A stretch of DNA of 64,000 nucleotides from a virus: the IMG/VR virus record IMGVR_UViG_3300042503_001836, positions 1-64,000 of that record; one strand, 5' to 3'. Below are positions 1 through 64,000 of this stretch, piece by piece. Made by a program: the position numbers and the translations under genes. The notes below the pieces were generated by a model. It saw nothing but the letters and a program-made list of their open reading frames with translations, searched no databases and was not told the DNA's origin. How positions within the stretch are numbered: position 1 is the stretch's first letter; each line of letters begins with the position of its first letter.

Positions 1-194
1 CTTGAGAAAGGTGAGTAAAGCTATCAAAGTGCTGTTTTATCTGATTTAGGGGACTTATCCGAGGTCGCATCGGCGAGAGCCTTTATCATCAGATCCCTAC
101 AGTTAGAGGGTTTAGGTGGTCAAGCTACTGTTTCAAGCCTGTCTATTAGTTCCTGTTTAATCTTTAATTCCCCGGCCAAAGTTCCTTAAAGGTA

Positions 195-312
195 GTTTCA
201 ATCCAACTCCTTGTTACGGGAGTATTTGTGTTTAGCTATTGTTTCAAGCCTGTCTATTAGTTCCTGTTCCTAAATGTTTCAATCCAACTCCTTGTTAAGG
301 GAGTATTTTAGC
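195..312 (-). CRISPR. Degenerate two-repeat mini-array (195-231 and 276-312) of the phage type I-C repeat
   Basis: GTTTCAATCCAACTCCTTGTTACGGGAGTATTT and GTTTCAATCCAACTCCTTGTTAAGGGAGTATTT compared with array consensus GTTTCAATCCAACTCCCTATTAAGGGAGTATTTATAC; 44-nt gap between them. Confidence 0.85.
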
Positions 313-456
313 TTTTGAGGGAAGTACCTTGAAGCTTTTGCCTCGTCTCCTTAACCCAGGTTGCAGCCCTGACTTCTTATTTTTCCCAGCGTTAGAAGTC
401 AAACGACAACAATCTAAAAATTGAAGTCTGACGCGCAGTGCTACAAGCACATATCT

Positions 457-485
457 AATATATCAAATATTTCTGATTGTGTCAA
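457..485 (-). promoter_or_regulatory. sigma70-type promoter pointing into the non-coding region 1-450
   Basis: Minus strand TTGACA-17 nt-TATATT. Confidence 0.7.
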
Positions 486-589
486 GCCTTTATTTTAAAA
501 TTCTCTAAAACAACAAGCTAACTAAAAATCTACCCTAAACCCCCCTAATTCTGCTAATCTTAAATAACTGATATGCAAGGACAATCATC

Positions 590-805
590 ATGGGCAGGAA
601 AAAACAAAACAAAACCACCTTCATAGTTCGCATGGATGCTGATAAACGTCGGCAACTAGAGGAACAGATCATCGAACTAGGGTACTACTACACTAGGGAT
701 GGTGTATTGCTCCCTAGCATTGGCAGATATTTAGAGGACGTAGTAGACGGTAAAATATTACACCATAAAAGAATTTTAGATTTAAGTATTGACAATTCAA
801 AATAA
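590..805 (+). CDS. Small DNA-binding protein, possibly ribbon-helix-helix
   Basis: 71 aa; basic N-terminus, then alternating beta pattern TTFIVRMD followed by a helix; AGGA RBS. Confidence 0.45.
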   Translation: MGRKKQNKTTFIVRMDADKRRQLEEQIIELGYYYTRDGVLLPSIGRYLEDVVDGKILHHKRILDLSIDNSK

Positions 806-823
806 CTGATATACAGTTATAAA
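789..823 (+). promoter_or_regulatory. Phage early-type promoter, copy 1
   Basis: TTGACA-17-TACAGT; 35 bp identical to 2611-2645. Confidence 0.75.
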
Positions 824-872
824 CATAGGAGACAGGGAAAAACAAAAAACCACTCACGCCCTGGTTAAGTTG

Positions 873-2066
873 ATGACTACAGCTAAATTACAACAACGTC
901 AAGCTACATTAATCAACTTAATCACTCGTGTAGGCGGTCGCCAAAACATCCAGAAATGGATGGATGAACTTCTGCAAATTGACGTAAAACTTGAAACAAA
1001 GGAAGAAAACAAGATGTTTAAAATCAATGCTACTGATTTACATATCTCTATTCAAAAAAAATTAGCCAAATTAATTGATGGTAAGCTGGTAAAAGGCGTT
1101 ATCACTACATCAGTTGATCCTGACTCTCTCAACTGGCACGAATTAGAAATTAATATCTATGGCTACATTGATACTGATGCTGACAGACTATACGAATGTG
1201 TGTCATGGGAAGAAGCAACTCTAATTGTGGATAGCTTAAAATTAGCTATTAAATCTAATTTTACCAGTCTAGATGACTGGCATAAATATCAAACAAGAGG
1301 TGCTTGGGGATTCTTTGGGAGCAGCCTAGATCAAGGCATTAGCTACTACATACTTGGACTAGATCGCAAATATTGCGGTCAAGTTTTCAAAGCTACTGGA
1401 CGTAATAAAGACGTTGCCACTTATGAACAGATGGACGGCTTTGGCTTTGCCGATTCTGTTGACAAGCACGTTTTCACAAAATGGGAATACAAACACTCAG
1501 ATGGTACTATCATCTGGGTTGCTGAAAATAGAAAAATTTACACTATTCCTACAGAACAGGAAGTAGTGGGGAGAATACAGTCTCTAATTTATGAACACTG
1601 CAAAAGAGAAAAAATGACATGGCAAGATTTTGTTAGTGACATTGAAAATCGAAAACAAAAAAATGCAGCATTTGATGCTGCTGAAGAAGCCGCTAGAAAG
1701 GCTGCTGAAGTAGCTATTCCTGCACCAGAATGGTATCAAAAAGAAATCTACTCCAAATCACTATCTCGCTTTTGGATAGGCGATGATTACTTATACTTCT
1801 TTTACTGGAACACTAGAGATGGCAGTGTTTGGGAAGAGTGCGATGATCGTACTCGCGGCTTAGATAACAGAACCAGAAATCGTAGGTCTTTAGGATCTGA
1901 CAAGGAAGTGGTATTAAACTACATCCATGCGCTACTTCAAAAGCGTGAAGAGTACAGTCAACGCAAGCAAGAGCGTGAGGAAGCTTATGAGGCTTATAAG
2001 AAGGCTCAAAAAGCCAAAGGTGGCATCATTAAGCCTTTAGAAAAATGGCTGCAAACTGTAGCCTAA
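873..2066 (+). CDS. Hypothetical protein
   Basis: ~397-aa open ORF downstream of a promoter; no recognised motif. Confidence 0.75.
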   Translation: MTTAKLQQRQATLINLITRVGGRQNIQKWMDELLQIDVKLETKEENKMFKINATDLHISIQKKLAKLIDGKLVKGVITTSVDPDSLNWHELEINIYGYIDTDADRLYECVSWEEATLIVDSLKLAIKSNFTSLDDWHKYQTRGAWGFFGSSLDQGISYYILGLDRKYCGQVFKATGRNKDVATYEQMDGFGFADSVDKHVFTKWEYKHSDGTIIWVAENRKIYTIPTEQEVVGRIQSLIYEHCKREKMTWQDFVSDIENRKQKNAAFDAAEEAARKAAEVAIPAPEWYQKEIYSKSLSRFWIGDDYLYFFYWNTRDGSVWEECDDRTRGLDNRTRNRRSLGSDKEVVLNYIHALLQKREEYSQRKQEREEAYEAYKKAQKAKGGIIKPLEKWLQTVA

Positions 2067-2123
2067 CCCACCTGATGAGTCCGGCTGACTACCGGACGAA
2101 ACTACCATCTTGGTAGTCGTGGG
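2067..2123 (+). ncRNA. Hammerhead ribozyme (type I) HH1
   Basis: CCCAC-CUGAUGA-GUCCGG(7-nt loop)CCGGAC-GAAA-CUACCA(ucu)UGGUAG-UC-GUGGG; predicted cut after C2118. Confidence 0.93.
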
Positions 2124-2153
2124 AAGTTTATAGTTATACCCACTAGGAGATAT

Positions 2154-2510
2154 ATGATCTACTCATTTTTGGATAAGGAAGTTGCTGAAAAATTAAATGT
2201 AACTGCCGATGCTACATTTACCAAAGAATATGGGAACAAGTTTGTTTTCTCTTTAGATGAAAACAATCTAGTAATCAGTGAAGAAGAAGACAACTATGGA
2301 GACAAATCAATAGTCAACGCTGATCATATTCAGCTAAAACCAGGTGATAAAATTATTGCTAGATCAATGGATGGACTGACTGTCATCAGTCTTTTAAAGA
2401 TGGGCGTGAAAGTCGCATTACTTCAATTTGAAGTAGTGGAACTTCCTATTGATAAACAAACATCTGCCAAGAAAGCAGAATTAGTCTATTCATTAGTCTC
2501 ACTAGACTAA
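2154..2510 (+). CDS. Hypothetical protein, paralog of 2999-3298
   Basis: AGGAG RBS; shares MIYSFLDKE..EKLNVT.D and LK.GD.IIA..MDG.TV with 2999-3298. Confidence 0.8.
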   Translation: MIYSFLDKEVAEKLNVTADATFTKEYGNKFVFSLDENNLVISEEEDNYGDKSIVNADHIQLKPGDKIIARSMDGLTVISLLKMGVKVALLQFEVVELPIDKQTSAKKAELVYSLVSLD

Positions 2511-2513
2511 TAC

Positions 2514-2571
2514 CCCACCTGATGATGAGAGGTTGACCACCTCTCGAAACTACCATCTTGGTAGTAGTGGG
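2514..2571 (+). ncRNA. Hammerhead ribozyme HH2
   Basis: CCCAC-CUGAUGA-U-GAGAGG/CCUCUC-GAAA-CUACCA/UGGUAG-UA-GUGGG; one extra U after the core; predicted cut after A2566. Confidence 0.88.
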
Positions 2572-2610
2572 AAGTCTATAATTATACCCACAAAAAAATT
2601 AATTTAGGGG

Positions 2611-2645
2611 TTGACAATTCAAAATAACTGATATACAGTTATAAA
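2611..2645 (+). promoter_or_regulatory. Phage early-type promoter, copy 2
   Basis: Identical to 789-823. Confidence 0.75.
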
Positions 2646-2674
2646 TAAGAAACCGAAAGAGGAGAATAAAACAA

Positions 2675-2908
2675 ATGATTAACAAAGCATTAGAAAGACC
2701 TGAATATTTAAAACCCCAAGAACAGAAGTTCTGGGATGTATGGACTTATAGATATCAAGATGGTAGCGAAGTTTTAAGTTGTCATATTTTTACAGACAAG
2801 AAAGAAGCAATTAAATTTGCTTCTGAATCTGGTGGGGACTTTAACGAAGAATACTATTATTCTACAATTGAAGAAATGAAAAAAAAGAGAGGTATTAAAC
2901 ATTTCTAA
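2675..2908 (+). CDS. Hypothetical protein
   Basis: GAGGAG upstream; 77 aa; stop codon directly before HH3. Confidence 0.75.
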   Translation: MINKALERPEYLKPQEQKFWDVWTYRYQDGSEVLSCHIFTDKKEAIKFASESGGDFNEEYYYSTIEEMKKKRGIKHF

Positions 2909-2910
2909 TA

Positions 2911-2966
2911 CCCACCTGATGAGGGAGGCTGGCTACCTCCCGAAATTACCATTAGGTAATAGTGGG
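2911..2966 (+). ncRNA. Hammerhead ribozyme HH3
   Basis: CCCAC-CUGAUGA-GGGAGG/CCUCCC-GAAA-UUACC/GGUAA-UA-GUGGG; compensatory changes in stems II and III; predicted cut after A2961. Confidence 0.92.
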
Positions 2967-2998
2967 AAGCTAAAGTTTCAAACCCACAAGGAAACAAG

Positions 2999-3298
2999 AT
3001 GATCTATTCTTTTTTGGACAAAGAAATTACTGAAAAATTAAATGTAACGCCGGATGTTATATTTTCAAAACACAAAAAAGAAAACCTATTTCGATTTAAA
3101 ATTGAAGGTAGAAAATTGACTGCTATTGACACTACTTTCAATTTTAGTGGTCATATTTATGAGAATGTCAATATTATCGAGTTAAAAGTCGGCGATCAAA
3201 TAATTGCCGAAGCAATGGATGGTTCAACTGTAGTTGAATTAAACCATTTGGGTGTTAAAGTATCACTACACACTGACAATAAATTAGTTAGTATCTAG
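2999..3298 (+). CDS. Hypothetical protein, paralog of 2154-2510
   Basis: Shared N-terminal and internal motifs; AAGGA RBS. Confidence 0.8.
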   Translation: MIYSFLDKEITEKLNVTPDVIFSKHKKENLFRFKIEGRKLTAIDTTFNFSGHIYENVNIIELKVGDQIIAEAMDGSTVVELNHLGVKVSLHTDNKLVSI

Positions 3299-3307
3299 CT
3301 ACTAATC

Positions 3308-3364
3308 CCTACCTGACGAGGGAGGTTAGCTACCTCCCGAAACTACCATCTTGGTAGTAGTGGG
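3308..3364 (+). ncRNA. Hammerhead ribozyme HH4
   Basis: CCUAC-CUGACGA-GGGAGG/CCUCCC-GAAA-CUACCA/UGGUAG-UA-GUGGG; CUGANGA core; predicted cut after A3359. Confidence 0.92.
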
Positions 3365-3396
3365 AAGCTTAAATTCACACCCACAAAGGAAATAAG

Positions 3397-3696
3397 ATGA
3401 AAGGTTATTTTGTTGACAATTCCAACTTCTCTGGAAAAGATGACCTTTTCCAAGTCCTAAATGGTAAAAGCCGTCGGTTGACTTTTGAAGGTGAGAAAAG
3501 AAATGAAATAGACGGCACTTGGAATACCAGAAATTTTGATGGTATCTCCTACGCGCATCCCGACTCTATTTTGTCTTCTATTCCAGAAGAATTTAAAGAC
3601 CGATTTAGTAGAGTACCCGATCCGGGTAGCACCTCACCCACTTATAAACCCACAGGCGAACCCCGCGAATGGGGTGATTACGGAGATGATGACTAA
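3397..3696 (+). CDS. Hypothetical protein
   Basis: AAGGA RBS, ATG, 99 aa. Confidence 0.7.
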   Translation: MKGYFVDNSNFSGKDDLFQVLNGKSRRLTFEGEKRNEIDGTWNTRNFDGISYAHPDSILSSIPEEFKDRFSRVPDPGSTSPTYKPTGEPREWGDYGDDD

Positions 3697-4054
3697 GGGT
3701 ATTCTATGGGGTGTCTTACAATCACCCCTAACCATCCTCAAGCGTTACCCCTATGGAACGCCGCACCACGTAACACTTCAGTTTGGAGTAGATCGTGAAG
3801 ACTGGATAGACTGGGAAGGTAAGATATTCCAAGCCTCAACACTCTATGAGGCTTGGAACGGTAAAATACAAGCGGTAACGTTGCAATTACCTAAAAGTAT
3901 TCCCTGTCAGATTCAAACACCACACATAAGTATTAGCTGGTGTGATGGTGTCAAGCCTTACGAATCAAATACTATGCTTGCATCAGAATTTGATTCTCAG
4001 ATAATCGTAAGCGCGTATAAATTTAAGATTGAATTTCTGGAGTGGACAACATGA
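3686..4054 (+). CDS. 2H phosphoesterase (2',3'-cyclic phosphodiesterase-like)
   Basis: Two HxT/S motifs (HVTL, HISI) followed by VKPYESNTML, as in tRNA-ligase CPDase-type 2H domains; start reassigned to ATG 3686/3689 after GGAG. Confidence 0.7.
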   Translation: MMTKGILWGVLQSPLTILKRYPYGTPHHVTLQFGVDREDWIDWEGKIFQASTLYEAWNGKIQAVTLQLPKSIPCQIQTPHISISWCDGVKPYESNTMLASEFDSQIIVSAYKFKIEFLEWTT

Positions 4055-4461
4055 ACGTATATTTCTTTTCTCGCCATGATGCACAACCTCAAATGATCAC
4101 CGATCTAGGTGGCACGATCACAGAACAATTCAAAGGAACAATCTCTAGCATTGTTAAAGATGGAGATTCTATCAAGTTTTCAGAAATAACATTGGGTGAA
4201 ACTGAAGCGGTTTCACATAGTATCCCCAAAGATTCAATAGTAGTGGCTGTTGCACCACTACCCATACAAGAAGCATGGCTAAAGGCTGGGATTGAGGTGT
4301 TTCTCGCACCACAAAACAGAAAAGAGACAACAGAGGACGGACAAGTGATCTTTAACTACTCAGGGCTATTGCGTATCTTAAAAATAGAAGTTATTACAGA
4401 ACAATGGACAGGTGCAAGTCCTACTATTGAAGATAAGCACTTAGAGCGAAGCAAACTATAA
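4051..4461 (+). CDS. Hypothetical alpha/beta protein with N-terminal FSRH motif
   Basis: ATG overlaps the previous stop (ATGA); MNVYFFSRH...VVAVAPLP. Confidence 0.7.
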   Translation: MNVYFFSRHDAQPQMITDLGGTITEQFKGTISSIVKDGDSIKFSEITLGETEAVSHSIPKDSIVVAVAPLPIQEAWLKAGIEVFLAPQNRKETTEDGQVIFNYSGLLRILKIEVITEQWTGASPTIEDKHLERSKL

Positions 4462-4471
4462 GTAAAGCTTT

Positions 4472-4496
4472 ACCCGTCACCAATGGCGGGTTTTTT
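4472..4496 (+). terminator. Intrinsic terminator ending the ribozyme operon
   Basis: ACCCGTCA-ccaa-TGGCGGGT followed by a T run. Confidence 0.75.
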
Positions 4497-4563
4497 ATTT
4501 ATTTTAGGTACTAAAAAACCCACATCTAAAGATAAGATCCGGGTTAAATTTATTAAAATATAT

Positions 4564-4830
4564 TTAATTTTTCCCTGCACTATTTTTAATTTCCAATGCT
4601 CTGATCCTCTCATCCTGACTAGCCAATGCAGCTAAGATAGTCTTGTTATTTTCATTCAGAGTAGACAGTTCCACGCGCATCCGTACTATTTCAGAATAGT
4701 TCTGGGATAAAGTATTGACAACGCTGATTGCACTTGTAGAAATTATCCCAGTAACCAACATGACTATCCACGATGATAGTCTCATGTTACTTGGGTCTTT
4801 GGATTCTTCCTCTTCTATGCTCATATTCAC
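4564..4830 (-). CDS. Small single-TM coiled-coil protein (holin-like or membrane protein)
   Basis: Hydrophobic WIVMLVTGIISTSAISVV followed by a heptad-rich C-terminus. Confidence 0.55.
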   Translation of the reverse strand: MNMSIEEEESKDPSNMRLSSWIVMLVTGIISTSAISVVNTLSQNYSEIVRMRVELSTLNENNKTILAALASQDERIRALEIKNSAGKN

Positions 4831-5000
4831 CCCCTTTGATATCCCCCATGCCTACGTATACATAATTACTACTAAATTAGCATATAAAATTTTTAAATAA
4901 CAAAAAATCCTTACTACAATTACCACAGTAGTAAGGATGATAGAATAAAACAAAGGTAAAACAAGATGTACTTTCACAAGGACACTTGATCTATCTTATA

Positions 5001-6089
5001 TCACAGATTTTTATTAATTGCAAACATCTGTGATAATTTTAGGAGATTTGACTCTAGAGTCAACTTTGGGAACTTGGAATTATTGAACTCAGTCTCGGAT
5101 TCTCTAAGTAAAATTGATGCGTCTACCAGTTTATTAATTGGTAATTTACTACCCCAAGCCCTAGCAGCATTATAGGTTTTTGAGTCACAGGTCATAATGG
5201 TGTAGTCAATGGGTGTAGACTGTGAGGCAATGGCATTTCTCACAAAATTACTAACCTCACCTAACAACACAATCGGATCACTACCAGATTTAAAAAGTTC
5301 TTTCAACTGCCTATAGATTGCCGTGTAATCTTGACTAACACAGGCATCAAGTAAAGCTATCATATTGACCGCAGGAACAACGCCCAAAAGTTCATAGATA
5401 TCATTTTCCGTCTTAGCTTCTGACAAAATAACTTTATCCAAAAGTGTCAAGGTATCTCTAAGAATCCCATCGCCGTGACTGACTAGAATCTTGAGTAAAT
5501 CAGGTGCAATACTGTAATCTTCCTCTTCTAAAATTTTTTGGCAGTATGACCGCAGTTCGTAGTCTTTAATTGGGGCAAAGTTAAAGGTTTGACACCTAGA
5601 CTGAATAGTTTTAGGAACTTTTGATAACTCCGTTGTCACTAAGATAAACACAACCTTCTGACCTGGCTCTTCTAAAGTCTTTAACAGGGCATCAAAAGCT
5701 TGTTTAGTAAGATTGTGTGCCTCATCTAAAATATAGACTTTATAGCGAGAATAACCTGTATAGCAGACCTTAGAAACTAGTTCACGGGCATGATCAACGC
5801 CATTGTTAGTTGCACAATCTATTTCATAGATACCAAAGCTAACACCAGCCTGGATATCCAAACAAGTTCTACAAGTTCCACAAGGATCTGAAGTGATACC
5901 AGTTTGGCAATTCAAAGACTTAGCTAAAGCCCGCGCTGTTGATGTCTTACCCGTACCTCTAGCACCTGAAAATAAATAAGCAGAATGTAATTGTTGCTTA
6001 TTAATTGAATTGATTAAAGTTGTAGTGGTAAGACGTTGACCTACTACTTCTTTTAGAGTTTGGGGACGGTATTTTTGAACTAAAGACAT
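5001..6089 (-). CDS. dnaX: DNA polymerase III gamma/tau clamp-loader subunit
   Basis: KYRPQT, GARGTGKTS Walker A, Cys zinc module, DEAH, LLKTLEEP, SRC motif. Confidence 0.95.
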   Translation of the reverse strand: MSLVQKYRPQTLKEVVGQRLTTTTLINSINKQQLHSAYLFSGARGTGKTSTARALAKSLNCQTGITSDPCGTCRTCLDIQAGVSFGIYEIDCATNNGVDHARELVSKVCYTGYSRYKVYILDEAHNLTKQAFDALLKTLEEPGQKVVFILVTTELSKVPKTIQSRCQTFNFAPIKDYELRSYCQKILEEEDYSIAPDLLKILVSHGDGILRDTLTLLDKVILSEAKTENDIYELLGVVPAVNMIALLDACVSQDYTAIYRQLKELFKSGSDPIVLLGEVSNFVRNAIASQSTPIDYTIMTCDSKTYNAARAWGSKLPINKLVDASILLRESETEFNNSKFPKLTLESNLLKLSQMFAINKNL

Positions 6090-6142
6090 GGTTAAATTCC
6101 TTTCAATAAATAAAAAATCCCCTCTTTAGGGGACTATTTAAA

Positions 6143-6364
6143 CTAATCAATTTTTACCTGGATCTTGACATTGGGAAAATCTTTTTGGATAGCGGCGATA
6201 TCACTTTCCCAGTCATCCCATTTTAGACGCCCAAGATGTTTTATATCATCATTTCTACACTCACGGAAAACACCATAACCCCAAAGGGCATTTAATCTAC
6301 CACAGATTTTCCTACTAGCATCATCATTGTACGGCATGATAGCTAATCTATACTGTTTCATTGA
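6143..6364 (-). CDS. Hypothetical protein
   Basis: ORF within the operon; probable start MKQYRL. Confidence 0.55.
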   Translation of the reverse strand, partial: SMKQYRLAIMPYNDDASRKICGRLNALWGYGVFRECRNDDIKHLGRLKWDDWESDIAAIQKDFPNVKIQVKID

Positions 6365-6695
6365 TTTGTCTCCATAAATTTGCAAAATCTTTAACAAGAG
6401 CTTGACTATCAGGATTAACCTGATACATCTTTCTTGGTTGTCCTCTACCTTTGATTGGTTGCTGATAGCTAATAATTAACTTTTCAGCAAGCATAAACTT
6501 TAAAGCATTATTCAAAACGCAAGCTGATAGTTTTAAAGTAGGATACTGTTTCAAATCAGCTTGTATTTTAGCCTGGTAAGTGTCTCCTGACTGGAGAAGA
6601 AAGCATACCCACCAAACAGTTTGACACTGTGATAGATGGGTATAATCTGAAGATTTGTAGATAGTGCTAATCTTCATAAAAGTCTTCGGAGCCAA
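6348..6695 (-). CDS. pex: PadR-family winged-helix regulator, cyanobacterial Pex-like
   Basis: YP.LKLS..VL..ALKF, GRGQPRKMYQV and ANLW match the Pex pattern LSDTVLYSA.KFL...GRGRPRRMYQ...ARLW. Confidence 0.75.
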   Translation of the reverse strand: MAPKTFMKISTIYKSSDYTHLSQCQTVWWVCFLLQSGDTYQAKIQADLKQYPTLKLSACVLNNALKFMLAEKLIISYQQPIKGRGQPRKMYQVNPDSQALVKDFANLWRQINETV

Positions 6696-6921
6696 GTCTA
6701 AACTTTAAGTCTTCAATTTCCATTTCTAGCTGTCTTATTTCCTCTCTAGCTTGTTTGATGTTTGAAGAATGATCAGTATTGTTCAATTCCTCATCATCTT
6801 TAAGCTTTTTAATCAAGTCCTCTTGTTCTACTATGCCAGCTTCTAAGACTTCAATTCTCATTTCAATGTCTTCTAAATCCATGATGTTTTCTCCTAAAGT
6901 TAAAGTTCTTTTTTCAGCCAT
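6667..6921 (-). CDS. Acidic coiled-coil hypothetical protein
   Basis: 84 aa with heptad repeats. Confidence 0.6.
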   Translation of the reverse strand: MAEKRTLTLGENIMDLEDIEMRIEVLEAGIVEQEDLIKKLKDDEELNNTDHSSNIKQAREEIRQLEMEIEDLKFRLGSEDFYED

Positions 6922-7166
6922 AGATCAAGTTCCTTATTCCAATAATGAAACCTCATCATCAGCTTAGTAGCTTGCATCAAAAAGTATTCTCGCAATCCTT
7001 TAAATGACAGTTCTATACACTCATCAGCAAACATAATAGAACCATCGTTAAACACCAGATACTCCATAATACAACAGCCACTAGAATCGTATTTATAGAT
7101 ATCTATCATACGTTCCTTGAGTTGTTTTACCCTACCATTAACTAAATACATCACACAGTGTTTCAA
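6900..7166 (-). CDS. Hypothetical protein starting in, or just after, a solitary CRISPR repeat
   Basis: TTG start inside the repeat, or ATG 8 nt after it. Confidence 0.55.
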   Translation of the reverse strand: MKHCVMYLVNGRVKQLKERMIDIYKYDSSGCCIMEYLVFNDGSIMFADECIELSFKGLREYFLMQATKLMMRFHYWNKELDLWLKKEL

Positions 7167-7196
7167 TCCAACTCCCTATTAAGGGAGTATTTATAC
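7160..7196 (-). CRISPR. Solitary perfect CRISPR repeat (array-1 type)
   Basis: 37/37 match to the array 1 repeat; no neighbouring repeat. Confidence 0.95.
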
Positions 7197-7351
7197 TTTC
7201 AGAACTCTAGGTCGAGTTCCCAGTTAAGCAAGTTTTCAAGCTTACCTGTATACTGTTTTACTTTTGTCATGTCTTTTTGCTTGACATTATTCTAAAATAA
7301 TAGTATAGTTATAAAACAATGTCAAGTAAAATAATAACATAAATTAATAGT

Positions 7352-9673
7352 ATGTCTGTATTATCTGGAACGCAGTTAGACCTATTGTCATGCCTAAACG
7401 TCAGCAACGGCGTTGCTAAAATAGACAACCAAGAACCAATAGCGGATTATATATGGTTTGTCAGTCAGGATGCAGACATCACACCTGAACTATATGATTA
7501 CTGTGAAAAATTATTTACCAGCAACTTACTTGTATTAGATTTAGAAACCTACGGAGCAGAAATGCCTGAAAATGGGGAGTATAAAAGAAAACAAACTAAC
7601 GCCCAGTCATATAAGAAAGGCAAAACATCAGGATTACAGGAATTAGCATTATCTCCTATTTATGGAGATATTAGATTACTCCAGTTAGCATCATTAAGTA
7701 GTGATAAAGTTTTAGTTGTGGACTTCAAAACCAAATGGGATAGACCACAGCTATCTATAAAATATAAGGAATTTATTGATTATTTAATTGAGAAAATGAG
7801 AGAGTTTACCAAGCGTAAAGGTGTATTCATTGGGCATAATATAGGATTTGATCTAGGTTTTCTAAGGGCTAAATATGGTATTAAAACATGGAAAGCTTAT
7901 GACACTATGATTATGTCTCAACTACTATCAGCAGGTATCCTTACGCATAGGCATGGGTTAAAAGATTGTTGTTATCGTTACTTGGGTATAGATGTAGACA
8001 AGACAGAGCAACTAGCAGATAATAGTTTGCCATTAAGGAACGCACAGATCAATTATGCAGCGTCTGATATCGTTAATACAGGTGAGTTGTTTGTCAGATT
8101 AAGACAGGAAATTAAACTAGCTGAACTAGAAGAAGTAACAGAGATTGAGGCAAAGTTTACCCCGGCATTAGTAGAGATTAATTATTGGGGGATGCCTGTG
8201 GATTTAGGTGAGCTAAATAGACAAATTAATTGGTATAACAGAAAACTAATGGAACTTGATCAAGAGTTCCAACAAATCCATCCTGGTTTAAATATCCGAT
8301 CTAGTCAGCAAATAGCGGGTATTATTGCGCTTTTAAATAAAAGGGATGCTGAACAGGATGATGAGATTGGGGAACAAGTAGATAGCATTGAGACAGATGT
8401 ATTTAATGCTATTCAAACTGTTAAAGCTAAAGGTAGTAGTAAATCCGATTTAGCACTACTCAATGATCACCGTGTAGTGCAGCTAGTTGTAGACTTTAGA
8501 ACAGTTTCAATCTATCTCAACTACTGCCAACAAGTGAAGCAAGAAATAGTCTGGATTGAGGGAGTACCGCGTGTAAGTGGAAGTATTAGACAGCTAACCC
8601 GTAAAGGTCAAGGAAGGACTTGTTCAGGGAATAAAAACGCACCTGTTAAGTGTCAAGGTGTTAATATCCAGAACCCTCCGTCTTTAAAGAGTATTAATGT
8701 GAGATTGAAAGCTTGCGGATGTCCTAAAGTTAGGGATATTTTTAGGGCAAAGCAAATAGAACTAATCCCAAAGACAGAACTGAGGCTCATAGCTCAACAT
8801 GAATCACACGCTTTAGTTTGGTTGATGGATTTTAGGATTGTAGATGTTGACTTACCTGCTGCACATTTAGCTATCGCAACTTACATGAGTGGTGAACAAG
8901 ATGTAGAAAAGGGTGTAGATCGCCATGCTATTACAATGAAATGTGTTTTTGACTCCGTAGATAGTTATAAGGAGCATAGACACCTATCAATTAAGGACAT
9001 CACAGCCATTAATAAGAAGGATGATCATAACTTATTTAAAAAGTTTACAAAGATTAGGTCTATGTGTAAGAACGTCGTCTATTCTGGGCTTAACTTTGGG
9101 TCTGCTCCTACACTGCAAACAACTATAAAAACTAATAGTAATGAAGAGGTAGCTTTGCCTATTTGCGAAGCAATGACAGAAGCTTTTCCTGTTATTCTGC
9201 CTAAAATAGCAGAACTTAGGGAAATCCTGTGGAAGAAGGCAAACGATAATAAAATTTGTATTGACGGTCATTGGTATGGTACTTTTCAAGATGACTATGG
9301 AACGTATTCTACACCGGGTTATAGACGACGTATTTATTCGTTCTGCAAGACAAACAAAGCAGATCAACACTATGTCCCTAAAGGAGATATTGCAAATTGC
9401 TGGCTTGCAAGTGAATCAAGTAGCGTCAAAGTGGGTATAGCTACTATATATCAGCAAGGAGTATTTACTGAAAAGTTTGATTTAAGATTATCTTCTATTT
9501 GTCATGATGAGGTTGTTTTATTTTGTCGAAAATACCAGGATATTGAAGTAGCAGCTTTAACTCAAGATTCAATGAGACAAGGTTTAGAACACTTTACGGG
9601 TAATGGTAAAATACCATATCCTGATATGATGAAAAATCCTAGAAAATTAATTAGTGCTAGTTGGGAACATTAA
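7352..9673 (+). CDS. polA: Family A DNA polymerase with 3'-5' exonuclease domain
   Basis: Exonuclease motifs DLET, GHNIGFDL, YAASD; NIQNPP; motif A VDVDLPAAHL; motif B R...KN..Y; motif C CHDEV. Confidence 0.85.
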   Translation: MSVLSGTQLDLLSCLNVSNGVAKIDNQEPIADYIWFVSQDADITPELYDYCEKLFTSNLLVLDLETYGAEMPENGEYKRKQTNAQSYKKGKTSGLQELALSPIYGDIRLLQLASLSSDKVLVVDFKTKWDRPQLSIKYKEFIDYLIEKMREFTKRKGVFIGHNIGFDLGFLRAKYGIKTWKAYDTMIMSQLLSAGILTHRHGLKDCCYRYLGIDVDKTEQLADNSLPLRNAQINYAASDIVNTGELFVRLRQEIKLAELEEVTEIEAKFTPALVEINYWGMPVDLGELNRQINWYNRKLMELDQEFQQIHPGLNIRSSQQIAGIIALLNKRDAEQDDEIGEQVDSIETDVFNAIQTVKAKGSSKSDLALLNDHRVVQLVVDFRTVSIYLNYCQQVKQEIVWIEGVPRVSGSIRQLTRKGQGRTCSGNKNAPVKCQGVNIQNPPSLKSINVRLKACGCPKVRDIFRAKQIELIPKTELRLIAQHESHALVWLMDFRIVDVDLPAAHLAIATYMSGEQDVEKGVDRHAITMKCVFDSVDSYKEHRHLSIKDITAINKKDDHNLFKKFTKIRSMCKNVVYSGLNFGSAPTLQTTIKTNSNEEVALPICEAMTEAFPVILPKIAELREILWKKANDNKICIDGHWYGTFQDDYGTYSTPGYRRRIYSFCKTNKADQHYVPKGDIANCWLASESSSVKVGIATIYQQGVFTEKFDLRLSSICHDEVVLFCRKYQDIEVAALTQDSMRQGLEHFTGNGKIPYPDMMKNPRKLISASWEH

Positions 9674-9745
9674 ACAAAAAATAACCCGCTACCTGTAGAG
9701 TTTTGGTAGTGGGTTTTTTTCTGGGTAAGCTATATTATTTAATGA

Positions 9746-10900
9746 TTATACCACTGCTTTTTCTTTTATCCAAGGTAACATTTTTAATTTTGCACCAGCA
9801 GCATTTTCATGTCCGCCACCGTCTAAACTACGTGCTAATTTGCTAACATCGAAATTGTCGTATTTTTGTCGAGATCGAAAGCTTAATTTATACTCATTTC
9901 CTAAATTAATGTAAGTACAAACAAAAGGTGATTCTGGATTTTCAGTATATAGAATTTCCATCACTTCGTTATAGTAAAAAGCATCATGAGAATCTAACGG
10001 AGCGGCTAAAAACCTATATCCCCAAGCATTAACCCAATGTGCATTATTAGCTAATAACTGTGATCGTTCTCTCTTAGGTGCTAACAACATTTGACCTAAA
10101 GTTTCAAAATGGTACATCAAATCTTTTTGAGAAAAACTAGATAATCTTGTCATTTCACTAATAATTTGATTCCTAGTTAGTCCATGCCGAATATGCCCAA
10201 AAGCTTCGTTTATTTCCTTAGATTTAGGTTGTAACCACTGCCATAAATCTCTATCCTGGACATATAATAAAAACGCTGGCACGGGTTCATCAGGAAAGAA
10301 ATATTCCCAAGTTAAAACTGCACCACATTTATAAATATCAAAGTTTAGATCACCATCTGAGAAGTATTTAAACAGTTGGTTAACACTGGTCACACTGCAA
10401 AACCTTTCAAGATAGTTATCAATATCCCGATTATTTAAAATATCAGTCCAGATATTTGTTAACTTAGCAAATGCTATAAAGTCTCTTAATATATGTACAT
10501 CCGTAGCAACTATTAACGATTCTTGATAGGATTCTAAGTAAGCTACTAACAAATGTTTAAGCGTGACTATAGTATGTTCATGTACTTTATCAACCAAAGT
10601 TTTATGATGATCAATCAGGATGATTTGGCAACCGCGATTACGCCACTGGTTTAGGACTTCTAACTCAAAACTAAAATCAACAATAATCAGTAAGTCACCA
10701 TCATTCACTATTGGTAAATCTGACTGATAGGTACAGCCAACTAGATCCGCAGTAGGGTATTTTCTTAAAGCTACCCAAGCGGCTGCGATACCATCTGGAC
10801 AATCTAACCCAGCGCGGACTCTCTTACCATCTCTATAAACATCAGGTTTGATTTGATGATAAAGAATTTTAATTTTACTATCTATTTTACGCCGTGTCAT
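9746..10900 (-). CDS. DHH-family phosphoesterase
   Basis: DCPDG, IVDFS, IDHH, DRDLW, SFRS, GGGHENAAG. Confidence 0.9.
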   Translation of the reverse strand: MTRRKIDSKIKILYHQIKPDVYRDGKRVRAGLDCPDGIAAAWVALRKYPTADLVGCTYQSDLPIVNDGDLLIIVDFSFELEVLNQWRNRGCQIILIDHHKTLVDKVHEHTIVTLKHLLVAYLESYQESLIVATDVHILRDFIAFAKLTNIWTDILNNRDIDNYLERFCSVTSVNQLFKYFSDGDLNFDIYKCGAVLTWEYFFPDEPVPAFLLYVQDRDLWQWLQPKSKEINEAFGHIRHGLTRNQIISEMTRLSSFSQKDLMYHFETLGQMLLAPKRERSQLLANNAHWVNAWGYRFLAAPLDSHDAFYYNEVMEILYTENPESPFVCTYINLGNEYKLSFRSRQKYDNFDVSKLARSLDGGGHENAAGAKLKMLPWIKEKAVV

Positions 10901-10959
10901 TGTTTTGTTTCATAAGTGTGTTATACTATTATAGTAAAATAAGTGTAATAGCAAATAAT

Positions 10960-11697
10960 ATGGATAAGATTGCTGTCCTCAATAAATGCACAGTAGAAGG
11001 TAATGTTGTCAAGTTGCCTGACATACAGTTAGAGCGTGACACATATTTAGAAGTCAAAAAATCCTTAGAACTTATTGGTGGTAAGTGGAAAGGTGGCAAG
11101 GTCTATGGTTTTGTGTTTCAACAAGATCCCACAGAACTATTAGAAGCAATAGCATCTGGTGATAGAAGAAACTTAAAAAAAGAGTTTCAATTCTTTGCTA
11201 CTCCATCTCCAATAGCAGATGAATTAGTAGTTTTAGCAGACATTCAGGAGCAACATTCAATATTAGAACCTAGCGCGGGTCAAGGCGCGATAATACAAGC
11301 AATCAGCCGATTTAATAGTAATATAACAAAAGTTGATTGCTTTGAATTAATGGATTTAAACAGACAAATACTGTCAAAAATACCAAAAGCTAATATATTA
11401 GGTGATGACTTTTTATTAGCTGATATTCAACAACAATATGATCGAATCATAGCTAACCCACCGTTTACTAAAAATCAGGATATTATTCACATAAGAAAAA
11501 TGTATGACTACTTAAAACCTGGTGGTAGGTTAGTTACTGTTTCCTCAAAACATTGGAGTTTTGCTGATGATAGTAAACCAAAAGAGTTCCGATCTTGGTT
11601 AGAGTCCTTAGATCATCAAGTAATCACCAATGAGCCTGGAGTTTTTAAAGAAAGCGGCACAAGTATTCCAACGCTAACTATCATTATTAATAAGTAA
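10960..11697 (+). CDS. SAM-dependent DNA N6-adenine methyltransferase
   Basis: FFATP, LEPSAGQG, IIANPPF, FKESGT. Confidence 0.85.
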   Translation: MDKIAVLNKCTVEGNVVKLPDIQLERDTYLEVKKSLELIGGKWKGGKVYGFVFQQDPTELLEAIASGDRRNLKKEFQFFATPSPIADELVVLADIQEQHSILEPSAGQGAIIQAISRFNSNITKVDCFELMDLNRQILSKIPKANILGDDFLLADIQQQYDRIIANPPFTKNQDIIHIRKMYDYLKPGGRLVTVSSKHWSFADDSKPKEFRSWLESLDHQVITNEPGVFKESGTSIPTLTIIINK

Positions 11698-11742
11698 GAA
11701 TAAATAGGGGATTAATTATTAATCTATTAGTCTCCTATAAAA

Positions 11743-12102
11743 CTAGCTGACTCTAATAAACCTTGGGTAATCACTACCATCAATTATTCCTAAAAACTCA
11801 TCTAATGGTCGCGCCCACATTTGTGGATAGTCAGGATCTACTCGCTGGTAAATTACATAATCACCTTCTAAGCAATCATCAGTATATACCTCATGCTCAT
11901 AGACTAAAGCAGTCTTATTGTTTTCGTAGGCTATGAGACATTCATAACCTGTTTCATGATGTTTAATACCGTCGGTTGTTATATCAAAATCATCTGAATT
12001 TGTTCCTGAAATTGTCCGTCCAGTGACAAATAATATTTTGTAATTATTACCTTTGAAGTGTTGCCATATCTGTCCGGGTTGTGGGGTTCTTTCTAGTTGC
12101 AT
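11743..12102 (-). CDS. DUF1653-like protein
   Basis: G.WQHFKGN.Y, HHET, VIYQ, MWARPLDEF, PRF. Confidence 0.8.
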   Translation of the reverse strand: MQLERTPQPGQIWQHFKGNNYKILFVTGRTISGTNSDDFDITTDGIKHHETGYECLIAYENNKTALVYEHEVYTDDCLEGDYVIYQRVDPDYPQMWARPLDEFLGIIDGSDYPRFIRVS

Positions 12103-12124
12103 AATATAGCCCTTGAAATTGTGA

Positions 12125-12524
12125 AACCCTAGAGATATATCCTTTCTCCAGGGTCGTGTACTTATTTACCAAAGGTAATTTCAGCGCGTTATTTGTTAAA
12201 TCTAACTCTTTTAAAAAAGAGTATTTATTTTTGTGAACTAACTTTTTGATTTCCGGTTGCCACTATTCATGCTTAGACCAGGCGATTTACCACTTATCCA
12301 CTTTGGCATAAAAGCCAAAGACGGGATTTGAACCCGTGTCTCCAAATGTCTTGATAGTGGACGTTGACGTTAGCCGCGCTGTTTTAACTTGAGTCTGTAA
12401 AATAGTTTAAATATTAAACTAAATCTAAAAAGCGTCTCTACCAGTTGGACTACCTGCGGGTAAGTCCGCAGGGTGGGATTTGAACCACACACTTTACTTT
12501 TGTTTTTAGACTCAACTTAAAACA
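12125..12524 (-). ncRNA. Structured RNA with two circularly permuted tRNA-like modules
   Basis: Modules 12432-12490 and 12281-12337 each read T-arm (GGTTCAAATCCC), 7-bp stem closed by a 6-nt loop, then D-arm (NTGGTA); long enclosing helices. Confidence 0.75.
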
Positions 12525-13256
12525 TTATACATCAAAAAGATAAGAAAAAACAGGTGTTGCTACATCTTTTTTCACAACTTCTATAGAGTTAGCTGTTTCC
12601 CTAGCAAACACAACTGCACGAGATAACAGATCAACTCGCTTGACTAATTCGTTTTGATGTGATCTTGTAATCGCCCCGGTAAATTTAACAGTTTTCCATT
12701 TACCTTCAGGAATATCTTCGGATACTTCTTTAACCTGTGCAGGGTGTTCCTTAGTAGCGTCATACAAAACAACAGGCTTAACTACTCGCTTTGTTTTAGT
12801 AGTGTACTTTGGTTCTGTGGAATAGCAGTCTAACTGACTGTTTTTAATCCATTCCTCAGAAATATCCTGTATGGGTAAAGACAATACAAATGTTTTAATA
12901 TCTGTAAGCTGTTTTTCAAGAAACAAGAGATAAGACACAGGAACAGCAGATAGAATGACACTATCACCAACAACGACATCAGCAATAGCTTGAGTATTCC
13001 CCCAATCCTGAGTAGCCGCGACATTAAACAATTCAGTTAACGCTTCTGAGAATTGTTTGATTAGATCCTCAGATTTAAGTTGTAAGTTGTTTTGCTCTGA
13101 TGGGTAGACAAAACCATCTTCCTGAGCAGGTTCATAAGTGCGAGAAATACCGGAAAATAGATCGGATTTTTGAGCTAATTGATAGATTTTAGTGGTGGCT
13201 TTCTTGGCATCAGCCTTCACGCTGTTAAGGATAGCAATTGCTTGATTAAGTTTCAT
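12525..13256 (-). CDS. Conserved helical hypothetical protein directly upstream of the tRNA-like RNA
   Basis: 243 aa; KLNQ.IA, GISRTYEP, VPVSYLLFLEKQL, YDATKEHPAQV, AREAN-like motifs. Confidence 0.85.
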   Translation of the reverse strand: MKLNQAIAILNSVKADAKKATTKIYQLAQKSDLFSGISRTYEPAQEDGFVYPSEQNNLQLKSEDLIKQFSEALTELFNVAATQDWGNTQAIADVVVGDSVILSAVPVSYLLFLEKQLTDIKTFVLSLPIQDISEEWIKNSQLDCYSTEPKYTTKTKRVVKPVVLYDATKEHPAQVKEVSEDIPEGKWKTVKFTGAITRSHQNELVKRVDLLSRAVVFARETANSIEVVKKDVATPVFSYLFDV

Positions 13257-13520
13257 AATTCAATGGAGTCTGTTGTTTCAATAGTATATCTTGTTTTGTG
13301 TAAAGTTGTTTCAATCCAAACGTAAAATAGCATTAATAAAAATATAAATACTTATTAATGTAATAAATACTCTTTCAGAATATTACAGCTTGTTTGGATG
13401 CCATAATATTTATCCCAAGAAATATCAGCATGAGTTCCTGTATCAATCCAGACCTTGATACAAAAAGATGATATAAACTCATGACTCCATCCATCATGAG
13501 TTAGGCTGTTAGATATAGAA

Positions 13521-13784
13521 CTAAAGCGTTTTGATAGTTGAGTTTGATTCATGTTGTGAGTTAAGATCCGATTTTAGTTTTACGTAGTCATTAAAGGGCT
13601 TGGTGAGCGAAGAATCCTTTAATAACAAGGCTTTGAAGTCTCTACTAGCGTGAGCGTTGGAGAGCGAAACTAAAGTAGCAATTTGCGGTACACCTACGTA
13701 GTAGTTACCTTGCTCATCCATTAAACCATCAATAACAAAGAAACCGAATGGGACTTTTTCTGTCTTAGCTGCTAAAATAGTCAT
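13521..13784 (-). CDS. Antirepressor-like N-terminal DNA-binding fragment, possibly truncated
   Basis: IDGLM..G.YYV.VPQIA...ASRDFKALL pattern; overlaps the 13355-13552 ORF in another frame. Confidence 0.45.
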   Translation of the reverse strand: MTILAAKTEKVPFGFFVIDGLMDEQGNYYVGVPQIATLVSLSNAHASRDFKALLLKDSSLTKPFNDYVKLKSDLNSQHESNSTIKTL

Positions 13785-13964
13785 AGTTGCCTACTTTGCT
13801 TAAATGGATTAGGTGACTCCCATCTGATAAAACATTTGAGGCGTGCTACCGTCTCATCTGTTTGATGGGTGAATATGATTTGATTATTGTAGCATTAAAA
13901 TATAAAATATGTGAGATGTTATAGAGTGTATAGCAATACAATAAACATTGATCAACAGAACACA

Positions 13965-14240
13965 ATGAAACAACGAGTAAAACAAATGGAAGATCACCAC
14001 GACACAGGCTTTATAGTTTTGTCCGCAGTTAGGTACGCTATGGGTAGACGTAGTTATGCTGTTGGATTGATTATTGATTGGGTACAACATTTTTGGGATA
14101 AACTTACGCCTAATGATAAGGAATGTATTGCTAGAGATGTTAAAAGATTTGTGGAAAGTGATTACTCAAAAGGCGATGATTGTGATCAACGTGATTGGGA
14201 GAATTTTAATATTTGGATTGCAAGTAAAATAAATACTTGA
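13965..14240 (+). CDS. Hypothetical phage protein
   Basis: SAVRYAMGRRSY...DW motif; ATG after an AACA-rich leader. Confidence 0.65.
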   Translation: MKQRVKQMEDHHDTGFIVLSAVRYAMGRRSYAVGLIIDWVQHFWDKLTPNDKECIARDVKRFVESDYSKGDDCDQRDWENFNIWIASKINT

Positions 14241-14276
14241 CATAGATAAAACAATTTGATATATCTAATCTAGATG

Positions 14277-14309
14277 AAATAATCCCTAATCTATATTAGG
14301 GATTGAAAG
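14277..14309 (+). repeat. Host-type (Nostocales I-D-like) CRISPR-repeat-like hairpin
   Basis: AAATAATCCCTAATCTATATTAGGGATTGAAAG resembles TAATCCCTATTAGGGATTGAAAC-type repeats, with an extended stem; TTGACA at 14237. Confidence 0.55.
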
Positions 14310-14364
14310 ACATTAAAGGTTAAAACAATGCGTAAAACCAAACAAAACAGCACTAACATTGTGT

Positions 14365-16574
14365 GTTTCAATCCAACTCCCTATTAAGGGAGTATTTATA
14401 CCCTTTTTTCTGATTCTCTTGCAATATTCCACATATGTTTCAATCCAACTCCCTATTAAGGGAGTATTTATACGCTAGATGGCAGTGGTGGTCGGATCTC
14501 CAAGCTAGTGTTTCAATCCAACTCCCTATTAAGGGAGTATTTATACTTCCAAATAATGTTATCAGGGCTATTTTTAGCGATAACTATTAACGTTTCAATC
14601 CAACTCCCTATTAAGGGAGTATTTATACCTTATATAAATTAGATGGAATGTTCAAAAACAGGTTTCAATCCAACTCCCTATTAAGGGAGTATTTATACGC
14701 CCCAAGTGACTGCCTATTATCATCCCAGAAGGTTTCAATCCAACTCCCTATTAAGGGAGTATTTATACTTTAATGGATCAAGGTTTTTGCCCGGCAATGA
14801 ACATTGTTTCAATCCAACTCACTATTAAGGGAGTATTTATACTTTAACATTGTTTTTCTGTTCCTATTTGATAAACTTGTTTCAATCCAACTCCCTATTA
14901 AGGGAGTATTTATACCAAAATTTACACAATCTGAAAGAAGTAATTATGTGTTTCAATCCAACTCCCTATTAAGGGAGTATTTATACCTCTTTAGGCAAGA
15001 TCGACACTCTAGTGCCATCGGTTTCAATCCAACTCCCTATTAAGGGAGTATTTATACGTCGCCAGAACTGGTAATACACCTTTCTAGTTTCAATCCAACT
15101 CCCTTAATAGGGAGTATTTATACTAATAGATTGATCCAAGAACTTCAGGATCTAATCCTTGTTTCAATCCAACTCCCTATTAAGGGAGTATTTATACTTT
15201 GACGCTGGCAGTGATGATTTTAGTCAATCTTTAGGTTTCAATCCAACTCCCTATTAAGGGAGTATTTATACGATAATGTTTTAATGCTTTACCCTTCTTA
15301 CCATTAGTTTCAATCCAACTCCCTATTAAGGGAGTATTTATACCCACTTGCAGAAAAAAGAGAGTAGCGATCCTCAGTTTCAATCCAACTCCCTATTAAG
15401 GGAGTATTTATACCACAAGACGCATTTAATCTGATGCTTGATTTACACGTTTCAATCCAACTCCCTATTAAGGGAGTATTTATACTTCTTCTGGTAATTC
15501 TTCTGGACGGATACTCTTAGTTTCAATCCAACTCCCTATTAAGGGAGTATTTATACACAAGGTGAAAGATAACTGGACGTATTACCAACTTACGTTTCAA
15601 TCCAACTCCCTATTAAGGGAGTATTTATACGTAAAACAAATTAAACAAGTATCACCAAGCACTAAGTTTCAATCCAACTCCCTATTAAGGGAGTATTTAT
15701 ACAAAGAATACAGGAAATACACATTGACCATATATTTGTTTCAATCCAACTCCCTATTAAGGGAGTATTTATACAAATGTAGTGACTGTGGTAAATCTTT
15801 CAATGTTTAAGGTTTCAATCCAACTCCCTATTAAGGGAGTATTTATACTCAGATTGCTTAACTGGTTCAGATTGTTTAACTGGTTCAGTTTCAATCCAAC
15901 TCCCTATTAAGGGAGTATTTATACTGTCAAAATTAATTGATAAACCTTTAATATGTGGGTTTCAATCCAACTCCCTATTAAGGGAGTATTTATACTTACA
16001 TCGTATAACCCGGTGTATAAAGTAGTAGTTTCAATCCAACTCCCTATTAAGGGAGTATTTATACCATTAGTTGTTAGTTTAGGAATTGGCATCGAATCAC
16101 AGTTTCAATCCAACTCCCTATTAAGGGAGTATTTATACCTAAAGGTCAAATGGCAGTACATACTCGATAAGGTTTCAATCCAACTCCCTATTAAGGGAGT
16201 ATTTATACTCTACCCTATCCCACCAATCAGCCCCGGTAACGTTAAGGTTTCAATCCAACTCCCTATTAAGGGAGTATTTATACCGAATTAATTGGCCTAG
16301 TGAGACCGCAACCAATACGTTTCAATCCAACTCCCTATTAAGGGAGTATTTATACGTGCAACTGGAGAAATCGGCGAGCGCTCACCTGGAAGTTTCAATC
16401 CAACTCCCTATTAAGGGAGTATTTATACTTTCACTTCTTCAATTCTTAAATTAGCTGTTGTTCGTTTCAATCCAACTCCCTATTAAGGGAGTATTTATAC
16501 GGAAGGGGTGAATTAACTCAACGTCTTAACCCATCCTGTTTCAATCCAACTCCCTATTAAGGGAGTATTTATAC
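14365..16574 (-). CRISPR. CRISPR array 1: 31 repeats (37 nt), 30 spacers
   Basis: Repeat on minus strand GTATAAATACTCCCTTAATAGGGAGTTGGATTGAAAC; period ~72 nt; leader on the cas7 side. Confidence 0.98.
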
Positions 16575-16800
16575 TGCTGCACTCCAGAGTCCTTACTATA
16601 TTTAGTTTTCAAGGTTCAGTTGCGCGGATGGTATTATAATAGTCCATTTCAGAAATTGTGTCAAGGGGCGAAATAGCTGAAACCTTTGCTGTATAAGGTG
16701 CGCGGGTACTTATAATAGTAAAATGGCTGAAATTCTTATATATAAAGAATTTCAGCCATTTTATTCATTACTTATATTTTTACACCCACCCATCCGCGCA
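16575..16800 (-). promoter_or_regulatory. CRISPR leader 1
   Basis: Homologous to 22110-22336 (CCGCG.AACTGAACCTTGAAAACTAAATAT, TTGACACAATT, GCTGAAATTCTT...TTTCAGC). Confidence 0.85.
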
Positions 16801-16802
16801 AT

Positions 16803-17663
16803 TTAGGTTAATTTTGTTAGACTTACTCCGTTGGGCAAATCATTACTAAGTATCACCTGATAATCGCTAAAACTGCGAGGTACAGCAACGGTAGACTTAA
16901 TTTCCAGTTTATCAAATAACTCATGAACAGGCGCACTGCCATACTTATTATCGTGACTAAAAATATACAGACCACGACACGCCATAAGACCACGACTAGC
17001 AGAACGATCAAACTCCCAAGATTTAACAAGTGCATCCCACAATAATTCTAGGTCGCGTTCCGTTACGTGGCTGGCTAAACTAGGATTATAAAAAACGTAA
17101 GAACGATATAAACCATAGGGAATAGTTTCTTTACGACCCATAGTTTTGTTGTCTTTGTTTTCTTGGGCTTCAGTGGACGCACAGCGAGTAATGCAAACAG
17201 ATTGAGGAAATATAGGATCAATGCTTCTAGCAAAGCTAAATTGTGACGCACCCCATACCTGTCCTGCTTGGTAGTCTCCAGTAGACATAACTGCACCAAA
17301 CATTCTTACATCATAGTAATTTTGGCGCATCCAATTATTAACAACGTCAACACCAGTTTTATCTTTTTTAGACTTCTTAGTTCCAGAAGCATCATAAGCC
17401 GCTTCTAAAGTATTGTTCAGAACCGATCCTGACTTAATAAAGATTCTGAATCTTTCTGGTTTTTGCTCATCAGAGGCAACCATTTGAATGTAGTTCCTAA
17501 CTTTACGTTTTAGACAAGCATCAGTTACCAAACCTTGATTAGTTTGAGGATCAATTCGTGGTTGATTACCAGCATCAGGATCACCGTTAGGATTACCGTC
17601 AAGACAATCAAATAATAGAATAGCGTCGTGTTTTTTGGTTGGGTCTAAATAAATCTGTGTCAT
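16803..17663 (-). CDS. cas7: Type I-C Cas7 (Csd2)
   Basis: GNPNGDPDAGNQPRID, TDACLKRKVRNY, DVRMFGAVM, TMGRK..IPYGLY. Confidence 0.95.
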   Translation of the reverse strand: MTQIYLDPTKKHDAILLFDCLDGNPNGDPDAGNQPRIDPQTNQGLVTDACLKRKVRNYIQMVASDEQKPERFRIFIKSGSVLNNTLEAAYDASGTKKSKKDKTGVDVVNNWMRQNYYDVRMFGAVMSTGDYQAGQVWGASQFSFARSIDPIFPQSVCITRCASTEAQENKDNKTMGRKETIPYGLYRSYVFYNPSLASHVTERDLELLWDALVKSWEFDRSASRGLMACRGLYIFSHDNKYGSAPVHELFDKLEIKSTVAVPRSFSDYQVILSNDLPNGVSLTKLT

Positions 17664-17681
17664 GATGTTTACCTTTTGTTA

Positions 17682-19337
17682 TTAGTCGTTTTCAGTTTCA
17701 GTAGTTTCTAATTCAGCTTCAGTTCTTTTAGCATAGAACTCACTTTTCATTTGCCACCAACCTTGAAAGAATAAAGCTTGAGACTTTGTATCAAGAATAT
17801 CTGGCAGACTAGTTATATCAAAATCCTTAAATTCTTCAGTTAATTTAGGTTTGATATAACCAACATTTTCTAAGTGATAACCCATGCAGTGACTACAGAT
17901 TTTAGCAAACACTTGGGAAGGTGTAGATGATAAAATTTTCAAGTTTTTCATCACTACAGTTTTATCCTCAGAAATCTTCTGTGATTTCCAATGTACAGTG
18001 TGAAATAAGAAAGATATTCTACCCAGTTTAAAGGCAGAATCTAAGGTTAATTGTCCAGTGGGATAACTCATGTTATTGCTTGCTAAGTACAGATATAAAC
18101 CTTGTGCTTTGACATAGCTAAATTGTCTTTCTGCACAGATTCTAGAAATAATCTTTTGGGCGTAACCATCCGATAAGGCAGATCCGAGTAGTGCAAATTT
18201 GGTAATTTCTCTAGCGATACGTGACTTGTAATTGTCCTTACCATCAGCAAAAGCACATTTCACTAACAACCAAATTGGACTAGCTTTAGTAGCGCAACTC
18301 AGTTGTATTTCTACAAATCTTTTTAGGGATGATTTGACCTGACCTAAAGTGGTTTCTGTCCAACTAGATAAAGATATTCTCCCAGCGTTACCAGTTAGGC
18401 AAGCTATGAAAAATAGACTTTCTTCCAGTTCCTCAACATTCAGATTTTGAGGTTTATTTGGCGTGGAAAATATAGTTTCTAAAGATGGGTTATCCCACAC
18501 TTCGGCATTTATACCTTCACTGGTTTCCTCACCCCAATAAACAAAAACCTGATTTTCTGTCTTGAACCTATTGTTAGGTGAATCAAGTAAAAAGTTAAGT
18601 GTCTTATGTGTTCTAATTGCGCTTCTAATACTCATAGAAGCATTAGCATTACCAGCTAATCCATAAGACTCAGTAACTTCTTTATCAAAACTTACTAAAG
18701 CTGCACCTGCTGACTGGGAATTAGGAACGCCTTTAATCTTTAGTGGAACTACAGTTTTTAAAACTAATGCCTGTTCTTCACCGGATATTAAACAAAGTCC
18801 TCGTGTTCCTTCATTAAGCTTCAAAAGGTCACTATTTGCCTTCTTAACCCACCATTCCTTAATAATAGGAATACTGGTTATTTGCTCACCATCTAGCAAA
18901 AAAACAAATACTGATTTAACCCAATCTTCTTTAACTTTAGGGTTAACCTCTTTTAGCTGCTTAAATATCTTAGAACTGTCAGTTGATGTGACATATTCAT
19001 AGACTTTCCTAACAGCTTCATGTTCAGTAGCATTAATACATTGCTGTAATAACTCTAAGTACAAAGGCTGTCTTTTTCGTCCACGATCACCAGCACCAAA
19101 TAAATATTCAGCACTATCATCTATTAAAAGAGGTTTTTCACCATTCCTTAACAGATCCGGTACTAAAAGTTTCTTACTTAATGATGGTTGTCCTTTACTT
19201 TTTGGTGTTTCTAAAGACGTTATACTACCACTACTTAAATCAATAGCATAGTTAACACCTTTAGACTCGTAACCGTAGGGAGATAGTAAATTTTGACTAT
19301 CTAAAAACTTGCCTAGTTTATCTAATTCGGACAGCAT
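17682..19337 (-). CDS. cas8c: Type I-C Cas8c (Csd1)
   Basis: Lies between cas5 and cas7; CLISG, KIKGV...GAALVSF..ESYG, L.GNAGRIS, C-terminal Cas11-like F.LGR...QALF..G. Confidence 0.88.
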   Translation of the reverse strand: MLSELDKLGKFLDSQNLLSPYGYESKGVNYAIDLSSGSITSLETPKSKGQPSLSKKLLVPDLLRNGEKPLLIDDSAEYLFGAGDRGRKRQPLYLELLQQCINATEHEAVRKVYEYVTSTDSSKIFKQLKEVNPKVKEDWVKSVFVFLLDGEQITSIPIIKEWWVKKANSDLLKLNEGTRGLCLISGEEQALVLKTVVPLKIKGVPNSQSAGAALVSFDKEVTESYGLAGNANASMSIRSAIRTHKTLNFLLDSPNNRFKTENQVFVYWGEETSEGINAEVWDNPSLETIFSTPNKPQNLNVEELEESLFFIACLTGNAGRISLSSWTETTLGQVKSSLKRFVEIQLSCATKASPIWLLVKCAFADGKDNYKSRIAREITKFALLGSALSDGYAQKIISRICAERQFSYVKAQGLYLYLASNNMSYPTGQLTLDSAFKLGRISFLFHTVHWKSQKISEDKTVVMKNLKILSSTPSQVFAKICSHCMGYHLENVGYIKPKLTEEFKDFDITSLPDILDTKSQALFFQGWWQMKSEFYAKRTEAELETTETEND

Positions 19338-19963
19338 AATACACCGTCCTTTAATATAAAATTGGCAAATTCAACAACAGATTTTCCTTTGGTAATCCCA
19401 TTTTTAGACTTCCAGGAAATTTTACCTTTCTTATCTGGAATAAAATGCTCTTGTTTAGGCATCATTCCCAGATCCTTAACACCTCTCAAAGTTGCGCTAG
19501 GGTATTCTTTTTCTTGGGGTAATCCAAAGTAAGCAATATACTCTCGACAGCCAAAATAAGGCTGTTTAAAACATTTACCTTCTTTGATTCTGTCAGCAAT
19601 AATCGCGTAATACTTATCAGGATTAAGGTTGTCATCTGTTAATTCAAAGCAAAAATCAATGTGATAGGCAACGTCTTTTAACAATATCTGAGTCCGTTGT
19701 GTACGGTCTTCCTCAATTGTCTTTAACTTACCCACATTGCGGTAACTTTGCTTTGACTTGATCATGTTCCGCATGACGGACAAATGTTTGATTGGCTTTA
19801 GTACAGAAATACTATTTATGGAATATTTTATCTCAGGTTTCCAAAAAATAGATTCTAGGATGCCAACAGCCGCAGTGAACGTCATAACTGGATAGGTATG
19901 CGGTTCACTCTTGTACTCAGGTCTGGTAAATAGGGCAAAGTCACCCCAAACTTTTAATTGCAC
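19322..19963 (-). CDS. cas5: Type I-C Cas5 (Cas5d, crRNA-processing)
   Basis: VWGDFALFTRPE.K.E..TYPV.T..AA.GILESIFWKP, RTQR, QPYFGCREY. Confidence 0.95.
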   Translation of the reverse strand: MQLKVWGDFALFTRPEYKSEPHTYPVMTFTAAVGILESIFWKPEIKYSINSISVLKPIKHLSVMRNMIKSKQSYRNVGKLKTIEEDRTQRTQILLKDVAYHIDFCFELTDDNLNPDKYYAIIADRIKEGKCFKQPYFGCREYIAYFGLPQEKEYPSATLRGVKDLGMMPKQEHFIPDKKGKISWKSKNGITKGKSVVEFANFILKDGVLCCPN

Positions 19964-20042
19964 ACAATAAACCTTTGCTCTCTCTAATTTTGTAAAATAA
20001 TGTTAGTCTTATTTTACGTTGTCTCCTTATCATAATGTACTA

Positions 20043-22097
20043 ATGAGATATTTGTCAAGAGTCAATAAAAACAGTCTAAAACAAGAATTAAAACAGCACT
20101 TAACTAACGTTGCTACAACGTCTAAAAGCATTGTACCATCTGAGTTTCAAGCAGTAGCCTATTATGCCGGGCTATGGCATGATCTAGGTAAGTATAGAGA
20201 AGAATGGCAATATTATTTATTACAACGGGTCGCAGGTGACAAAGTAAAAACTATATCACACGCTGCTCATGGTGCAGTATTAGCTTTGCAGTCACACACA
20301 AGCAAGAAAGATCCGCCAGCTATGGCTTATATAATTGCCGGACATCATGCAGGCTTATATGCTAAAGACAAGTTAAAAGGAACTGAGTACAAACAAAAAG
20401 CAGAAGGTCTAAACGAGTGTTTATGCAACGCTAAAGATGAAATACCTGGTTTTATGCCGGACAAATTACCAGATATTGATTTACCTAAACTATCTAGGGA
20501 GTTTGCTATCAGGATGTTATTTTCTGTGGTAGTTGATTGTGATCGCACCGATGCCCAAATATTTGAATCTGGTAAACCACCTGCACAAATTAAAGACATA
20601 ATTCCTAACTTCCCTACATTCTCTCATACTTCAGATATTGGATTAATTAGGTCTAAGTTTGCAAATTATTGTATAAACGCAGCTAAATACAATAAAGGAT
20701 TTTTTAGATTATCCGGTGCTTGTGGAATAGGTAAGACCATTGCAAGTGCTAAGTTTGCTTATTTGCACAGTGATATTCATAATATGTCAGGAATAGTTTA
20801 TGTTAGTCCGCTAAAAAGCATTATTGAACAAACAGCTAATGTATACCGGGATCTGTTTGGTGATAATGCAGTATTAGAACATCATTCAGGATATGACCCT
20901 AGTGAAGCTAACCATGAAGAGTATAAGCTAAACACAGAAAGATGGGATAAACCAGTAATTGTTACTAGCGGTGTACAGTTTTATGAAAGTTTATTTGCCA
21001 ATAGTCCCTCTAAGTGCCGTAAACTGCAAAGCTTAATCAACAAAGTGATCTTAATAGATGAATCTCAAACTATACCCACTCATTTAGTCCGTCCAACCTT
21101 AGATGTACTAAAAAGTTTAGTTAATGATTGGGGCTGTACTGTAGTTTTAATGAGTGCCACACAGCCAGCATTTAACAACCTAAAAAATGATGATATCAAA
21201 AACATTACAAATATAATCCCTGAACAAGATTGTATAGATTTTTTTGATAAACTTAACAGGGTTAACTATAAATTTAATCCGGCTTTGTGGGAAATAGAAA
21301 ACCTAAAAGATGACGTGATTAATTCAGGAATAAAGCAAGGTTTAATAATAGTTAACACGACTAAACTAGCAAGAGACATCTATCAGGAATTATCTGAATA
21401 TTTACCCTGTTATCATCTCAGTTCTAGAATGTGTCCCGCACATAGACAAGCAACATTAAACACAGTAAAGACGTTATTAGCTGACAATAAACCATGTTTT
21501 TTAGTTAGTACACAAGTAATAGAAGCAGGAGTAGACATAGACTTTCCTCAAGTATGGAGACAGTTAGCACCATTAGATGCAATTATCCAAGCTGCGGGTA
21601 GATGCAACCGTGAGGGTAAACAAGATAAAGGCAATGTAATAATTTTTAAGATGAAAGGTTTTGTTTCATCTGACTATAATAATCGTCAAAAAATCACAGA
21701 ACAGTTATTACTACAAACGGATCTAAATATTAATATGCTTAACACAATTAATAGATATTTCCGTATTCTGTACAATGAAAACCATGATGGCGGATTAGAA
21801 ATACAAAAGCTTAGGGAAAACTATAATTATCCCGAAGTAGCAGAAAAATATAAAGTTTTGGATGACACACAGATATCTGTAGTAGTTGAATATGGGGATA
21901 ATCAACAATTATTAAATGAGTTAAAAACTAAGGAATTTTTAACTAACAATGACTGGAGAAAATTACAGAAATTTACAGTCAATTTACCGCAAAGTATGGT
22001 TGATTTTGAGGAAGTCAATGGAGTAAAATATTGGATAGGGGAGTATAATAATAATGTTGGTTGTCTACCCTTCGAGTATAAAGTTTTAATAGCATAA
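20043..22097 (+). CDS. cas3: Cas3 HD-nuclease/helicase, compact and divergently transcribed
   Basis: HL, WHDLGK, GHH, VVDCD, G.GKT, IDESQ, MSATQP, STQVIEAGVDIDF, QAAGRCNR. Confidence 0.95.
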   Translation: MRYLSRVNKNSLKQELKQHLTNVATTSKSIVPSEFQAVAYYAGLWHDLGKYREEWQYYLLQRVAGDKVKTISHAAHGAVLALQSHTSKKDPPAMAYIIAGHHAGLYAKDKLKGTEYKQKAEGLNECLCNAKDEIPGFMPDKLPDIDLPKLSREFAIRMLFSVVVDCDRTDAQIFESGKPPAQIKDIIPNFPTFSHTSDIGLIRSKFANYCINAAKYNKGFFRLSGACGIGKTIASAKFAYLHSDIHNMSGIVYVSPLKSIIEQTANVYRDLFGDNAVLEHHSGYDPSEANHEEYKLNTERWDKPVIVTSGVQFYESLFANSPSKCRKLQSLINKVILIDESQTIPTHLVRPTLDVLKSLVNDWGCTVVLMSATQPAFNNLKNDDIKNITNIIPEQDCIDFFDKLNRVNYKFNPALWEIENLKDDVINSGIKQGLIIVNTTKLARDIYQELSEYLPCYHLSSRMCPAHRQATLNTVKTLLADNKPCFLVSTQVIEAGVDIDFPQVWRQLAPLDAIIQAAGRCNREGKQDKGNVIIFKMKGFVSSDYNNRQKITEQLLLQTDLNINMLNTINRYFRILYNENHDGGLEIQKLRENYNYPEVAEKYKVLDDTQISVVVEYGDNQQLLNELKTKEFLTNNDWRKLQKFTVNLPQSMVDFEEVNGVKYWIGEYNNNVGCLPFEYKVLIA

Positions 22098-22109
22098 ATA
22101 CTTAGTATC

Positions 22110-22336
22110 AAGCGCGTGTGGTTGGGTGTGAAAATCTAGATAATGAATAAAATAGCTGAAATTCTTGATAGGTAAGAGTTTCAGCTATTTTGTTTTTGTA
22201 AGTACCCGCGCCTTAGTAATGGTAAGGGTTTCGGCTGTTTTTGCTGTTGACACAATTCCTGGAATGGGGTATGATTATCTCATCCGCGAAACTGAACCTT
22301 GAAAACTAAATATAATCAGGCTTTTAGAAAGCAACA
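22110..22336 (+). promoter_or_regulatory. CRISPR leader 2
   Basis: Homologous to leader 1; TTGACA...TATGAT promoter. Confidence 0.85.
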
Positions 22337-23888
22337 GTATAAATACTCCCTTGATAGGGAGTTGGATTGAAACAACCCTATTTGGATAATAGGGTTAATC
22401 ACCTTGGTATAAATACTCCCTTGATAGGGAGTTGGATTGAAACATTGACCTTGCCGATCTGGTTCATACCTACCGCAATGTATAAATACTCCCTTGATAG
22501 GGAGTTGGATTGAAACAAATCATCTATTGTGCGATCGCCTATAGATGGAGATAGTATAAATACTCCCTTGATAGGGAGTTGGATTGAAACATTGTTCCAA
22601 CTGCAAGTAACTTTATCAATAATCCGTATAAATACTCCCTTGATAGGGAGTTGGATTGAAACGTAGCGTTCATATCTAGCAGCCCCTTATCTTGGTATAA
22701 ATACTCCCTTGATAGGGAGTTGGATTGAAACTCAGCAGTTAGATATTTTTCACCTTTCAAGTTAGGTATAAATACTCCCTTGATAGGGAGTTGGATTGAA
22801 ACCACACCCATAATTAACTGAGCCGCTTCAGAAGCTTGGGTATAAATACTCCCTTGATAGGGAGTTGGATTGAAACGCCAATCCAATACGTTACAGACTG
22901 ATAGCTGACCCCGTATAAATACTCCCTTGATAGGGAGTTGGATTGAAACGCTTTGATAGGCAATCCCCTTTAAGTCCTTACCAGGTATAAATACTCCCTT
23001 GATAGGGAGTTGGATTGAAACTTCTATTCCTTCGAGGCTGCACACTCTAACATATTCGGTATAAATACTCCCTTGATAGGGAGTTGGATTGAAACTTTAA
23101 TGTTGCCATTAATCAGCCAGGCGCGAATGTATAAAGTATAAATACTCCCTTGATAGGGAGTTGGATTGAAACATCTGGTTTAGCACTACTAGCTATGGTG
23201 AAAAATTTGGTATAAATACTCCCTTGATAGGGAGTTGGATTGAAACAACCTAAGCGTAAAGCTAAAACGGACAACCTTTAAGTATAAATACTCCCTTGAT
23301 AGGGAGTTGGATTGAAACCACTTTTGGTTAACGGGTAGTCGGTAAAAAGGTCATGGGTATAAATACTCCCTTGATAGGGAGTTGGATTGAAACTTATTAT
23401 TGGAAAACTTTTTAACCATAGCCAGTATAAATACTCCCTTGATAGGGAGTTGGATTGAAACTTAACGCTTTACCCTTCTTACCGTTAGACACCCTGTATA
23501 AATACTCCCTTGATAGGGAGTTGGATTGAAACAATCTGTTTTAGTCCATCAGATAATAGTTGGGAATTTTGACGTATAAATACTCCCTTGATAGGGAGTT
23601 GGATTGAAACAATCTGTTTTAGTCCATCAGATAATAGTTGGGAATTTTGACGTATAAATACTCCCTTGATAGGGAGTTGGATTGAAACAATGGTGCGATC
23701 GCTCAAAAGTATAAATACTCCCTTGATAGGGAGTTGGATTGAAACGTTCACTTCTTCAAAATAATCTAATTCATTCTCAGTATAAATACTCCCTTGATAG
23801 GGAGTTGGATTGAAACTTTTGTCTGCTATCGTTCTAGCAGTGATAACCCAGGTATAAATACTCCCTTAATTGGGAGTTGGATTGATAC
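22337..23888 (+). CRISPR. CRISPR array 2: 22 repeats (37 nt), 21 spacers
   Basis: Repeat GTATAAATACTCCCTTGATAGGGAGTTGGATTGAAAC, 1 nt different from array 1; degenerate terminal repeat at 23852-23888. Confidence 0.98.
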
Positions 23889-23952
23889 TGATTAAAACAA
23901 ATTAAAACTAATTTAAACACAAAATAAAACAAAAAAATATTTTAACCACCCC

Positions 23953-23981
23953 TTGACACACCTAAAATAATTTGATATATT
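23953..23981 (+). promoter_or_regulatory. Promoter of long non-coding region A
   Basis: TTGACA-17-TATATT. Confidence 0.75.
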
Positions 23982-23987
23982 ATATTT

Positions 23988-25000
23988 ATTGGTGAAACCT
24001 TTACGGTGACGTACTGGGGAAACCAACGCTAGTGTAATAATTACTCACTACTGCCTATAGATGCTTGAAAAGGATAGCTGAGGGTATGGACAAGAGGGAT
24101 AACAGACACAAGCGACCGAGCCGATACTTATGTATCTAGCCTGACAAAAAGAAATTTAAGGAAGTACCCATCCGCTTTAATACCTATTGGGAATTGAAAG
24201 CAAGGCCTTGCGAGGTTGATGGCATAGAACCTTAGAAGAAGTAGTGACCCCCGACCGAACTAAGTAAATCAGCAATGATTGAACAGGTCAAGCCACCACC
24301 GAAAGAACGGAGTGAGGTGTTGGAATTAGCCACGAGGGATAGGAGCTATTAAAGTCAGTTGATGGTTATAAAAGCTGACTTCTCATACTGGAGAAGGATA
24401 AACTTTAAATCCGGTTAGTTAGTCAAAAACGAACCGCCTTTGGAAAGCGCAGTAGGACTAGATTTAAAGCATAAGGGTGAAAGTAAGGAGATCATACGTT
24501 CTACGTGTTCTTTAATGAGCCTCCCGAACCAAAAAAACCACACAGCTAGGTCGTTCACTAGGGATTATCAACAATCTTGACTCTATAAAGTATGTAATTT
24601 TTACGTGAATCTAGGATAAAAAAGCAAAAATCAGATACTACTCCAAGCTAGACTGGCAAGGATGAAAGAAGCAGTACATCTGGACTTAGGGAAAAGGATA
24701 ATCACACATTTAGACAGTTCATGCTTATTTGAACCTGTTATAAAACAATGAATCTGTATAAAGATTCGCGGGAATAATCCCAAAAACGTTGTAACTTTTT
24801 TTCTAAGGGAGCAATCCCTAAAAACCCTAAAAATCTCATGATCAAAAACAAGAGCTTCCTCTCATGCTGATTGCGTGACGTTAGTAGAGAGGGTCACGTA
24901 AGCTTACAAAATATTTTTACCAGGGCTACAGGCTCTTAGATTTCTTTTTATACCTGTATGTCCAGACACTTATGCTGCGAATTTTTATTTAAACTAGATA
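23988..25000 (+). ncRNA. Putative long non-coding RNA A (3' end uncertain)
   Basis: Consensus promoter followed by ~1 kb without an ORF in the track; purine-rich, more GC-rich than flanks, local hairpins. Confidence 0.5.
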
Positions 25001-25213
25001 TTTTAGTGGTAATTCTGCCTCAACTAACTAAAACAGCCACTTTTTGCCCTCGACTCTAGAATACAGTCGTGCATTTCTAATAAAATACTTTGCGCTAAAA
25101 ATGCTATTAACTTGATAATAAATAGTAAATATCAAGCAAATAGTATATAAATTATAAAATATAGGAGTAAAAATAGTAAATTGCTGAAAGCCTTATATAG
25201 CAATACTTTTAGA

Positions 25214-25264
25214 GGTGATCCAAAGTTCGTAATATTCTATATCTATTACGAATCTTGGATCACC
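25214..25264. repeat. GGTGATCCAA inverted repeat, copy A
   Basis: GGTGATCCAA-AG-TTCGTAATA...TATTACGAA-TC-TTGGATCACC. Confidence 0.85.
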
Positions 25265-25386
25265 CTTTAGCTTGTATTTACTAAGGTTTCTAGCTATTGT
25301 ACTTAGGAACATGATACCAGTAATTTTAGTAAACGAATCTTTTAAAATAGTGTTTGACATTAAAATAAATACAGGGTAAAATAGTG

Positions 25387-25422
25387 ATATAAATACTTCC
25401 TGAAAAGAAATTGGATTAAAAC
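25387..25422 (+). CRISPR. Degenerate solitary repeat between a promoter and the first gene
   Basis: ATATAAATACTTCCTGAAAAGAAATTGGATTAAAAC, following TTGACA-17-TAAAAT (25354-25382). Confidence 0.6.
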
Positions 25423-25428
25423 AGCAAA

Positions 25429-25704
25429 GTGATCACAAGTACATCAGCACCAATTAAAATTGTTGGCAGCTATTTCAGAGACGTTGACGGCTGGCGACGA
25501 ATGAAGTCGCTAGATAGGGAATGTTCTGAACAAAGGATGTTACAAACCTGGACAAGCAATAAAAACTGTCGAGGTAGGAATTTTGATTTTGTGGTTGACA
25601 GACCCCAGGAAATTACCAGAAACGGTAAAACTTGGGTTTGGAACTTGTACGGATTTAAGGTTTGTAGAAGTAACAGGTTAAGATCACATGGAGAAGACAT
25701 CTAA
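25429..25704 (+). CDS. Hypothetical protein
   Basis: First ORF after the promoter; GTG start. Confidence 0.5.
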   Translation: MITSTSAPIKIVGSYFRDVDGWRRMKSLDRECSEQRMLQTWTSNKNCRGRNFDFVVDRPQEITRNGKTWVWNLYGFKVCRSNRLRSHGEDI

Positions 25705-26137
25705 AATGGTATATTTAGATCCGTTTAGCAACGGTAAAGACCTTGTATTTGTTGACTGGGATTTCGCACTATCTGTAGTAGAAACTTTAGATAAGTATGC
25801 CAGCGATGAGAACAGAACCCTGATCAAAGGCAAAGCAGCGATTAATATACTTGCTGAGTATGGTGCAATTACATATAAAGCTGTTTACCCTCCAACTAAA
25901 TTGGCTATTGTAATCTCACCACCATTTATATTCTTTTGTCCGTCACCTGATGGACTAGATGGTGTATTCATTGAGGATTATTATGAGGACAAACACGGTA
26001 AGTGTTTTATGCAATTAGAAAAGGACAACTTATTTGCTTACACCAATATAGATGCAAGGTTAGACGGATGGTCGTTTGCTGCGGGTATGGTAGAATTAGC
26101 ACAAAAGAATAAGGATCGTAACCAAGGAAAATTATGA
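25688..26137 (+). CDS. Hypothetical protein
   Basis: 149 aa in an overlapping operon arrangement. Confidence 0.65.
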   Translation: MEKTSKMVYLDPFSNGKDLVFVDWDFALSVVETLDKYASDENRTLIKGKAAINILAEYGAITYKAVYPPTKLAIVISPPFIFFCPSPDGLDGVFIEDYYEDKHGKCFMQLEKDNLFAYTNIDARLDGWSFAAGMVELAQKNKDRNQGKL

Positions 26138-26397
26138 AAATCTGGAGAATAGAAGTCAAAATCGAAGCTGATGATGATCTCTCAGAAGATGAAATTATCA
26201 ATTTATTAGAGAGCATAAATCACCGTAGTATTGAATATTTAGTTGTTTCCAAAACGGATAAATATTCGAGTAACAGATTTCTTAGAGGGTTTAGATATAT
26301 CTGGGAAAACTTCAGAGAGTGGCAATTGCATATAGACCCTAGACCAAGTTCACTGATAGATGATTCAATGTTTTGGGATATTCTTTGCAGTAAATAA
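26134..26397 (+). CDS. Hypothetical protein
   Basis: ATGA overlap; AAGGA RBS. Confidence 0.6.
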   Translation: MKIWRIEVKIEADDDLSEDEIINLLESINHRSIEYLVVSKTDKYSSNRFLRGFRYIWENFREWQLHIDPRPSSLIDDSMFWDILCSK

Positions 26398-26478
26398 CGT
26401 TTTGACCAACTCTATAGAACCGTGTAAAAAGCTAACAGCTAACGACTGAACAATACCGCATAAACAAAGGTAAGCAAA

Positions 26479-26799
26479 ATGACAAAAATAAACAATCTCT
26501 TACTATCAATAGAAAACCTATGTGCTGACTTAAATACAACAGAAGCTAAAGCAGCGAAAAGTAAGCGCAAATGGATTTATGATTTTTCCCTTCGTTATGA
26601 CTCGCAGGAAAAGCAATGGTCAGCAGCAATTTACAATTATCTAGTCCTTAGTGATGGTTCACACGACGGTGGTTACGAAGTTGCGGCAGCATCAGCTACT
26701 CAACCAGAAAAAGCCATAGAGTCCCTACTAAAGTCAAAAGAAATTGCTGATAGACTTACTGATAGTCAAACAGCGTATGAATCATTTAAAATGACGTAA
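26479..26799 (+). CDS. Hypothetical protein
   Basis: AAAGGT leader; 106 aa. Confidence 0.65.
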   Translation: MTKINNLLLSIENLCADLNTTEAKAAKSKRKWIYDFSLRYDSQEKQWSAAIYNYLVLSDGSHDGGYEVAAASATQPEKAIESLLKSKEIADRLTDSQTAYESFKMT

Positions 26800-26800
26800 G

Positions 26801-26902
26801 ATAAATACTTCTTGAAAAGGAGTTGGATTGAAACAAAATAGCGAGATAAATACTCCCTTAACCGGAAGTTGGATTGAAACATAAAACAAAACGGATTGAA
26901 AC
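26801..26902 (+). CRISPR. Collapsed intercistronic repeat cluster: two degenerate repeats plus a handle-only remnant
   Basis: Repeats at 26801-26834 and 26846-26880, GGATTGAAAC at 26893-26902; gaps of 11-12 nt. Confidence 0.85.
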
Positions 26903-26906
26903 ACAA

Positions 26907-27149
26907 ATGTTAAAAGCAAGATTGAAAAAAGATTTTGTTGATGAAAGAACAACAAGACTAAATCAAAGGGAAGAATCAGTACAGGTATCATTAGTATGTA
27001 TTCCCCAAGGATCTGAAGTACAGCTAAATTGGACAGGTGCAGATTTAGCAGAAGAAGGTATTCTTGGGAATATTTGTGAAATTGTATATCAGGATACAGT
27101 TGCTTACATTGATTTTGATTTTTTGGAAGTAATTGGTATCATGGATTAA
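26907..27149 (+). CDS. Hypothetical protein
   Basis: ATG 4 nt after the last GGATTGAAAC (alternative TTG start at 26874 inside the repeat). Confidence 0.6.
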   Translation: MLKARLKKDFVDERTTRLNQREESVQVSLVCIPQGSEVQLNWTGADLAEEGILGNICEIVYQDTVAYIDFDFLEVIGIMD

Positions 27150-27170
27150 AACATTAAAACAGAAAATACC

Positions 27171-27308
27171 ATGACCAATTTTGAATTGTTCCTTTATGGT
27201 TTTGAACGGATTGCTTTAGTAGCTAAATGCTGGGTTAAACTACTAAATGATAAATTAAGCAGAGATGACTTTTTCAACAATTTAAAACCATTTAACGGTA
27301 AGATATGA
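27171..27308 (+). CDS. Small protein (45 aa), paralog of the next ORF
   Basis: MTNFELFLYGFERIALVAKCWVKLL...; below the ORF-track size cutoff. Confidence 0.6.
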   Translation: MTNFELFLYGFERIALVAKCWVKLLNDKLSRDDFFNNLKPFNGKI

Positions 27309-27457
27309 CAAACTTTGAACGTTTTATTTACGGATTTGAACGTTTATGTATGGCAACTAAAGCCTGGGTTAGTTTGCTAACTAAAGAAGAAACTGATGAC
27401 ATAAACCACAAAATGTTTTTCTTTTTGTACTTACAGCCATATAGCTGGGATAAGTGA
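27305..27457 (+). CDS. Small protein (50 aa), paralog of the previous ORF
   Basis: MTNFERFIYGFERLCMATKAWVSLL...; ATGA coupling; terminator follows. Confidence 0.6.
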   Translation: MTNFERFIYGFERLCMATKAWVSLLTKEETDDINHKMFFFLYLQPYSWDK

Positions 27458-27563
27458 AAAATTAAACTTAAAAAAACTCCCTAATAAGTAAGGAGTTTTT
27501 TATTTGTTAAAACAAGAAATGATAACTTAACATTTGATCATAAATAATTTAAAGGCGTTAATC

Positions 27564-27785
27564 ATGAGTAATTATCCAAAATCTTTAGAAGGAAAAAGTT
27601 GCGCTAGTTGCCAATATTTAATTCCTGTTTTTTGTCATCCATGGAATAAAGAAATTGGCAAAGGGAAAGTCAGTCAGCAACTGGGGTTTGTTTGTACTTT
27701 GTTCCAAAAAGACAGCAATGCGTCTATATTTTTAGAAGTAAACACGGGTATTTGTGAGTGTTATACCTTGAAAGACCCTTTTTAA
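27564..27785 (+). CDS. Small Cys-rich hypothetical protein
   Basis: CASC, C, CEC motifs. Confidence 0.5.
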   Translation: MSNYPKSLEGKSCASCQYLIPVFCHPWNKEIGKGKVSQQLGFVCTLFQKDSNASIFLEVNTGICECYTLKDPF

Positions 27786-27840
27786 TTGCCAAAATATAAA
27801 ATAAAACATATACTGATTGAAACATTAAAATATTTGACCT

Positions 27841-28080
27841 ATGCCTGGTAAAATGGCGTGGCTATCATCCACATTTGGAGACAGCACTAAAATATTATTT
27901 CTACAGCCTGACCCTACACAGCCCTTTAGACCCTATACAGTATTCCCTCACCTCAAAATACCTGATCATAAAATCCAAGGTGGCAGCAAAGGCTGGGCGA
28001 CCTATCAGAAGTTGTTTAAGTGTGGTTGGGAACTGGTAGCGAGTGACAAAGTAAGAGCAAGTGAAAAAGACTATGAATAA
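27841..28080 (+). CDS. Small cyanobacteria-type hypothetical protein
   Basis: RPYT.FP...PD...GGSKGWATYQKL...GW. Confidence 0.65.
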   Translation: MPGKMAWLSSTFGDSTKILFLQPDPTQPFRPYTVFPHLKIPDHKIQGGSKGWATYQKLFKCGWELVASDKVRASEKDYE

Positions 28081-28261
28081 CCTAAAAATAGAGCAACAAT
28101 TCCAGATAGCATCTTTTAAACAGCAAGTAGCACAAATGTCTAGGGAACAGTCTCAAGACCTCTTAGTTAAACTGTATGAACAGATGCTAGTACAAGAAGT
28201 AACATACAAACAATTACTAAAGCATCAATGGGGTTTAGCTGATGCTATTAAAACAGAATAG
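28073..28261 (+). CDS. nblA: Phycobilisome degradation protein NblA
   Basis: L..EQQF.I.SF..QV.QMSREQ.QD.LVKLYEQM......YK.LLKHQWGL. Confidence 0.93.
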   Translation: MNNLKIEQQFQIASFKQQVAQMSREQSQDLLVKLYEQMLVQEVTYKQLLKHQWGLADAIKTE

Positions 28262-28295
28262 GATAATAAAAGCACTTATTATAAGTGCTTTTATT

Positions 28296-28910
28296 TTAAT
28301 CAACCGGGTTAGTACCATAGAAAAATTTATCACTATTTTCTGATGCCCACTTACCAGAAGATTCGCTCTTGTACTTGTGAGTATGTATTTTGTAACCTGG
28401 ATTACCTGCTAGGGGTTCAGTTATAAAACTCGGATCAAACCAAACTATCCTGTTATTTGGTTGTATGGCAAAACAACCGTTATCTAATTTTAAAACATGA
28501 CCGCATTTATGCTCACTTGGATCTTCTGCCCAGTCTCCACTGATCCAATCAATAGTAAACATATATTCACCACCGTACCATTTCCCGTCTTTGAGAATAG
28601 TTTTACAGCGTAGTTCATGAAGATATGAATAAGCTATTGCACAGGGTTCATAACTTAGGCAATCCCACAATTGCAACCAATCCAATGGTAGTTGATCACA
28701 GTCCTCTTTCCAAACTAAGGCATGAATTGGGACTCTAGCAAATTGCGCTCCTTGATTCGTCATTAAATTGAAACCGACAGATCGGCCAGGAATAGAAGTC
28801 ATGCCAAACACTCGTACGGGAACAAAGCCTGTTTGTTGCACGTCCCAATCGTAAAGAAATGACTTGTTAATCAAACATTTAAAATGAGGAATATCAATAC
28901 TAAAAGTCAT
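28296..28910 (-). CDS. Conserved phage hypothetical protein
   Basis: 204 aa; LQLWDC.SY, YMFTIDW, EHKCGH, QPNNR motifs. Confidence 0.75.
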   Translation of the reverse strand: MTFSIDIPHFKCLINKSFLYDWDVQQTGFVPVRVFGMTSIPGRSVGFNLMTNQGAQFARVPIHALVWKEDCDQLPLDWLQLWDCLSYEPCAIAYSYLHELRCKTILKDGKWYGGEYMFTIDWISGDWAEDPSEHKCGHVLKLDNGCFAIQPNNRIVWFDPSFITEPLAGNPGYKIHTHKYKSESSGKWASENSDKFFYGTNPVD

Positions 28911-29022
28911 AATTACGTTATTGCAAAATAAATATTATTATACCTGTAATGTGTCTAAACAGAATGATTACAAAAATACCCATCAACACATAGCTGATGG
29001 GTATTTTATTGCTGTTTAATGA

Positions 29023-29310
29023 TTAAACATGATTGATAGCAAATATCAAGTTTTCTAAGATAGCTTTGCTAAGGCCTATATCATTAATGTTAACTTTAAT
29101 TGGGATTGCTTCAACACCATCGCCTGTCATATTGATAAATATGTGCTGCATTTCCTCATCATAACCTAATTTAATACCTATAGGTTTATGATAGTGAAAC
29201 CAAGTGCCATGGTTGCTGTACCAAAAATCATTGTTAGCATTTAAAATACTTTCTAAAGCATACAGATTTAATTTGAAAGGTACGGGTAATTTGTCAGTTG
29301 CTATTGCCAT
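29023..29310 (-). CDS. Hypothetical protein
   Basis: GAGGA upstream; terminator downstream. Confidence 0.6.
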   Translation of the reverse strand: MAIATDKLPVPFKLNLYALESILNANNDFWYSNHGTWFHYHKPIGIKLGYDEEMQHIFINMTGDGVEAIPIKVNINDIGLSKAILENLIFAINHV

Positions 29311-29373
29311 ACCTAATAATTCCTCAAAATCAATTTTTAATTTTTCACGTTTCTATTCTGATCCTATTAAGAT

Positions 29374-29721
29374 TTAACCAAGAATATCTAAAATCTTTTG
29401 CAGTTGCAGACTATCTAAACGATTAAGAAATCCTTTGTCTACCTTAGTCTTAATTTCAGATTTTAATTGCTGCTTTTCAATATCCTTAACTAATTCTGGA
29501 CTAGCAATAACAGCTTCATATTTGAAAGATTCGCTTGCGACTTGATTACCTCCATCTTTCTGAAATTTCTTCCCGTCGGCTAAGATTACCTGTGTTTTAG
29601 TAATGCGATCAACCTTACATAGTTCCCAATTGTGGCTGTTGGAATAACATGACGCATTTTTTAGTTTAATTGCCAAGACATCACCTACGACTACACCGCT
29701 TAAATCAGTAGAATACTTCAT
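29374..29721 (-). CDS. Hypothetical protein
   Basis: VGD...KVDRITKTQV pattern; AAAGGGTAAAACAA leader. Confidence 0.65.
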   Translation of the reverse strand: MKYSTDLSGVVVGDVLAIKLKNASCYSNSHNWELCKVDRITKTQVILADGKKFQKDGGNQVASESFKYEAVIASPELVKDIEKQQLKSEIKTKVDKGFLNRLDSLQLQKILDILG

Positions 29722-29742
29722 TTGTTTTACCCTTTGTATTAA

Positions 29743-29955
29743 TCATTCTGAAAATTCAAAACTTTTACTGCCTAATTCTTCAAAAATTTCATAGGCTGTC
29801 TTTAGACCCACATCATAACTTTGTCTGTTGAATCTGGCCTGCCTCCAACCCATGGCTTTAATTCTATTTTTAGGTACAGGTAAGCCAGCATTAAAATCGG
29901 CATAACCTTGGCTAAAAAGATGATCAATCTTGTTTTTTGTTGCTGTGTTTGTCAT
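29743..29955 (-). CDS. Hypothetical protein
   Basis: GAGGA RBS within the end of the upstream gene. Confidence 0.55.
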   Translation of the reverse strand: MTNTATKNKIDHLFSQGYADFNAGLPVPKNRIKAMGWRQARFNRQSYDVGLKTAYEIFEELGSKSFEFSE

Positions 29956-29957
29956 AT

Positions 29958-31984
29958 TCAATAATTCCTCAAAATCAATTCTTTACAACCTTCCCGACTG
30001 CCTAATTTACAGGCAATATTTCGACTTGCTGACACTTCTGTTTTTTGCAAAAAGTGTAAATCATCCCAGTAGTTAGTATTGCTACTGCTCAAGATTATTT
30101 TAGCTTCTTTGCTATTTTGCAACCTGATAAACTCAGCCAGCATTAAGTTATCAGCCAGACCCCATCCATCTTTACCATATCCCACAAAATTAGCTGTGTG
30201 ACTTGCTGGTATATATGGCGGATCTAAATAAACCAAAGTATCACTATCAATAAAAGCAGAACACTCTTGATAGTCGCTTGACTTGATAAACACATTGCGT
30301 AGTTTTTCTGAAACTAACTCAAGGTTGTGGCTATCACATATAAGAGGATTGTCATATTTACCAAAAGAAGTATTAAAGCCACCATCAGATTTTCTCACCC
30401 TCCATAAACCATTAAAGCACGTTCTGTTTAAAAAGATAACAATAGCTGCACGGATAACATGATTAGTAGAATAACCATCATAATTAAAAGTTTTAGCTTC
30501 CACATTAAACTTTTGCCGCACAGCCTCAAAATACTTTCTGCGGTCGTCATCTGACCTCTGAAGGTAATCATCTTGAACTTTAGTCAGAATACTAATTAAC
30601 CGAGTAACATCCTGTTGAATGACTTTATAAGTGAGCATTAAATCCAGGCTATTATCGTTAATTAGCACCTCCTGAATATTGTCCTCACTATTAAGTAAGT
30701 GGAACAATAAAGCTCCGCCACCAACAAAGGGTTCACAGTATTTATAGAACTTAGGTAGGTCTAGTGTGAGAGCATTTAATAGCTGTGTCTTACCACCTGC
30801 CCATTTTAAGAAAGGCTTTGCTCTTGAATTAGTTTTTATCACAGATTTGTTCTCCTGTTTTATCTCTAATGCAGTTGTTTTTATCGTATGTTCTAATACT
30901 GGAAGCTTAATGTCTAAATAACTACTAACATTCTGAGGATTTTTATTTTTCCTAGGTTTGAAAACGGAATCTTCATAAGGTAAGTTCAATATTCTCTTAT
31001 GTTCTGATACTATCCAATCATTTGTATATGTTTCAGGATAGCAAAAATCATCTTTTAATTTTTCCTCTATTTCTGTAATCTCCTCTTGAGTAATATAACC
31101 AAGATTTAGTAGCTTTTGTTTATCTAGTTTTTTCCATATACTTCTGCGGTCTTCTATATAAATAGCCCCAAAGTTTTTAGTCTTTTTACTGTGTATTCGT
31201 CTACAGTTTCTTAACTTTTCTAAAACCTCTCTAAATTCTAATGCGTTTTCCCGTGTTTCATCTTTTTTTAATGTATTAATAGTGATGACTGGACACATTA
31301 AGCAACCCATTCTTAAACTCCCCTTCTCATCTGTAGCTTGTGAGTAAGTTGATTTCATTAGATTAAAAACACCATCATACAAAACTGTCCCATCAGCATA
31401 AAATATTAAATCCCAGACATCACAGTTTCTCAAATTAATAATAGGATCATGTGAGTTTTTTATTTTATCAATACCACATTCACCTGTATTACATGGTGTT
31501 TGTAGTCTAGTGTCTCTAGAAGAGCTTTCTCCTAAATGTCTTCCTGTTAATGCTTGACTGCCTTGTTTCTTTCTTTTGTTTTGTGGAGATACTTTGAGAT
31601 AGTTTGTACACCACCTGTTACGCCAATCTGGTACAGGATACCCTTTGACAAACTGGTAATACCAATAGCTATAATCGGGATCTAATTTATAGAAATTTAC
31701 AATACCTTGTAAAAAATTTTCTATTCTACTTATTACTGTATAAAGAGATTTTGTTTCTAATCTTGTATCAGCAAATAGCACTTCAAAATTATCTGTGTTC
31801 TTATTATATAATTTCTTCCAAAGCAAAAATACTATAAGTAGTGCATGGGAATCTTTACCACCACTAAAAGCAAGATGGTATTTGTTACAAGGACTCAGAT
31901 TGTCAATATATGTGATAGCATCTAAAACTTTAGTTAATAAAGGCAAATCTTCACATTTTAAAATTTTTTTTAATTTATCTATCA
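29958..31984 (-). CDS. Fusion: PAPS-reductase/DndC-like domain plus Dam-family adenine methyltransferase
   Basis: AFSGGKDS, RWCT..LKV.P, RMGCLMC; then KPFLKWAGGK, EPFVGGGA, YLDPPY, all in one frame. Confidence 0.85.
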
Positions 31985-32127
31985 TTTTATTGTACCTTGC
32001 ATCTTTGTGATATTTGATAATTTGATTGTTTATAACAATAACACACTCATGATTTAATGTCAAGCGTAATCTGGTAAAATACTAAAATATGTTGTATAGT
32101 ATTTTAAAATGTTTCTAATGTAAACCA

Positions 32128-32685
32128 GTGCTGAAAATCAAAAAACTGTACCCAGACTCTAAAATCCCTACTCGTGCTTATCCTACAGACAGTGGTTTAG
32201 ATTTATACGCTTATTTACCTGATGGTGAGATCAAGTTATTGCCAGTTATTAGCAAGGGTAAAACAATCACAGTAGAGGACATACCAGGTGAAGGTAGATT
32301 TGTAGATATTGAGGATAGGGTAATTCAACAGTTCTCAGTCACTATTCCCACAGGCATTGCAATAGAACTACCACAAGCTAGAACAATAGTTTTAGAGTCA
32401 GATAATACCCGACGTACTTTAGTTGAAGAAGCTCAAATCCGAGGTAAATCAGGATTAGCAAGTAAGGGAATAGCTGCACATTGGGGGACAGGAGATAATC
32501 CTTATGTGGGTGAATTAAAAGTTATTTTAACTAACATTGGGTCGACGGAACCATTTGTTATTTCTCACGGAATGAAAATAGCACAATTAGTAATTCAAAC
32601 TGTGATAATTCCGGAATTAAAGATAGTGGAAGAATTAGCAAATACAGATCGTGGTGTAAACGGTTTTGGGAGTACAGGAATATAA
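32128..32685 (+). CDS. dut: Trimeric dUTPase
   Basis: DSGLDL, GKSGLA, GTGDNPYVGE, KIAQLV, DRGVNGFGSTG. Confidence 0.92.
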   Translation: MLKIKKLYPDSKIPTRAYPTDSGLDLYAYLPDGEIKLLPVISKGKTITVEDIPGEGRFVDIEDRVIQQFSVTIPTGIAIELPQARTIVLESDNTRRTLVEEAQIRGKSGLASKGIAAHWGTGDNPYVGELKVILTNIGSTEPFVISHGMKIAQLVIQTVIIPELKIVEELANTDRGVNGFGSTGI

Positions 32686-33509
32686 TGTTTCAACCAACAG
32701 CTAAAGTAATTTGTGATTCCGTCAATGTAATGACAGGTGATCGCTTAACAACTATGATTATCAAATATCATCGGTTTATACATAGCGAAATTTTGGCACA
32801 TAGATCACTTTCTCGTAACAGTTCGAGTAGTCGTGCTATACCAATTAATAAACTAATTCAAAACGTAATTGATGACGACGTTTACCCCTTGCATTGGGGT
32901 AAAAACCAAAAAGGTATGCAAGCCTTTAAGGAAATATCAGAATCAGACATTGAGCAAGCTAAGAGATTATGGGAAGTAGCAAGGAATAACGCTATAAATT
33001 CAGCAAGACAACTAGCTGATTTAGGAGTTCATAAACAAGTCGTAAACAGAATATTAGAACCATTTAGCACGATCACCGTCATAGTTTCAGGTACAGAATG
33101 GTCTAATTTTTTTAAACAAAGATGTCATCCTGATGCACAACCTGAAATAAGAATTTTAGCTAATGAAATGTATAATGCTTACAATAATAGCAACCCTAGA
33201 GAACTAGCTGTTGGTGCTTGGCATATACCATTAATAGATGACTGTGATGATTTAATTGGGATTAGCCAAGCATTAAAAATATCTGCGGGTAGGTGCGCTA
33301 GAGTTTCTTATTTAAACCATGAAGGTAAAAGAAACATTGAGGACGATATAGCACTACATGATAAATTATTAAGTTCAAACCCTAAGCACTTATCACCATT
33401 TGAACATCAGGCAGTGCAAACAAAATCAGAATATTTTGGTAACTTTAGAGGCTTTAAACAATACCGTAAATTCATAGAAGAAAATGACCAGACATACCTC
33501 AGATATTAA
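32685..33509 (+). CDS. thyX: FAD-dependent thymidylate synthase (ThyX-like)
   Basis: HRSLSRNSSSSR, HKQVVNR.LEPF, CARVSY, H.SPFEH. Confidence 0.85.
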   Translation: MFQPTAKVICDSVNVMTGDRLTTMIIKYHRFIHSEILAHRSLSRNSSSSRAIPINKLIQNVIDDDVYPLHWGKNQKGMQAFKEISESDIEQAKRLWEVARNNAINSARQLADLGVHKQVVNRILEPFSTITVIVSGTEWSNFFKQRCHPDAQPEIRILANEMYNAYNNSNPRELAVGAWHIPLIDDCDDLIGISQALKISAGRCARVSYLNHEGKRNIEDDIALHDKLLSSNPKHLSPFEHQAVQTKSEYFGNFRGFKQYRKFIEENDQTYLRY

Positions 33510-33798
33510 CAGTCATATCTTCAATATTTCTTATCACCAAATTAGTTTTTATCTACAAGCTAATGGATGGGTACATGAAAAAACGATAGCTGATATAGAT
33601 ATTTACTCACTTGAGTTTGGACAATCAGCTTGTAAAATGCTTTTACCTCATAATGATCAATCTGAAGATTATAAACATAGATTAGCTGATATCTTGTTAA
33701 TTCTTCAAATGACACAATCACCATCTTTAGAAGATATCAGTTGGCAAATTAAAAAATTTTGTACAGACTTTATAACACAGGAACAGACGTATGAATAA
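33484..33798 (+). CDS. Hypothetical protein
   Basis: YLQANGW...LLP....DY motif; lies within the operon. Confidence 0.6.
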   Translation: MTRHTSDINSHIFNISYHQISFYLQANGWVHEKTIADIDIYSLEFGQSACKMLLPHNDQSEDYKHRLADILLILQMTQSPSLEDISWQIKKFCTDFITQEQTYE

Positions 33799-34453
33799 AG
33801 GTAAGTTTATTGTTTTTGAAGGTGGCGAAGGTTCTGGTAAATCGACGCAACTAGAGCTTTTAGCTAAATATTTAGAATTAAAAAATATTCCTGTTTACAA
33901 AACTAAAGAACCCGGTGGAACACAATTAGGAACTAATTTACGAGAGATACTTTTGAGTGATTCAAATATTAGCAAGATATCAGAACTGCTACTGTATGCA
34001 GCAGATAGAGCTAATCATGTTAATCTAATCCAAGACTGCTTAAATAGTGGTTACTGGGTATTATGTGACAGGTTTACATGGTCAACAATGGCTTATCAGG
34101 GTTACGGTACAGGTCATAGTTTAGAAGATATTGAATATCTAAATGATCTAGCCTGTCAAGGGTTAAAACCAGACTGGACAATACTGCTAGACATTAATCC
34201 TAAAGTTGGACTAGCTAGGAAATATCAGCAAGGCGAAACAAATAAGTTTGAAGCTAAAAGTATAGAATTTCACAGCCGTGTTAGGGACGGTTATAGGCTG
34301 CTGTTTCTCAAAGCATTTAATACAAGCGTGGCTAATATATTTTATTGTCAATCAGCCATTAATCCTGATAGACAAATAAGTATAGATGTACTGCATAACA
34401 CAATAATAGGAAATATACCGTTTGAGTTAGTGGAGTGTGCTAGTTTCAAATAA
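33791..34453 (+). CDS. tmk: Thymidylate kinase
   Basis: FEGGEGSGKSTQ, KEPGGT, AADRA.H, CDRF..ST.AYQGYG. Confidence 0.95.
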   Translation: MNKGKFIVFEGGEGSGKSTQLELLAKYLELKNIPVYKTKEPGGTQLGTNLREILLSDSNISKISELLLYAADRANHVNLIQDCLNSGYWVLCDRFTWSTMAYQGYGTGHSLEDIEYLNDLACQGLKPDWTILLDINPKVGLARKYQQGETNKFEAKSIEFHSRVRDGYRLLFLKAFNTSVANIFYCQSAINPDRQISIDVLHNTIIGNIPFELVECASFK

Positions 34454-34823
34454 TTAAAAAGCCACCTGACTGTCAAGTGGCTTTTTGTGTTTACCTTTTT
34501 GCTTTTAATTTTTTACCAATGTTTTTTCTGTAGTACAAATTAAGACAGTGAGGACAAGTTACTTTTTCAATACTACTAGATAAATAAGGAAAAGCACCTT
34601 TCCTATTGCAGGATAGTTCTTTTGAGTAATGGATATTGATTGTCATTTTTATCTCTGTTTTTTTTTCATTATAATTCAATGTCAAGCAAAATATGAATAT
34701 TTATTTTTAGTACAAAAATACTAGCTTGACATATTTGCCTTAAACAGACAATACTGGGAAAACATCCTACACAAAATAATAAAATGTCTCCCCAATCAGT
34801 CAAAATCCTATGGCAGTTAGTGT

Positions 34824-36272
34824 CTAGACTAGAAGCTCAACAGTCACATGACCGTGATCACATACAACACGTTTTACAAGATCCTGAAATAAAATCCGTT
34901 GTTCTTCTACCGTTGCCTGCCTCCAAAGCTGCGGCATAGCTGCATAATGTCTCATTAGTTCATATTTACTATCAAGACCTGTTGATATATTCTCCCGTTT
35001 TAAAGACATCAACAGGTTTTCTAATTTAGTCTGTTTCATCTGAATTGCTTCTTGCAAATCAGGGTCATTAAGTCCTATCAGTTTTTTTATTTGTTGCCTA
35101 ATCTCATCTATTTCCGGCGTTGTTTCCTTTATTTCCTCATGCTGTATAACTTGATTGGCTATTTCATCAGCACGTTGACATAGCGCATTGATAACATAAG
35201 TAATACAATCCTCTATAACTAAGCTATAACTAGCTTTTCTATCACAAGTCGCTAGTTTACCTGGTTCTGGATAAGCATTTTTGCAAAGTAAATAGCTATA
35301 CTTGGTAGTTTCACCTGCCTTAGTTGTGAACTTACTGCTTTGAACACGCATAAAACCACCACAACCAGCACAATATATAAGCCCTATTAACGGGTTTATG
35401 ACGATAGACCTTTTGCGCTTAGTTAGATGTGACTTGTCAAGAATATTACAAATTTCTATATATTTCTCATCTGATAAAATCCGTTCAAACTTATCAGGAA
35501 TAAGCACTCGTTTATTATTATCCTGGTTAAAATAGACTAGGAAACCTCGGAGCATGGGATGTAATAACCACTTCCTAAACCCGCCATGACTATGGGGATG
35601 ATCGGGTATTAATTTTGATTTACTAAATTCAAAACCGTACAGCATATTAAACTTTTTAACAGTACCACTCAATGACCTAGACTGACAGAAATAATCAATC
35701 ATATCTATGGCTACTTGATAATAACTTCTGTTAGATTCTTTATATAAATCATGGTTTATAATCAAAGTGTCATCTACTTTTTTATAACCAAACAAAGCCT
35801 GAAAGACTTTTTCCTGCGCTCTAAAATATTTGACACCTTCCCTAGAATTGTGGATAATCAAATCACGTTCTCTTTCAGCTAAGGCTGATTTTAGTCGTAA
35901 ATTAAACAGGTCATCTGGTTTATCTAATCCAAGTTGGCCACCATCAAGGAAAACAAGAATAACTCCAGTATTTTTTAGTTCCTCCAGTTCTTGCTCAAAA
36001 TGTAGCGATGATCGCGTAAACCTTGAAAAGTAGGGGATAACTAATTTTTTAATTTTCCCAGCCTTGATTAAAGTCAAAACCTTCCGATAATTAACGCGGC
36101 TATCTGAAGCACCACTATCAATATCCCAATAGATTTGGTCATCAGTTAACCCATAATTCCGTAAAGCCTCAATATATCTTTCCAGTCCGTGACCTTCTAA
36201 TTGTTGCCGTTGAGTAGAGACACGGCAGTACCCGACACTATACTTTAAATCCTTATCCTGCATAACTTTCAC
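34824..36272 (-). CDS. Large serine recombinase (integrase-like)
   Basis: YCRVST, DSGA...R, SRFTRS, recombinase domain, CAGC...C...C zinc ribbon, coiled coil. Confidence 0.92.
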   Translation of the reverse strand: MKVMQDKDLKYSVGYCRVSTQRQQLEGHGLERYIEALRNYGLTDDQIYWDIDSGASDSRVNYRKVLTLIKAGKIKKLVIPYFSRFTRSSLHFEQELEELKNTGVILVFLDGGQLGLDKPDDLFNLRLKSALAERERDLIIHNSREGVKYFRAQEKVFQALFGYKKVDDTLIINHDLYKESNRSYYQVAIDMIDYFCQSRSLSGTVKKFNMLYGFEFSKSKLIPDHPHSHGGFRKWLLHPMLRGFLVYFNQDNNKRVLIPDKFERILSDEKYIEICNILDKSHLTKRKRSIVINPLIGLIYCAGCGGFMRVQSSKFTTKAGETTKYSYLLCKNAYPEPGKLATCDRKASYSLVIEDCITYVINALCQRADEIANQVIQHEEIKETTPEIDEIRQQIKKLIGLNDPDLQEAIQMKQTKLENLLMSLKRENISTGLDSKYELMRHYAAMPQLWRQATVEEQRILFQDLVKRVVCDHGHVTVELLV

Positions 36273-36405
36273 CTTTGCTTAGTTAGTTACTTTATTATAT
36301 GCCTAATTGTTACTATACTCTACCCTGGAATCAATTAGGCAGAAAATAAAAAACACTAAACCGTTGAAACGAAAACACAAAATAGACAAAATAAGGTAAA
36401 ATACA

Positions 36406-37299
36406 ATGACTACGATCACACAACCTAACTTAGACCATCTTTATAGAATGTTATCCTCAGACTCAAACAGAGAAACTGAATTTGGTGAACTGTTAATCAA
36501 AATAATAAAGAACCCGGTTATCCCAGTTCTTAGGGAACATCTGTTTCATCCCAGTCCAACACCAAATAAACCAGGACAAAAACAACGACTGCAAACAAGT
36601 CGTTTACCCCAAGAAGTATATGCAAAGGTAAGGGAAGAGTGGACTAAAACAAGCAAGGAACGCAACCTTTACCCTGATTCTCACGGACTATCCTATGATA
36701 TGTTCATGAAAATGCTGCGTGACTTATATGGATGTCAGGATGTGCGTGATCCTGAAATGCCTATAACACGGGAAGCTGTAAATCATTTAGTTCATACTGG
36801 AAATCCCTGGACTAAATCAAAATCGGCAGTCACAGTCCAGGATTACAACTTGCAGTTTATCTGCTGTTTTACTCAGACATATACGTTTGATGAGTTAAAG
36901 GAAGTAGGTGAGCGAGTTTTAAAAGAGTATTACAGAATAAAACACTCAGCAACAAAGCCAGGTACTAGCGAACCTATTAGACTGAATTTAGATTTTACTC
37001 CGCCAAAAGCACCAAATCCTGAGACTATTTATTTAAGCCACAGAGGCGAATTGACCAATGATGAAAAGAAAGCTAATAACCTTAGAAGCTTGTTGTGGAA
37101 TACCCTAATTGAGCGTGGCAAGGATTATTTCTTAAGATCCGGTATTTCCGCAGAAGAACTACTCTCTGTCATTACAGAAGAAAATCCATATGTGCGGATG
37201 ACTACTTTTCAAAGCTTGGCTCTATTATTAGATTTATCCTTAGACGAAGTAGTGAAACGACTTGCTAAGGATACTGATAATTTAGACGCTGGTTTCTGA
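36406..37299 (+). CDS. Hypothetical protein divergent from the recombinase, possibly a regulator
   Basis: 297 aa; AAGGT leader; HTH-like helices at the C-terminus. Confidence 0.65.
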   Translation: MTTITQPNLDHLYRMLSSDSNRETEFGELLIKIIKNPVIPVLREHLFHPSPTPNKPGQKQRLQTSRLPQEVYAKVREEWTKTSKERNLYPDSHGLSYDMFMKMLRDLYGCQDVRDPEMPITREAVNHLVHTGNPWTKSKSAVTVQDYNLQFICCFTQTYTFDELKEVGERVLKEYYRIKHSATKPGTSEPIRLNLDFTPPKAPNPETIYLSHRGELTNDEKKANNLRSLLWNTLIERGKDYFLRSGISAEELLSVITEENPYVRMTTFQSLALLLDLSLDEVVKRLAKDTDNLDAGF

Positions 37300-37768
37300 C
37301 TTTTCATCCCTGATAATCCAGGGATGATTATCTAAAACATATTGCCATGTTTTTTTAAGTTCAGGACTCAATGATTCAAACGGATCATTGAGTTTTTCTT
37401 TGTCTTTTAGTGTTACCTCAGTTTGTTGTTCTGTGATTGGTTTTGACGAAGGCATAGTCAGCAAAAAAATAAATATTTCTAATGTATATTCTACTTTATA
37501 TTTTATGCTCATGCAACAAAATAAAAAACAAGTTAACACATATTAATCATACTTTTAGTAGATGACTAAAGTCCCTTTTTATGTAATGACAATAATTACA
37601 TTTGTAATATGTAGTAGCATTATATATACTATAAGTAATAATAGATAGATTGTCTGATTACAATATTTCTAAGGGTAAATGTAAGAATTAGACGTTTAGG
37701 CTATCTAGGCATAAAACACAAAAAAGTGTTTTAATAGTAAATGTAAAATATTTTAAACTATCCGTAGT

Positions 37769-40700
37769 ATGCCAGTAGTTAAATTTTCTCTGAATCAGTA
37801 TCGTGCTTACTTTGACTTAGTTAAGCCTCAATATATTAGCTGGGATTTCTATAAAAAATATATAGACAGAAAACCGCCATTTGGCGAGTTAGGTGCAATT
37901 ATATATTTGAGAACTTACAGCCGATTTATTAATGAACTAAAACGCCGTGAACTATGGCAAGAAACCGTATTAAGAAACATTGAGTACAGCCTAAGCTTAG
38001 ACACTGTAACCCCATTAGAGGACAAATTTACAGAAGCTAAAGCGTTATTTGATATGATGTTTAACTTGCAGGGTTTTCCTGCGGGTAGAAGTCTATGGAC
38101 AGCAGGATCACCACAAACTGAAAAAGATTCATCCAGTAATTGGAACTGTACATTTAAGACTGTAGACAGTTTAAGCGCGTTTAGTGAGATTTTTTATTGG
38201 TTGTTAATTGGTGCTGGTACTGGTTTTAGTGTTGAGCAAAAATATATTTCTCAACTACCAGAATTTAATGCAAAAGTCCATGTGATTCATGAAGACTACA
38301 ACTATCAAAAGAGACTTGATGGTACTTTTGTTAATATCACAGATTCAGAAAGTAGTCCGCAGTTCCTAACAACTTACACCGATTTTGTAGAGACTTCAGA
38401 AATAATTAGACCTGACAATGAGTTTGTTAGACATCTAGATGATAACCACAAGATAGTTAGATTACAAATTGGCGATAGTAAAGAAGATTGGTGTAATGCT
38501 TTGAGAATATTTTTAAAAGCATTGACTAATAAAAATGTAGAGAAAATCTACATTAATTATGATCCTATACGTCCGCAGGGAACGCCTATCAAAACTTTTG
38601 GCGGACGTGCTAGTGGGCATAGAACATTATTAGAAATGTTTGATAATATTTCATATGTTCTTCAAAGATGTTCAGGTGTTTTAGCCTCTATTGACTGCTT
38701 AGATATCATAAATGCTTTAGGTTATAACGTAATGGCAGGTGGTGTACGTCGCTGCTTACCTAAAGGTACATTAGTTCATCTTCAAAATGGACTAGTACCA
38801 ATTGAAAAAGTCAAAGTGGGTGACATAGTAGCAACATCAAAAGGCTATCATCAGGTGACTGACTTTGTTTATCAAGGTATTCAACCAATATCCCAAATTA
38901 CAACGCAAGCGGGCATTTTTGAATGTACAGATAAACACAAAATAGCGATCATTTCTGACACTCAAGGTAACTATATCTGGAAGCAAGCTAAGGATATACA
39001 AATTGGTGACAGAATGGTATTTGTTAAAAATACTATTCCAGGTACAGAAACTAAACTTCCAGAATTTGACTACATTTATCCTGAACATAGTACAACCTGC
39101 AAAGCAATAACCATACCGGATATGAGTGATGATATCGCCTATTTGCTAGGTTTCTTACACGGAAATGGTTATGTTAGACTAACATCTTCAGAAGGAAATA
39201 TCAGCTTTGCAATAGCTCCTGATTTACCACAAATAGTAGAAAAAATTGACAGTATTATTAAGCAGTTCGGTGTTCATACAAAATTACGTGAACCCCAAGA
39301 AAATGATAACTGCTATAAGCTAGTAATTAAGTCAAAACAATTAGCTACTTTTTTAAGTCAGTTTAAGTTATCTAATCAAACTTTAGTTATTCCCGATCTA
39401 ATTCTTCAGGGTCTTGATTCTTATAGAGCAGCATACACGGCAGGCGTATTTGATGCCGACGGTTCAGTTAAAAACAGACCTATTACTGTTGCCACAAGTG
39501 TTTATCCTGAATTTTTGAAACAGTTGCAAGTAGTTTTATCAAGTTTAGGCATCTTAACTACTTTAAATAAAAAAAGAGATGCTAAAGGCAATTGGAAAGC
39601 ACTTCACATACTTAATCTGAAAGGGGAAATGTTTATTGATAGATTTGAAAGACAAGTAGCATCATTTTCACTTAAGTTTAGAGACAATAGAAAATCTGCA
39701 AGATCACAAAATGATTTTGGTTTTCCGTCCAGGATGGTCACTTCTGATAAAGTTAAGTTTGGCAGTCAATGGGATGCTAAATGTAAACAGATGACTGTAG
39801 CTAGACTTGAGAAAATCACAGGCATTGAGGTTTATAGAGTCCCTGTAGAAGTGTTAAGTATCAATCACGCGGTAAGAAATGATTACACTTACGATATCAG
39901 TGTGGATTCAGTAAATGAGTTTATTGCTGATACTGGTTATTTAGTACATAACACTGCTGAACTGGCTCTAGGCGATAGTTCAGATGAATCCTTTAAGACC
40001 GCAAAAGTAGGACTGTTTAGTGATCCAGCTAAAGCAAGAGTTAAGGATCTAAGAACAATGTCTAATAACTCTACAGGCGAATATGATCATCCTGGAGTAG
40101 ATGCAATTAATAAGACATTTGAATGTTTAGAAACTCAAGGTGACCCAGGTTTTTGGATTATTGGAAATAGTCAGAAATTAGCAACATCACCCGTTAAAGG
40201 CACGAATCCATGTGCTGAAGCGGCTTTAGACGACAAACAATCATGCAACTTAACGACTAAGAACGTTAGGGCTTGCATATACTTTGATAAAAAGTCTGGC
40301 AAGTGGGAGTATAACTGGGAACTAGGGAAAAAAGTCATTGAACTAATTACCCGACTAGGAACTCGGATCACACTAGCTAAACAATGGCATCCAGAATGGG
40401 ACAGAACACAGAAGAGAGATCGTTTGCTTGGAGTTTCTATGACAGGCGTAATGGATGCCTTTGATCTACTTGGTTGGGATTATGAGCAGCAAAAGTATTT
40501 CTTCCAATGGTGTAAGCAAACAGCGATAAAAGCCTCAGACGATTACCACGACTATTTAGGAATTAACAGAAGTGCTAGAGTCTGTTTAATGAAACCAGAA
40601 GGAACAATCAGCCTACTACCAACCGTTTCTAGTGGTATCCATCGCGCTTATGCTCCTTACTATTTACGTCGCGTTAGATTTAGTAAATCAGATCCTTTAG

Positions 40701-41209
40701 CACAAGTATTATTAGACTTGGGTCTTAAACCTGTACCGCAAAATGGGCAAGGCGACGATTTATTCAGTGATATTTGTAATACTTGGGTCTTTACATTTCC
40801 TATCAAGACTAATGCTAAAACTCGCGCAATTGATGAGCCAGTTACAGAACAATTAGAACGCTATAGACTAGCACAAACTAACTATGCTGATAGGGGCCAT
40901 AACATTTCAATAACTGTAACTGTTGCGCCAGATGAATATAAAACAGCCGCAAATTGGGTAAATGATAATTGGGATGACATTATTGGAATTGCTTTTTTAC
41001 CTAGATTTGATCCGGTTGAAGGTGGTAAAGCAGCTTATCCTTTGATGCCCCTAGAACCGTGTGACAAGGAAACTTATGAAGCTTTGAAAGCACAATTACC
41101 TGTACTTTCTCAAACAGATATTATCAATAAATTATCTGAGATTGAGAAAGGATTTGAGGAACAGGAATTAGATCAAGGATGTGTTACAGGTGCGTGTCCT
41201 ATTCGCTAG
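37769..41209 (+). CDS. nrdJ: Class II (B12-dependent) ribonucleotide reductase with intein
   Basis: RTYSR, PAGR.LW, WNC, GTGF, FGGRASG, AGGVRR|TAE, GTNPCAE, CNLT, KPEGT.S, C-terminal C..G.CPIR. Confidence 0.92.
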   Translation: MPVVKFSLNQYRAYFDLVKPQYISWDFYKKYIDRKPPFGELGAIIYLRTYSRFINELKRRELWQETVLRNIEYSLSLDTVTPLEDKFTEAKALFDMMFNLQGFPAGRSLWTAGSPQTEKDSSSNWNCTFKTVDSLSAFSEIFYWLLIGAGTGFSVEQKYISQLPEFNAKVHVIHEDYNYQKRLDGTFVNITDSESSPQFLTTYTDFVETSEIIRPDNEFVRHLDDNHKIVRLQIGDSKEDWCNALRIFLKALTNKNVEKIYINYDPIRPQGTPIKTFGGRASGHRTLLEMFDNISYVLQRCSGVLASIDCLDIINALGYNVMAGGVRRCLPKGTLVHLQNGLVPIEKVKVGDIVATSKGYHQVTDFVYQGIQPISQITTQAGIFECTDKHKIAIISDTQGNYIWKQAKDIQIGDRMVFVKNTIPGTETKLPEFDYIYPEHSTTCKAITIPDMSDDIAYLLGFLHGNGYVRLTSSEGNISFAIAPDLPQIVEKIDSIIKQFGVHTKLREPQENDNCYKLVIKSKQLATFLSQFKLSNQTLVIPDLILQGLDSYRAAYTAGVFDADGSVKNRPITVATSVYPEFLKQLQVVLSSLGILTTLNKKRDAKGNWKALHILNLKGEMFIDRFERQVASFSLKFRDNRKSARSQNDFGFPSRMVTSDKVKFGSQWDAKCKQMTVARLEKITGIEVYRVPVEVLSINHAVRNDYTYDISVDSVNEFIADTGYLVHNTAELALGDSSDESFKTAKVGLFSDPAKARVKDLRTMSNNSTGEYDHPGVDAINKTFECLETQGDPGFWIIGNSQKLATSPVKGTNPCAEAALDDKQSCNLTTKNVRACIYFDKKSGKWEYNWELGKKVIELITRLGTRITLAKQWHPEWDRTQKRDRLLGVSMTGVMDAFDLLGWDYEQQKYFFQWCKQTAIKASDDYHDYLGINRSARVCLMKPEGTISLLPTVSSGIHRAYAPYYLRRVRFSKSDPLAQVLLDLGLKPVPQNGQGDDLFSDICNTWVFTFPIKTNAKTRAIDEPVTEQLERYRLAQTNYADRGHNISITVTVAPDEYKTAANWVNDNWDDIIGIAFLPRFDPVEGGKAAYPLMPLEPCDKETYEALKAQLPVLSQTDIINKLSEIEKGFEEQELDQGCVTGACPIR
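38753..39952 (+). mobile_element. Intein with LAGLIDADG homing endonuclease (400 aa)
   Basis: Starts CLPKGT, ends LVHN, +1 residue Thr; YLLGFLHGNG and AGVFDADG motifs. Confidence 0.92.
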
Positions 41210-41350
41210 TTTCACACTAGAACAATTAATAGAGGTAGCTGATTTTTATGGATTAAAGCTACCTTTAATCTATTACAAAAGTCGAGTACAGCTAACAAAA
41301 GAAATACTTGACTTTGTACCAACATTTAACTACTACCAATAGACAAGACT

Positions 41351-41647
41351 ATGGGATATAAACCTCACGTTGAGCCAATACCAGAAAATTATTTTATTCC
41401 TGGCGATGTAGTTTATGACTGCGCTCTAAACTATTACGAAATAAGAAGTTATCCCCTTTGCAGACTTTACTTTGATCCTAACCCTAATGCTAAATTTCCA
41501 ATACAACCTAACGCTTTTGAAGGCATCACACCGGAAGAAAGAAAAGCAGGAAGGAAAGCAAATCATCTAAGTTATTTAGCTGTATTACGTGGGTACAATA
41601 GGGAGCATTTAGTAACAGATACTAGTTTTAAAAAAGTAGTTAATTAA
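41351..41647 (+). CDS. Hypothetical protein
   Basis: 98 aa; terminator follows. Confidence 0.5.
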   Translation: MGYKPHVEPIPENYFIPGDVVYDCALNYYEIRSYPLCRLYFDPNPNAKFPIQPNAFEGITPEERKAGRKANHLSYLAVLRGYNREHLVTDTSFKKVVN

Positions 41648-41709
41648 ACATAAAAAAGACTTATCTTGTTAATAGGATAAGTCTTTTTGTTTATTTAGTT
41701 TTTGTTAGA

Positions 41710-42183
41710 TTAAAACCCTAAGCTATAGCCAGCGTCAGCATACGCTTGGATTTCCACGTCAAAACTATCTAGTTTATGTGGTGGTTTTACAGGTGTAGGT
41801 TCACCTGCTAGATATTCCCCATCAAAATAGAAGATGGGAATATCTTTTTGCTTACAAAATTCAATTTCTGCTTTTGTGCTATTACCTATGTATCCAGATT
41901 TGTCTGATACTACTACGATCACATCAGACATTAATATTTTCTTGTAATGCAATGTTTTGATTTTCTCATAGACTTCCCCGGTGTTTCCTTCTCTATCTTT
42001 ATGATAAGAGTGTCCCCAGCTACCGCACATTAATACTATCCAACCATCAAATGTAAGACGACGGTTGATTTCCATGCACTCAGTAAAGAACTTTGTACTA
42101 CCACACAAAGTTACTATACCGTTGCCCAATTGAAAAAAATTATAAGCGGAGTACAGTTCAAACTCTTGTTCTTGATATGTCAT
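41710..42183 (-). CDS. Nucleoside 2-deoxyribosyltransferase-like protein
   Basis: TLCGSTKF, LH..KI.MSD, GYIG.ST..EIEF. Confidence 0.6.
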   Translation of the reverse strand: MTYQEQEFELYSAYNFFQLGNGIVTLCGSTKFFTECMEINRRLTFDGWIVLMCGSWGHSYHKDREGNTGEVYEKIKTLHYKKILMSDVIVVVSDKSGYIGNSTKAEIEFCKQKDIPIFYFDGEYLAGEPTPVKPPHKLDSFDVEIQAYADAGYSLGF

Positions 42184-42502
42184 TGGTTTACCTTTGTTGT
42201 TGAGATGTTGTCTATCTACCACTACCACGTTCGTCTTCAATCTTTAGCATATCCCCATCCTCATTAAAAATACTAGTCTGACTGTTATCAAAGCAGTTGC
42301 TACTATGAGCAACAGTAAAGTATTCAGCAGTAATTTTGTACTGCTAGAGCTTGTTTGTTCCATCTGTGTTTTATTGTTTTGATTAAAAATAAGATAACAC
42401 AAAATAAAATAATGTCAAACAGAAAATTATTAAGAAATGTTAAGACTTTATTTTTTGAGAAAACTAAGCTAGTATTAACGTACCTTAAACAAACTAAGAC
42501 CT

Positions 42503-42727
42503 ATGAAACTATTAACAGGAAAACAAGACGCGATCACACAATATAAACAACAATCAACACAGCCTATAATATATGAGGCTGAAGTAGTTGATTTACATCC
42601 TGAACCAGTGGCAGACATAGATTTTTTTAGATGTCCAACGGCTGAAGACATAGCACAAGCAGAACAGGAATTAGAACAAACTAGAAAGTTATCTTACTGG
42701 CAATGGCTTAAAAGTGTGCTAGGATAG
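42503..42727 (+). CDS. Hypothetical protein
   Basis: 74-aa ORF with ATG start. Confidence 0.5.
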   Translation: MKLLTGKQDAITQYKQQSTQPIIYEAEVVDLHPEPVADIDFFRCPTAEDIAQAEQELEQTRKLSYWQWLKSVLG

Positions 42728-42854
42728 GATTGTTAATCAAGGTTCATAAATCCACTAGGTGTAACAAGCGTTTCAGGTGTTATGCCTTATTTTTTATTTA
42801 TTAACAACTAGCAGATATCATGACCGAAAATAATGGGATACAAGCCCCGTCCTT

Positions 42855-43262
42855 TTAGGACGGCTTTTCTTGATTTTTAATACACTCCTTCAATATTTCT
42901 AGCGGCGCACCTCCTACAGAAATAGCAAAATAACTAGGACTCCATAATGCTTCTTTATGGGGTTTTTTATAGCCAGCTTGTCCGTATCTACGACTAGATA
43001 CACCTTTTAAAGCATTTACTATCTGGGAAATAGATAATTTAGGCGGGTACTCAATAAGTGCATGAACGTGATTATCTTCACCATTAAACTCAATCACTTG
43101 AAAGTTCATTTTTTCAGCAACTTCCCGAAATGATTTCTCAATCAAATCAATACTTTCTCCAGTAAATACAGACCGACGATATTTAGTAACACAGACTAAG
43201 TGAATCTTTAAGTCTGTAACACTATGTCTTTCACGCCTAAAGATAGTTGCCATTTTAATCAA
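42855..43262 (-). CDS. tnpA: IS200-family Y1 transposase with catalytic Tyr replaced by Cys
   Basis: HLVCVTKYR, HVH (HUH motif), LKGVSSR, LWSPSYF; ECIKNQ where YIxNQ is expected. Confidence 0.9.
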   Translation of the reverse strand: MIKMATIFRRERHSVTDLKIHLVCVTKYRRSVFTGESIDLIEKSFREVAEKMNFQVIEFNGEDNHVHALIEYPPKLSISQIVNALKGVSSRRYGQAGYKKPHKEALWSPSYFAISVGGAPLEILKECIKNQEKPS

Positions 43263-43304
43263 ACCAATATATAATTAATCTACCAACCAATTATAGCACT
43301 GATT

Positions 43305-44492
43305 ATGAAAGCCAGATATCAGTATCGTTTTTACCCCACAATTCAACAACAACAGAGTCTAGCTCAGTTGTTTGGTTGCGTTCGGGTGGTATGGAACGAT
43401 GCTTTGGCTATTTGTAAACAAGCAGAAAAATTGCCAAGCAATAATGATTTGCAAAAACTAGTTATTACTCAAGCAAAGAAAACTGCTGAACGTAATTGGT
43501 TGTCCGAGGTATCTAATATTCCTTTGCAGCAATCAGTTGCAGACTTAGGGGTTGCCTACAAAAACTTTTTTGACTCCATTAAAGGTAAGCGAAAAGGTAA
43601 AAAATTTGGGAGTCCCAAGTTTAAAAAGAAAACAAATCAGCAATCGGCACGGTTTAGAATTGGTGGTTTTTCAATTAAAGGAAATGAAGTTTATCTTGCT
43701 AAAATTGGAAACGTAAAACCAATCTGGTCTAGGGAATTACCAGCTTCGCCTAGTTCTGTAACAGTAATCAAAGATTGTGCTAATCGTTATTTTCTTAGTT
43801 TTGTAGTAGAAGTTGAACCTGTTAATATTGATGCCAAAAACCAAAGTATCGGTATTGATTTAGGAATTAAAACTTTTGCTGTCATGAGTAATGGGGAAAA
43901 AGCTAAAAGTCCTGATTACGCACAATTAGATAGGAAAATTCGTAAACTTCAAAAGAAGTTAGCACGTCAATCGAAAGACTCAAAGCGCAGAAATAAAACC
44001 CGAATTAAAATTGCAAAACTCCATAATCAAATTACTGATATCCGTAAAGACTTCTTGCACAAATTATCTACCAAAATTATTAACGAAAACCAAGTTATTG
44101 TTTTAGAAGACTTGAATGTGTCGGGCATGGTCAAAAACCGCAAACTTGCCAGAGTAATTAGTCTACAAGGATGGAGGCAATTTAGAACTTTATGCGAGGG
44201 TAAATCGCAAAAGTTTAATAGGGATTTTCGTGTTATTAGCAGATGGGAAGCAACAAGCCAAATTTGCTCTGAATGTGGATACAAATGGGGTAAACTTGAT
44301 TTGAAAATTCGGTCGGTTAAGTGCATGAGTTGTGGAACTGAACACGACCGAGACGAAAATGCTGCCAAAAATATAAATAAAGTCGGGATAGGGCATTGCC
44401 ACGACTCTAAACGGACGCAGAGACAGAATAAGACTACTTCGGTAGCATCAGTCGGTGAAGCGTCAAGAATCACCGCGCCTTTAGGTCGGTGA
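43305..44492 (+). CDS. tnpB: TnpB RNA-guided nuclease
   Basis: YRFYPT, GIDLG, VLEDL, CSECG...CMSCG, DRDENAA. Confidence 0.95.
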   Translation: MKARYQYRFYPTIQQQQSLAQLFGCVRVVWNDALAICKQAEKLPSNNDLQKLVITQAKKTAERNWLSEVSNIPLQQSVADLGVAYKNFFDSIKGKRKGKKFGSPKFKKKTNQQSARFRIGGFSIKGNEVYLAKIGNVKPIWSRELPASPSSVTVIKDCANRYFLSFVVEVEPVNIDAKNQSIGIDLGIKTFAVMSNGEKAKSPDYAQLDRKIRKLQKKLARQSKDSKRRNKTRIKIAKLHNQITDIRKDFLHKLSTKIINENQVIVLEDLNVSGMVKNRKLARVISLQGWRQFRTLCEGKSQKFNRDFRVISRWEATSQICSECGYKWGKLDLKIRSVKCMSCGTEHDRDENAAKNINKVGIGHCHDSKRTQRQNKTTSVASVGEASRITAPLGR

Positions 44493-44494
44493 GT

Positions 44495-44698
44495 ATGTCA
44501 AAACAGTATTTACAAGATTTAATAGATTTGAAGACTAAAGATCATCCTGAGATTGGAGATTGGTATATAGAGTACCGACCTTTTGATGGTTGGTATACTG
44601 TACCAGACTATCCAAGGTACACTGGTGATCCTGGTGAGTTTCTGGGTGCTAACTGGAAACAGAGCGCAAAAGCGATAAAAAGATTTTATAAACCTTGA
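44495..44698 (+). CDS. Hypothetical protein; start codon supplied by the IS right end
   Basis: ATGTCAA|AACAG is in frame with the downstream ORF. Confidence 0.6.
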   Translation: MSKQYLQDLIDLKTKDHPEIGDWYIEYRPFDGWYTVPDYPRYTGDPGEFLGANWKQSAKAIKRFYKP

Positions 44699-44851
44699 TC
44701 TATTACGCAGTTATTTGGATTCTGTTCCATCCCTAAAATTATTTTAAATTATTTTTCTCAAAACACTTGACATTAATTTTAAGTGCTGTTATATTAATGA
44801 TATAAGGAAAGCCACCGAACGTCTTAATTCCCGGTGGCGATGCAAAAAGTT

Positions 44852-45445
44852 ATGTCTACCACAATAGCACGTCCAGTTCTTAAAAAACAACCTCGCAAAG
44901 TTCAATCATTAAACCAAGTCAGCAAACACTACTATGAAGTAGTAGGAGACACTGGTAATCTCTACCAGTATGATTCTTTGATGGACTGCTGTAACTGCAA
45001 GGCAGGGCAGAACGGAATAGACTGCTATCATGCTAAAGCAGTCAGAGATAAAATAGAATACGACAACTTAAACAAGACTGAGTATCTAGTAGGAATACCC
45101 ACCACGGACATAGGTGGTATGATTCACGATCTTGGCTTAACTGCCAAATTTAAGGGTTTAGTTACCATTTGTGAGTTTTGGGGTGGACAACAAGCCATGT
45201 TAATTCAGGTCTACCACAAAGATTATTTTCTGTGTGAGATACATTGTATAAACCGTATTTTTGTTATTACAAACAACATGACTGGTAGATCCAAGACTCA
45301 TTGCCCCAAGGATCGGGGTGTGCTAGAAGTTCTTAAAGATAATTTACAGCGTCTTCGGAACTCCAGTCAATACTGGGATAGACAAGAAGCCAAAAACGCC
45401 TTACTTCCTACAGGTAACTGGGGTGTAATCAACGCAGGATTGTAA
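44852..45445 (+). CDS. SWIM zinc-finger protein
   Basis: Y.V......Y......CNC.......CYH. Confidence 0.7.
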   Translation: MSTTIARPVLKKQPRKVQSLNQVSKHYYEVVGDTGNLYQYDSLMDCCNCKAGQNGIDCYHAKAVRDKIEYDNLNKTEYLVGIPTTDIGGMIHDLGLTAKFKGLVTICEFWGGQQAMLIQVYHKDYFLCEIHCINRIFVITNNMTGRSKTHCPKDRGVLEVLKDNLQRLRNSSQYWDRQEAKNALLPTGNWGVINAGL

Positions 45446-45594
45446 AATTAAACAAAATAAAAGCGATGACCCACATCATCGCTCCAACCGATATCTCATT
45501 CATATAAAATAGTAGCATAAAGTATTTTTATATGAGTGAGATATTTTATTGTTTTGTGTAGTATGCTAGAAAACAGTCGTTATTATGCAGAACA

Positions 45595-45873
45595 ATGAAC
45601 AAAACAGAATTTGTATCAGCTATATTTGAAAGAACAAAACTCAAAAAGAATCAAGCTAAAGAAGCCATTGATGCTGCCTTAGAAATAATCCAAGAACAAG
45701 TAGCATCCGGTGAGTCTGTAGATTTTGTAGGCTTTGGATCTTTTTGTTCTGTGGAACTAAAAGAAAGAGAAGGCATTAACCCAAAAACTAAAGAAAAGAT
45801 TAGTATTCCTGCTAAAGTAACTCCTAAGTTTAAGCCAGGTAAAGCGTTTAAAGAGTTAGTTGCTAAAGCATAA
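45595..45873 (+). CDS. hup: HU/IHF-family DNA-binding protein
   Basis: MNKTE, V.FVGFGSF, R.GINPKT.E.I.IPA...PKFKPGK. Confidence 0.95.
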   Translation: MNKTEFVSAIFERTKLKKNQAKEAIDAALEIIQEQVASGESVDFVGFGSFCSVELKEREGINPKTKEKISIPAKVTPKFKPGKAFKELVAKA

Positions 45874-45916
45874 AAACAAAACCTCAGACTTATATAGTTC
45901 TGAGGTTTTTTTATAC

Positions 45917-46723
45917 TTATTTTTTTGGTAGTTCCAATACTTTTTTCTTAGGTGGTTCAGTCGTTGGTAGCTCTGTTATTTTACTAGGTAATACTTTCTT
46001 GATAGTTTCTACCGGATCACTAGTTACTACACCAACAGTTATTTTTTTCTTAACCAGTGGCTTATCCCCAGTTGGTTCAACTGTGATCACTTTCTTATTT
46101 TTTTTCTTTTTGATTTTCTTTTTGAGGCTTTTTAGTAGACTCTTATCCGGCACTTCTTCACTAATTAATTGATGACTGACTACTTGCAATTGACCATCTT
46201 CAAGCTTACAGACTAAAGCAGCTAATTTATGCTTATATAGTCCCCATAGGTCATCTGTAGCTGATACTTTAACTTTAAAACTACGAGTAGCAAAATTGAC
46301 CTTATGTTTAGTTGGTATTGGACTGTTAAAGTTCCGCTTAAGAATAAATTGGTAAACCTTCTCTTCTTTTTTACCACCCACTAATGCACCTGTAACCAAA
46401 AAGCAATTATCCACACCTTCTAGACCACATCCCACAATCGTAAATTGAACAGTTGCAGTGTTATCTTCAGTAGCCAATCTGTTTCTAAACCATACTAAAA
46501 AATAGTGAGATTTTGAGTATAAATTTTTTACTACTTGCCTACATTTAATGTGTACAAAAGCAGGAAACTCACCGTATTTAGTTTTCAGAACACCTTTACC
46601 CTTGTTTATCCCAGTCTGGTCTTCTAAATATGTGAACTTACCTTTAACTGTTCCCAATGCTTGAAAACCAGCATGATTAGGTATAGGTTCAATCTTGAAT
46701 GAGGGTTTGATTTTAGTTGCCAT
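45917..46723 (-). CDS. Basic hypothetical protein with Lys/Pro-rich tail
   Basis: 268-aa open ORF. Confidence 0.7.
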   Translation of the reverse strand: MATKIKPSFKIEPIPNHAGFQALGTVKGKFTYLEDQTGINKGKGVLKTKYGEFPAFVHIKCRQVVKNLYSKSHYFLVWFRNRLATEDNTATVQFTIVGCGLEGVDNCFLVTGALVGGKKEEKVYQFILKRNFNSPIPTKHKVNFATRSFKVKVSATDDLWGLYKHKLAALVCKLEDGQLQVVSHQLISEEVPDKSLLKSLKKKIKKKKNKKVITVEPTGDKPLVKKKITVGVVTSDPVETIKKVLPSKITELPTTEPPKKKVLELPKK

Positions 46724-46851
46724 TGCTGTAGTCCTGTTTTATCTAGCAGTATGGCATATTCTAGGCAGCTTGTAAAATGTGTGATTATTTTGCTTGACAT
46801 TATAATAAAATGGTGATATATTAATGAAAACAAACAAAGGTAAAATAACTT

Positions 46852-47136
46852 ATGGCAACCTATAAAATTTTTTACAATGCCTACATTGATCAAGAATCCC
46901 ACCCAAGTATAACTACTAAACAATCAGCAATAAAAATTGCTAAAACTTTGACCACTAATCAAGTTGGCGATTTCGACTGGGATGAAGATTGTAAATCCTT
47001 AAACTTCTGTGAATACGTCTTGGTTGAGGCAGAAACTCAACGGGAAGCGGTAGAATTTAACCCGGCAGCAATGCCACAAATAAAAGATGCGGATTATGCA
47101 GGAGTATCAAAACTTCGTAAAGCAAAAGTAGCATAA
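46852..47136 (+). CDS. Hypothetical protein
   Basis: Own promoter (TTGACA-17-TATATT), AAAGGT leader, terminator. Confidence 0.65.
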   Translation: MATYKIFYNAYIDQESHPSITTKQSAIKIAKTLTTNQVGDFDWDEDCKSLNFCEYVLVEAETQREAVEFNPAAMPQIKDADYAGVSKLRKAKVA

Positions 47137-47258
47137 TAAAAACCCCATGACTTGAAGTGTTTTAGTCATGGGGTTTGTGTGGATCTAGTACAAGTAACTT
47201 AGATTATAACATAAAATAAATAAGTTGCTTAAAATGCCAACTATTAAGTAAAACAAAA

Positions 47259-48362
47259 ATGAAAGTAATATGCTCCGTTGTTGATCTGCGTGATCAACTA
47301 GAAAAACTGGTATTAGCTTGTAATACTAAGTATTCCCCTACTCTTAGCTATGTTTTAGTAGAATCAAAAGATTCTATTATAAGAATGACCACTACTGACT
47401 TAAGCATTAGCTTATCAATAACTGTAGTAGGTCAAGTAGTAAAGTCTGGTAACGGTTTACTACCATGTAAGCAGTTATTAAGCTTACTTAAAGTTTTAGC
47501 TGCTGATGAAGTAGTTTTGACTATAAATGATGAAATCTGTTTAGTACAAACTAATACAGGTAATTACCGATTACCAAGCGAACCGTTTACAAATTTTCCC
47601 AACTTACCCACAATACAAGATGGGGACACTTATCAGCTAGAAGCAAAGAAACTTACTGAAGGTATAAAAGCAGTTTTATTTAGTGCTAGTACAGATGAAA
47701 CTAAAGGTGTTTTATGTGGAGTGCATCTGACCATGCTACAAGGACATAATTTAGAATTTGCAACTACTAATGCTCATATACTTTCATTAATAGAATTAAC
47801 TAGTGAATATACAAACTCTGATACAGAGTTTACTATTCCTAACCAAGCTTGTTTGTTGCTGCAAAAACTCCTAGAAAAAGTTGATGATGTCAAGATCACT
47901 GTTAAAGATTCGGACATTGCCTTTGAGTTTGATAATTACAAACTTACTAGCCGATTGTTAGAGGGACAATACCCAAGATATTATCATTTGTTCCCTCGAC
48001 AGTTTGATAAAAAACTAACTGTTGATCGGGTAGCTTTACTTGATGCTGTTGAGAAAATTCAAGTAATATCATCATTAAAAAATAATGGTGTTATTTTTAA
48101 TCTAAGTCTAGAAAATCAAGAAATAAATCTAACATCTCAAGTAACAGAGGTGGGTATCACAAAGATATCCTTACCAGCACAAATATCCGGTGATAGTTTG
48201 AAAACTGCGTTTTATTGTCCATACTTAGTTAGCGTATTAAAAAATCTTTCATCTACTGAAGTGCAGATTAAGCTTAATGCTAAATTAACCCCTGTAGTGT
48301 TTTCCCCATTAAGCACTCAGAAAATCAAATATTTAGTAATGCCCTTTGAAATCAGAAAATAA
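47259..48362 (+). CDS. dnaN: DNA sliding clamp (beta subunit)
   Basis: TDL, FPNLP, FSASTDETK.VL.GV, ATTN.H.L, SRLLEGQYP.Y, YLVMP. Confidence 0.93.
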   Translation: MKVICSVVDLRDQLEKLVLACNTKYSPTLSYVLVESKDSIIRMTTTDLSISLSITVVGQVVKSGNGLLPCKQLLSLLKVLAADEVVLTINDEICLVQTNTGNYRLPSEPFTNFPNLPTIQDGDTYQLEAKKLTEGIKAVLFSASTDETKGVLCGVHLTMLQGHNLEFATTNAHILSLIELTSEYTNSDTEFTIPNQACLLLQKLLEKVDDVKITVKDSDIAFEFDNYKLTSRLLEGQYPRYYHLFPRQFDKKLTVDRVALLDAVEKIQVISSLKNNGVIFNLSLENQEINLTSQVTEVGITKISLPAQISGDSLKTAFYCPYLVSVLKNLSSTEVQIKLNAKLTPVVFSPLSTQKIKYLVMPFEIRK

Positions 48363-48365
48363 AAA

Positions 48366-49772
48366 ATGAAAATCATAACAACAATTAAAGAAATAACTGA
48401 AGCTTTACCTGGACTATTAGCTGTAATTCCTAAGCGTCCTACCCATGCAGTGTTAGCTAATATTTACTGCCAAACCATAAAAGAAAACGGTAAAGAAGGT
48501 ATTAGATTAAGGGCAACTAATTTACAGTCATACCTCACAGTTTTTATTGCCTGTAATGTAGTGGAATCTGGCGAGTGCTGTATACCTGCTAAATTGTTTT
48601 CTGATATCATCACCAAAACTAAATCTAGCGGTGTATTAGAGTTAATCCTATCTGGTAATGGTGAAGAATTAACAATAGGAACTAACAATCTGAAACAAGC
48701 TATTAAAGCTTATGACAGTCCTGAGTTCATAGAGTTTCCAAAACCTGAAAAAACAGATAAACAAGTGACTGTTGATGGTATTCAGTTTTTCAATAAAGCT
48801 AAAACCTTGTGTGAACACATCAGCAAAAATAGTTACACAGAAAACCTTAATAATGTACATTTAGCTTATGGTAAACTCGCAGCCTGTGATGGTCATAAAT
48901 TAGCCTATGCAGATTTGAAAGTAAGCAAAGATGCACCTAGTATTTTTATACCGCCAGATTTAATTCCAGTTTTAAATAAATTGAATCTGGTCAAAAAATT
49001 AAAGGGCTTAGAGAACACTGATATTACTTTTAGTGTACAGGAATATGAATTAACAAACGGTGATCTACTGTTCTTTAACTTTGATAATTGGGAACTAATA
49101 CAAGGCACTCGCAGTTATAAACCACTACCTGACACAAATTTAGAAGATGGTACTGTTTACACTGATGTAGAGTTTGATAGGAAGCACTTATTATCAAGAA
49201 TAAAAGCGGCAATCATTTGTAATGAAAAGAAGATTACAAGGTTATGGTTGCATTTACAAGCAGGTAATCTTCACTTTATTACAGATAATAGTTCCGACTA
49301 TTTAGAAGCTTATACTTCTGGTGTGATTGCTTCCTGTTTGATAGAGGCTGAAAAGCTTGTACAGATAGTGGATAGTTTAAAAACTAAAACAATTAAAATC
49401 AAACTACCCCATTCTTGGGGATTGTTAGGCGTGGAAGTAGATGATTTTAACATTGGTTTATTATTAATGAAATCTAAGGATTATGATCAAATAACTTTAG
49501 ATGAGTTTGTAGAAACTATAGGTGTAGAAAGTCCAGTAGAGATTACTTGGAAAGAATTACCACAGTTATCTACAGAAGTTAATCATGAAACTGAGGAAGC
49601 ATTACCAGAAATAAAATCAACGGCTGTTGCTGTGTTAGAACCCGTTACCACAGAACCAACTATTGATAGCCAAGTGAAGGATGCTACTACACATCTACAA
49701 AACCTTTTGGCTACTGTCACAGATGTACAACTTAAAGAAGCAATAGTTAAAGAAGTTTTAGCTTTAGTTTAG
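48366..49772 (+). CDS. Divergent second beta-clamp-like protein with acidic tail
   Basis: PKRPTHAVLANI, LRATNL, G..CIPAKLFSDII, AACDGHKLA. Confidence 0.7.
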   Translation: MKIITTIKEITEALPGLLAVIPKRPTHAVLANIYCQTIKENGKEGIRLRATNLQSYLTVFIACNVVESGECCIPAKLFSDIITKTKSSGVLELILSGNGEELTIGTNNLKQAIKAYDSPEFIEFPKPEKTDKQVTVDGIQFFNKAKTLCEHISKNSYTENLNNVHLAYGKLAACDGHKLAYADLKVSKDAPSIFIPPDLIPVLNKLNLVKKLKGLENTDITFSVQEYELTNGDLLFFNFDNWELIQGTRSYKPLPDTNLEDGTVYTDVEFDRKHLLSRIKAAIICNEKKITRLWLHLQAGNLHFITDNSSDYLEAYTSGVIASCLIEAEKLVQIVDSLKTKTIKIKLPHSWGLLGVEVDDFNIGLLLMKSKDYDQITLDEFVETIGVESPVEITWKELPQLSTEVNHETEEALPEIKSTAVAVLEPVTTEPTIDSQVKDATTHLQNLLATVTDVQLKEAIVKEVLALV

Positions 49773-49836
49773 TAACATTCCCCAGAAATATCTGGGGATT
49801 TAACAAGTTTCAAACTATCTTAATAGGACACTACAA

Positions 49837-51402
49837 ATGTTAGAAAATGAATTTTTTCCCACACCTAACGCAACTATAGGCGAAATGGTCAGCTTTGCTA
49901 ATTACAAATCTGGTAATGCTGGTTCAGTATTAGATCCTAATGGTGGATCTGGTGCAATTCTAGACTATCTAAAGGAGTTTAATACAAACAGATTTAATAA
50001 TAGTGATATAAGAAAATTCTATGCTTTAGAAATTAATCAAGATTTAAAATACACGCTTCAGGGTAAAGGTTATAAAGTTTTGGGTTTTGATTTCCTGGAA
50101 TATGATGAGCCGATGACTTTTAATTGGATCTTTATGAATCCGCCATTTAGTAACGGCGTTGATCATGTTCTTAAAGCATATACACATTTAAAAGACGGTG
50201 GCACATTAGTTGCTTTACTCAACGCCCAAACAATTAAGAATCCCCATACCAAGAATAAGCAAAACTTGATTCACCTGCTTTGTAAATCTTTCAATGAGCA
50301 AAGCAAAGACGGATGGAGTATTAACTACTCAGAAAATAACCTGACAGATGCCCTAGAACACCTTGAAAATCAGAAGAGGATTAAATGGTTAGGTAGATGT
50401 TTTACTAATGCAGAACGCCCTACAACTGTTGAGGTTGTCATGCTTAAAATTACTAAACCTAAAAAGTTAGTAACCATTAACTTTGAGGAAATTAAATTTG
50501 ATCTAGATGCTGAATTAGGTCAACAACAATTTAACCCTAATGCCTTAGCTAGTCGGGATATAGTTAGAGACTTAGTAGCACGTTATAACGCTGTGAGGAA
50601 AATAGTAATAGAACGCTACGAGACACAAGCAAAACTAGACTTTTACTTACAAGGTATATCAGATTCAGTTTATGGTACATTTGATCGTAATGATAGATAT
50701 GATAAGACTACAACCTGTTTAGACAATGAGACAGACTTAAACACCCAGCTTGCTTATTTAAAGTCAAGATTTTGGAACACAGTATTTATCAAAACTGAAA
50801 TAGGAAACAAGGCAACATCTAACTTTAGGAAGAAATTTGAAGAATTTACAGTACAACAATCTACAATTGCATTTACTGAAGAGAACGTTAAAGAAGTTTT
50901 ATATCTCTTTATTGCCAACATGGGATCTATGATGCGTGATTGTGTGATAGAGATTTTTGATAAAGCCACTGCGTATCATGAAAAGAATCAAATACATAAC
51001 GAAGGATGGAAAACTAACAAATCTTGGAAACTTAATAAAAGAATAATTGTTCCCAATGGTGTAACTTTTGATGGTAGATGGTCAGATGATGGAAGTTTTA
51101 GCATTAACTATTATCAAAGTGATTTTCTCAATGATTTAGATCGCGTTATGAATTTTTTATCAGGAATAAAGTCCGATAAAGACAACAGATACAATGGATC
51201 AACTTATTCCACAATTAGCAACTTTTGTAATAATTATCAAAAGTATGGTAAACACTACTCTGATACTTTTGAGAATGAGCATTTCAAGTTTAAGATTTTT
51301 AAAAAAGGTACATTGCATATAGACTTCAAAGATTTAAAAGTCTTGGAACAGATTAACCGTATAGCTGCCGAAGGTAAAAATTGGTTAGGTCAAGGCTGTT
51401 GA
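49837..51402 (+). CDS. N6-adenine methyltransferase with DUF4942-like C-terminal domain
   Basis: EFFPTP, LDPNGGSG, MNPPFS; WKTNK.W..NKRII, F..K.FKKGTLHI.FK. Confidence 0.8.
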   Translation: MLENEFFPTPNATIGEMVSFANYKSGNAGSVLDPNGGSGAILDYLKEFNTNRFNNSDIRKFYALEINQDLKYTLQGKGYKVLGFDFLEYDEPMTFNWIFMNPPFSNGVDHVLKAYTHLKDGGTLVALLNAQTIKNPHTKNKQNLIHLLCKSFNEQSKDGWSINYSENNLTDALEHLENQKRIKWLGRCFTNAERPTTVEVVMLKITKPKKLVTINFEEIKFDLDAELGQQQFNPNALASRDIVRDLVARYNAVRKIVIERYETQAKLDFYLQGISDSVYGTFDRNDRYDKTTTCLDNETDLNTQLAYLKSRFWNTVFIKTEIGNKATSNFRKKFEEFTVQQSTIAFTEENVKEVLYLFIANMGSMMRDCVIEIFDKATAYHEKNQIHNEGWKTNKSWKLNKRIIVPNGVTFDGRWSDDGSFSINYYQSDFLNDLDRVMNFLSGIKSDKDNRYNGSTYSTISNFCNNYQKYGKHYSDTFENEHFKFKIFKKGTLHIDFKDLKVLEQINRIAAEGKNWLGQGC

Positions 51403-51515
51403 TTTGAATAACAGAAAGCACATTTAGATTCAACTAAATGTGCTTATCATACTTAAAAAATGATTTAATATTTTGTACTTACAAGAAAAAACCCTGAAGT
51501 TATCAGGGTTTTTTA

Positions 51516-52043
51516 TCACACTTTTTTATAAGTTTTTCCGTTCTTAATCAAGTTGATTGTTTGCCGGCTAACTCCATATTTCTTAGCAAGGTAGCCACCT
51601 ATTCTACCATTAGCAATACCGGGAACACCTTCTTTAAATGCTTCTCTGATTTCCTTAACTTGTTCAATAGTCAAGGCATAACTAGAGTTTTCTGTTAGTG
51701 GTTTTTGTGGTTGGTTCATACTACTTAAATAAGTTCTAAACTGGTGTATAGTTTGTTTTTCAGGATCAAACTCATTTAAAAAGAGGTTTTTATGCTCTTC
51801 TGGTAAAGCATCCCACCAAGGTCTTTCTTGGAGTGGTTTCCTCCTTAAACTTTCTTTCCTATGCCAAATACTTGCCTTTGCTTTTTGCTCATCTGTTAAT
51901 GGTTTTCTAGGTCTAGATTTCTTAGCTATTCGCGCCATAATCTTGATTTTATCTTTATATTTTGCCCTGTATCTCAGATTAGCTTCTACGTGTGCTGGTA
52001 ATTCAAATGCTTCGGAATAATCCTGATTTCTTCTGAATCTCAT
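51516..52043 (-). CDS. Basic protein with C-terminal HTH
   Basis: LT.EQV.EIR...LAKKYGVSRQTI..IK.GKTYK. Confidence 0.65.
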   Translation of the reverse strand: MRFRRNQDYSEAFELPAHVEANLRYRAKYKDKIKIMARIAKKSRPRKPLTDEQKAKASIWHRKESLRRKPLQERPWWDALPEEHKNLFLNEFDPEKQTIHQFRTYLSSMNQPQKPLTENSSYALTIEQVKEIREAFKEGVPGIANGRIGGYLAKKYGVSRQTINLIKNGKTYKKV

Positions 52044-52172
52044 AGTTTCGCCTTTGTGTTTCAAAATGATATTTATTAGTATAGCAGCATAGCTATATTT
52101 AATATTAATGTCAAGTACCCATAAAAAAAGATAGCTTGTTAGGCTATCTTATGTTTGTTTTATTTGTGTACT

Positions 52173-52460
52173 CTATAAAACATGGTAATACCAATGTTTA
52201 AATTCCCTAGCTTGCCGTCCTTCCTCAGCTATAAGTTGTTCTAATTTTTTAAAATCATGATCATAATCAGGATCAAACTTTCGGTAGTTACCTAACACAA
52301 TACTAAGATCATTCTCTAGTTCTATTCCACGCCGTTCTACTCGGCTGTAGAGTTTATCAAATGTTTTATCCATGTCTCTAATATCATGTAATTGTGTTAC
52401 ATGACCATCCCAGCGATCTATTAATTTGTAGCCATCTAATATGGCATATCCTTTAAGCAT
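52173..52460 (-). CDS. Hypothetical protein
   Basis: GGAGAATAAAACAATG leader. Confidence 0.6.
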   Translation of the reverse strand: MLKGYAILDGYKLIDRWDGHVTQLHDIRDMDKTFDKLYSRVERRGIELENDLSIVLGNYRKFDPDYDHDFKKLEQLIAEEGRQAREFKHWYYHVL

Positions 52461-52464
52461 TGTT

Positions 52465-52725
52465 TTATTCTCCCACTAATGCAGCGTATTTTAAACGATA
52501 TTTTTCACCATTTATGGCATTTATCGCATCATCTTCTTCTATGATTAGCTGCTCCATTCTCTTAACTAACTCTTGCGCTTTTTGTCTGGAACAATTAACC
52601 AAAGGTCTGTTTGGTGGCAGTTTACAGAACCTTTCATGCTCCTCACTAGGAAGCTGTTTTAGAATTGCAATCCTTTCTTGGCGGATTGCTTCAAGATTGT
52701 CTTGTAATTGTTTTAGGGTTGCCAT
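52465..52725 (-). CDS. Hypothetical protein
   Basis: First gene after the minus-strand promoter at ~52751-52779. Confidence 0.6.
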   Translation of the reverse strand: MATLKQLQDNLEAIRQERIAILKQLPSEEHERFCKLPPNRPLVNCSRQKAQELVKRMEQLIIEEDDAINAINGEKYRLKYAALVGE

Positions 52726-53194
52726 AGCTTGTTTTACTTATTTTTTTTATAATATAACTGCATTTAAAAATAATGTCAAGTATTCTATAAGATTATTTTT
52801 AATACAAAATAAAACACTCTAGATTACAGGCTAGAGTGCTAAAATACCTATTATTTTTGCTCCCATGTTATGTAACAATCCTTAAATTCAGGATTATTTT
52901 TAAGAAAGTGATCTTTGATAAATATTGCTCCTAAATAGTCATCAGCAGTAAACCAAGAACTATAAAATATAATCTTACTGGTTTTGTGCTGATGTTTACG
53001 AAGTTTAAAGCGGTAATTGCCCATTTTAATTGTCACTAAAAGTAACTAAGAGAACCTTGTGATCATCATGCCAAATATAATCAACAATGCTTTTATTTTG
53101 CTGACTACCTTCTTGCCTTGCTATATGTAAAGCAGATGGACAATCTGTTATTTTTGGATTTTGATGATGAGCAAAATAGCCATTATTATGTTTA

Positions 53195-53503
53195 TCAATC
53201 ATTGCAGTCTCCTATTTTTAATGCTTTTAACTTGGCAAGAAATTCTTGCATATATTTTTCTTCCTTCTCCATAGAGAAAGAATAAAAGGCTGCTAAGGAA
53301 CATCGTCCTTCCATACGGTCAAAAAAGCTTTTCTGGTAATGCCCATCTGTCCAAGTCCATATCTCATCAAACAAGTCATCTGATATGCTGCTTGGTTGTG
53401 ATCTAACATGAATATACTCATCATCAAGATAAGCAATTTTTATTGCTGCTTGATAACATTCCCACATTAGATCATTTACAGATTGTTCAAATACTTCCGT
53501 CAT
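53195..53503 (-). CDS. Hypothetical protein
   Basis: Promoter and AAGGA leader upstream. Confidence 0.6.
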   Translation of the reverse strand: MTEVFEQSVNDLMWECYQAAIKIAYLDDEYIHVRSQPSSISDDLFDEIWTWTDGHYQKSFFDRMEGRCSLAAFYSFSMEKEEKYMQEFLAKLKALKIGDCND

Positions 53504-53696
53504 TGTTTTATCTATGTTTCCTTTGCTCTCTTACTATAACTGCATATAAAAATAATGTCAAGTATTCTATAAAAAAATACTTGACACAGATTTGATTATT
53601 TTAGGAACTTGATGTATAATCTAATAACAACACCAAGAAACACTTACGGTTTATGAAAGTCGTCCTGATAGTCCCTAAGCTATTAGGATTATTTTT

Positions 53697-55301
53697 TTAC
53701 CTGGTTAAGCTTTCAAAATCAGAATCAAAGCAATCTTTTGATTGCAGTTCATTTGCACACCATTTAGCGATCACTGGCTTACAGTCGTTCATTGCGGACA
53801 AGTCATTATGAAAGGCTCGATAGTCTTTATGAGAGCCTTTTAACTGGCATCTTTCAAAAAGTTTAAGCATGAGTAGTCTATTCTTGTACGGAATATGATA
53901 CTTGTCTGCTAAGACTTTGAGCATTTTTTCTACATCTAAGATGGCATCAAACACTTGGGGATAATAGAAATGATGTCTTTCTAAATAAGGCAAGCCCCGG
54001 TACTGTTCATGTATATACAACTCTTGATCTGGTGGTAAGTATCTAGTTGGCATAAAGGGTAGACTGTTTGCAGGTGCTACGTCTACAATCATTTTTGCCC
54101 AGCTTGAAAAAGCGCATATAGAACAGTACAATTGTTTTTCACTAGAATAGAATTGCCGCAAAAGTCCTACAAAAGTACGCATCTGATGACGTAATTTGTA
54201 ACTAGCATCAAATCTTGGGTAATCTCTCTCTAGCAGTTTTCCCTTCTCTACATCAGATTGTGCTAACCGTTCTAAAAGGTAAGCTTCCTCAAGATTATTT
54301 TGGGATCTGTAAGTATTTATCTCAAACAAGTCTAGTCGTTCTGGATAGTCTGCTTTAAACCTGTCAACCATTGCATTAATCAATGGTTCATCTTTAACCA
54401 GCCGATTTTCCTTAGCAGTAGCACAGACTATTTTGCTAATGTCCTTACGTCTGCCAAATTTAGAAACGCCTTGCTTATCAGTAGAAACTAAGGTTTCTTC
54501 ATACAGCATATTAAAATCCAGACTGAAAAGTTTATCCCACTGCCAAGTTTTCAGATCACAACCACGTCCAGGTACACCCCTGGTAGTAGTCAATGCTGCG
54601 GGTAAAGTAGTATTTACAATCTCGATCCGGTCTTTTGATAGTTGGTCAAGTGAGGATACGCCACAATCCCTTCTAATTTTATAAATCGTCCAGAATATCT
54701 CTTTCAGATTATTGATGTGCTTGAAGGCGTTTTTCTGTACCTGTGGAGGCAAAACTGCTAAATCCTGGTAGTAGCTTTTGCCGTCCCTAAACTCTAGGAG
54801 ATGTTGCCAGATATCGGAAATGTGATCTCGGAAGTATTCTAGATTAGCTACTTTATGATCCGTCCTCCTTAACATTTCCGCAGTGATGTCTAGACGGTCG
54901 TGTAAGGAGTCCAAATCAGTCTGCCCTCCTAAATGTACCTGAAACCCGGTAACGTGCTGTATATAGGCACGTAGTCCAATATGCCCAATAGAGACTAGAG
55001 ATTTTATTGCTTCGGAGTTCCTTTCTATTTCTGCATAGTAGGCAATTATCCCAAAAGCATAATTGCTGTCAAAAAGATTCTGATGCCCAAAGACATCTAG
55101 CAGATATTGAGATTCTGTCTTTTTGTAAAAACATTGAAGCGGTTCATAGTTAGATAATGTTTGTCTTACGTTATTGACTAATCTACCTACTGTAGTTTGA
55201 TGCACTCCAGATAGTTTAGCGATCGCTTCCTGATTTAACCCAGTTTGACCACCATCCAAGGCAATGAAATACTGGTCATCCTTAAAAAATTGGTACGGCA
55301 T
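53697..55301 (-). CDS. Large hypothetical protein with possible N-terminal DNA-binding region
   Basis: 534 aa; LNQEAIAKLSGVHQTTVGRL is HTH-like. Confidence 0.75.
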   Translation of the reverse strand: MPYQFFKDDQYFIALDGGQTGLNQEAIAKLSGVHQTTVGRLVNNVRQTLSNYEPLQCFYKKTESQYLLDVFGHQNLFDSNYAFGIIAYYAEIERNSEAIKSLVSIGHIGLRAYIQHVTGFQVHLGGQTDLDSLHDRLDITAEMLRRTDHKVANLEYFRDHISDIWQHLLEFRDGKSYYQDLAVLPPQVQKNAFKHINNLKEIFWTIYKIRRDCGVSSLDQLSKDRIEIVNTTLPAALTTTRGVPGRGCDLKTWQWDKLFSLDFNMLYEETLVSTDKQGVSKFGRRKDISKIVCATAKENRLVKDEPLINAMVDRFKADYPERLDLFEINTYRSQNNLEEAYLLERLAQSDVEKGKLLERDYPRFDASYKLRHQMRTFVGLLRQFYSSEKQLYCSICAFSSWAKMIVDVAPANSLPFMPTRYLPPDQELYIHEQYRGLPYLERHHFYYPQVFDAILDVEKMLKVLADKYHIPYKNRLLMLKLFERCQLKGSHKDYRAFHNDLSAMNDCKPVIAKWCANELQSKDCFDSDFESLTR

Positions 55302-55306
55302 ATGTT

Positions 55307-55531
55307 CTATGGTTGTGTTTGCTGTTCTAACGCTTGTTTCATAACCTGAAATACTTTCTTGATTCTGGAATAGCTTGCTGTTTCATAGCCAGAATCAATC
55401 CAAATGCGGACTCGTTTATAGCTAAAGCCTGTCTCACTTGCTAATTGTCTTTTAGACCATCCCAACTGCAAGCGCATCAATTCCAGTGTTTCATGCAACT
55501 TGTTAATGTCAACCTGTCTTAAGTCTAACAT
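55307..55531 (-). CDS. XRE-family HTH regulator
   Basis: R..LGWSKRQLASETGFSY..V..W. Confidence 0.7.
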   Translation of the reverse strand: MLDLRQVDINKLHETLELMRLQLGWSKRQLASETGFSYKRVRIWIDSGYETASYSRIKKVFQVMKQALEQQTQP

Positions 55532-55854
55532 AAAAAAAGTCCTAAAAAGTCCACTATCTAAAATATATCAGAAAACGTGCTTTCTTTATAAAAATAAATA
55601 AAACAGCACCATTACACTATAATTTCCTATCTGTCAATCAGTAATTTTTTGAAAAACTCTATTTTTGCACGATACTTCAAATCTTTATACAGTAATAGTT
55701 TTAATGCCAGACGGTAGGAATAAACAAAGGTATCTGCACTATAGTATACAGATATACAGCAATATAAAAAATACTTAAATAAATAGCTGAAACTATTGAT
55801 ATATAAAGCTTTTCACTTTTAATGTTTTTTAGTAAGTGATGTTATTAACTGTAG

Positions 55855-55918
55855 GGTGATCCAAAAGTTCTAAAAACGATAGCTTATATATTATGATTTT
55901 CTCAACTTTTGGATCACC
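55855..55918. repeat. GGTGATCCAA inverted repeat, copy B
   Basis: 15-bp perfect arms GGTGATCCAAAAGTT / AACTTTTGGATCACC. Confidence 0.85.
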
Positions 55919-56049
55919 TTAGCTTTTTTTGCTATTTTTCTCAGTAAATTATAAGTAATCCGTATTAAAAATAACTTTAGTAAAAAACATATTAAAAACT
56001 ATATTTTAACTCCTAGAATACTTATATAAAGCCCACTCTGTTATTACAA

Positions 56050-57115
56050 GTCGGCGCGGAAATTCCAATTAGCTAACTATAAACACTTAATTAGGTAATT
56101 TATAAAACAGTAAGCAGTTAGTATAGTAATTATGTACTAAAGTAAAAATTGACAGCACAAATGTTTGAGCATTTTTAGTTAAAAAAACTTTTTAATGCCC
56201 GGTTTTCTATTTAATTTTTTAAGCCGTAATAAACCCTATGGATAACTGACATCCTATCCACTAGATGTCAAGGGCTATAGCTGGCTGTTAACCTACAGCC
56301 AGAGTTACTTTAGTTTCTTCAAATTAATCAGGTTGCGAGCCGTCATTCTTTTTAGTCCCCTCAGATAAATCTGTTTTACCCACAGATGGGAGTCAAATTA
56401 CCTTTTAACCAATAGGCTTGTCTGTTTTTGTTTAGGATTCGCGGTCTTCAACATACTTCATCCAAGACGCTAAGTGTCGTTTAGCTGCGTCCTATTTACT
56501 TGATCAGCTAGGTTACTGATATGTGGGTGTTTTTACATCTTGCTCTGATGGTTTTTGCGCTTATACAGTCGCACTTTCGATACCCAATAGAATTTGCTAA
56601 CATCTACACCGCCGCACCTGGAGTCATTTATTTCTAAAAGTAGTTCCCATTGTCGTTTCAATCCAACTCCCTATTAAGAGAGTATTTATACATTCCCCTT
56701 GTCTAGTTAATACCTAATGTTCATGGAAATCGCGCTCAAATATGGATCTAGTTTTTTGGTTCAATCCCTTCAGTAAAGTCTCACTACCTTACTAAATTTT
56801 TGATATCCCCTCAAGTCCGCCCAATTATATTGTCCCCATTTCAGGGTATCGTCATGGCCAACGCAATCTGCACTACTTTTTTATTGATTCACTTTTAATC
56901 CTTACAGGATTTAGGTCTCAACTAGAATCCGCCACGCGCACGCATACGGACTAGAAGCAATTTCCAATTAAAAACTAAATGAGAGTCTTTAATTTTCAAG
57001 CCGGGTAATGACTTCACCGACTCATCTTGCGTTCCTTACTGGTCTAGGGCTTTTATAATAAACGCTGAGGTGTGTTACAACGCTCGATTGTTTCGCCTAT
57101 CAGATTTATTCGATT
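56050..57115 (-). ncRNA. Putative long non-coding RNA B (3' end uncertain)
   Basis: Promoter at 57122-57150 followed by ~1 kb with no ORF in the track; contains an embedded CRISPR repeat. Confidence 0.5.
56655..56691 (-). CRISPR. Solitary CRISPR repeat inside region B
   Basis: 36/37 match to the array 1 repeat; the single change gives a U-G pair on the minus strand. Confidence 0.93.
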
Positions 57116-57121
57116 AAATAT

Positions 57122-57150
57122 AATATAACACGGGATAAAATAAATGTCAA
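57122..57150 (-). promoter_or_regulatory. Promoter of long non-coding region B
   Basis: Minus strand TTGACA-17-TATATT. Confidence 0.75.
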
Positions 57151-57267
57151 CCCCATATAAAATAAAAAAACCTAGTAATTTTGTACTAGGTTTGAGTTCT
57201 TATTACTTAGAATTAATTAAAACTAGGGGCTTTTCTGTTGCGGTTTCTGATATCTTAGCTGGTTTAT

Positions 57268-57304
57268 GTTTCAATCCAACTCCCTATCAAGGGAGTATTT
57301 ATAC
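57268..57304 (-). CRISPR. Solitary perfect CRISPR repeat (array-2 type)
   Basis: 37/37 match to the array 2 repeat; lies in the 3' region after ORF 57354-57623, before a terminator. Confidence 0.95.
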
Positions 57305-57353
57305 CATAAGCTTGTGTTTTATGGTTTCTAAATTCATTTTAACACAAATGTGC

Positions 57354-57623
57354 TTACTTGACTTCAAATACATAACCAGATTCAGTTACTTTGACTAATC
57401 TCAATACAGTATCAGTCCCGTCTTTTTTCAGGCTACCTTTCCACGCTAGGCAACCAAAAGATGTTTTATCTCGAATGTCTTCCGCTTCCTCTAAAAGCTG
57501 TTTGCATCTAGTATTATACTTTTTCCAAACATCCTCTATTTTGCAGGATGTAAACTTAGCTACAATTTTGTTATTAGCAGCTAAGATATGGTATTCTGTT
57601 TTTTCTGTATTTCTTAAAGTCAT
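57354..57623 (-). CDS. Hypothetical protein
   Basis: AAGGAGAATAAGATG RBS. Confidence 0.7.
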   Translation of the reverse strand: MTLRNTEKTEYHILAANNKIVAKFTSCKIEDVWKKYNTRCKQLLEEAEDIRDKTSFGCLAWKGSLKKDGTDTVLRLVKVTESGYVFEVK

Positions 57624-57970
57624 CTTATTCTCCTTATTTTTTTTTAACTTGACACAACTCGGGATAATGCCTAATTTTAAGAGTCACCTATTTAAGGCGA
57701 TGTTTGGTTTACCTTTGTTTTTTAACCACACTAATAATATAACAGCATTTAAAATTAATGTCAAGCATTTTATAAAACTATTTTAGAAGTATAAAATATT
57801 ATACATAAGTTATAAATATTTAAATGTTATACATAATACACTCGGATCAAGACTTATACAAAATCGGGATATCTCACAATCCAGAAAACAAAACCATTCT
57901 AGGTAAATCAGAATAGTTTAGGCTGTGTCCTGAAACCTTAGAATGGCTAGATGAATTTTTGAACAAACAC

Positions 57971-58603
57971 TTAACTTCTAATTCTGTTTACTGAAGGAAA
58001 CCCACCAAATCTTAAAGTATGCCCGTGATATTGTTTACACGCGTCTAAATCTTTTCTACAGGCTCTATTAGCTGGTGTAGTAGGATTGCCAAAGATGTCA
58101 AAATTAAGATTAATAGGTGCTTGACAATCTTGATCGCCTAATTGCCACTGGCATCTTTTAGAATATACCCTAGCTGGTAGTTTCTTTCTTTCTAATGAGT
58201 AGGGAGTTAGGGAAAATGTAAATTGATTTTGATATTCTCCAGTGTACTGATTAATCTTTAAATTTAATTCATAGAATTGTGTAGAGTCAGCCGTAGGTTT
58301 ATCGTCTAAAAACATAGGCTGCGTACGTTTTACGTTTACGTCCGCACCGATAACAAAATAATTATCAATTACATCTCCAACTAAACCAGATATATCAGAA
58401 ACTATTAAGGATGCACGTGCTTCTACACTTTCACCTGATTTGCTAAAACTACTAATTTTACAAGGAAAACCTTGATAAATAGTGTTACTAAAACTTACAG
58501 TTCCATAGTTACAGATTTTAATATCAAAATCTTGGTTTCTGATATTAATTAAATCTATAAATATTTCGGTGTCTAGCTGTTGGGCATTGGATATTAAACT
58601 CAT
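57971..58603 (-). CDS. Minor tail protein L-like
   Basis: GADV.VKRT...FLD, LPAR.....CQW.....C...C.K....C.....RFGGFP. Confidence 0.85.
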   Translation of the reverse strand: MSLISNAQQLDTEIFIDLINIRNQDFDIKICNYGTVSFSNTIYQGFPCKISSFSKSGESVEARASLIVSDISGLVGDVIDNYFVIGADVNVKRTQPMFLDDKPTADSTQFYELNLKINQYTGEYQNQFTFSLTPYSLERKKLPARVYSKRCQWQLGDQDCQAPINLNFDIFGNPTTPANRACRKDLDACKQYHGHTLRFGGFPSVNRIRS

Positions 58604-58631
58604 AATTTTCCCACAAAGATAATTAAAAAAT

Positions 58632-59084
58632 CTAAGGTATGTGTGCTGAATATAAAGAAACATGATCCACGATATATCCATTAGCAGCACTAGCAATTCC
58701 AAAAGAATGAGTGTGAGTATCTTGCGCTCCTAGTCCGTAGATACTCGCATTAACTGCTGTGCCATTAGCAATGGTAGTCCTAATCGGTGTAAGAAACATA
58801 GGCACTCTAAAAGGAAAATAGAGGAATAGATTTCCTACTTCCGGAGACTGTAATCCATTAGTTATCAACTGAGCGTATCTCTGACACTTAGCTAATTCAA
58901 CAGCGTAATCATCAGAAGTAAAAGCAGTAGCACTACTGCCTTCTTCTAGTTTTGGGCGTGAGATTACCCATGTTCCTGAAGTTTGCGCTCCTACCCTTAG
59001 TCTTACTTCCAATCCATTTGATACCTCAGCAGGTAATGTTACTGTAGCTGTATATCTTGTAAGTGTGGAGTTAACAGTCCATGT
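58632..59084 (-). pseudogene. 5'-truncated third copy of the tail-fibre tip (silent cassette)
   Basis: Near-identical to 59870-60010 but lacks the N-terminus; upstream ATG (59087-59089) is out of frame; distinct C-terminus ending AHIP. Confidence 0.7.
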
Positions 59085-59108
59085 AACATGGTTTACAAGC
59101 TACCTCAA

Positions 59109-59537
59109 CTAAATTTTAACTAAATTACTAAAATGCAATTCTTGAACTGCATTATTCCAAAGCGTTTTTTCTTGTTCACTTAACACATACCCATCATTAA
59201 TTAACTCATCAAGACTATCTTTTAATGCTTGTTCTGTTCTAATATTTGACAGGACAGTAATTAAATTAACGTAATCAACAGATAAAATATTGTCTGTTTT
59301 AGCCTCTTGTTTCAAACGTAAATAAAGCGGCTTTAATTCACCTGCTAAAACACTACTATAAAGACCATCCCAATCCGGTAGCATAGGTAGAATAATAACA
59401 TCAGCAGGCTCAGGGGTGTTGCCTTTAGCTAACCACGCTTCATATAATTGCCAGTCACCGTTCTGACCTTGGGGAATTGTTGCACCATCAAATAAACGAA
59501 TTATTTGATTTGGGTTGGAAGTTAGTTTGTAAGTCAT
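59109..59537 (-). CDS. Tail fibre assembly/chaperone-like protein, copy 2
   Basis: IIRL.DGA.IP...NGDWQ.Y.AW...GNTP.PAD; paralog of 60881-61306. Confidence 0.75.
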
Positions 59538-59541
59538 AAGT

Positions 59542-60861
59542 CTAGGGGATATGCGCTAAAAATGTAGTAAGGTTTAGGGATGCAGCAGCACCGCCAGACG
59601 CAGCACTTCCTATTTGAGTACGCAAAGAGTTTTTTGTAGTAGTAATACCAACAATTACGTAGGAATTAAAGAAATTGCTCCAAGTACTAGAAGTGATAGG
59701 GGCAGAAAACATTTCAACAGGAAAAGTAATAATAGGTGAATGTCCTCTAGCACCAAGTTCGCCATACCAAACAAAATCCTGAGTAATATTTAAAGCGTAG
59801 AAATGCCTTAAGCATCGCAGCAATTCCGTAGAATAGTTACCGCAATTAAAGTCAGTAGCACTACTGCCTTCTTCTAGTTTAGGTCTAGCAATTACCCATG
59901 TACCGGAAGTTTGCGCTCCTACCCTTAGTCTTACTTCCAATCCATTTGATACCTCAGCAGGTAATGTTACTGTAGCTGTATATCTTGTAAGTGTGGAGTT
60001 AACAGTCCACGTACCTGAAGCTATAAGTGTCTGCGTAGGTGTGGCAATCGTTCCATGAGTATCTGATGTGGTGGTTGGTCTAAATAGTTCCCACGTCACA
60101 GTAGATAATTGTGAGTTACTCAGTTCTACACTTAGTGTTACAGTTTTCCCACTAAGTTTGGCTGTGTCTCTACTTTCTAATCTTTGTAATAAATAAACCG
60201 CAGTAGTTAAAGTTGCTCCTCTAATTGTGAGAGATTGATTAGACCTATCAAATACATAGCTAGGATTACCACCAGATGCAGCTAAACACCATTCTGACTC
60301 GCCAGGGTAGCCTAAAGAAGCTGTGGGAAGATTAAGAGAATTAGGTATAGTCCCAGATGCCGCACCTTGGATCACAGCCAAAGCAGGATTTTTTAAATAA
60401 TTAAGACTATTTAATTTAAAAGAAAGATTTAACTTAGCAAAATTTACCGCACCATCTGCTATTTTATCAGTCGTAATTGATCCATCAGCTATAGTATCCG
60501 TAATAATTTCTGTTTTCTGTTCTATAAACGTTGCTGTTATTTGCCATAAATAAGTACCTTGTTGAATTACACTCCACTTATCACAAACATACTCCTTATA
60601 ATTATAAGGAGTATATTGTGTGTCTAATGGTCGCCATCTAAATTTTGTAATTCCACCATAGCTAGTGAACAGGTCAATTATTTCATCTTTATCCGCCGTG
60701 CTTAAATTAGGGATTATTAACTCTGTAGTAGTTCTAGCAGAGTTAGGCGATATAACCATTAAACCATAGCCATCACCTAATTTAGTATTTTGAATTTGAG
60801 CTTTTACCTCTTGACTAAATTCCCATTTAGTTGGTGGTAATATTAATATGGGTGATGGCAT
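59542..60861 (-). CDS. Minor tail protein M-like domain fused to a tail-fibre domain
   Basis: N-terminal KLGDGY...F.WRP....C..W.......ATF.EQ; C-terminus paralogous to 61332-62324. Confidence 0.75.
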
Positions 60862-60880
60862 GGTTTAGAAACTACCTCAA

Positions 60881-61306
60881 CTAAACTTTAACTAAATTAC
60901 TAAAATGCAACTCTGTAACAGCATTATTCCAAAGCGTTTTTTCTTGTTCACTTAAATCATACCCATCATTAATTAATTCATCAAGACTATCTTTTAATGC
61001 TTGTTCTGTTCTAATATTTGACAGGACAGTAATTAAATTAATGTAGTCAACAGACAAGATAATATCTGCTTTTGCTGCTTGTTTCAAACGCAAATAAAGC
61101 GGCTTTAAATCACCAGCTAAAACACGATTATAAAGACCATCCCAATCAGGAAAAATAGACGCGACAATAACATCAGCAGGTTGTGGAGTGTTACCCTTAG
61201 CTACCCACGCTTCGTATAATTGCCAGTCGCCGTTGTTGCCTTCAGGGATTGCGGCACCGTCAAATAATCGGATTATTTGACTAGGAAATTGACTTAATTT
61301 GTACAT
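60881..61306 (-). CDS. Tail fibre assembly/chaperone-like protein, copy 1
   Basis: Paralog of 59109-59537. Confidence 0.75.
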   Translation of the reverse strand: MYKLSQFPSQIIRLFDGAAIPEGNNGDWQLYEAWVAKGNTPQPADVIVASIFPDWDGLYNRVLAGDLKPLYLRLKQAAKADIILSVDYINLITVLSNIRTEQALKDSLDELINDGYDLSEQEKTLWNNAVTELHFSNLVKV

Positions 61307-61331
61307 ATTTTTGTATTAAAGAAATTGTGAT

Positions 61332-62324
61332 TTAAGGAATATGTGCTGCAAAAGACCCTAATGACAAATTTGCTCCAGCACCACCAGAGTTTACGTTTCC
61401 TATTTGAGTAAAATATCCTTGTTTAGTCGTGTAATCAACCATCACGTAGGCATTCTCCCCACCAATCCAATAAGTATTCAATCTTATCGGTGCTTGAAAC
61501 ATTTCTACTGGAAAATTAATAATAGGGCTGTGACCTCTTGCTCCTAGTTCTCCATACCAGACAAAAGATTGAACAAGATTGTTCAGCGTATAAAAATATC
61601 TTTGGCATTTTTGCAATTCAACGGCGTAATCATCACAAACAAAAGCAGTAGCAGTAGATCCCTCCTCTAGTTTAGGTCTGGCAATTACCCATGTACCGGA
61701 AGTTTGCGCTCCTACCCTTAGTCTTACTTCCAATCCGTTAGATACCTCAGCAGGTAAGGTTACAGTAGCACTATATCTTGTAAGTGTTGAGTTTACTGTC
61801 CATGTTCCACTTGCCACAACTGTCTGAGTAGGGGATGCTATTGTACCATGCGCATCTACTGTAGTGGATGGTCTAAAAAATTCCCACGTCACAGTTGATA
61901 ATTGTGAATTTGATAGTTCTACACTCAAAGTCACTTGCTTTGAGCGCAATCTAATTGCATCAATGGATTCTATTCTTTGTAATACATGAATAGCCGTAGT
62001 TGATGCTGCACCTCCTAGAGTTAAAGTTTGATTAGCCGTGCTAAAAGCGTAGGTAGGTGTACCACCAGATGCAGCAATACACCACTCTGTTTCACTAGGG
62101 TATCCTAAAGATGCCGTAGGTAAAGTAAGAGAGTTAGTGAGTGTACCTGATGATCCAGCACCTTGGATCACAGCAAAAGCAGGATTTTTAAAATAATTTG
62201 GATTATTTAATTGAATAGCGACACTCAGTTTAGCTGGTGTCACTGCACCGTCTGCTATCTTAGCCGTCGTAATTGATCCATCTGGAACTGTACCACTACC
62301 AGAATTATTAATGATGATTCCCAT
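61332..62324 (-). CDS. Tail fibre / receptor-binding protein
   Basis: DGSITTAKIADGAVT repeat, KLEEGS.AT.F...Y..EL.KCQRYF, FPVEM..AP. Confidence 0.75.
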   Translation of the reverse strand: MGIIINNSGSGTVPDGSITTAKIADGAVTPAKLSVAIQLNNPNYFKNPAFAVIQGAGSSGTLTNSLTLPTASLGYPSETEWCIAASGGTPTYAFSTANQTLTLGGAASTTAIHVLQRIESIDAIRLRSKQVTLSVELSNSQLSTVTWEFFRPSTTVDAHGTIASPTQTVVASGTWTVNSTLTRYSATVTLPAEVSNGLEVRLRVGAQTSGTWVIARPKLEEGSTATAFVCDDYAVELQKCQRYFYTLNNLVQSFVWYGELGARGHSPIINFPVEMFQAPIRLNTYWIGGENAYVMVDYTTKQGYFTQIGNVNSGGAGANLSLGSFAAHIP

Positions 62325-63193
62325 TATACAATCTCCGTAATTCTTGCAAATCCATTGGCACTACTCCATATTCCTCTAATTTCACCTGAATAATCCTCAC
62401 CATTAAAAGTTGCAAAAGATGGTGTATTCCCTACTCTAGCAGGTAGAAAGATAGAAAAGTTGGTTGTACTAGCCGCACTAGCATTTAATACAATATATAA
62501 ATCTGAAGCTGAGTCATTAACAATAATTACAGTTTTTCTATCATTGTTAGCTACTAATAATATTACTGACGTTGCGCTACTGGCGACGTTAGATATTGTT
62601 GATGTGGCTGCAAAAGATTGAACTACAGAAATAGATCCTGAAGGTGCTTTTGCTCCCAAAGATGCCGGAATTTTACCGTCAATACTACTTAATGAGTTAT
62701 TACCAGTAGTTTGTAAGGCACTTGTAGACGCACCAGTAGGTAATGACACTGTACCGGAAATATTAGCAATTGAGCCAATAGTATTTGTACCGCTATTAAT
62801 TCCTACAGAAGTTGGTGGTGTTAATGTTGTTAATTGTGCAGCAGGTAATACTACAGGCACACTACCACTAGCTAAAGCCTGACCTAAATTAGGTAATTTA
62901 GTATTTATACTAGCTAAATTACCACCAGATTCTAATGCAAGTGCAGATGTGTTTAAATTAGTTCCTGCATTAGCAATAAAGCTAGTGTTGGTGAAAGTAA
63001 GATCAGGTGCGGTACCAATATTAAAAGTAGGGATAGTAGTAAACGCTGGTAATGTACCACTAATTCCTACATTCCAAGTCCCTAATTGTACTGCCGTAAA
63101 TTCAGGGACATAAGGATCTGCAAGTGTTCCGCTTCCTGTAGCTTTTCTGTAGGCTGTTGCGCCTGTCACATCTATATACGGCTGATGTGCCAT
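62324..63193 (-). CDS. Thr/Ser/Gly-rich virion structural protein
   Basis: Amino-acid composition and position in the tail module. Confidence 0.65.
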   Translation of the reverse strand: MAHQPYIDVTGATAYRKATGSGTLADPYVPEFTAVQLGTWNVGISGTLPAFTTIPTFNIGTAPDLTFTNTSFIANAGTNLNTSALALESGGNLASINTKLPNLGQALASGSVPVVLPAAQLTTLTPPTSVGINSGTNTIGSIANISGTVSLPTGASTSALQTTGNNSLSSIDGKIPASLGAKAPSGSISVVQSFAATSTISNVASSATSVILLVANNDRKTVIIVNDSASDLYIVLNASAASTTNFSIFLPARVGNTPSFATFNGEDYSGEIRGIWSSANGFARITEIV

Positions 63194-63195
63194 TT

Positions 63196-64000
63196 TTAAA
63201 ATTCTCCTGTAAACACTGTGAAATATTGATTACTTACGTCTGCCGTCGCTTGTGGTGCAGATGGTGCTTCTACAAAAGTGCTAACTTTATTATTAGTTGT
63301 GATAGCAGCTACCCTCACATAGAAGAATCCGTTACCTACATTTTCCCACCTAGCTGATAGTTCAGTAGTTACTTGAGTAGAACCCCATTCAGCCGTTGCA
63401 CCTCTTTTAAATTCAACTTTATATCTATCAGTATATGGTTCTTCTATAGTAACACCATTTACTTCCTTTGTAGGACGTTGCCACGATGCAACAAGTGTAA
63501 AACTTGTTCTTTCACCGTAGTTAATTCTTTGTATTCGGCAAGCAACATCTCTAGGTGGTGAGGCTACTATTGGTAGTCTTGCCACCGGAATAATTACTGG
63601 TACTTTTATCCCTGATTCAATCTGATTGTAATAATCTGCACTATAAGTTTTAGCAGTAATATCAAAAACATTCAGATTATCTTCAACTGGATTTACTTCT
63701 GTAATTCGGTAAAGCTGTGTCCTGCTTATAGTATCTATTATTTGCCAAGGTGATCCCGGTGCAGGTAAATCTGTTAAAGGTGTAGCTAGATTAATTTCTG
63801 TAAATGTTCCTGCCCCATTGCTAATTAACCTTTCTACAACTGTTTCATCTGGTAATGTTAATAAAATCTTTTTGTCTGTACTCCCTGTTAATGCTAATGG
63901 TGAATCAATTATTATTTTTGTGCTAGTTACATCTGAAACTAAACCACCGTTTCTAATTCTATTTTTAGCACTATCCGCCACTTGGATTACATCACCAGGC
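63196..64000 (-). CDS. Tail tip / host-specificity protein J-like, C-terminal part (runs off the window)
   Basis: PGDVIQVAD at the window edge, YRI..V......F.ITA..Y, FN3-like YVRV.A. Confidence 0.8.
   Translation of the reverse strand, partial: PGDVIQVADSAKNRIRNGGLVSDVTSTKIIIDSPLALTGSTDKKILLTLPDETVVERLISNGAGTFTEINLATPLTDLPAPGSPWQIIDTISRTQLYRITEVNPVEDNLNVFDITAKTYSADYYNQIESGIKVPVIIPVARLPIVASPPRDVACRIQRINYGERTSFTLVASWQRPTKEVNGVTIEEPYTDRYKVEFKRGATAEWGSTQVTTELSARWENVGNGFFYVRVAAITTNNKVSTFVEAPSAPQATADVSNQYFTVFTGEF

Follow-up and report, generated by a model that had tools for sequence, protein, structure and literature searches.

The cyanobacterial phage described here carries a type I-C-variant CRISPR-Cas module that lacks adaptation genes of its own, and the best reading of its sequence is that the type I-D Cas4-Cas1-Cas2 proteins of the host write GTN-flanked spacers into its arrays, directed against rival mobile elements; we assign this reading a probability of about 0.7. 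Such a coupling of a type I-C effector to type I-D adaptation is a variant of already known systems.

Analyses were carried out on the record IMGVR_UViG_3300042503_001836 (118.5 kb), with the first 64 kb, positions 1 to 64,000, referred to as the window. The phage nature of the sequence is apparent from its status as a virus record and from PHROG matches for tail fibre, RNR, sliding clamp and integrase. The completeness of the 118.5-kb record was estimated as 93% with CheckV; up to 7% of the phage genome is possibly absent from it.

The module consists of cas3 and cas5c-cas8c-cas7c, located between two outward-facing arrays of 30 and 21 spacers. Array 1 (14365-16574, minus strand, leader-proximal end at 16574) comprises 31 repeats of 37 nt, ending in TGGATTGAAAC, and 30 spacers, and was oriented on the basis of leader homology. 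Its leader (16575-16802, minus strand) contains a promoter-like TTGACA-17 nt-TATTAT site, as well as sequence blocks that are conserved in the type I-D leaders of hosts. The minus strand further encodes cas7c (csd2; 16803-17663, 286 aa; TIGR02589 at 280.7 bits with a cut-off of 182.25, and PF05107), a divergent cas8c (csd1; 17682-19337, 551 aa; PF09709 at 206.6 bits and well above its cut-off, TIGR01863 at 173.7 bits and thereby below its cut-off of 218.65) and cas5c (19322-19963, 213 aa; TIGR01876 at 130.9 bits with a cut-off of 85), the presumed pre-crRNA endonuclease. On the plus strand, cas3 (20019-22097, 692 aa, HD nuclease and helicase; TIGR01587 and TIGR01596, both above their cut-offs) is followed by the array 2 leader (22098-22336), a paralogue of leader 1 with 79% identity over 211 nt, and by array 2 (22337-23888) with 22 repeats, the last of which is degenerate (3 mismatches), and 21 spacers. 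The originally counted total of 51 spacers is correct, with 50 distinct spacers and one exact duplicate pair. The type I-C set of Cas5c, Cas7c (Csd2) and Cas3 is present and Cas6 is absent (no tblastn match to host Cas6). The predicted fold of the repeat has a 7-bp stem and, after it, an 11-nt tail, TGGATTGAAAC. Cas5c would cut the 37-nt repeat to leave a I-C-type 11-nt handle; the middle of the repeat resembles the I-D repeat stem. In two runs from a single study, RNA-library contigs, possibly including DNA carry-over, extend over cas7, cas8c and cas5c, and RNA contigs in X16 and X17 leave parts of cas3 uncovered, which bears neither way.

The phage is without cas1, cas2 and cas4. Pfam models of Cas1, Cas2 and Cas4 yielded 0 matches in the 118.5-kb record, and tblastn with host Cas1, Cas2 and Cas4 yielded 0 matches in the phage and 0 in 7/7 Nostocales I-C-variant loci, with matches in 3/3 canonical Porphyromonas loci as control. 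Both phage leaders are homologous to those following cas4-cas1-cas2 in complete host I-D loci. Leader 1 is 82% identical over 206 nt to positions 15099-15303 of locus L078 (of G003), a stretch downstream of cas2 that follows a complete type I-D operon. All 22 of 22 host loci examined have a segment of about 205 nt that resembles leader 1 at 75-82% identity and adjoins an array. I-D genes also lie upstream of the leader in L079 and L080, and the full or most of the type I-D gene set is found directly upstream in three of the four regions examined. Given I-D-type leaders on the phage arrays, host I-D Cas4-Cas1-Cas2 most likely inserts new spacers during infection, choosing 5'-GTN protospacers. 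The leader homology and the missing cas1, cas2 and cas4 support the proposal that spacers are acquired, in trans, by the host I-D machinery.

The overlapping pair from which the prediction started was recovered in full. Focal spacer 1 (15272-15306, minus strand, 35 nt, 18th from the leader) and focal spacer 2 (23462-23495, plus strand, 34 nt, 16th from the leader) have 24 of 26 nt in common when the last 26 nt of the former are compared with the first 26 nt of the latter on the plus strand, with the two mismatches at aligned positions 5 (T/C) and 23 (A/G). Every pairing among the 51 spacers was scored without gaps on both strands (+1/-2); the focal pair reached a score of 20, with a maximum of 14 over 60 shuffled spacer sets, and only the exact duplicate pair scored higher. 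A 13-nt match of spacers 16429-16463 and 23746-23779 was inside the shuffle range and was set aside. Since arrays 14365-16574 and 22337-23888 are mutually inverted, the focal crRNAs would pair with opposite target strands, and each spacer exposes the 5' flank of the other when read with the repeat ending in ATTGAAAC: GTC for spacer 1 and GTT for spacer 2. The merged segment of 43 nt is open in one of its six frames, RVSNGKKGKALKHY, in which both mismatches are synonymous third-position transitions; one plus-strand frame has the same third positions and starts with a stop.

A degenerate back-translation of the merged peptide had 0 matches in viral_contigs, 0 in metagenome_contigs and, with 2 mismatches allowed, 0 in 389 Nostocaceae genomes, and tblastn against the targeted contig returned chance-level matches only; the peptide search for the target thus came back empty. 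As the target of the pair was not found, the suggestion that it is a gene of some competing element, encountered in two variant forms, rests on the open frame and on the targets of other spacers. The pair would be read as two acquisitions, on opposite strands, from one coding segment in two synonymous variants, presumably belonging to such an element.

For an estimate of the PAM beyond these two sites, spacers were searched against Nostocaceae genomes, with arrays queried one by one and 2 candidates scored per genome. Candidate targets were obtained for 11 of the 50 distinct spacers, with 39 remaining without a candidate. The 5' flank is GTY in 6/11 candidates (background 2.85%, binomial p 2.2e-7), RTY in 10/11 and ATY in 4/11, the five non-GTY flanks being ATT, ATT, ATC/ATT, ATT and GAA. 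TTC occurs in 0/11 candidates, and in 0/13 with the two pair-derived flanks included. With 3-8 mismatches in most candidate protospacers, the flanks could have changed after the spacers were acquired. Among the phage's own spacers, a single one, 15631-15665, is matched perfectly (35/35, in two genomes), and there the flank is ATC or ATT; 11 further homologues have ATT. Spacers of metagenomic relatives show GTN in 3/7 cases, and in 3/4 once cases with more than 2 mismatches are left aside; for chromosomal I-C-variant arrays the figure is 3/5. Flipped spacer insertion was considered for the seven non-GTN protospacers and rejected, with only 1/7 showing GTN on the other side. The enrichment of the predicted GTY motif thereby extends well past the initial two sites. 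Its restriction to Y is in doubt, as a spacer of a related metagenomic array (L161, 3631-3672) matches the phage itself at 42/42 positions (1639-1680, plus strand) with the flank GTG; this protospacer sits in an ORF (870-2066) without PHROG match. The GTC and GTT of the focal pair and the GTY of other spacers would be explained by a selection of GTN in I-D adaptation. According to PMC5896167, type I-D Cas4-Cas1-Cas2 enriches GTN, and GTN licenses I-D interference.

About 11 protospacers, counting spacers of both the phage and its relatives, lie inside a single 17.1-kb element bounded by tRNA-Gly. This island encodes a replication-type protein, and its genes include an integrase, a CyRepA1-like domain protein, an HTH protein and a HerA-like ATPase; its proteins gave no convincing match to defence models, with all PADLOC matches at E >0.003 and set aside. 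Other spacers target a plasmid gene family. Searched against plasmids, array 1 had one match and array 2 none; neither phage array had a match in the phage collection. For the host I-C-variant arrays, L003 and L002 had no match to phages, and L002 none to plasmids. No self-targets were found in the 118.5-kb record, the best match being 16 nt. The targets are rival mobile elements, namely the 17-kb tRNA-Gly element, the plasmid gene family and sibling phages.

Such spacers would serve the phage only if its Cascade, which has a divergent Cas8c, accepted GTN, not TTC; an I-C Cascade working with I-D-chosen spacers requires a changed PAM reading. Phage Cas8c shares about 47% identity with its Nostocales counterparts and about 20% with the canonical protein, matches D. 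vulgaris Cas8c in the PDB at E 1.6e-16, and had no relatives in viral_contigs. At the positions aligned with N72 and Q212, the residues through which D. vulgaris Cas8c contacts the PAM, the phage protein likewise has N and Q, so there is no residue-level mark of the PAM switch that had been suggested for it. According to bioRxiv 10.1101/2022.06.15.496202, contact with the PAM in type I-C is limited to two residues of Cas8c, and the preference for TTC is proposed there to arise at the acquisition step. GTN reading by phage Cas8c is an inference.

Who wrote the spacers, and when, could be answered differently. The leader family occurs in several copies per host genome, and one of the four leader-bearing 20-kb regions, L081, has the leader beside an array that lacks I-D effector genes and is preceded by no more than a remnant of cas2. 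The spacers could thus be written by a different host module that uses this leader family, for example one tied to type III or an orphan cas1-cas2, and that prefers GTN by chance. We consider this unlikely in view of the other three regions with their I-D genes directly upstream of the leader, and because Cas4-dependent acquisition in type I-D has been shown to use GTN as its PAM (PMC5896167). The arrays could also have been captured ready-made from a host, with the phage acquiring nothing and the GTN flanks reflecting the history of the donor array; Nostocales chromosomes and plasmids do hold cas5c-cas8c-cas7c-array loci laid out in this way, which have related leaders and lack adaptation genes. 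The phage-type repeat pattern, however, has 0 matches in genome_contigs (185,579 species genomes) and was found in 21 metagenome stretches and 1 viral contig. Related arrays have only 1/52 distinct spacers in common as a whole and two more as truncated copies, all three at the trailer end, and contigs from other samples pass into different sequence next to the first repeats, which together make ready-made capture very improbable.

The overlapping pair could also stem from primed acquisition and not from two independent encounters, in that a mismatched older spacer drew a new opposite-strand spacer a few bases away on a variant target. Priming in type I systems needs such spacer mismatches, and the focal spacers differ at 2/26 positions; moreover, two further opposite-strand overlaps exist with relatives, of spacer 16429-16463 with a spacer of L156 and of spacer 22444-22479 with a spacer of L158. 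Priming would, however, need cross-talk of I-C Cascade-Cas3 with I-D Cas1-Cas2-Cas4, and the focal spacers, both of them old, sit in separate arrays; on a small target with a GTN site about every 20 nt, chance alone should produce a few overlaps. On balance we regard primed acquisition of the pair as doubtful, if still a reading to be reckoned with. A last alternative concerns the use of the crRNAs: if the host type I-D effector employed them in place of the phage I-C-type Cascade, no PAM change in Cas8c would be needed, GTN being the type I-D PAM, and the resemblance of the repeat middle to the I-D stem would fit. Against this, the repeat differs from the I-D fold in that its 7-bp stem leads into a 3' tail of 11 nt of the I-C type, cas3, cas5c, cas8c and cas7c are kept intact in the phage, and the RNA-library contigs, with the possible DNA carry-over noted above, cover three of these genes; we hold use by the host effector to be most improbable.

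Compared to canonical type I-C systems (Desulfovibrio vulgaris, Bacillus halodurans), the phage system likewise has cas3, cas5c and cas7c, together with a divergent cas8c, and no cas6, and it has the same repeat stem-loop followed by an 11-nt tail ending in ATTGAAAC. It differs in having no cas4-cas1-cas2 next to cas7, a repeat of 37 nt where the canonical Porphyromonas loci have a shorter GC-rich core, the low Cas8c identity, and protospacer flanks of GTN or ATY in place of TTC. With cyanobacterial type I-D (Synechocystis 6803; L078) it shares the leader family and the 5'-GTN flank; unlike it, the phage lacks cas10d, csc1, csc2 and cas6 (0 matches in tblastn searches for L078 Cas10d and Cas6), its cas genes match I-C models, and the repeats differ in sequence and fold. 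The chromosomal and plasmid I-C-variant loci of Nostocales (L002-L006, L015, L016) resemble the phage module, with the same gene order, an array about 230 nt after cas7, no adaptation genes in 7/7, related leaders, 37-nt repeats ending in GGATTGAAAC and GTN flanks in 3/5. They have one array, whereas the phage has two, their Cas7 is 63-70% and their Cas8c about 47% identical to that of the phage, and their leaders are less close to the phage leaders than those of I-D are.

Among phage-borne systems, the type I-F system of Vibrio phage ICP1 likewise directs more than one spacer at a mobile element integrated in the host, the PLE island; in the present case, interference of the tRNA-Gly island with the phage is a possibility only. 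ICP1 has its own adaptation genes, unlike the phage here. Al-Shayeb et al. (2020; PMC7162821) describe huge-phage CRISPR systems without Cas1, Cas2 and Cas4, including a type I-C variant, and propose the use of host proteins. The present system is likewise phage-borne and without acquisition genes, and differs in its host-type leader of another subtype, its measurable PAM and its array size, 31 and 22 repeats as opposed to compact huge-phage arrays with a median of six. Cyanophage CL131 was considered as a type I-C carrier and rejected, its system being V-U2 according to PMC6293099.

A broader reading, to which we give somewhat less than even odds, is that a lineage of Nostocaceae phages splits immunity over two subtypes and two genomes: the phage would contribute a I-C killing module and two large arrays with a borrowed I-D leader, the host a I-D writer, with Cas8c retuned from TTC to GTN. 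The system would be used mainly against sibling phages and a family of self-replicating tRNA-Gly islands that possibly parasitise phages. If so, this would be a cyanobacterial counterpart of ICP1 versus PLE, and a natural case of a changed PAM in a type I-C Cascade. Coupling of the phage effector to host I-D adaptation, if true, would mean that the interference and adaptation halves of CRISPR-Cas recombine across subtypes in nature, and would show how phages without acquisition genes maintain large, changing arrays. It bears on whether acquisition or Cascade sets the strict TTC preference of type I-C, and genome editing would gain a naturally occurring type I-C Cascade that uses another PAM. 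The targets point to a three-way conflict between phage, integrative replicon and host in bloom-forming cyanobacteria.

The phage record is a single linear sequence of 118,553 bp with 36% G+C (the window is its first 64 kb), classed as a virus with a CheckV completeness of 93%. PHROG matches include tail fibre proteins, ribonucleotide reductase, DNA methyltransferases, two sliding-clamp genes, a serine integrase and a transposase; in the window, a large serine integrase lies at 34824-36272, a ribonucleotide reductase gene with an inserted endonuclease-like segment at 37769-41209, a transposase at 43305-44492 and two adjacent sliding-clamp genes at 47259-49772. Four cas genes, cas7c (16803-17663, minus strand), cas8c (17682-19337, minus), cas5c (19322-19963, minus) and cas3 (20019-22097, plus), sit between CRISPR array 1 (14365-16574; 31 repeats, 30 spacers) and array 2 (22337-23888; 22 repeats, 21 spacers). 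Cas7c and Cas5c scored above the cut-offs of their NCBIfam type I-C models and Cas3 above those of the NCBIfam Cas3 models; Cas8c matched Pfam PF09709 with 206.6 bits and stayed below its NCBIfam cut-off (173.7 vs 218.65). The 37-nt repeats of the two arrays are reverse complements except for one loop base, and their predicted fold has a 7-bp stem and, after it, an 11-nt tail, an I-C-type handle. Each array lies 3' of its operon and is read outward, an orientation assigned because the repeats end in TGGATTGAAAC, array 2 closes with a degenerate repeat, and the leaders of both arrays align, in that direction, with host leaders lying between cas2 and array.

Solitary or paired repeat copies without a leader occur away from the arrays, at 195-231, 276-312, 7160-7196, 26800-26880, 56655-56691 and 57268-57304, the last of which recurs at 37/37 in L151 (12-48), a related viral contig in which it precedes a homologous tail-fibre region. 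These copies may serve in Cas5c processing or in regulation, or may be scars left by recombination. Contigs from other samples link array 1 repeats to array 2 repeats on opposite strands (16313/22555 and 16537/22477), and in the metagenomic stretch L161 (2136-4920) two arrays adjoin 33 nt apart; such joins reflect inversion or rearrangement involving both inverted arrays, or else assembly artefacts at repeats.

Spacers 15272-15306 and 23462-23495 belong one to each array, and on the plus strand the final 26 nt of the former align with the initial 26 nt of the latter with 24 identities. When all pairs among the 51 spacers were compared on both strands (ungapped, +1/-2), this pair scored 20, exceeded only by an exact duplicate 41-nt spacer (23533-23573 and 23611-23651), while shuffled spacers reached at most 14 across 60 sets; the overlap is therefore real. 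Given the array orientation, the two crRNAs pair with opposite target strands, and each spacer reveals the 5' flank of the other, GTC for 15272-15306 and GTT for 23462-23495. The merged sequence is open in one of six frames, in which both differences are synonymous third-position transitions, and this points to a coding target; both differences would land on third positions by chance with a probability of about 1 in 9. To this extent, the original prediction of an opposite-strand overlap with mutually exposed GTT and GTC flanks and synonymous mismatches holds. Its proposed target gene was not found: the merged peptide, run as a degenerate pattern that admits every synonymous codon choice, gave no match in viral contigs or metagenome contigs, and none with two mismatches allowed in 389 Nostocaceae genomes.

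The two variants had been read as separate encounters with a diversifying target. For other spacers, target variation is real: the homologues matched by spacer 23533-23573 vary even in the -3 base (ATT in one, GTT in three). Opposite-strand overlaps nevertheless recur, since spacers 16429-16463 and 22444-22479 each have an opposite-strand overlap with a spacer from a related array (in L156 and L158, respectively), giving three cases among about 103 spacers of the phage lineage, two of which link the phage with its relatives. It is therefore possible that the pair arose from acquisition hot spots or primed uptake instead of two independent encounters.

For protospacer identification, array 1 was run against a sample of 401 genomes from the order to which G001 belongs, and both arrays separately against 389 Nostocaceae genomes, two candidates being scored per genome; fetched loci and whole contigs were then searched locally with blastn-short, accepting candidates with mismatches of at most 20%. 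Neither array matched the phage collection, and array 1 gave one match among plasmids. Within this scheme, candidate targets were obtained for 11 of 50 distinct spacers, leaving 39 without placement, and most matches were imperfect. A GTT flank was found 5' of the protospacers of spacers 15486-15519 (5/34 mismatches), 22732-22765 (3/34) and 22877-22912 (5/36), and GTC for 22803-22839 (1/37, a 7-mismatch homologue likewise having GTC), 23022-23058 (5/37) and 23689-23708 (1/20). The last match is less certain because this 20-nt spacer is short and includes the cyanobacterial palindrome GCGATCGC. ATT was found for 23533-23573 (7/41; its three GTT homologues have 8 mismatches), 14474-14509 (6/36) and 22374-22406 (4/33, doubtful because of a per-genome E of about 1e-3), ATC or ATT for 15631-15665 (0/35 in two genomes, with ATT in 11 more homologues), and GAA for 14916-14949 (4/34).

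Among these 11 best-match flanks, GTY thus occurs in 6, RTY in 10 and TTC in none. As GTY accounts for 2.85% of target-locus trinucleotides, 6/11 corresponds to a binomial p of 2.2e-7, so that the GTY motif, proposed from only two sites, extends to independent protospacer candidates, and neither a TTC flank nor a lack of GTN enrichment was observed. The flank tally proposed for all 51 spacers showed the enrichment, but on candidates for 11 of the 50 distinct spacers only. All eight clear GTN flanks of phage spacers (six protospacers and the overlapping pair) are GTY, and a perfect match of a relative's spacer reads GTG. The 3' flanks showed no pattern. General flipping of spacers on integration was considered for the remaining flanks and is unlikely, because a GTN motif on the opposite side was present in a single non-GTN case (15631-15665, GTC).

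Pfam models of Cas1, Cas2 and Cas4, which detected their targets in control genomes, found no match in the 118.5-kb record, and neither did tblastn queries with Cas1, Cas2 and Cas4 taken from a host type I-D locus, which located all three directly after cas7 in 3/3 canonical Porphyromonas type I-C loci; the phage record, rated 93% complete, thus shows no adaptation genes of its own. The cas7-array 1 and cas3-array 2 intervals match segments of about 205 nt in many Nostocaceae genomes with 75-82% identity, often several per genome. In 22/22 host loci examined, this segment adjoins an array of the common Nostocales repeat (ending in CCCTATTAGGGATTGAAAC). At one of these loci, L078, it lies (82% over 206 nt) 3' of a complete type I-D operon (I-D cas3', cas10d, csc2, csc1, cas6, cas4, cas1d and cas2, all above NCBIfam cut-offs); type I-D genes as in L078 precede it in L079 and L080, and a cas2 remnant only in L081. 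A multiple alignment revealed common blocks and a promoter-like site (TTGACA-17 nt-TATTAT), and placed the phage leaders nearer to I-D leaders than to leaders of chromosomal I-C-variant arrays. These leader matches support the proposal that host I-D machinery acquires the spacers.

The phage-type repeat pattern was absent from the species genomes searched, and was found in one related viral contig and 21 metagenome stretches, several of which are arrays. These hold 52 distinct spacers, one identical to a phage spacer and two more being truncated copies; all three come from the trailer end of phage array 2 and are shared with the metagenomic stretch L165. At the first repeats of either array, contigs from other samples continue into sequence unlike the leader-proximal phage spacers, which fits leader-end acquisition within the lineage. 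RNA-library contigs (two runs of one study) span cas7, cas8c and cas5c, with DNA carry-over possible. Seven of the relatives' 52 spacers had candidates outside arrays. Two map to this phage, one from L161 (3631-3672) to 1639-1680 (GTG, 0/42 mismatches) and one weakly (TGG, 7/36); with the former matching at 42/42, related phages of the lineage appear to target each other. The other five map to an integrated element at tRNA-Gly, with flanks GTC (0/40), GTT (2/41), GCC (1/37), CTC (4/35) and ATA (5/35), amounting to GTN in 3/7 overall and 3/4 among matches with at most two mismatches.

Together with five or six phage spacers, about 11 spacers in total map to 51.8-66.1 kb of contig G455:C102. The element there spans 17.1 kb (~49.8-66.9 kb; loci L134 and L135), is flanked by perfect 104-bp direct repeats that include tRNA-Gly(TCC), and encodes a tyrosine integrase adjoining the tRNA, a Cro/C1-type HTH protein, a HerA-like ATPase and a 1467-aa protein that combines a ResIII domain with a CyRepA1-like plasmid-replication domain (E 3.8e-20, below cut-off). 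It has no virion PHROG and no relatedness to this phage, and a homologue with 73% nucleotide identity is present in another genome; it may be a phage parasite or a defence island. Spacer 15631-15665 targets a response-regulator gene found in 13 loci and annotated on Anabaena cylindrica plasmid pANACY.02. Judged from these protospacers in the element, a plasmid gene and the phage itself, the targets are rival mobile elements and sibling phages.

Phage Cas8c shares about 47% identity with the Nostocales proteins and about 20% with canonical Cas8c, and its best PDB match is D. vulgaris Cas8c (E 1.6e-16). N72 and Q212 of the latter, reported as the sole Cas8c residues touching the TTC PAM (bioRxiv 10.1101/2022.06.15.496202), align with N and Q in the phage protein; the surrounding loop is LWDN-like in canonical Cas8c vs LIDD in the phage clade. 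As the same source suggests that acquisition is the main determinant of the type I-C preference for TTC, it is plausible that Cascade could follow the PAM of another adaptation module. GTN is enriched by type I-D Cas4-Cas1-Cas2 and acts as the licensing motif for I-D interference in Synechocystis (PMC5896167). Phage CRISPR systems without acquisition genes have been described, a type I-C variant among them, with use of host proteins proposed (PMC7162821); their small arrays have a median of six repeats, as opposed to 31 and 22 here. In a 2025 review of type I systems in cyanobacteria, type I-C is listed with no PAM or leader link (PMC11903412), and full-text searches of an incomplete literature collection returned no report in which a type I-C effector goes together with a type I-D leader and GTN PAM, nor of a cyanophage with this combination.

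The nearest Cas7c relatives in species genomes (63-70% identity) belong to Nostocales loci on chromosomes and plasmids, in which the array starts some 230 nt beyond cas7 and the 37-nt repeats end in GGATTGAAAC. Adaptation genes were found in 0/7 of these loci, the Cas1 genes of the respective genomes being located elsewhere. Their spacers gave five protospacer candidates, three with GTN: GTC (2/36 mismatches) on plasmid pANA02 of Anabaena sp. 90, GTC (5/34) and GTG (6/33) on one shared small contig, and ATT (5/34) and ACT (8/42) on this phage. These loci are without adaptation genes, have leaders related to those of type I-D and show GTN flanks in 3/5, and the coupling of an I-C effector with I-D-related leaders and GTN flanks seems to characterise the entire clade (L002-L006 and L016), and not the phage alone.
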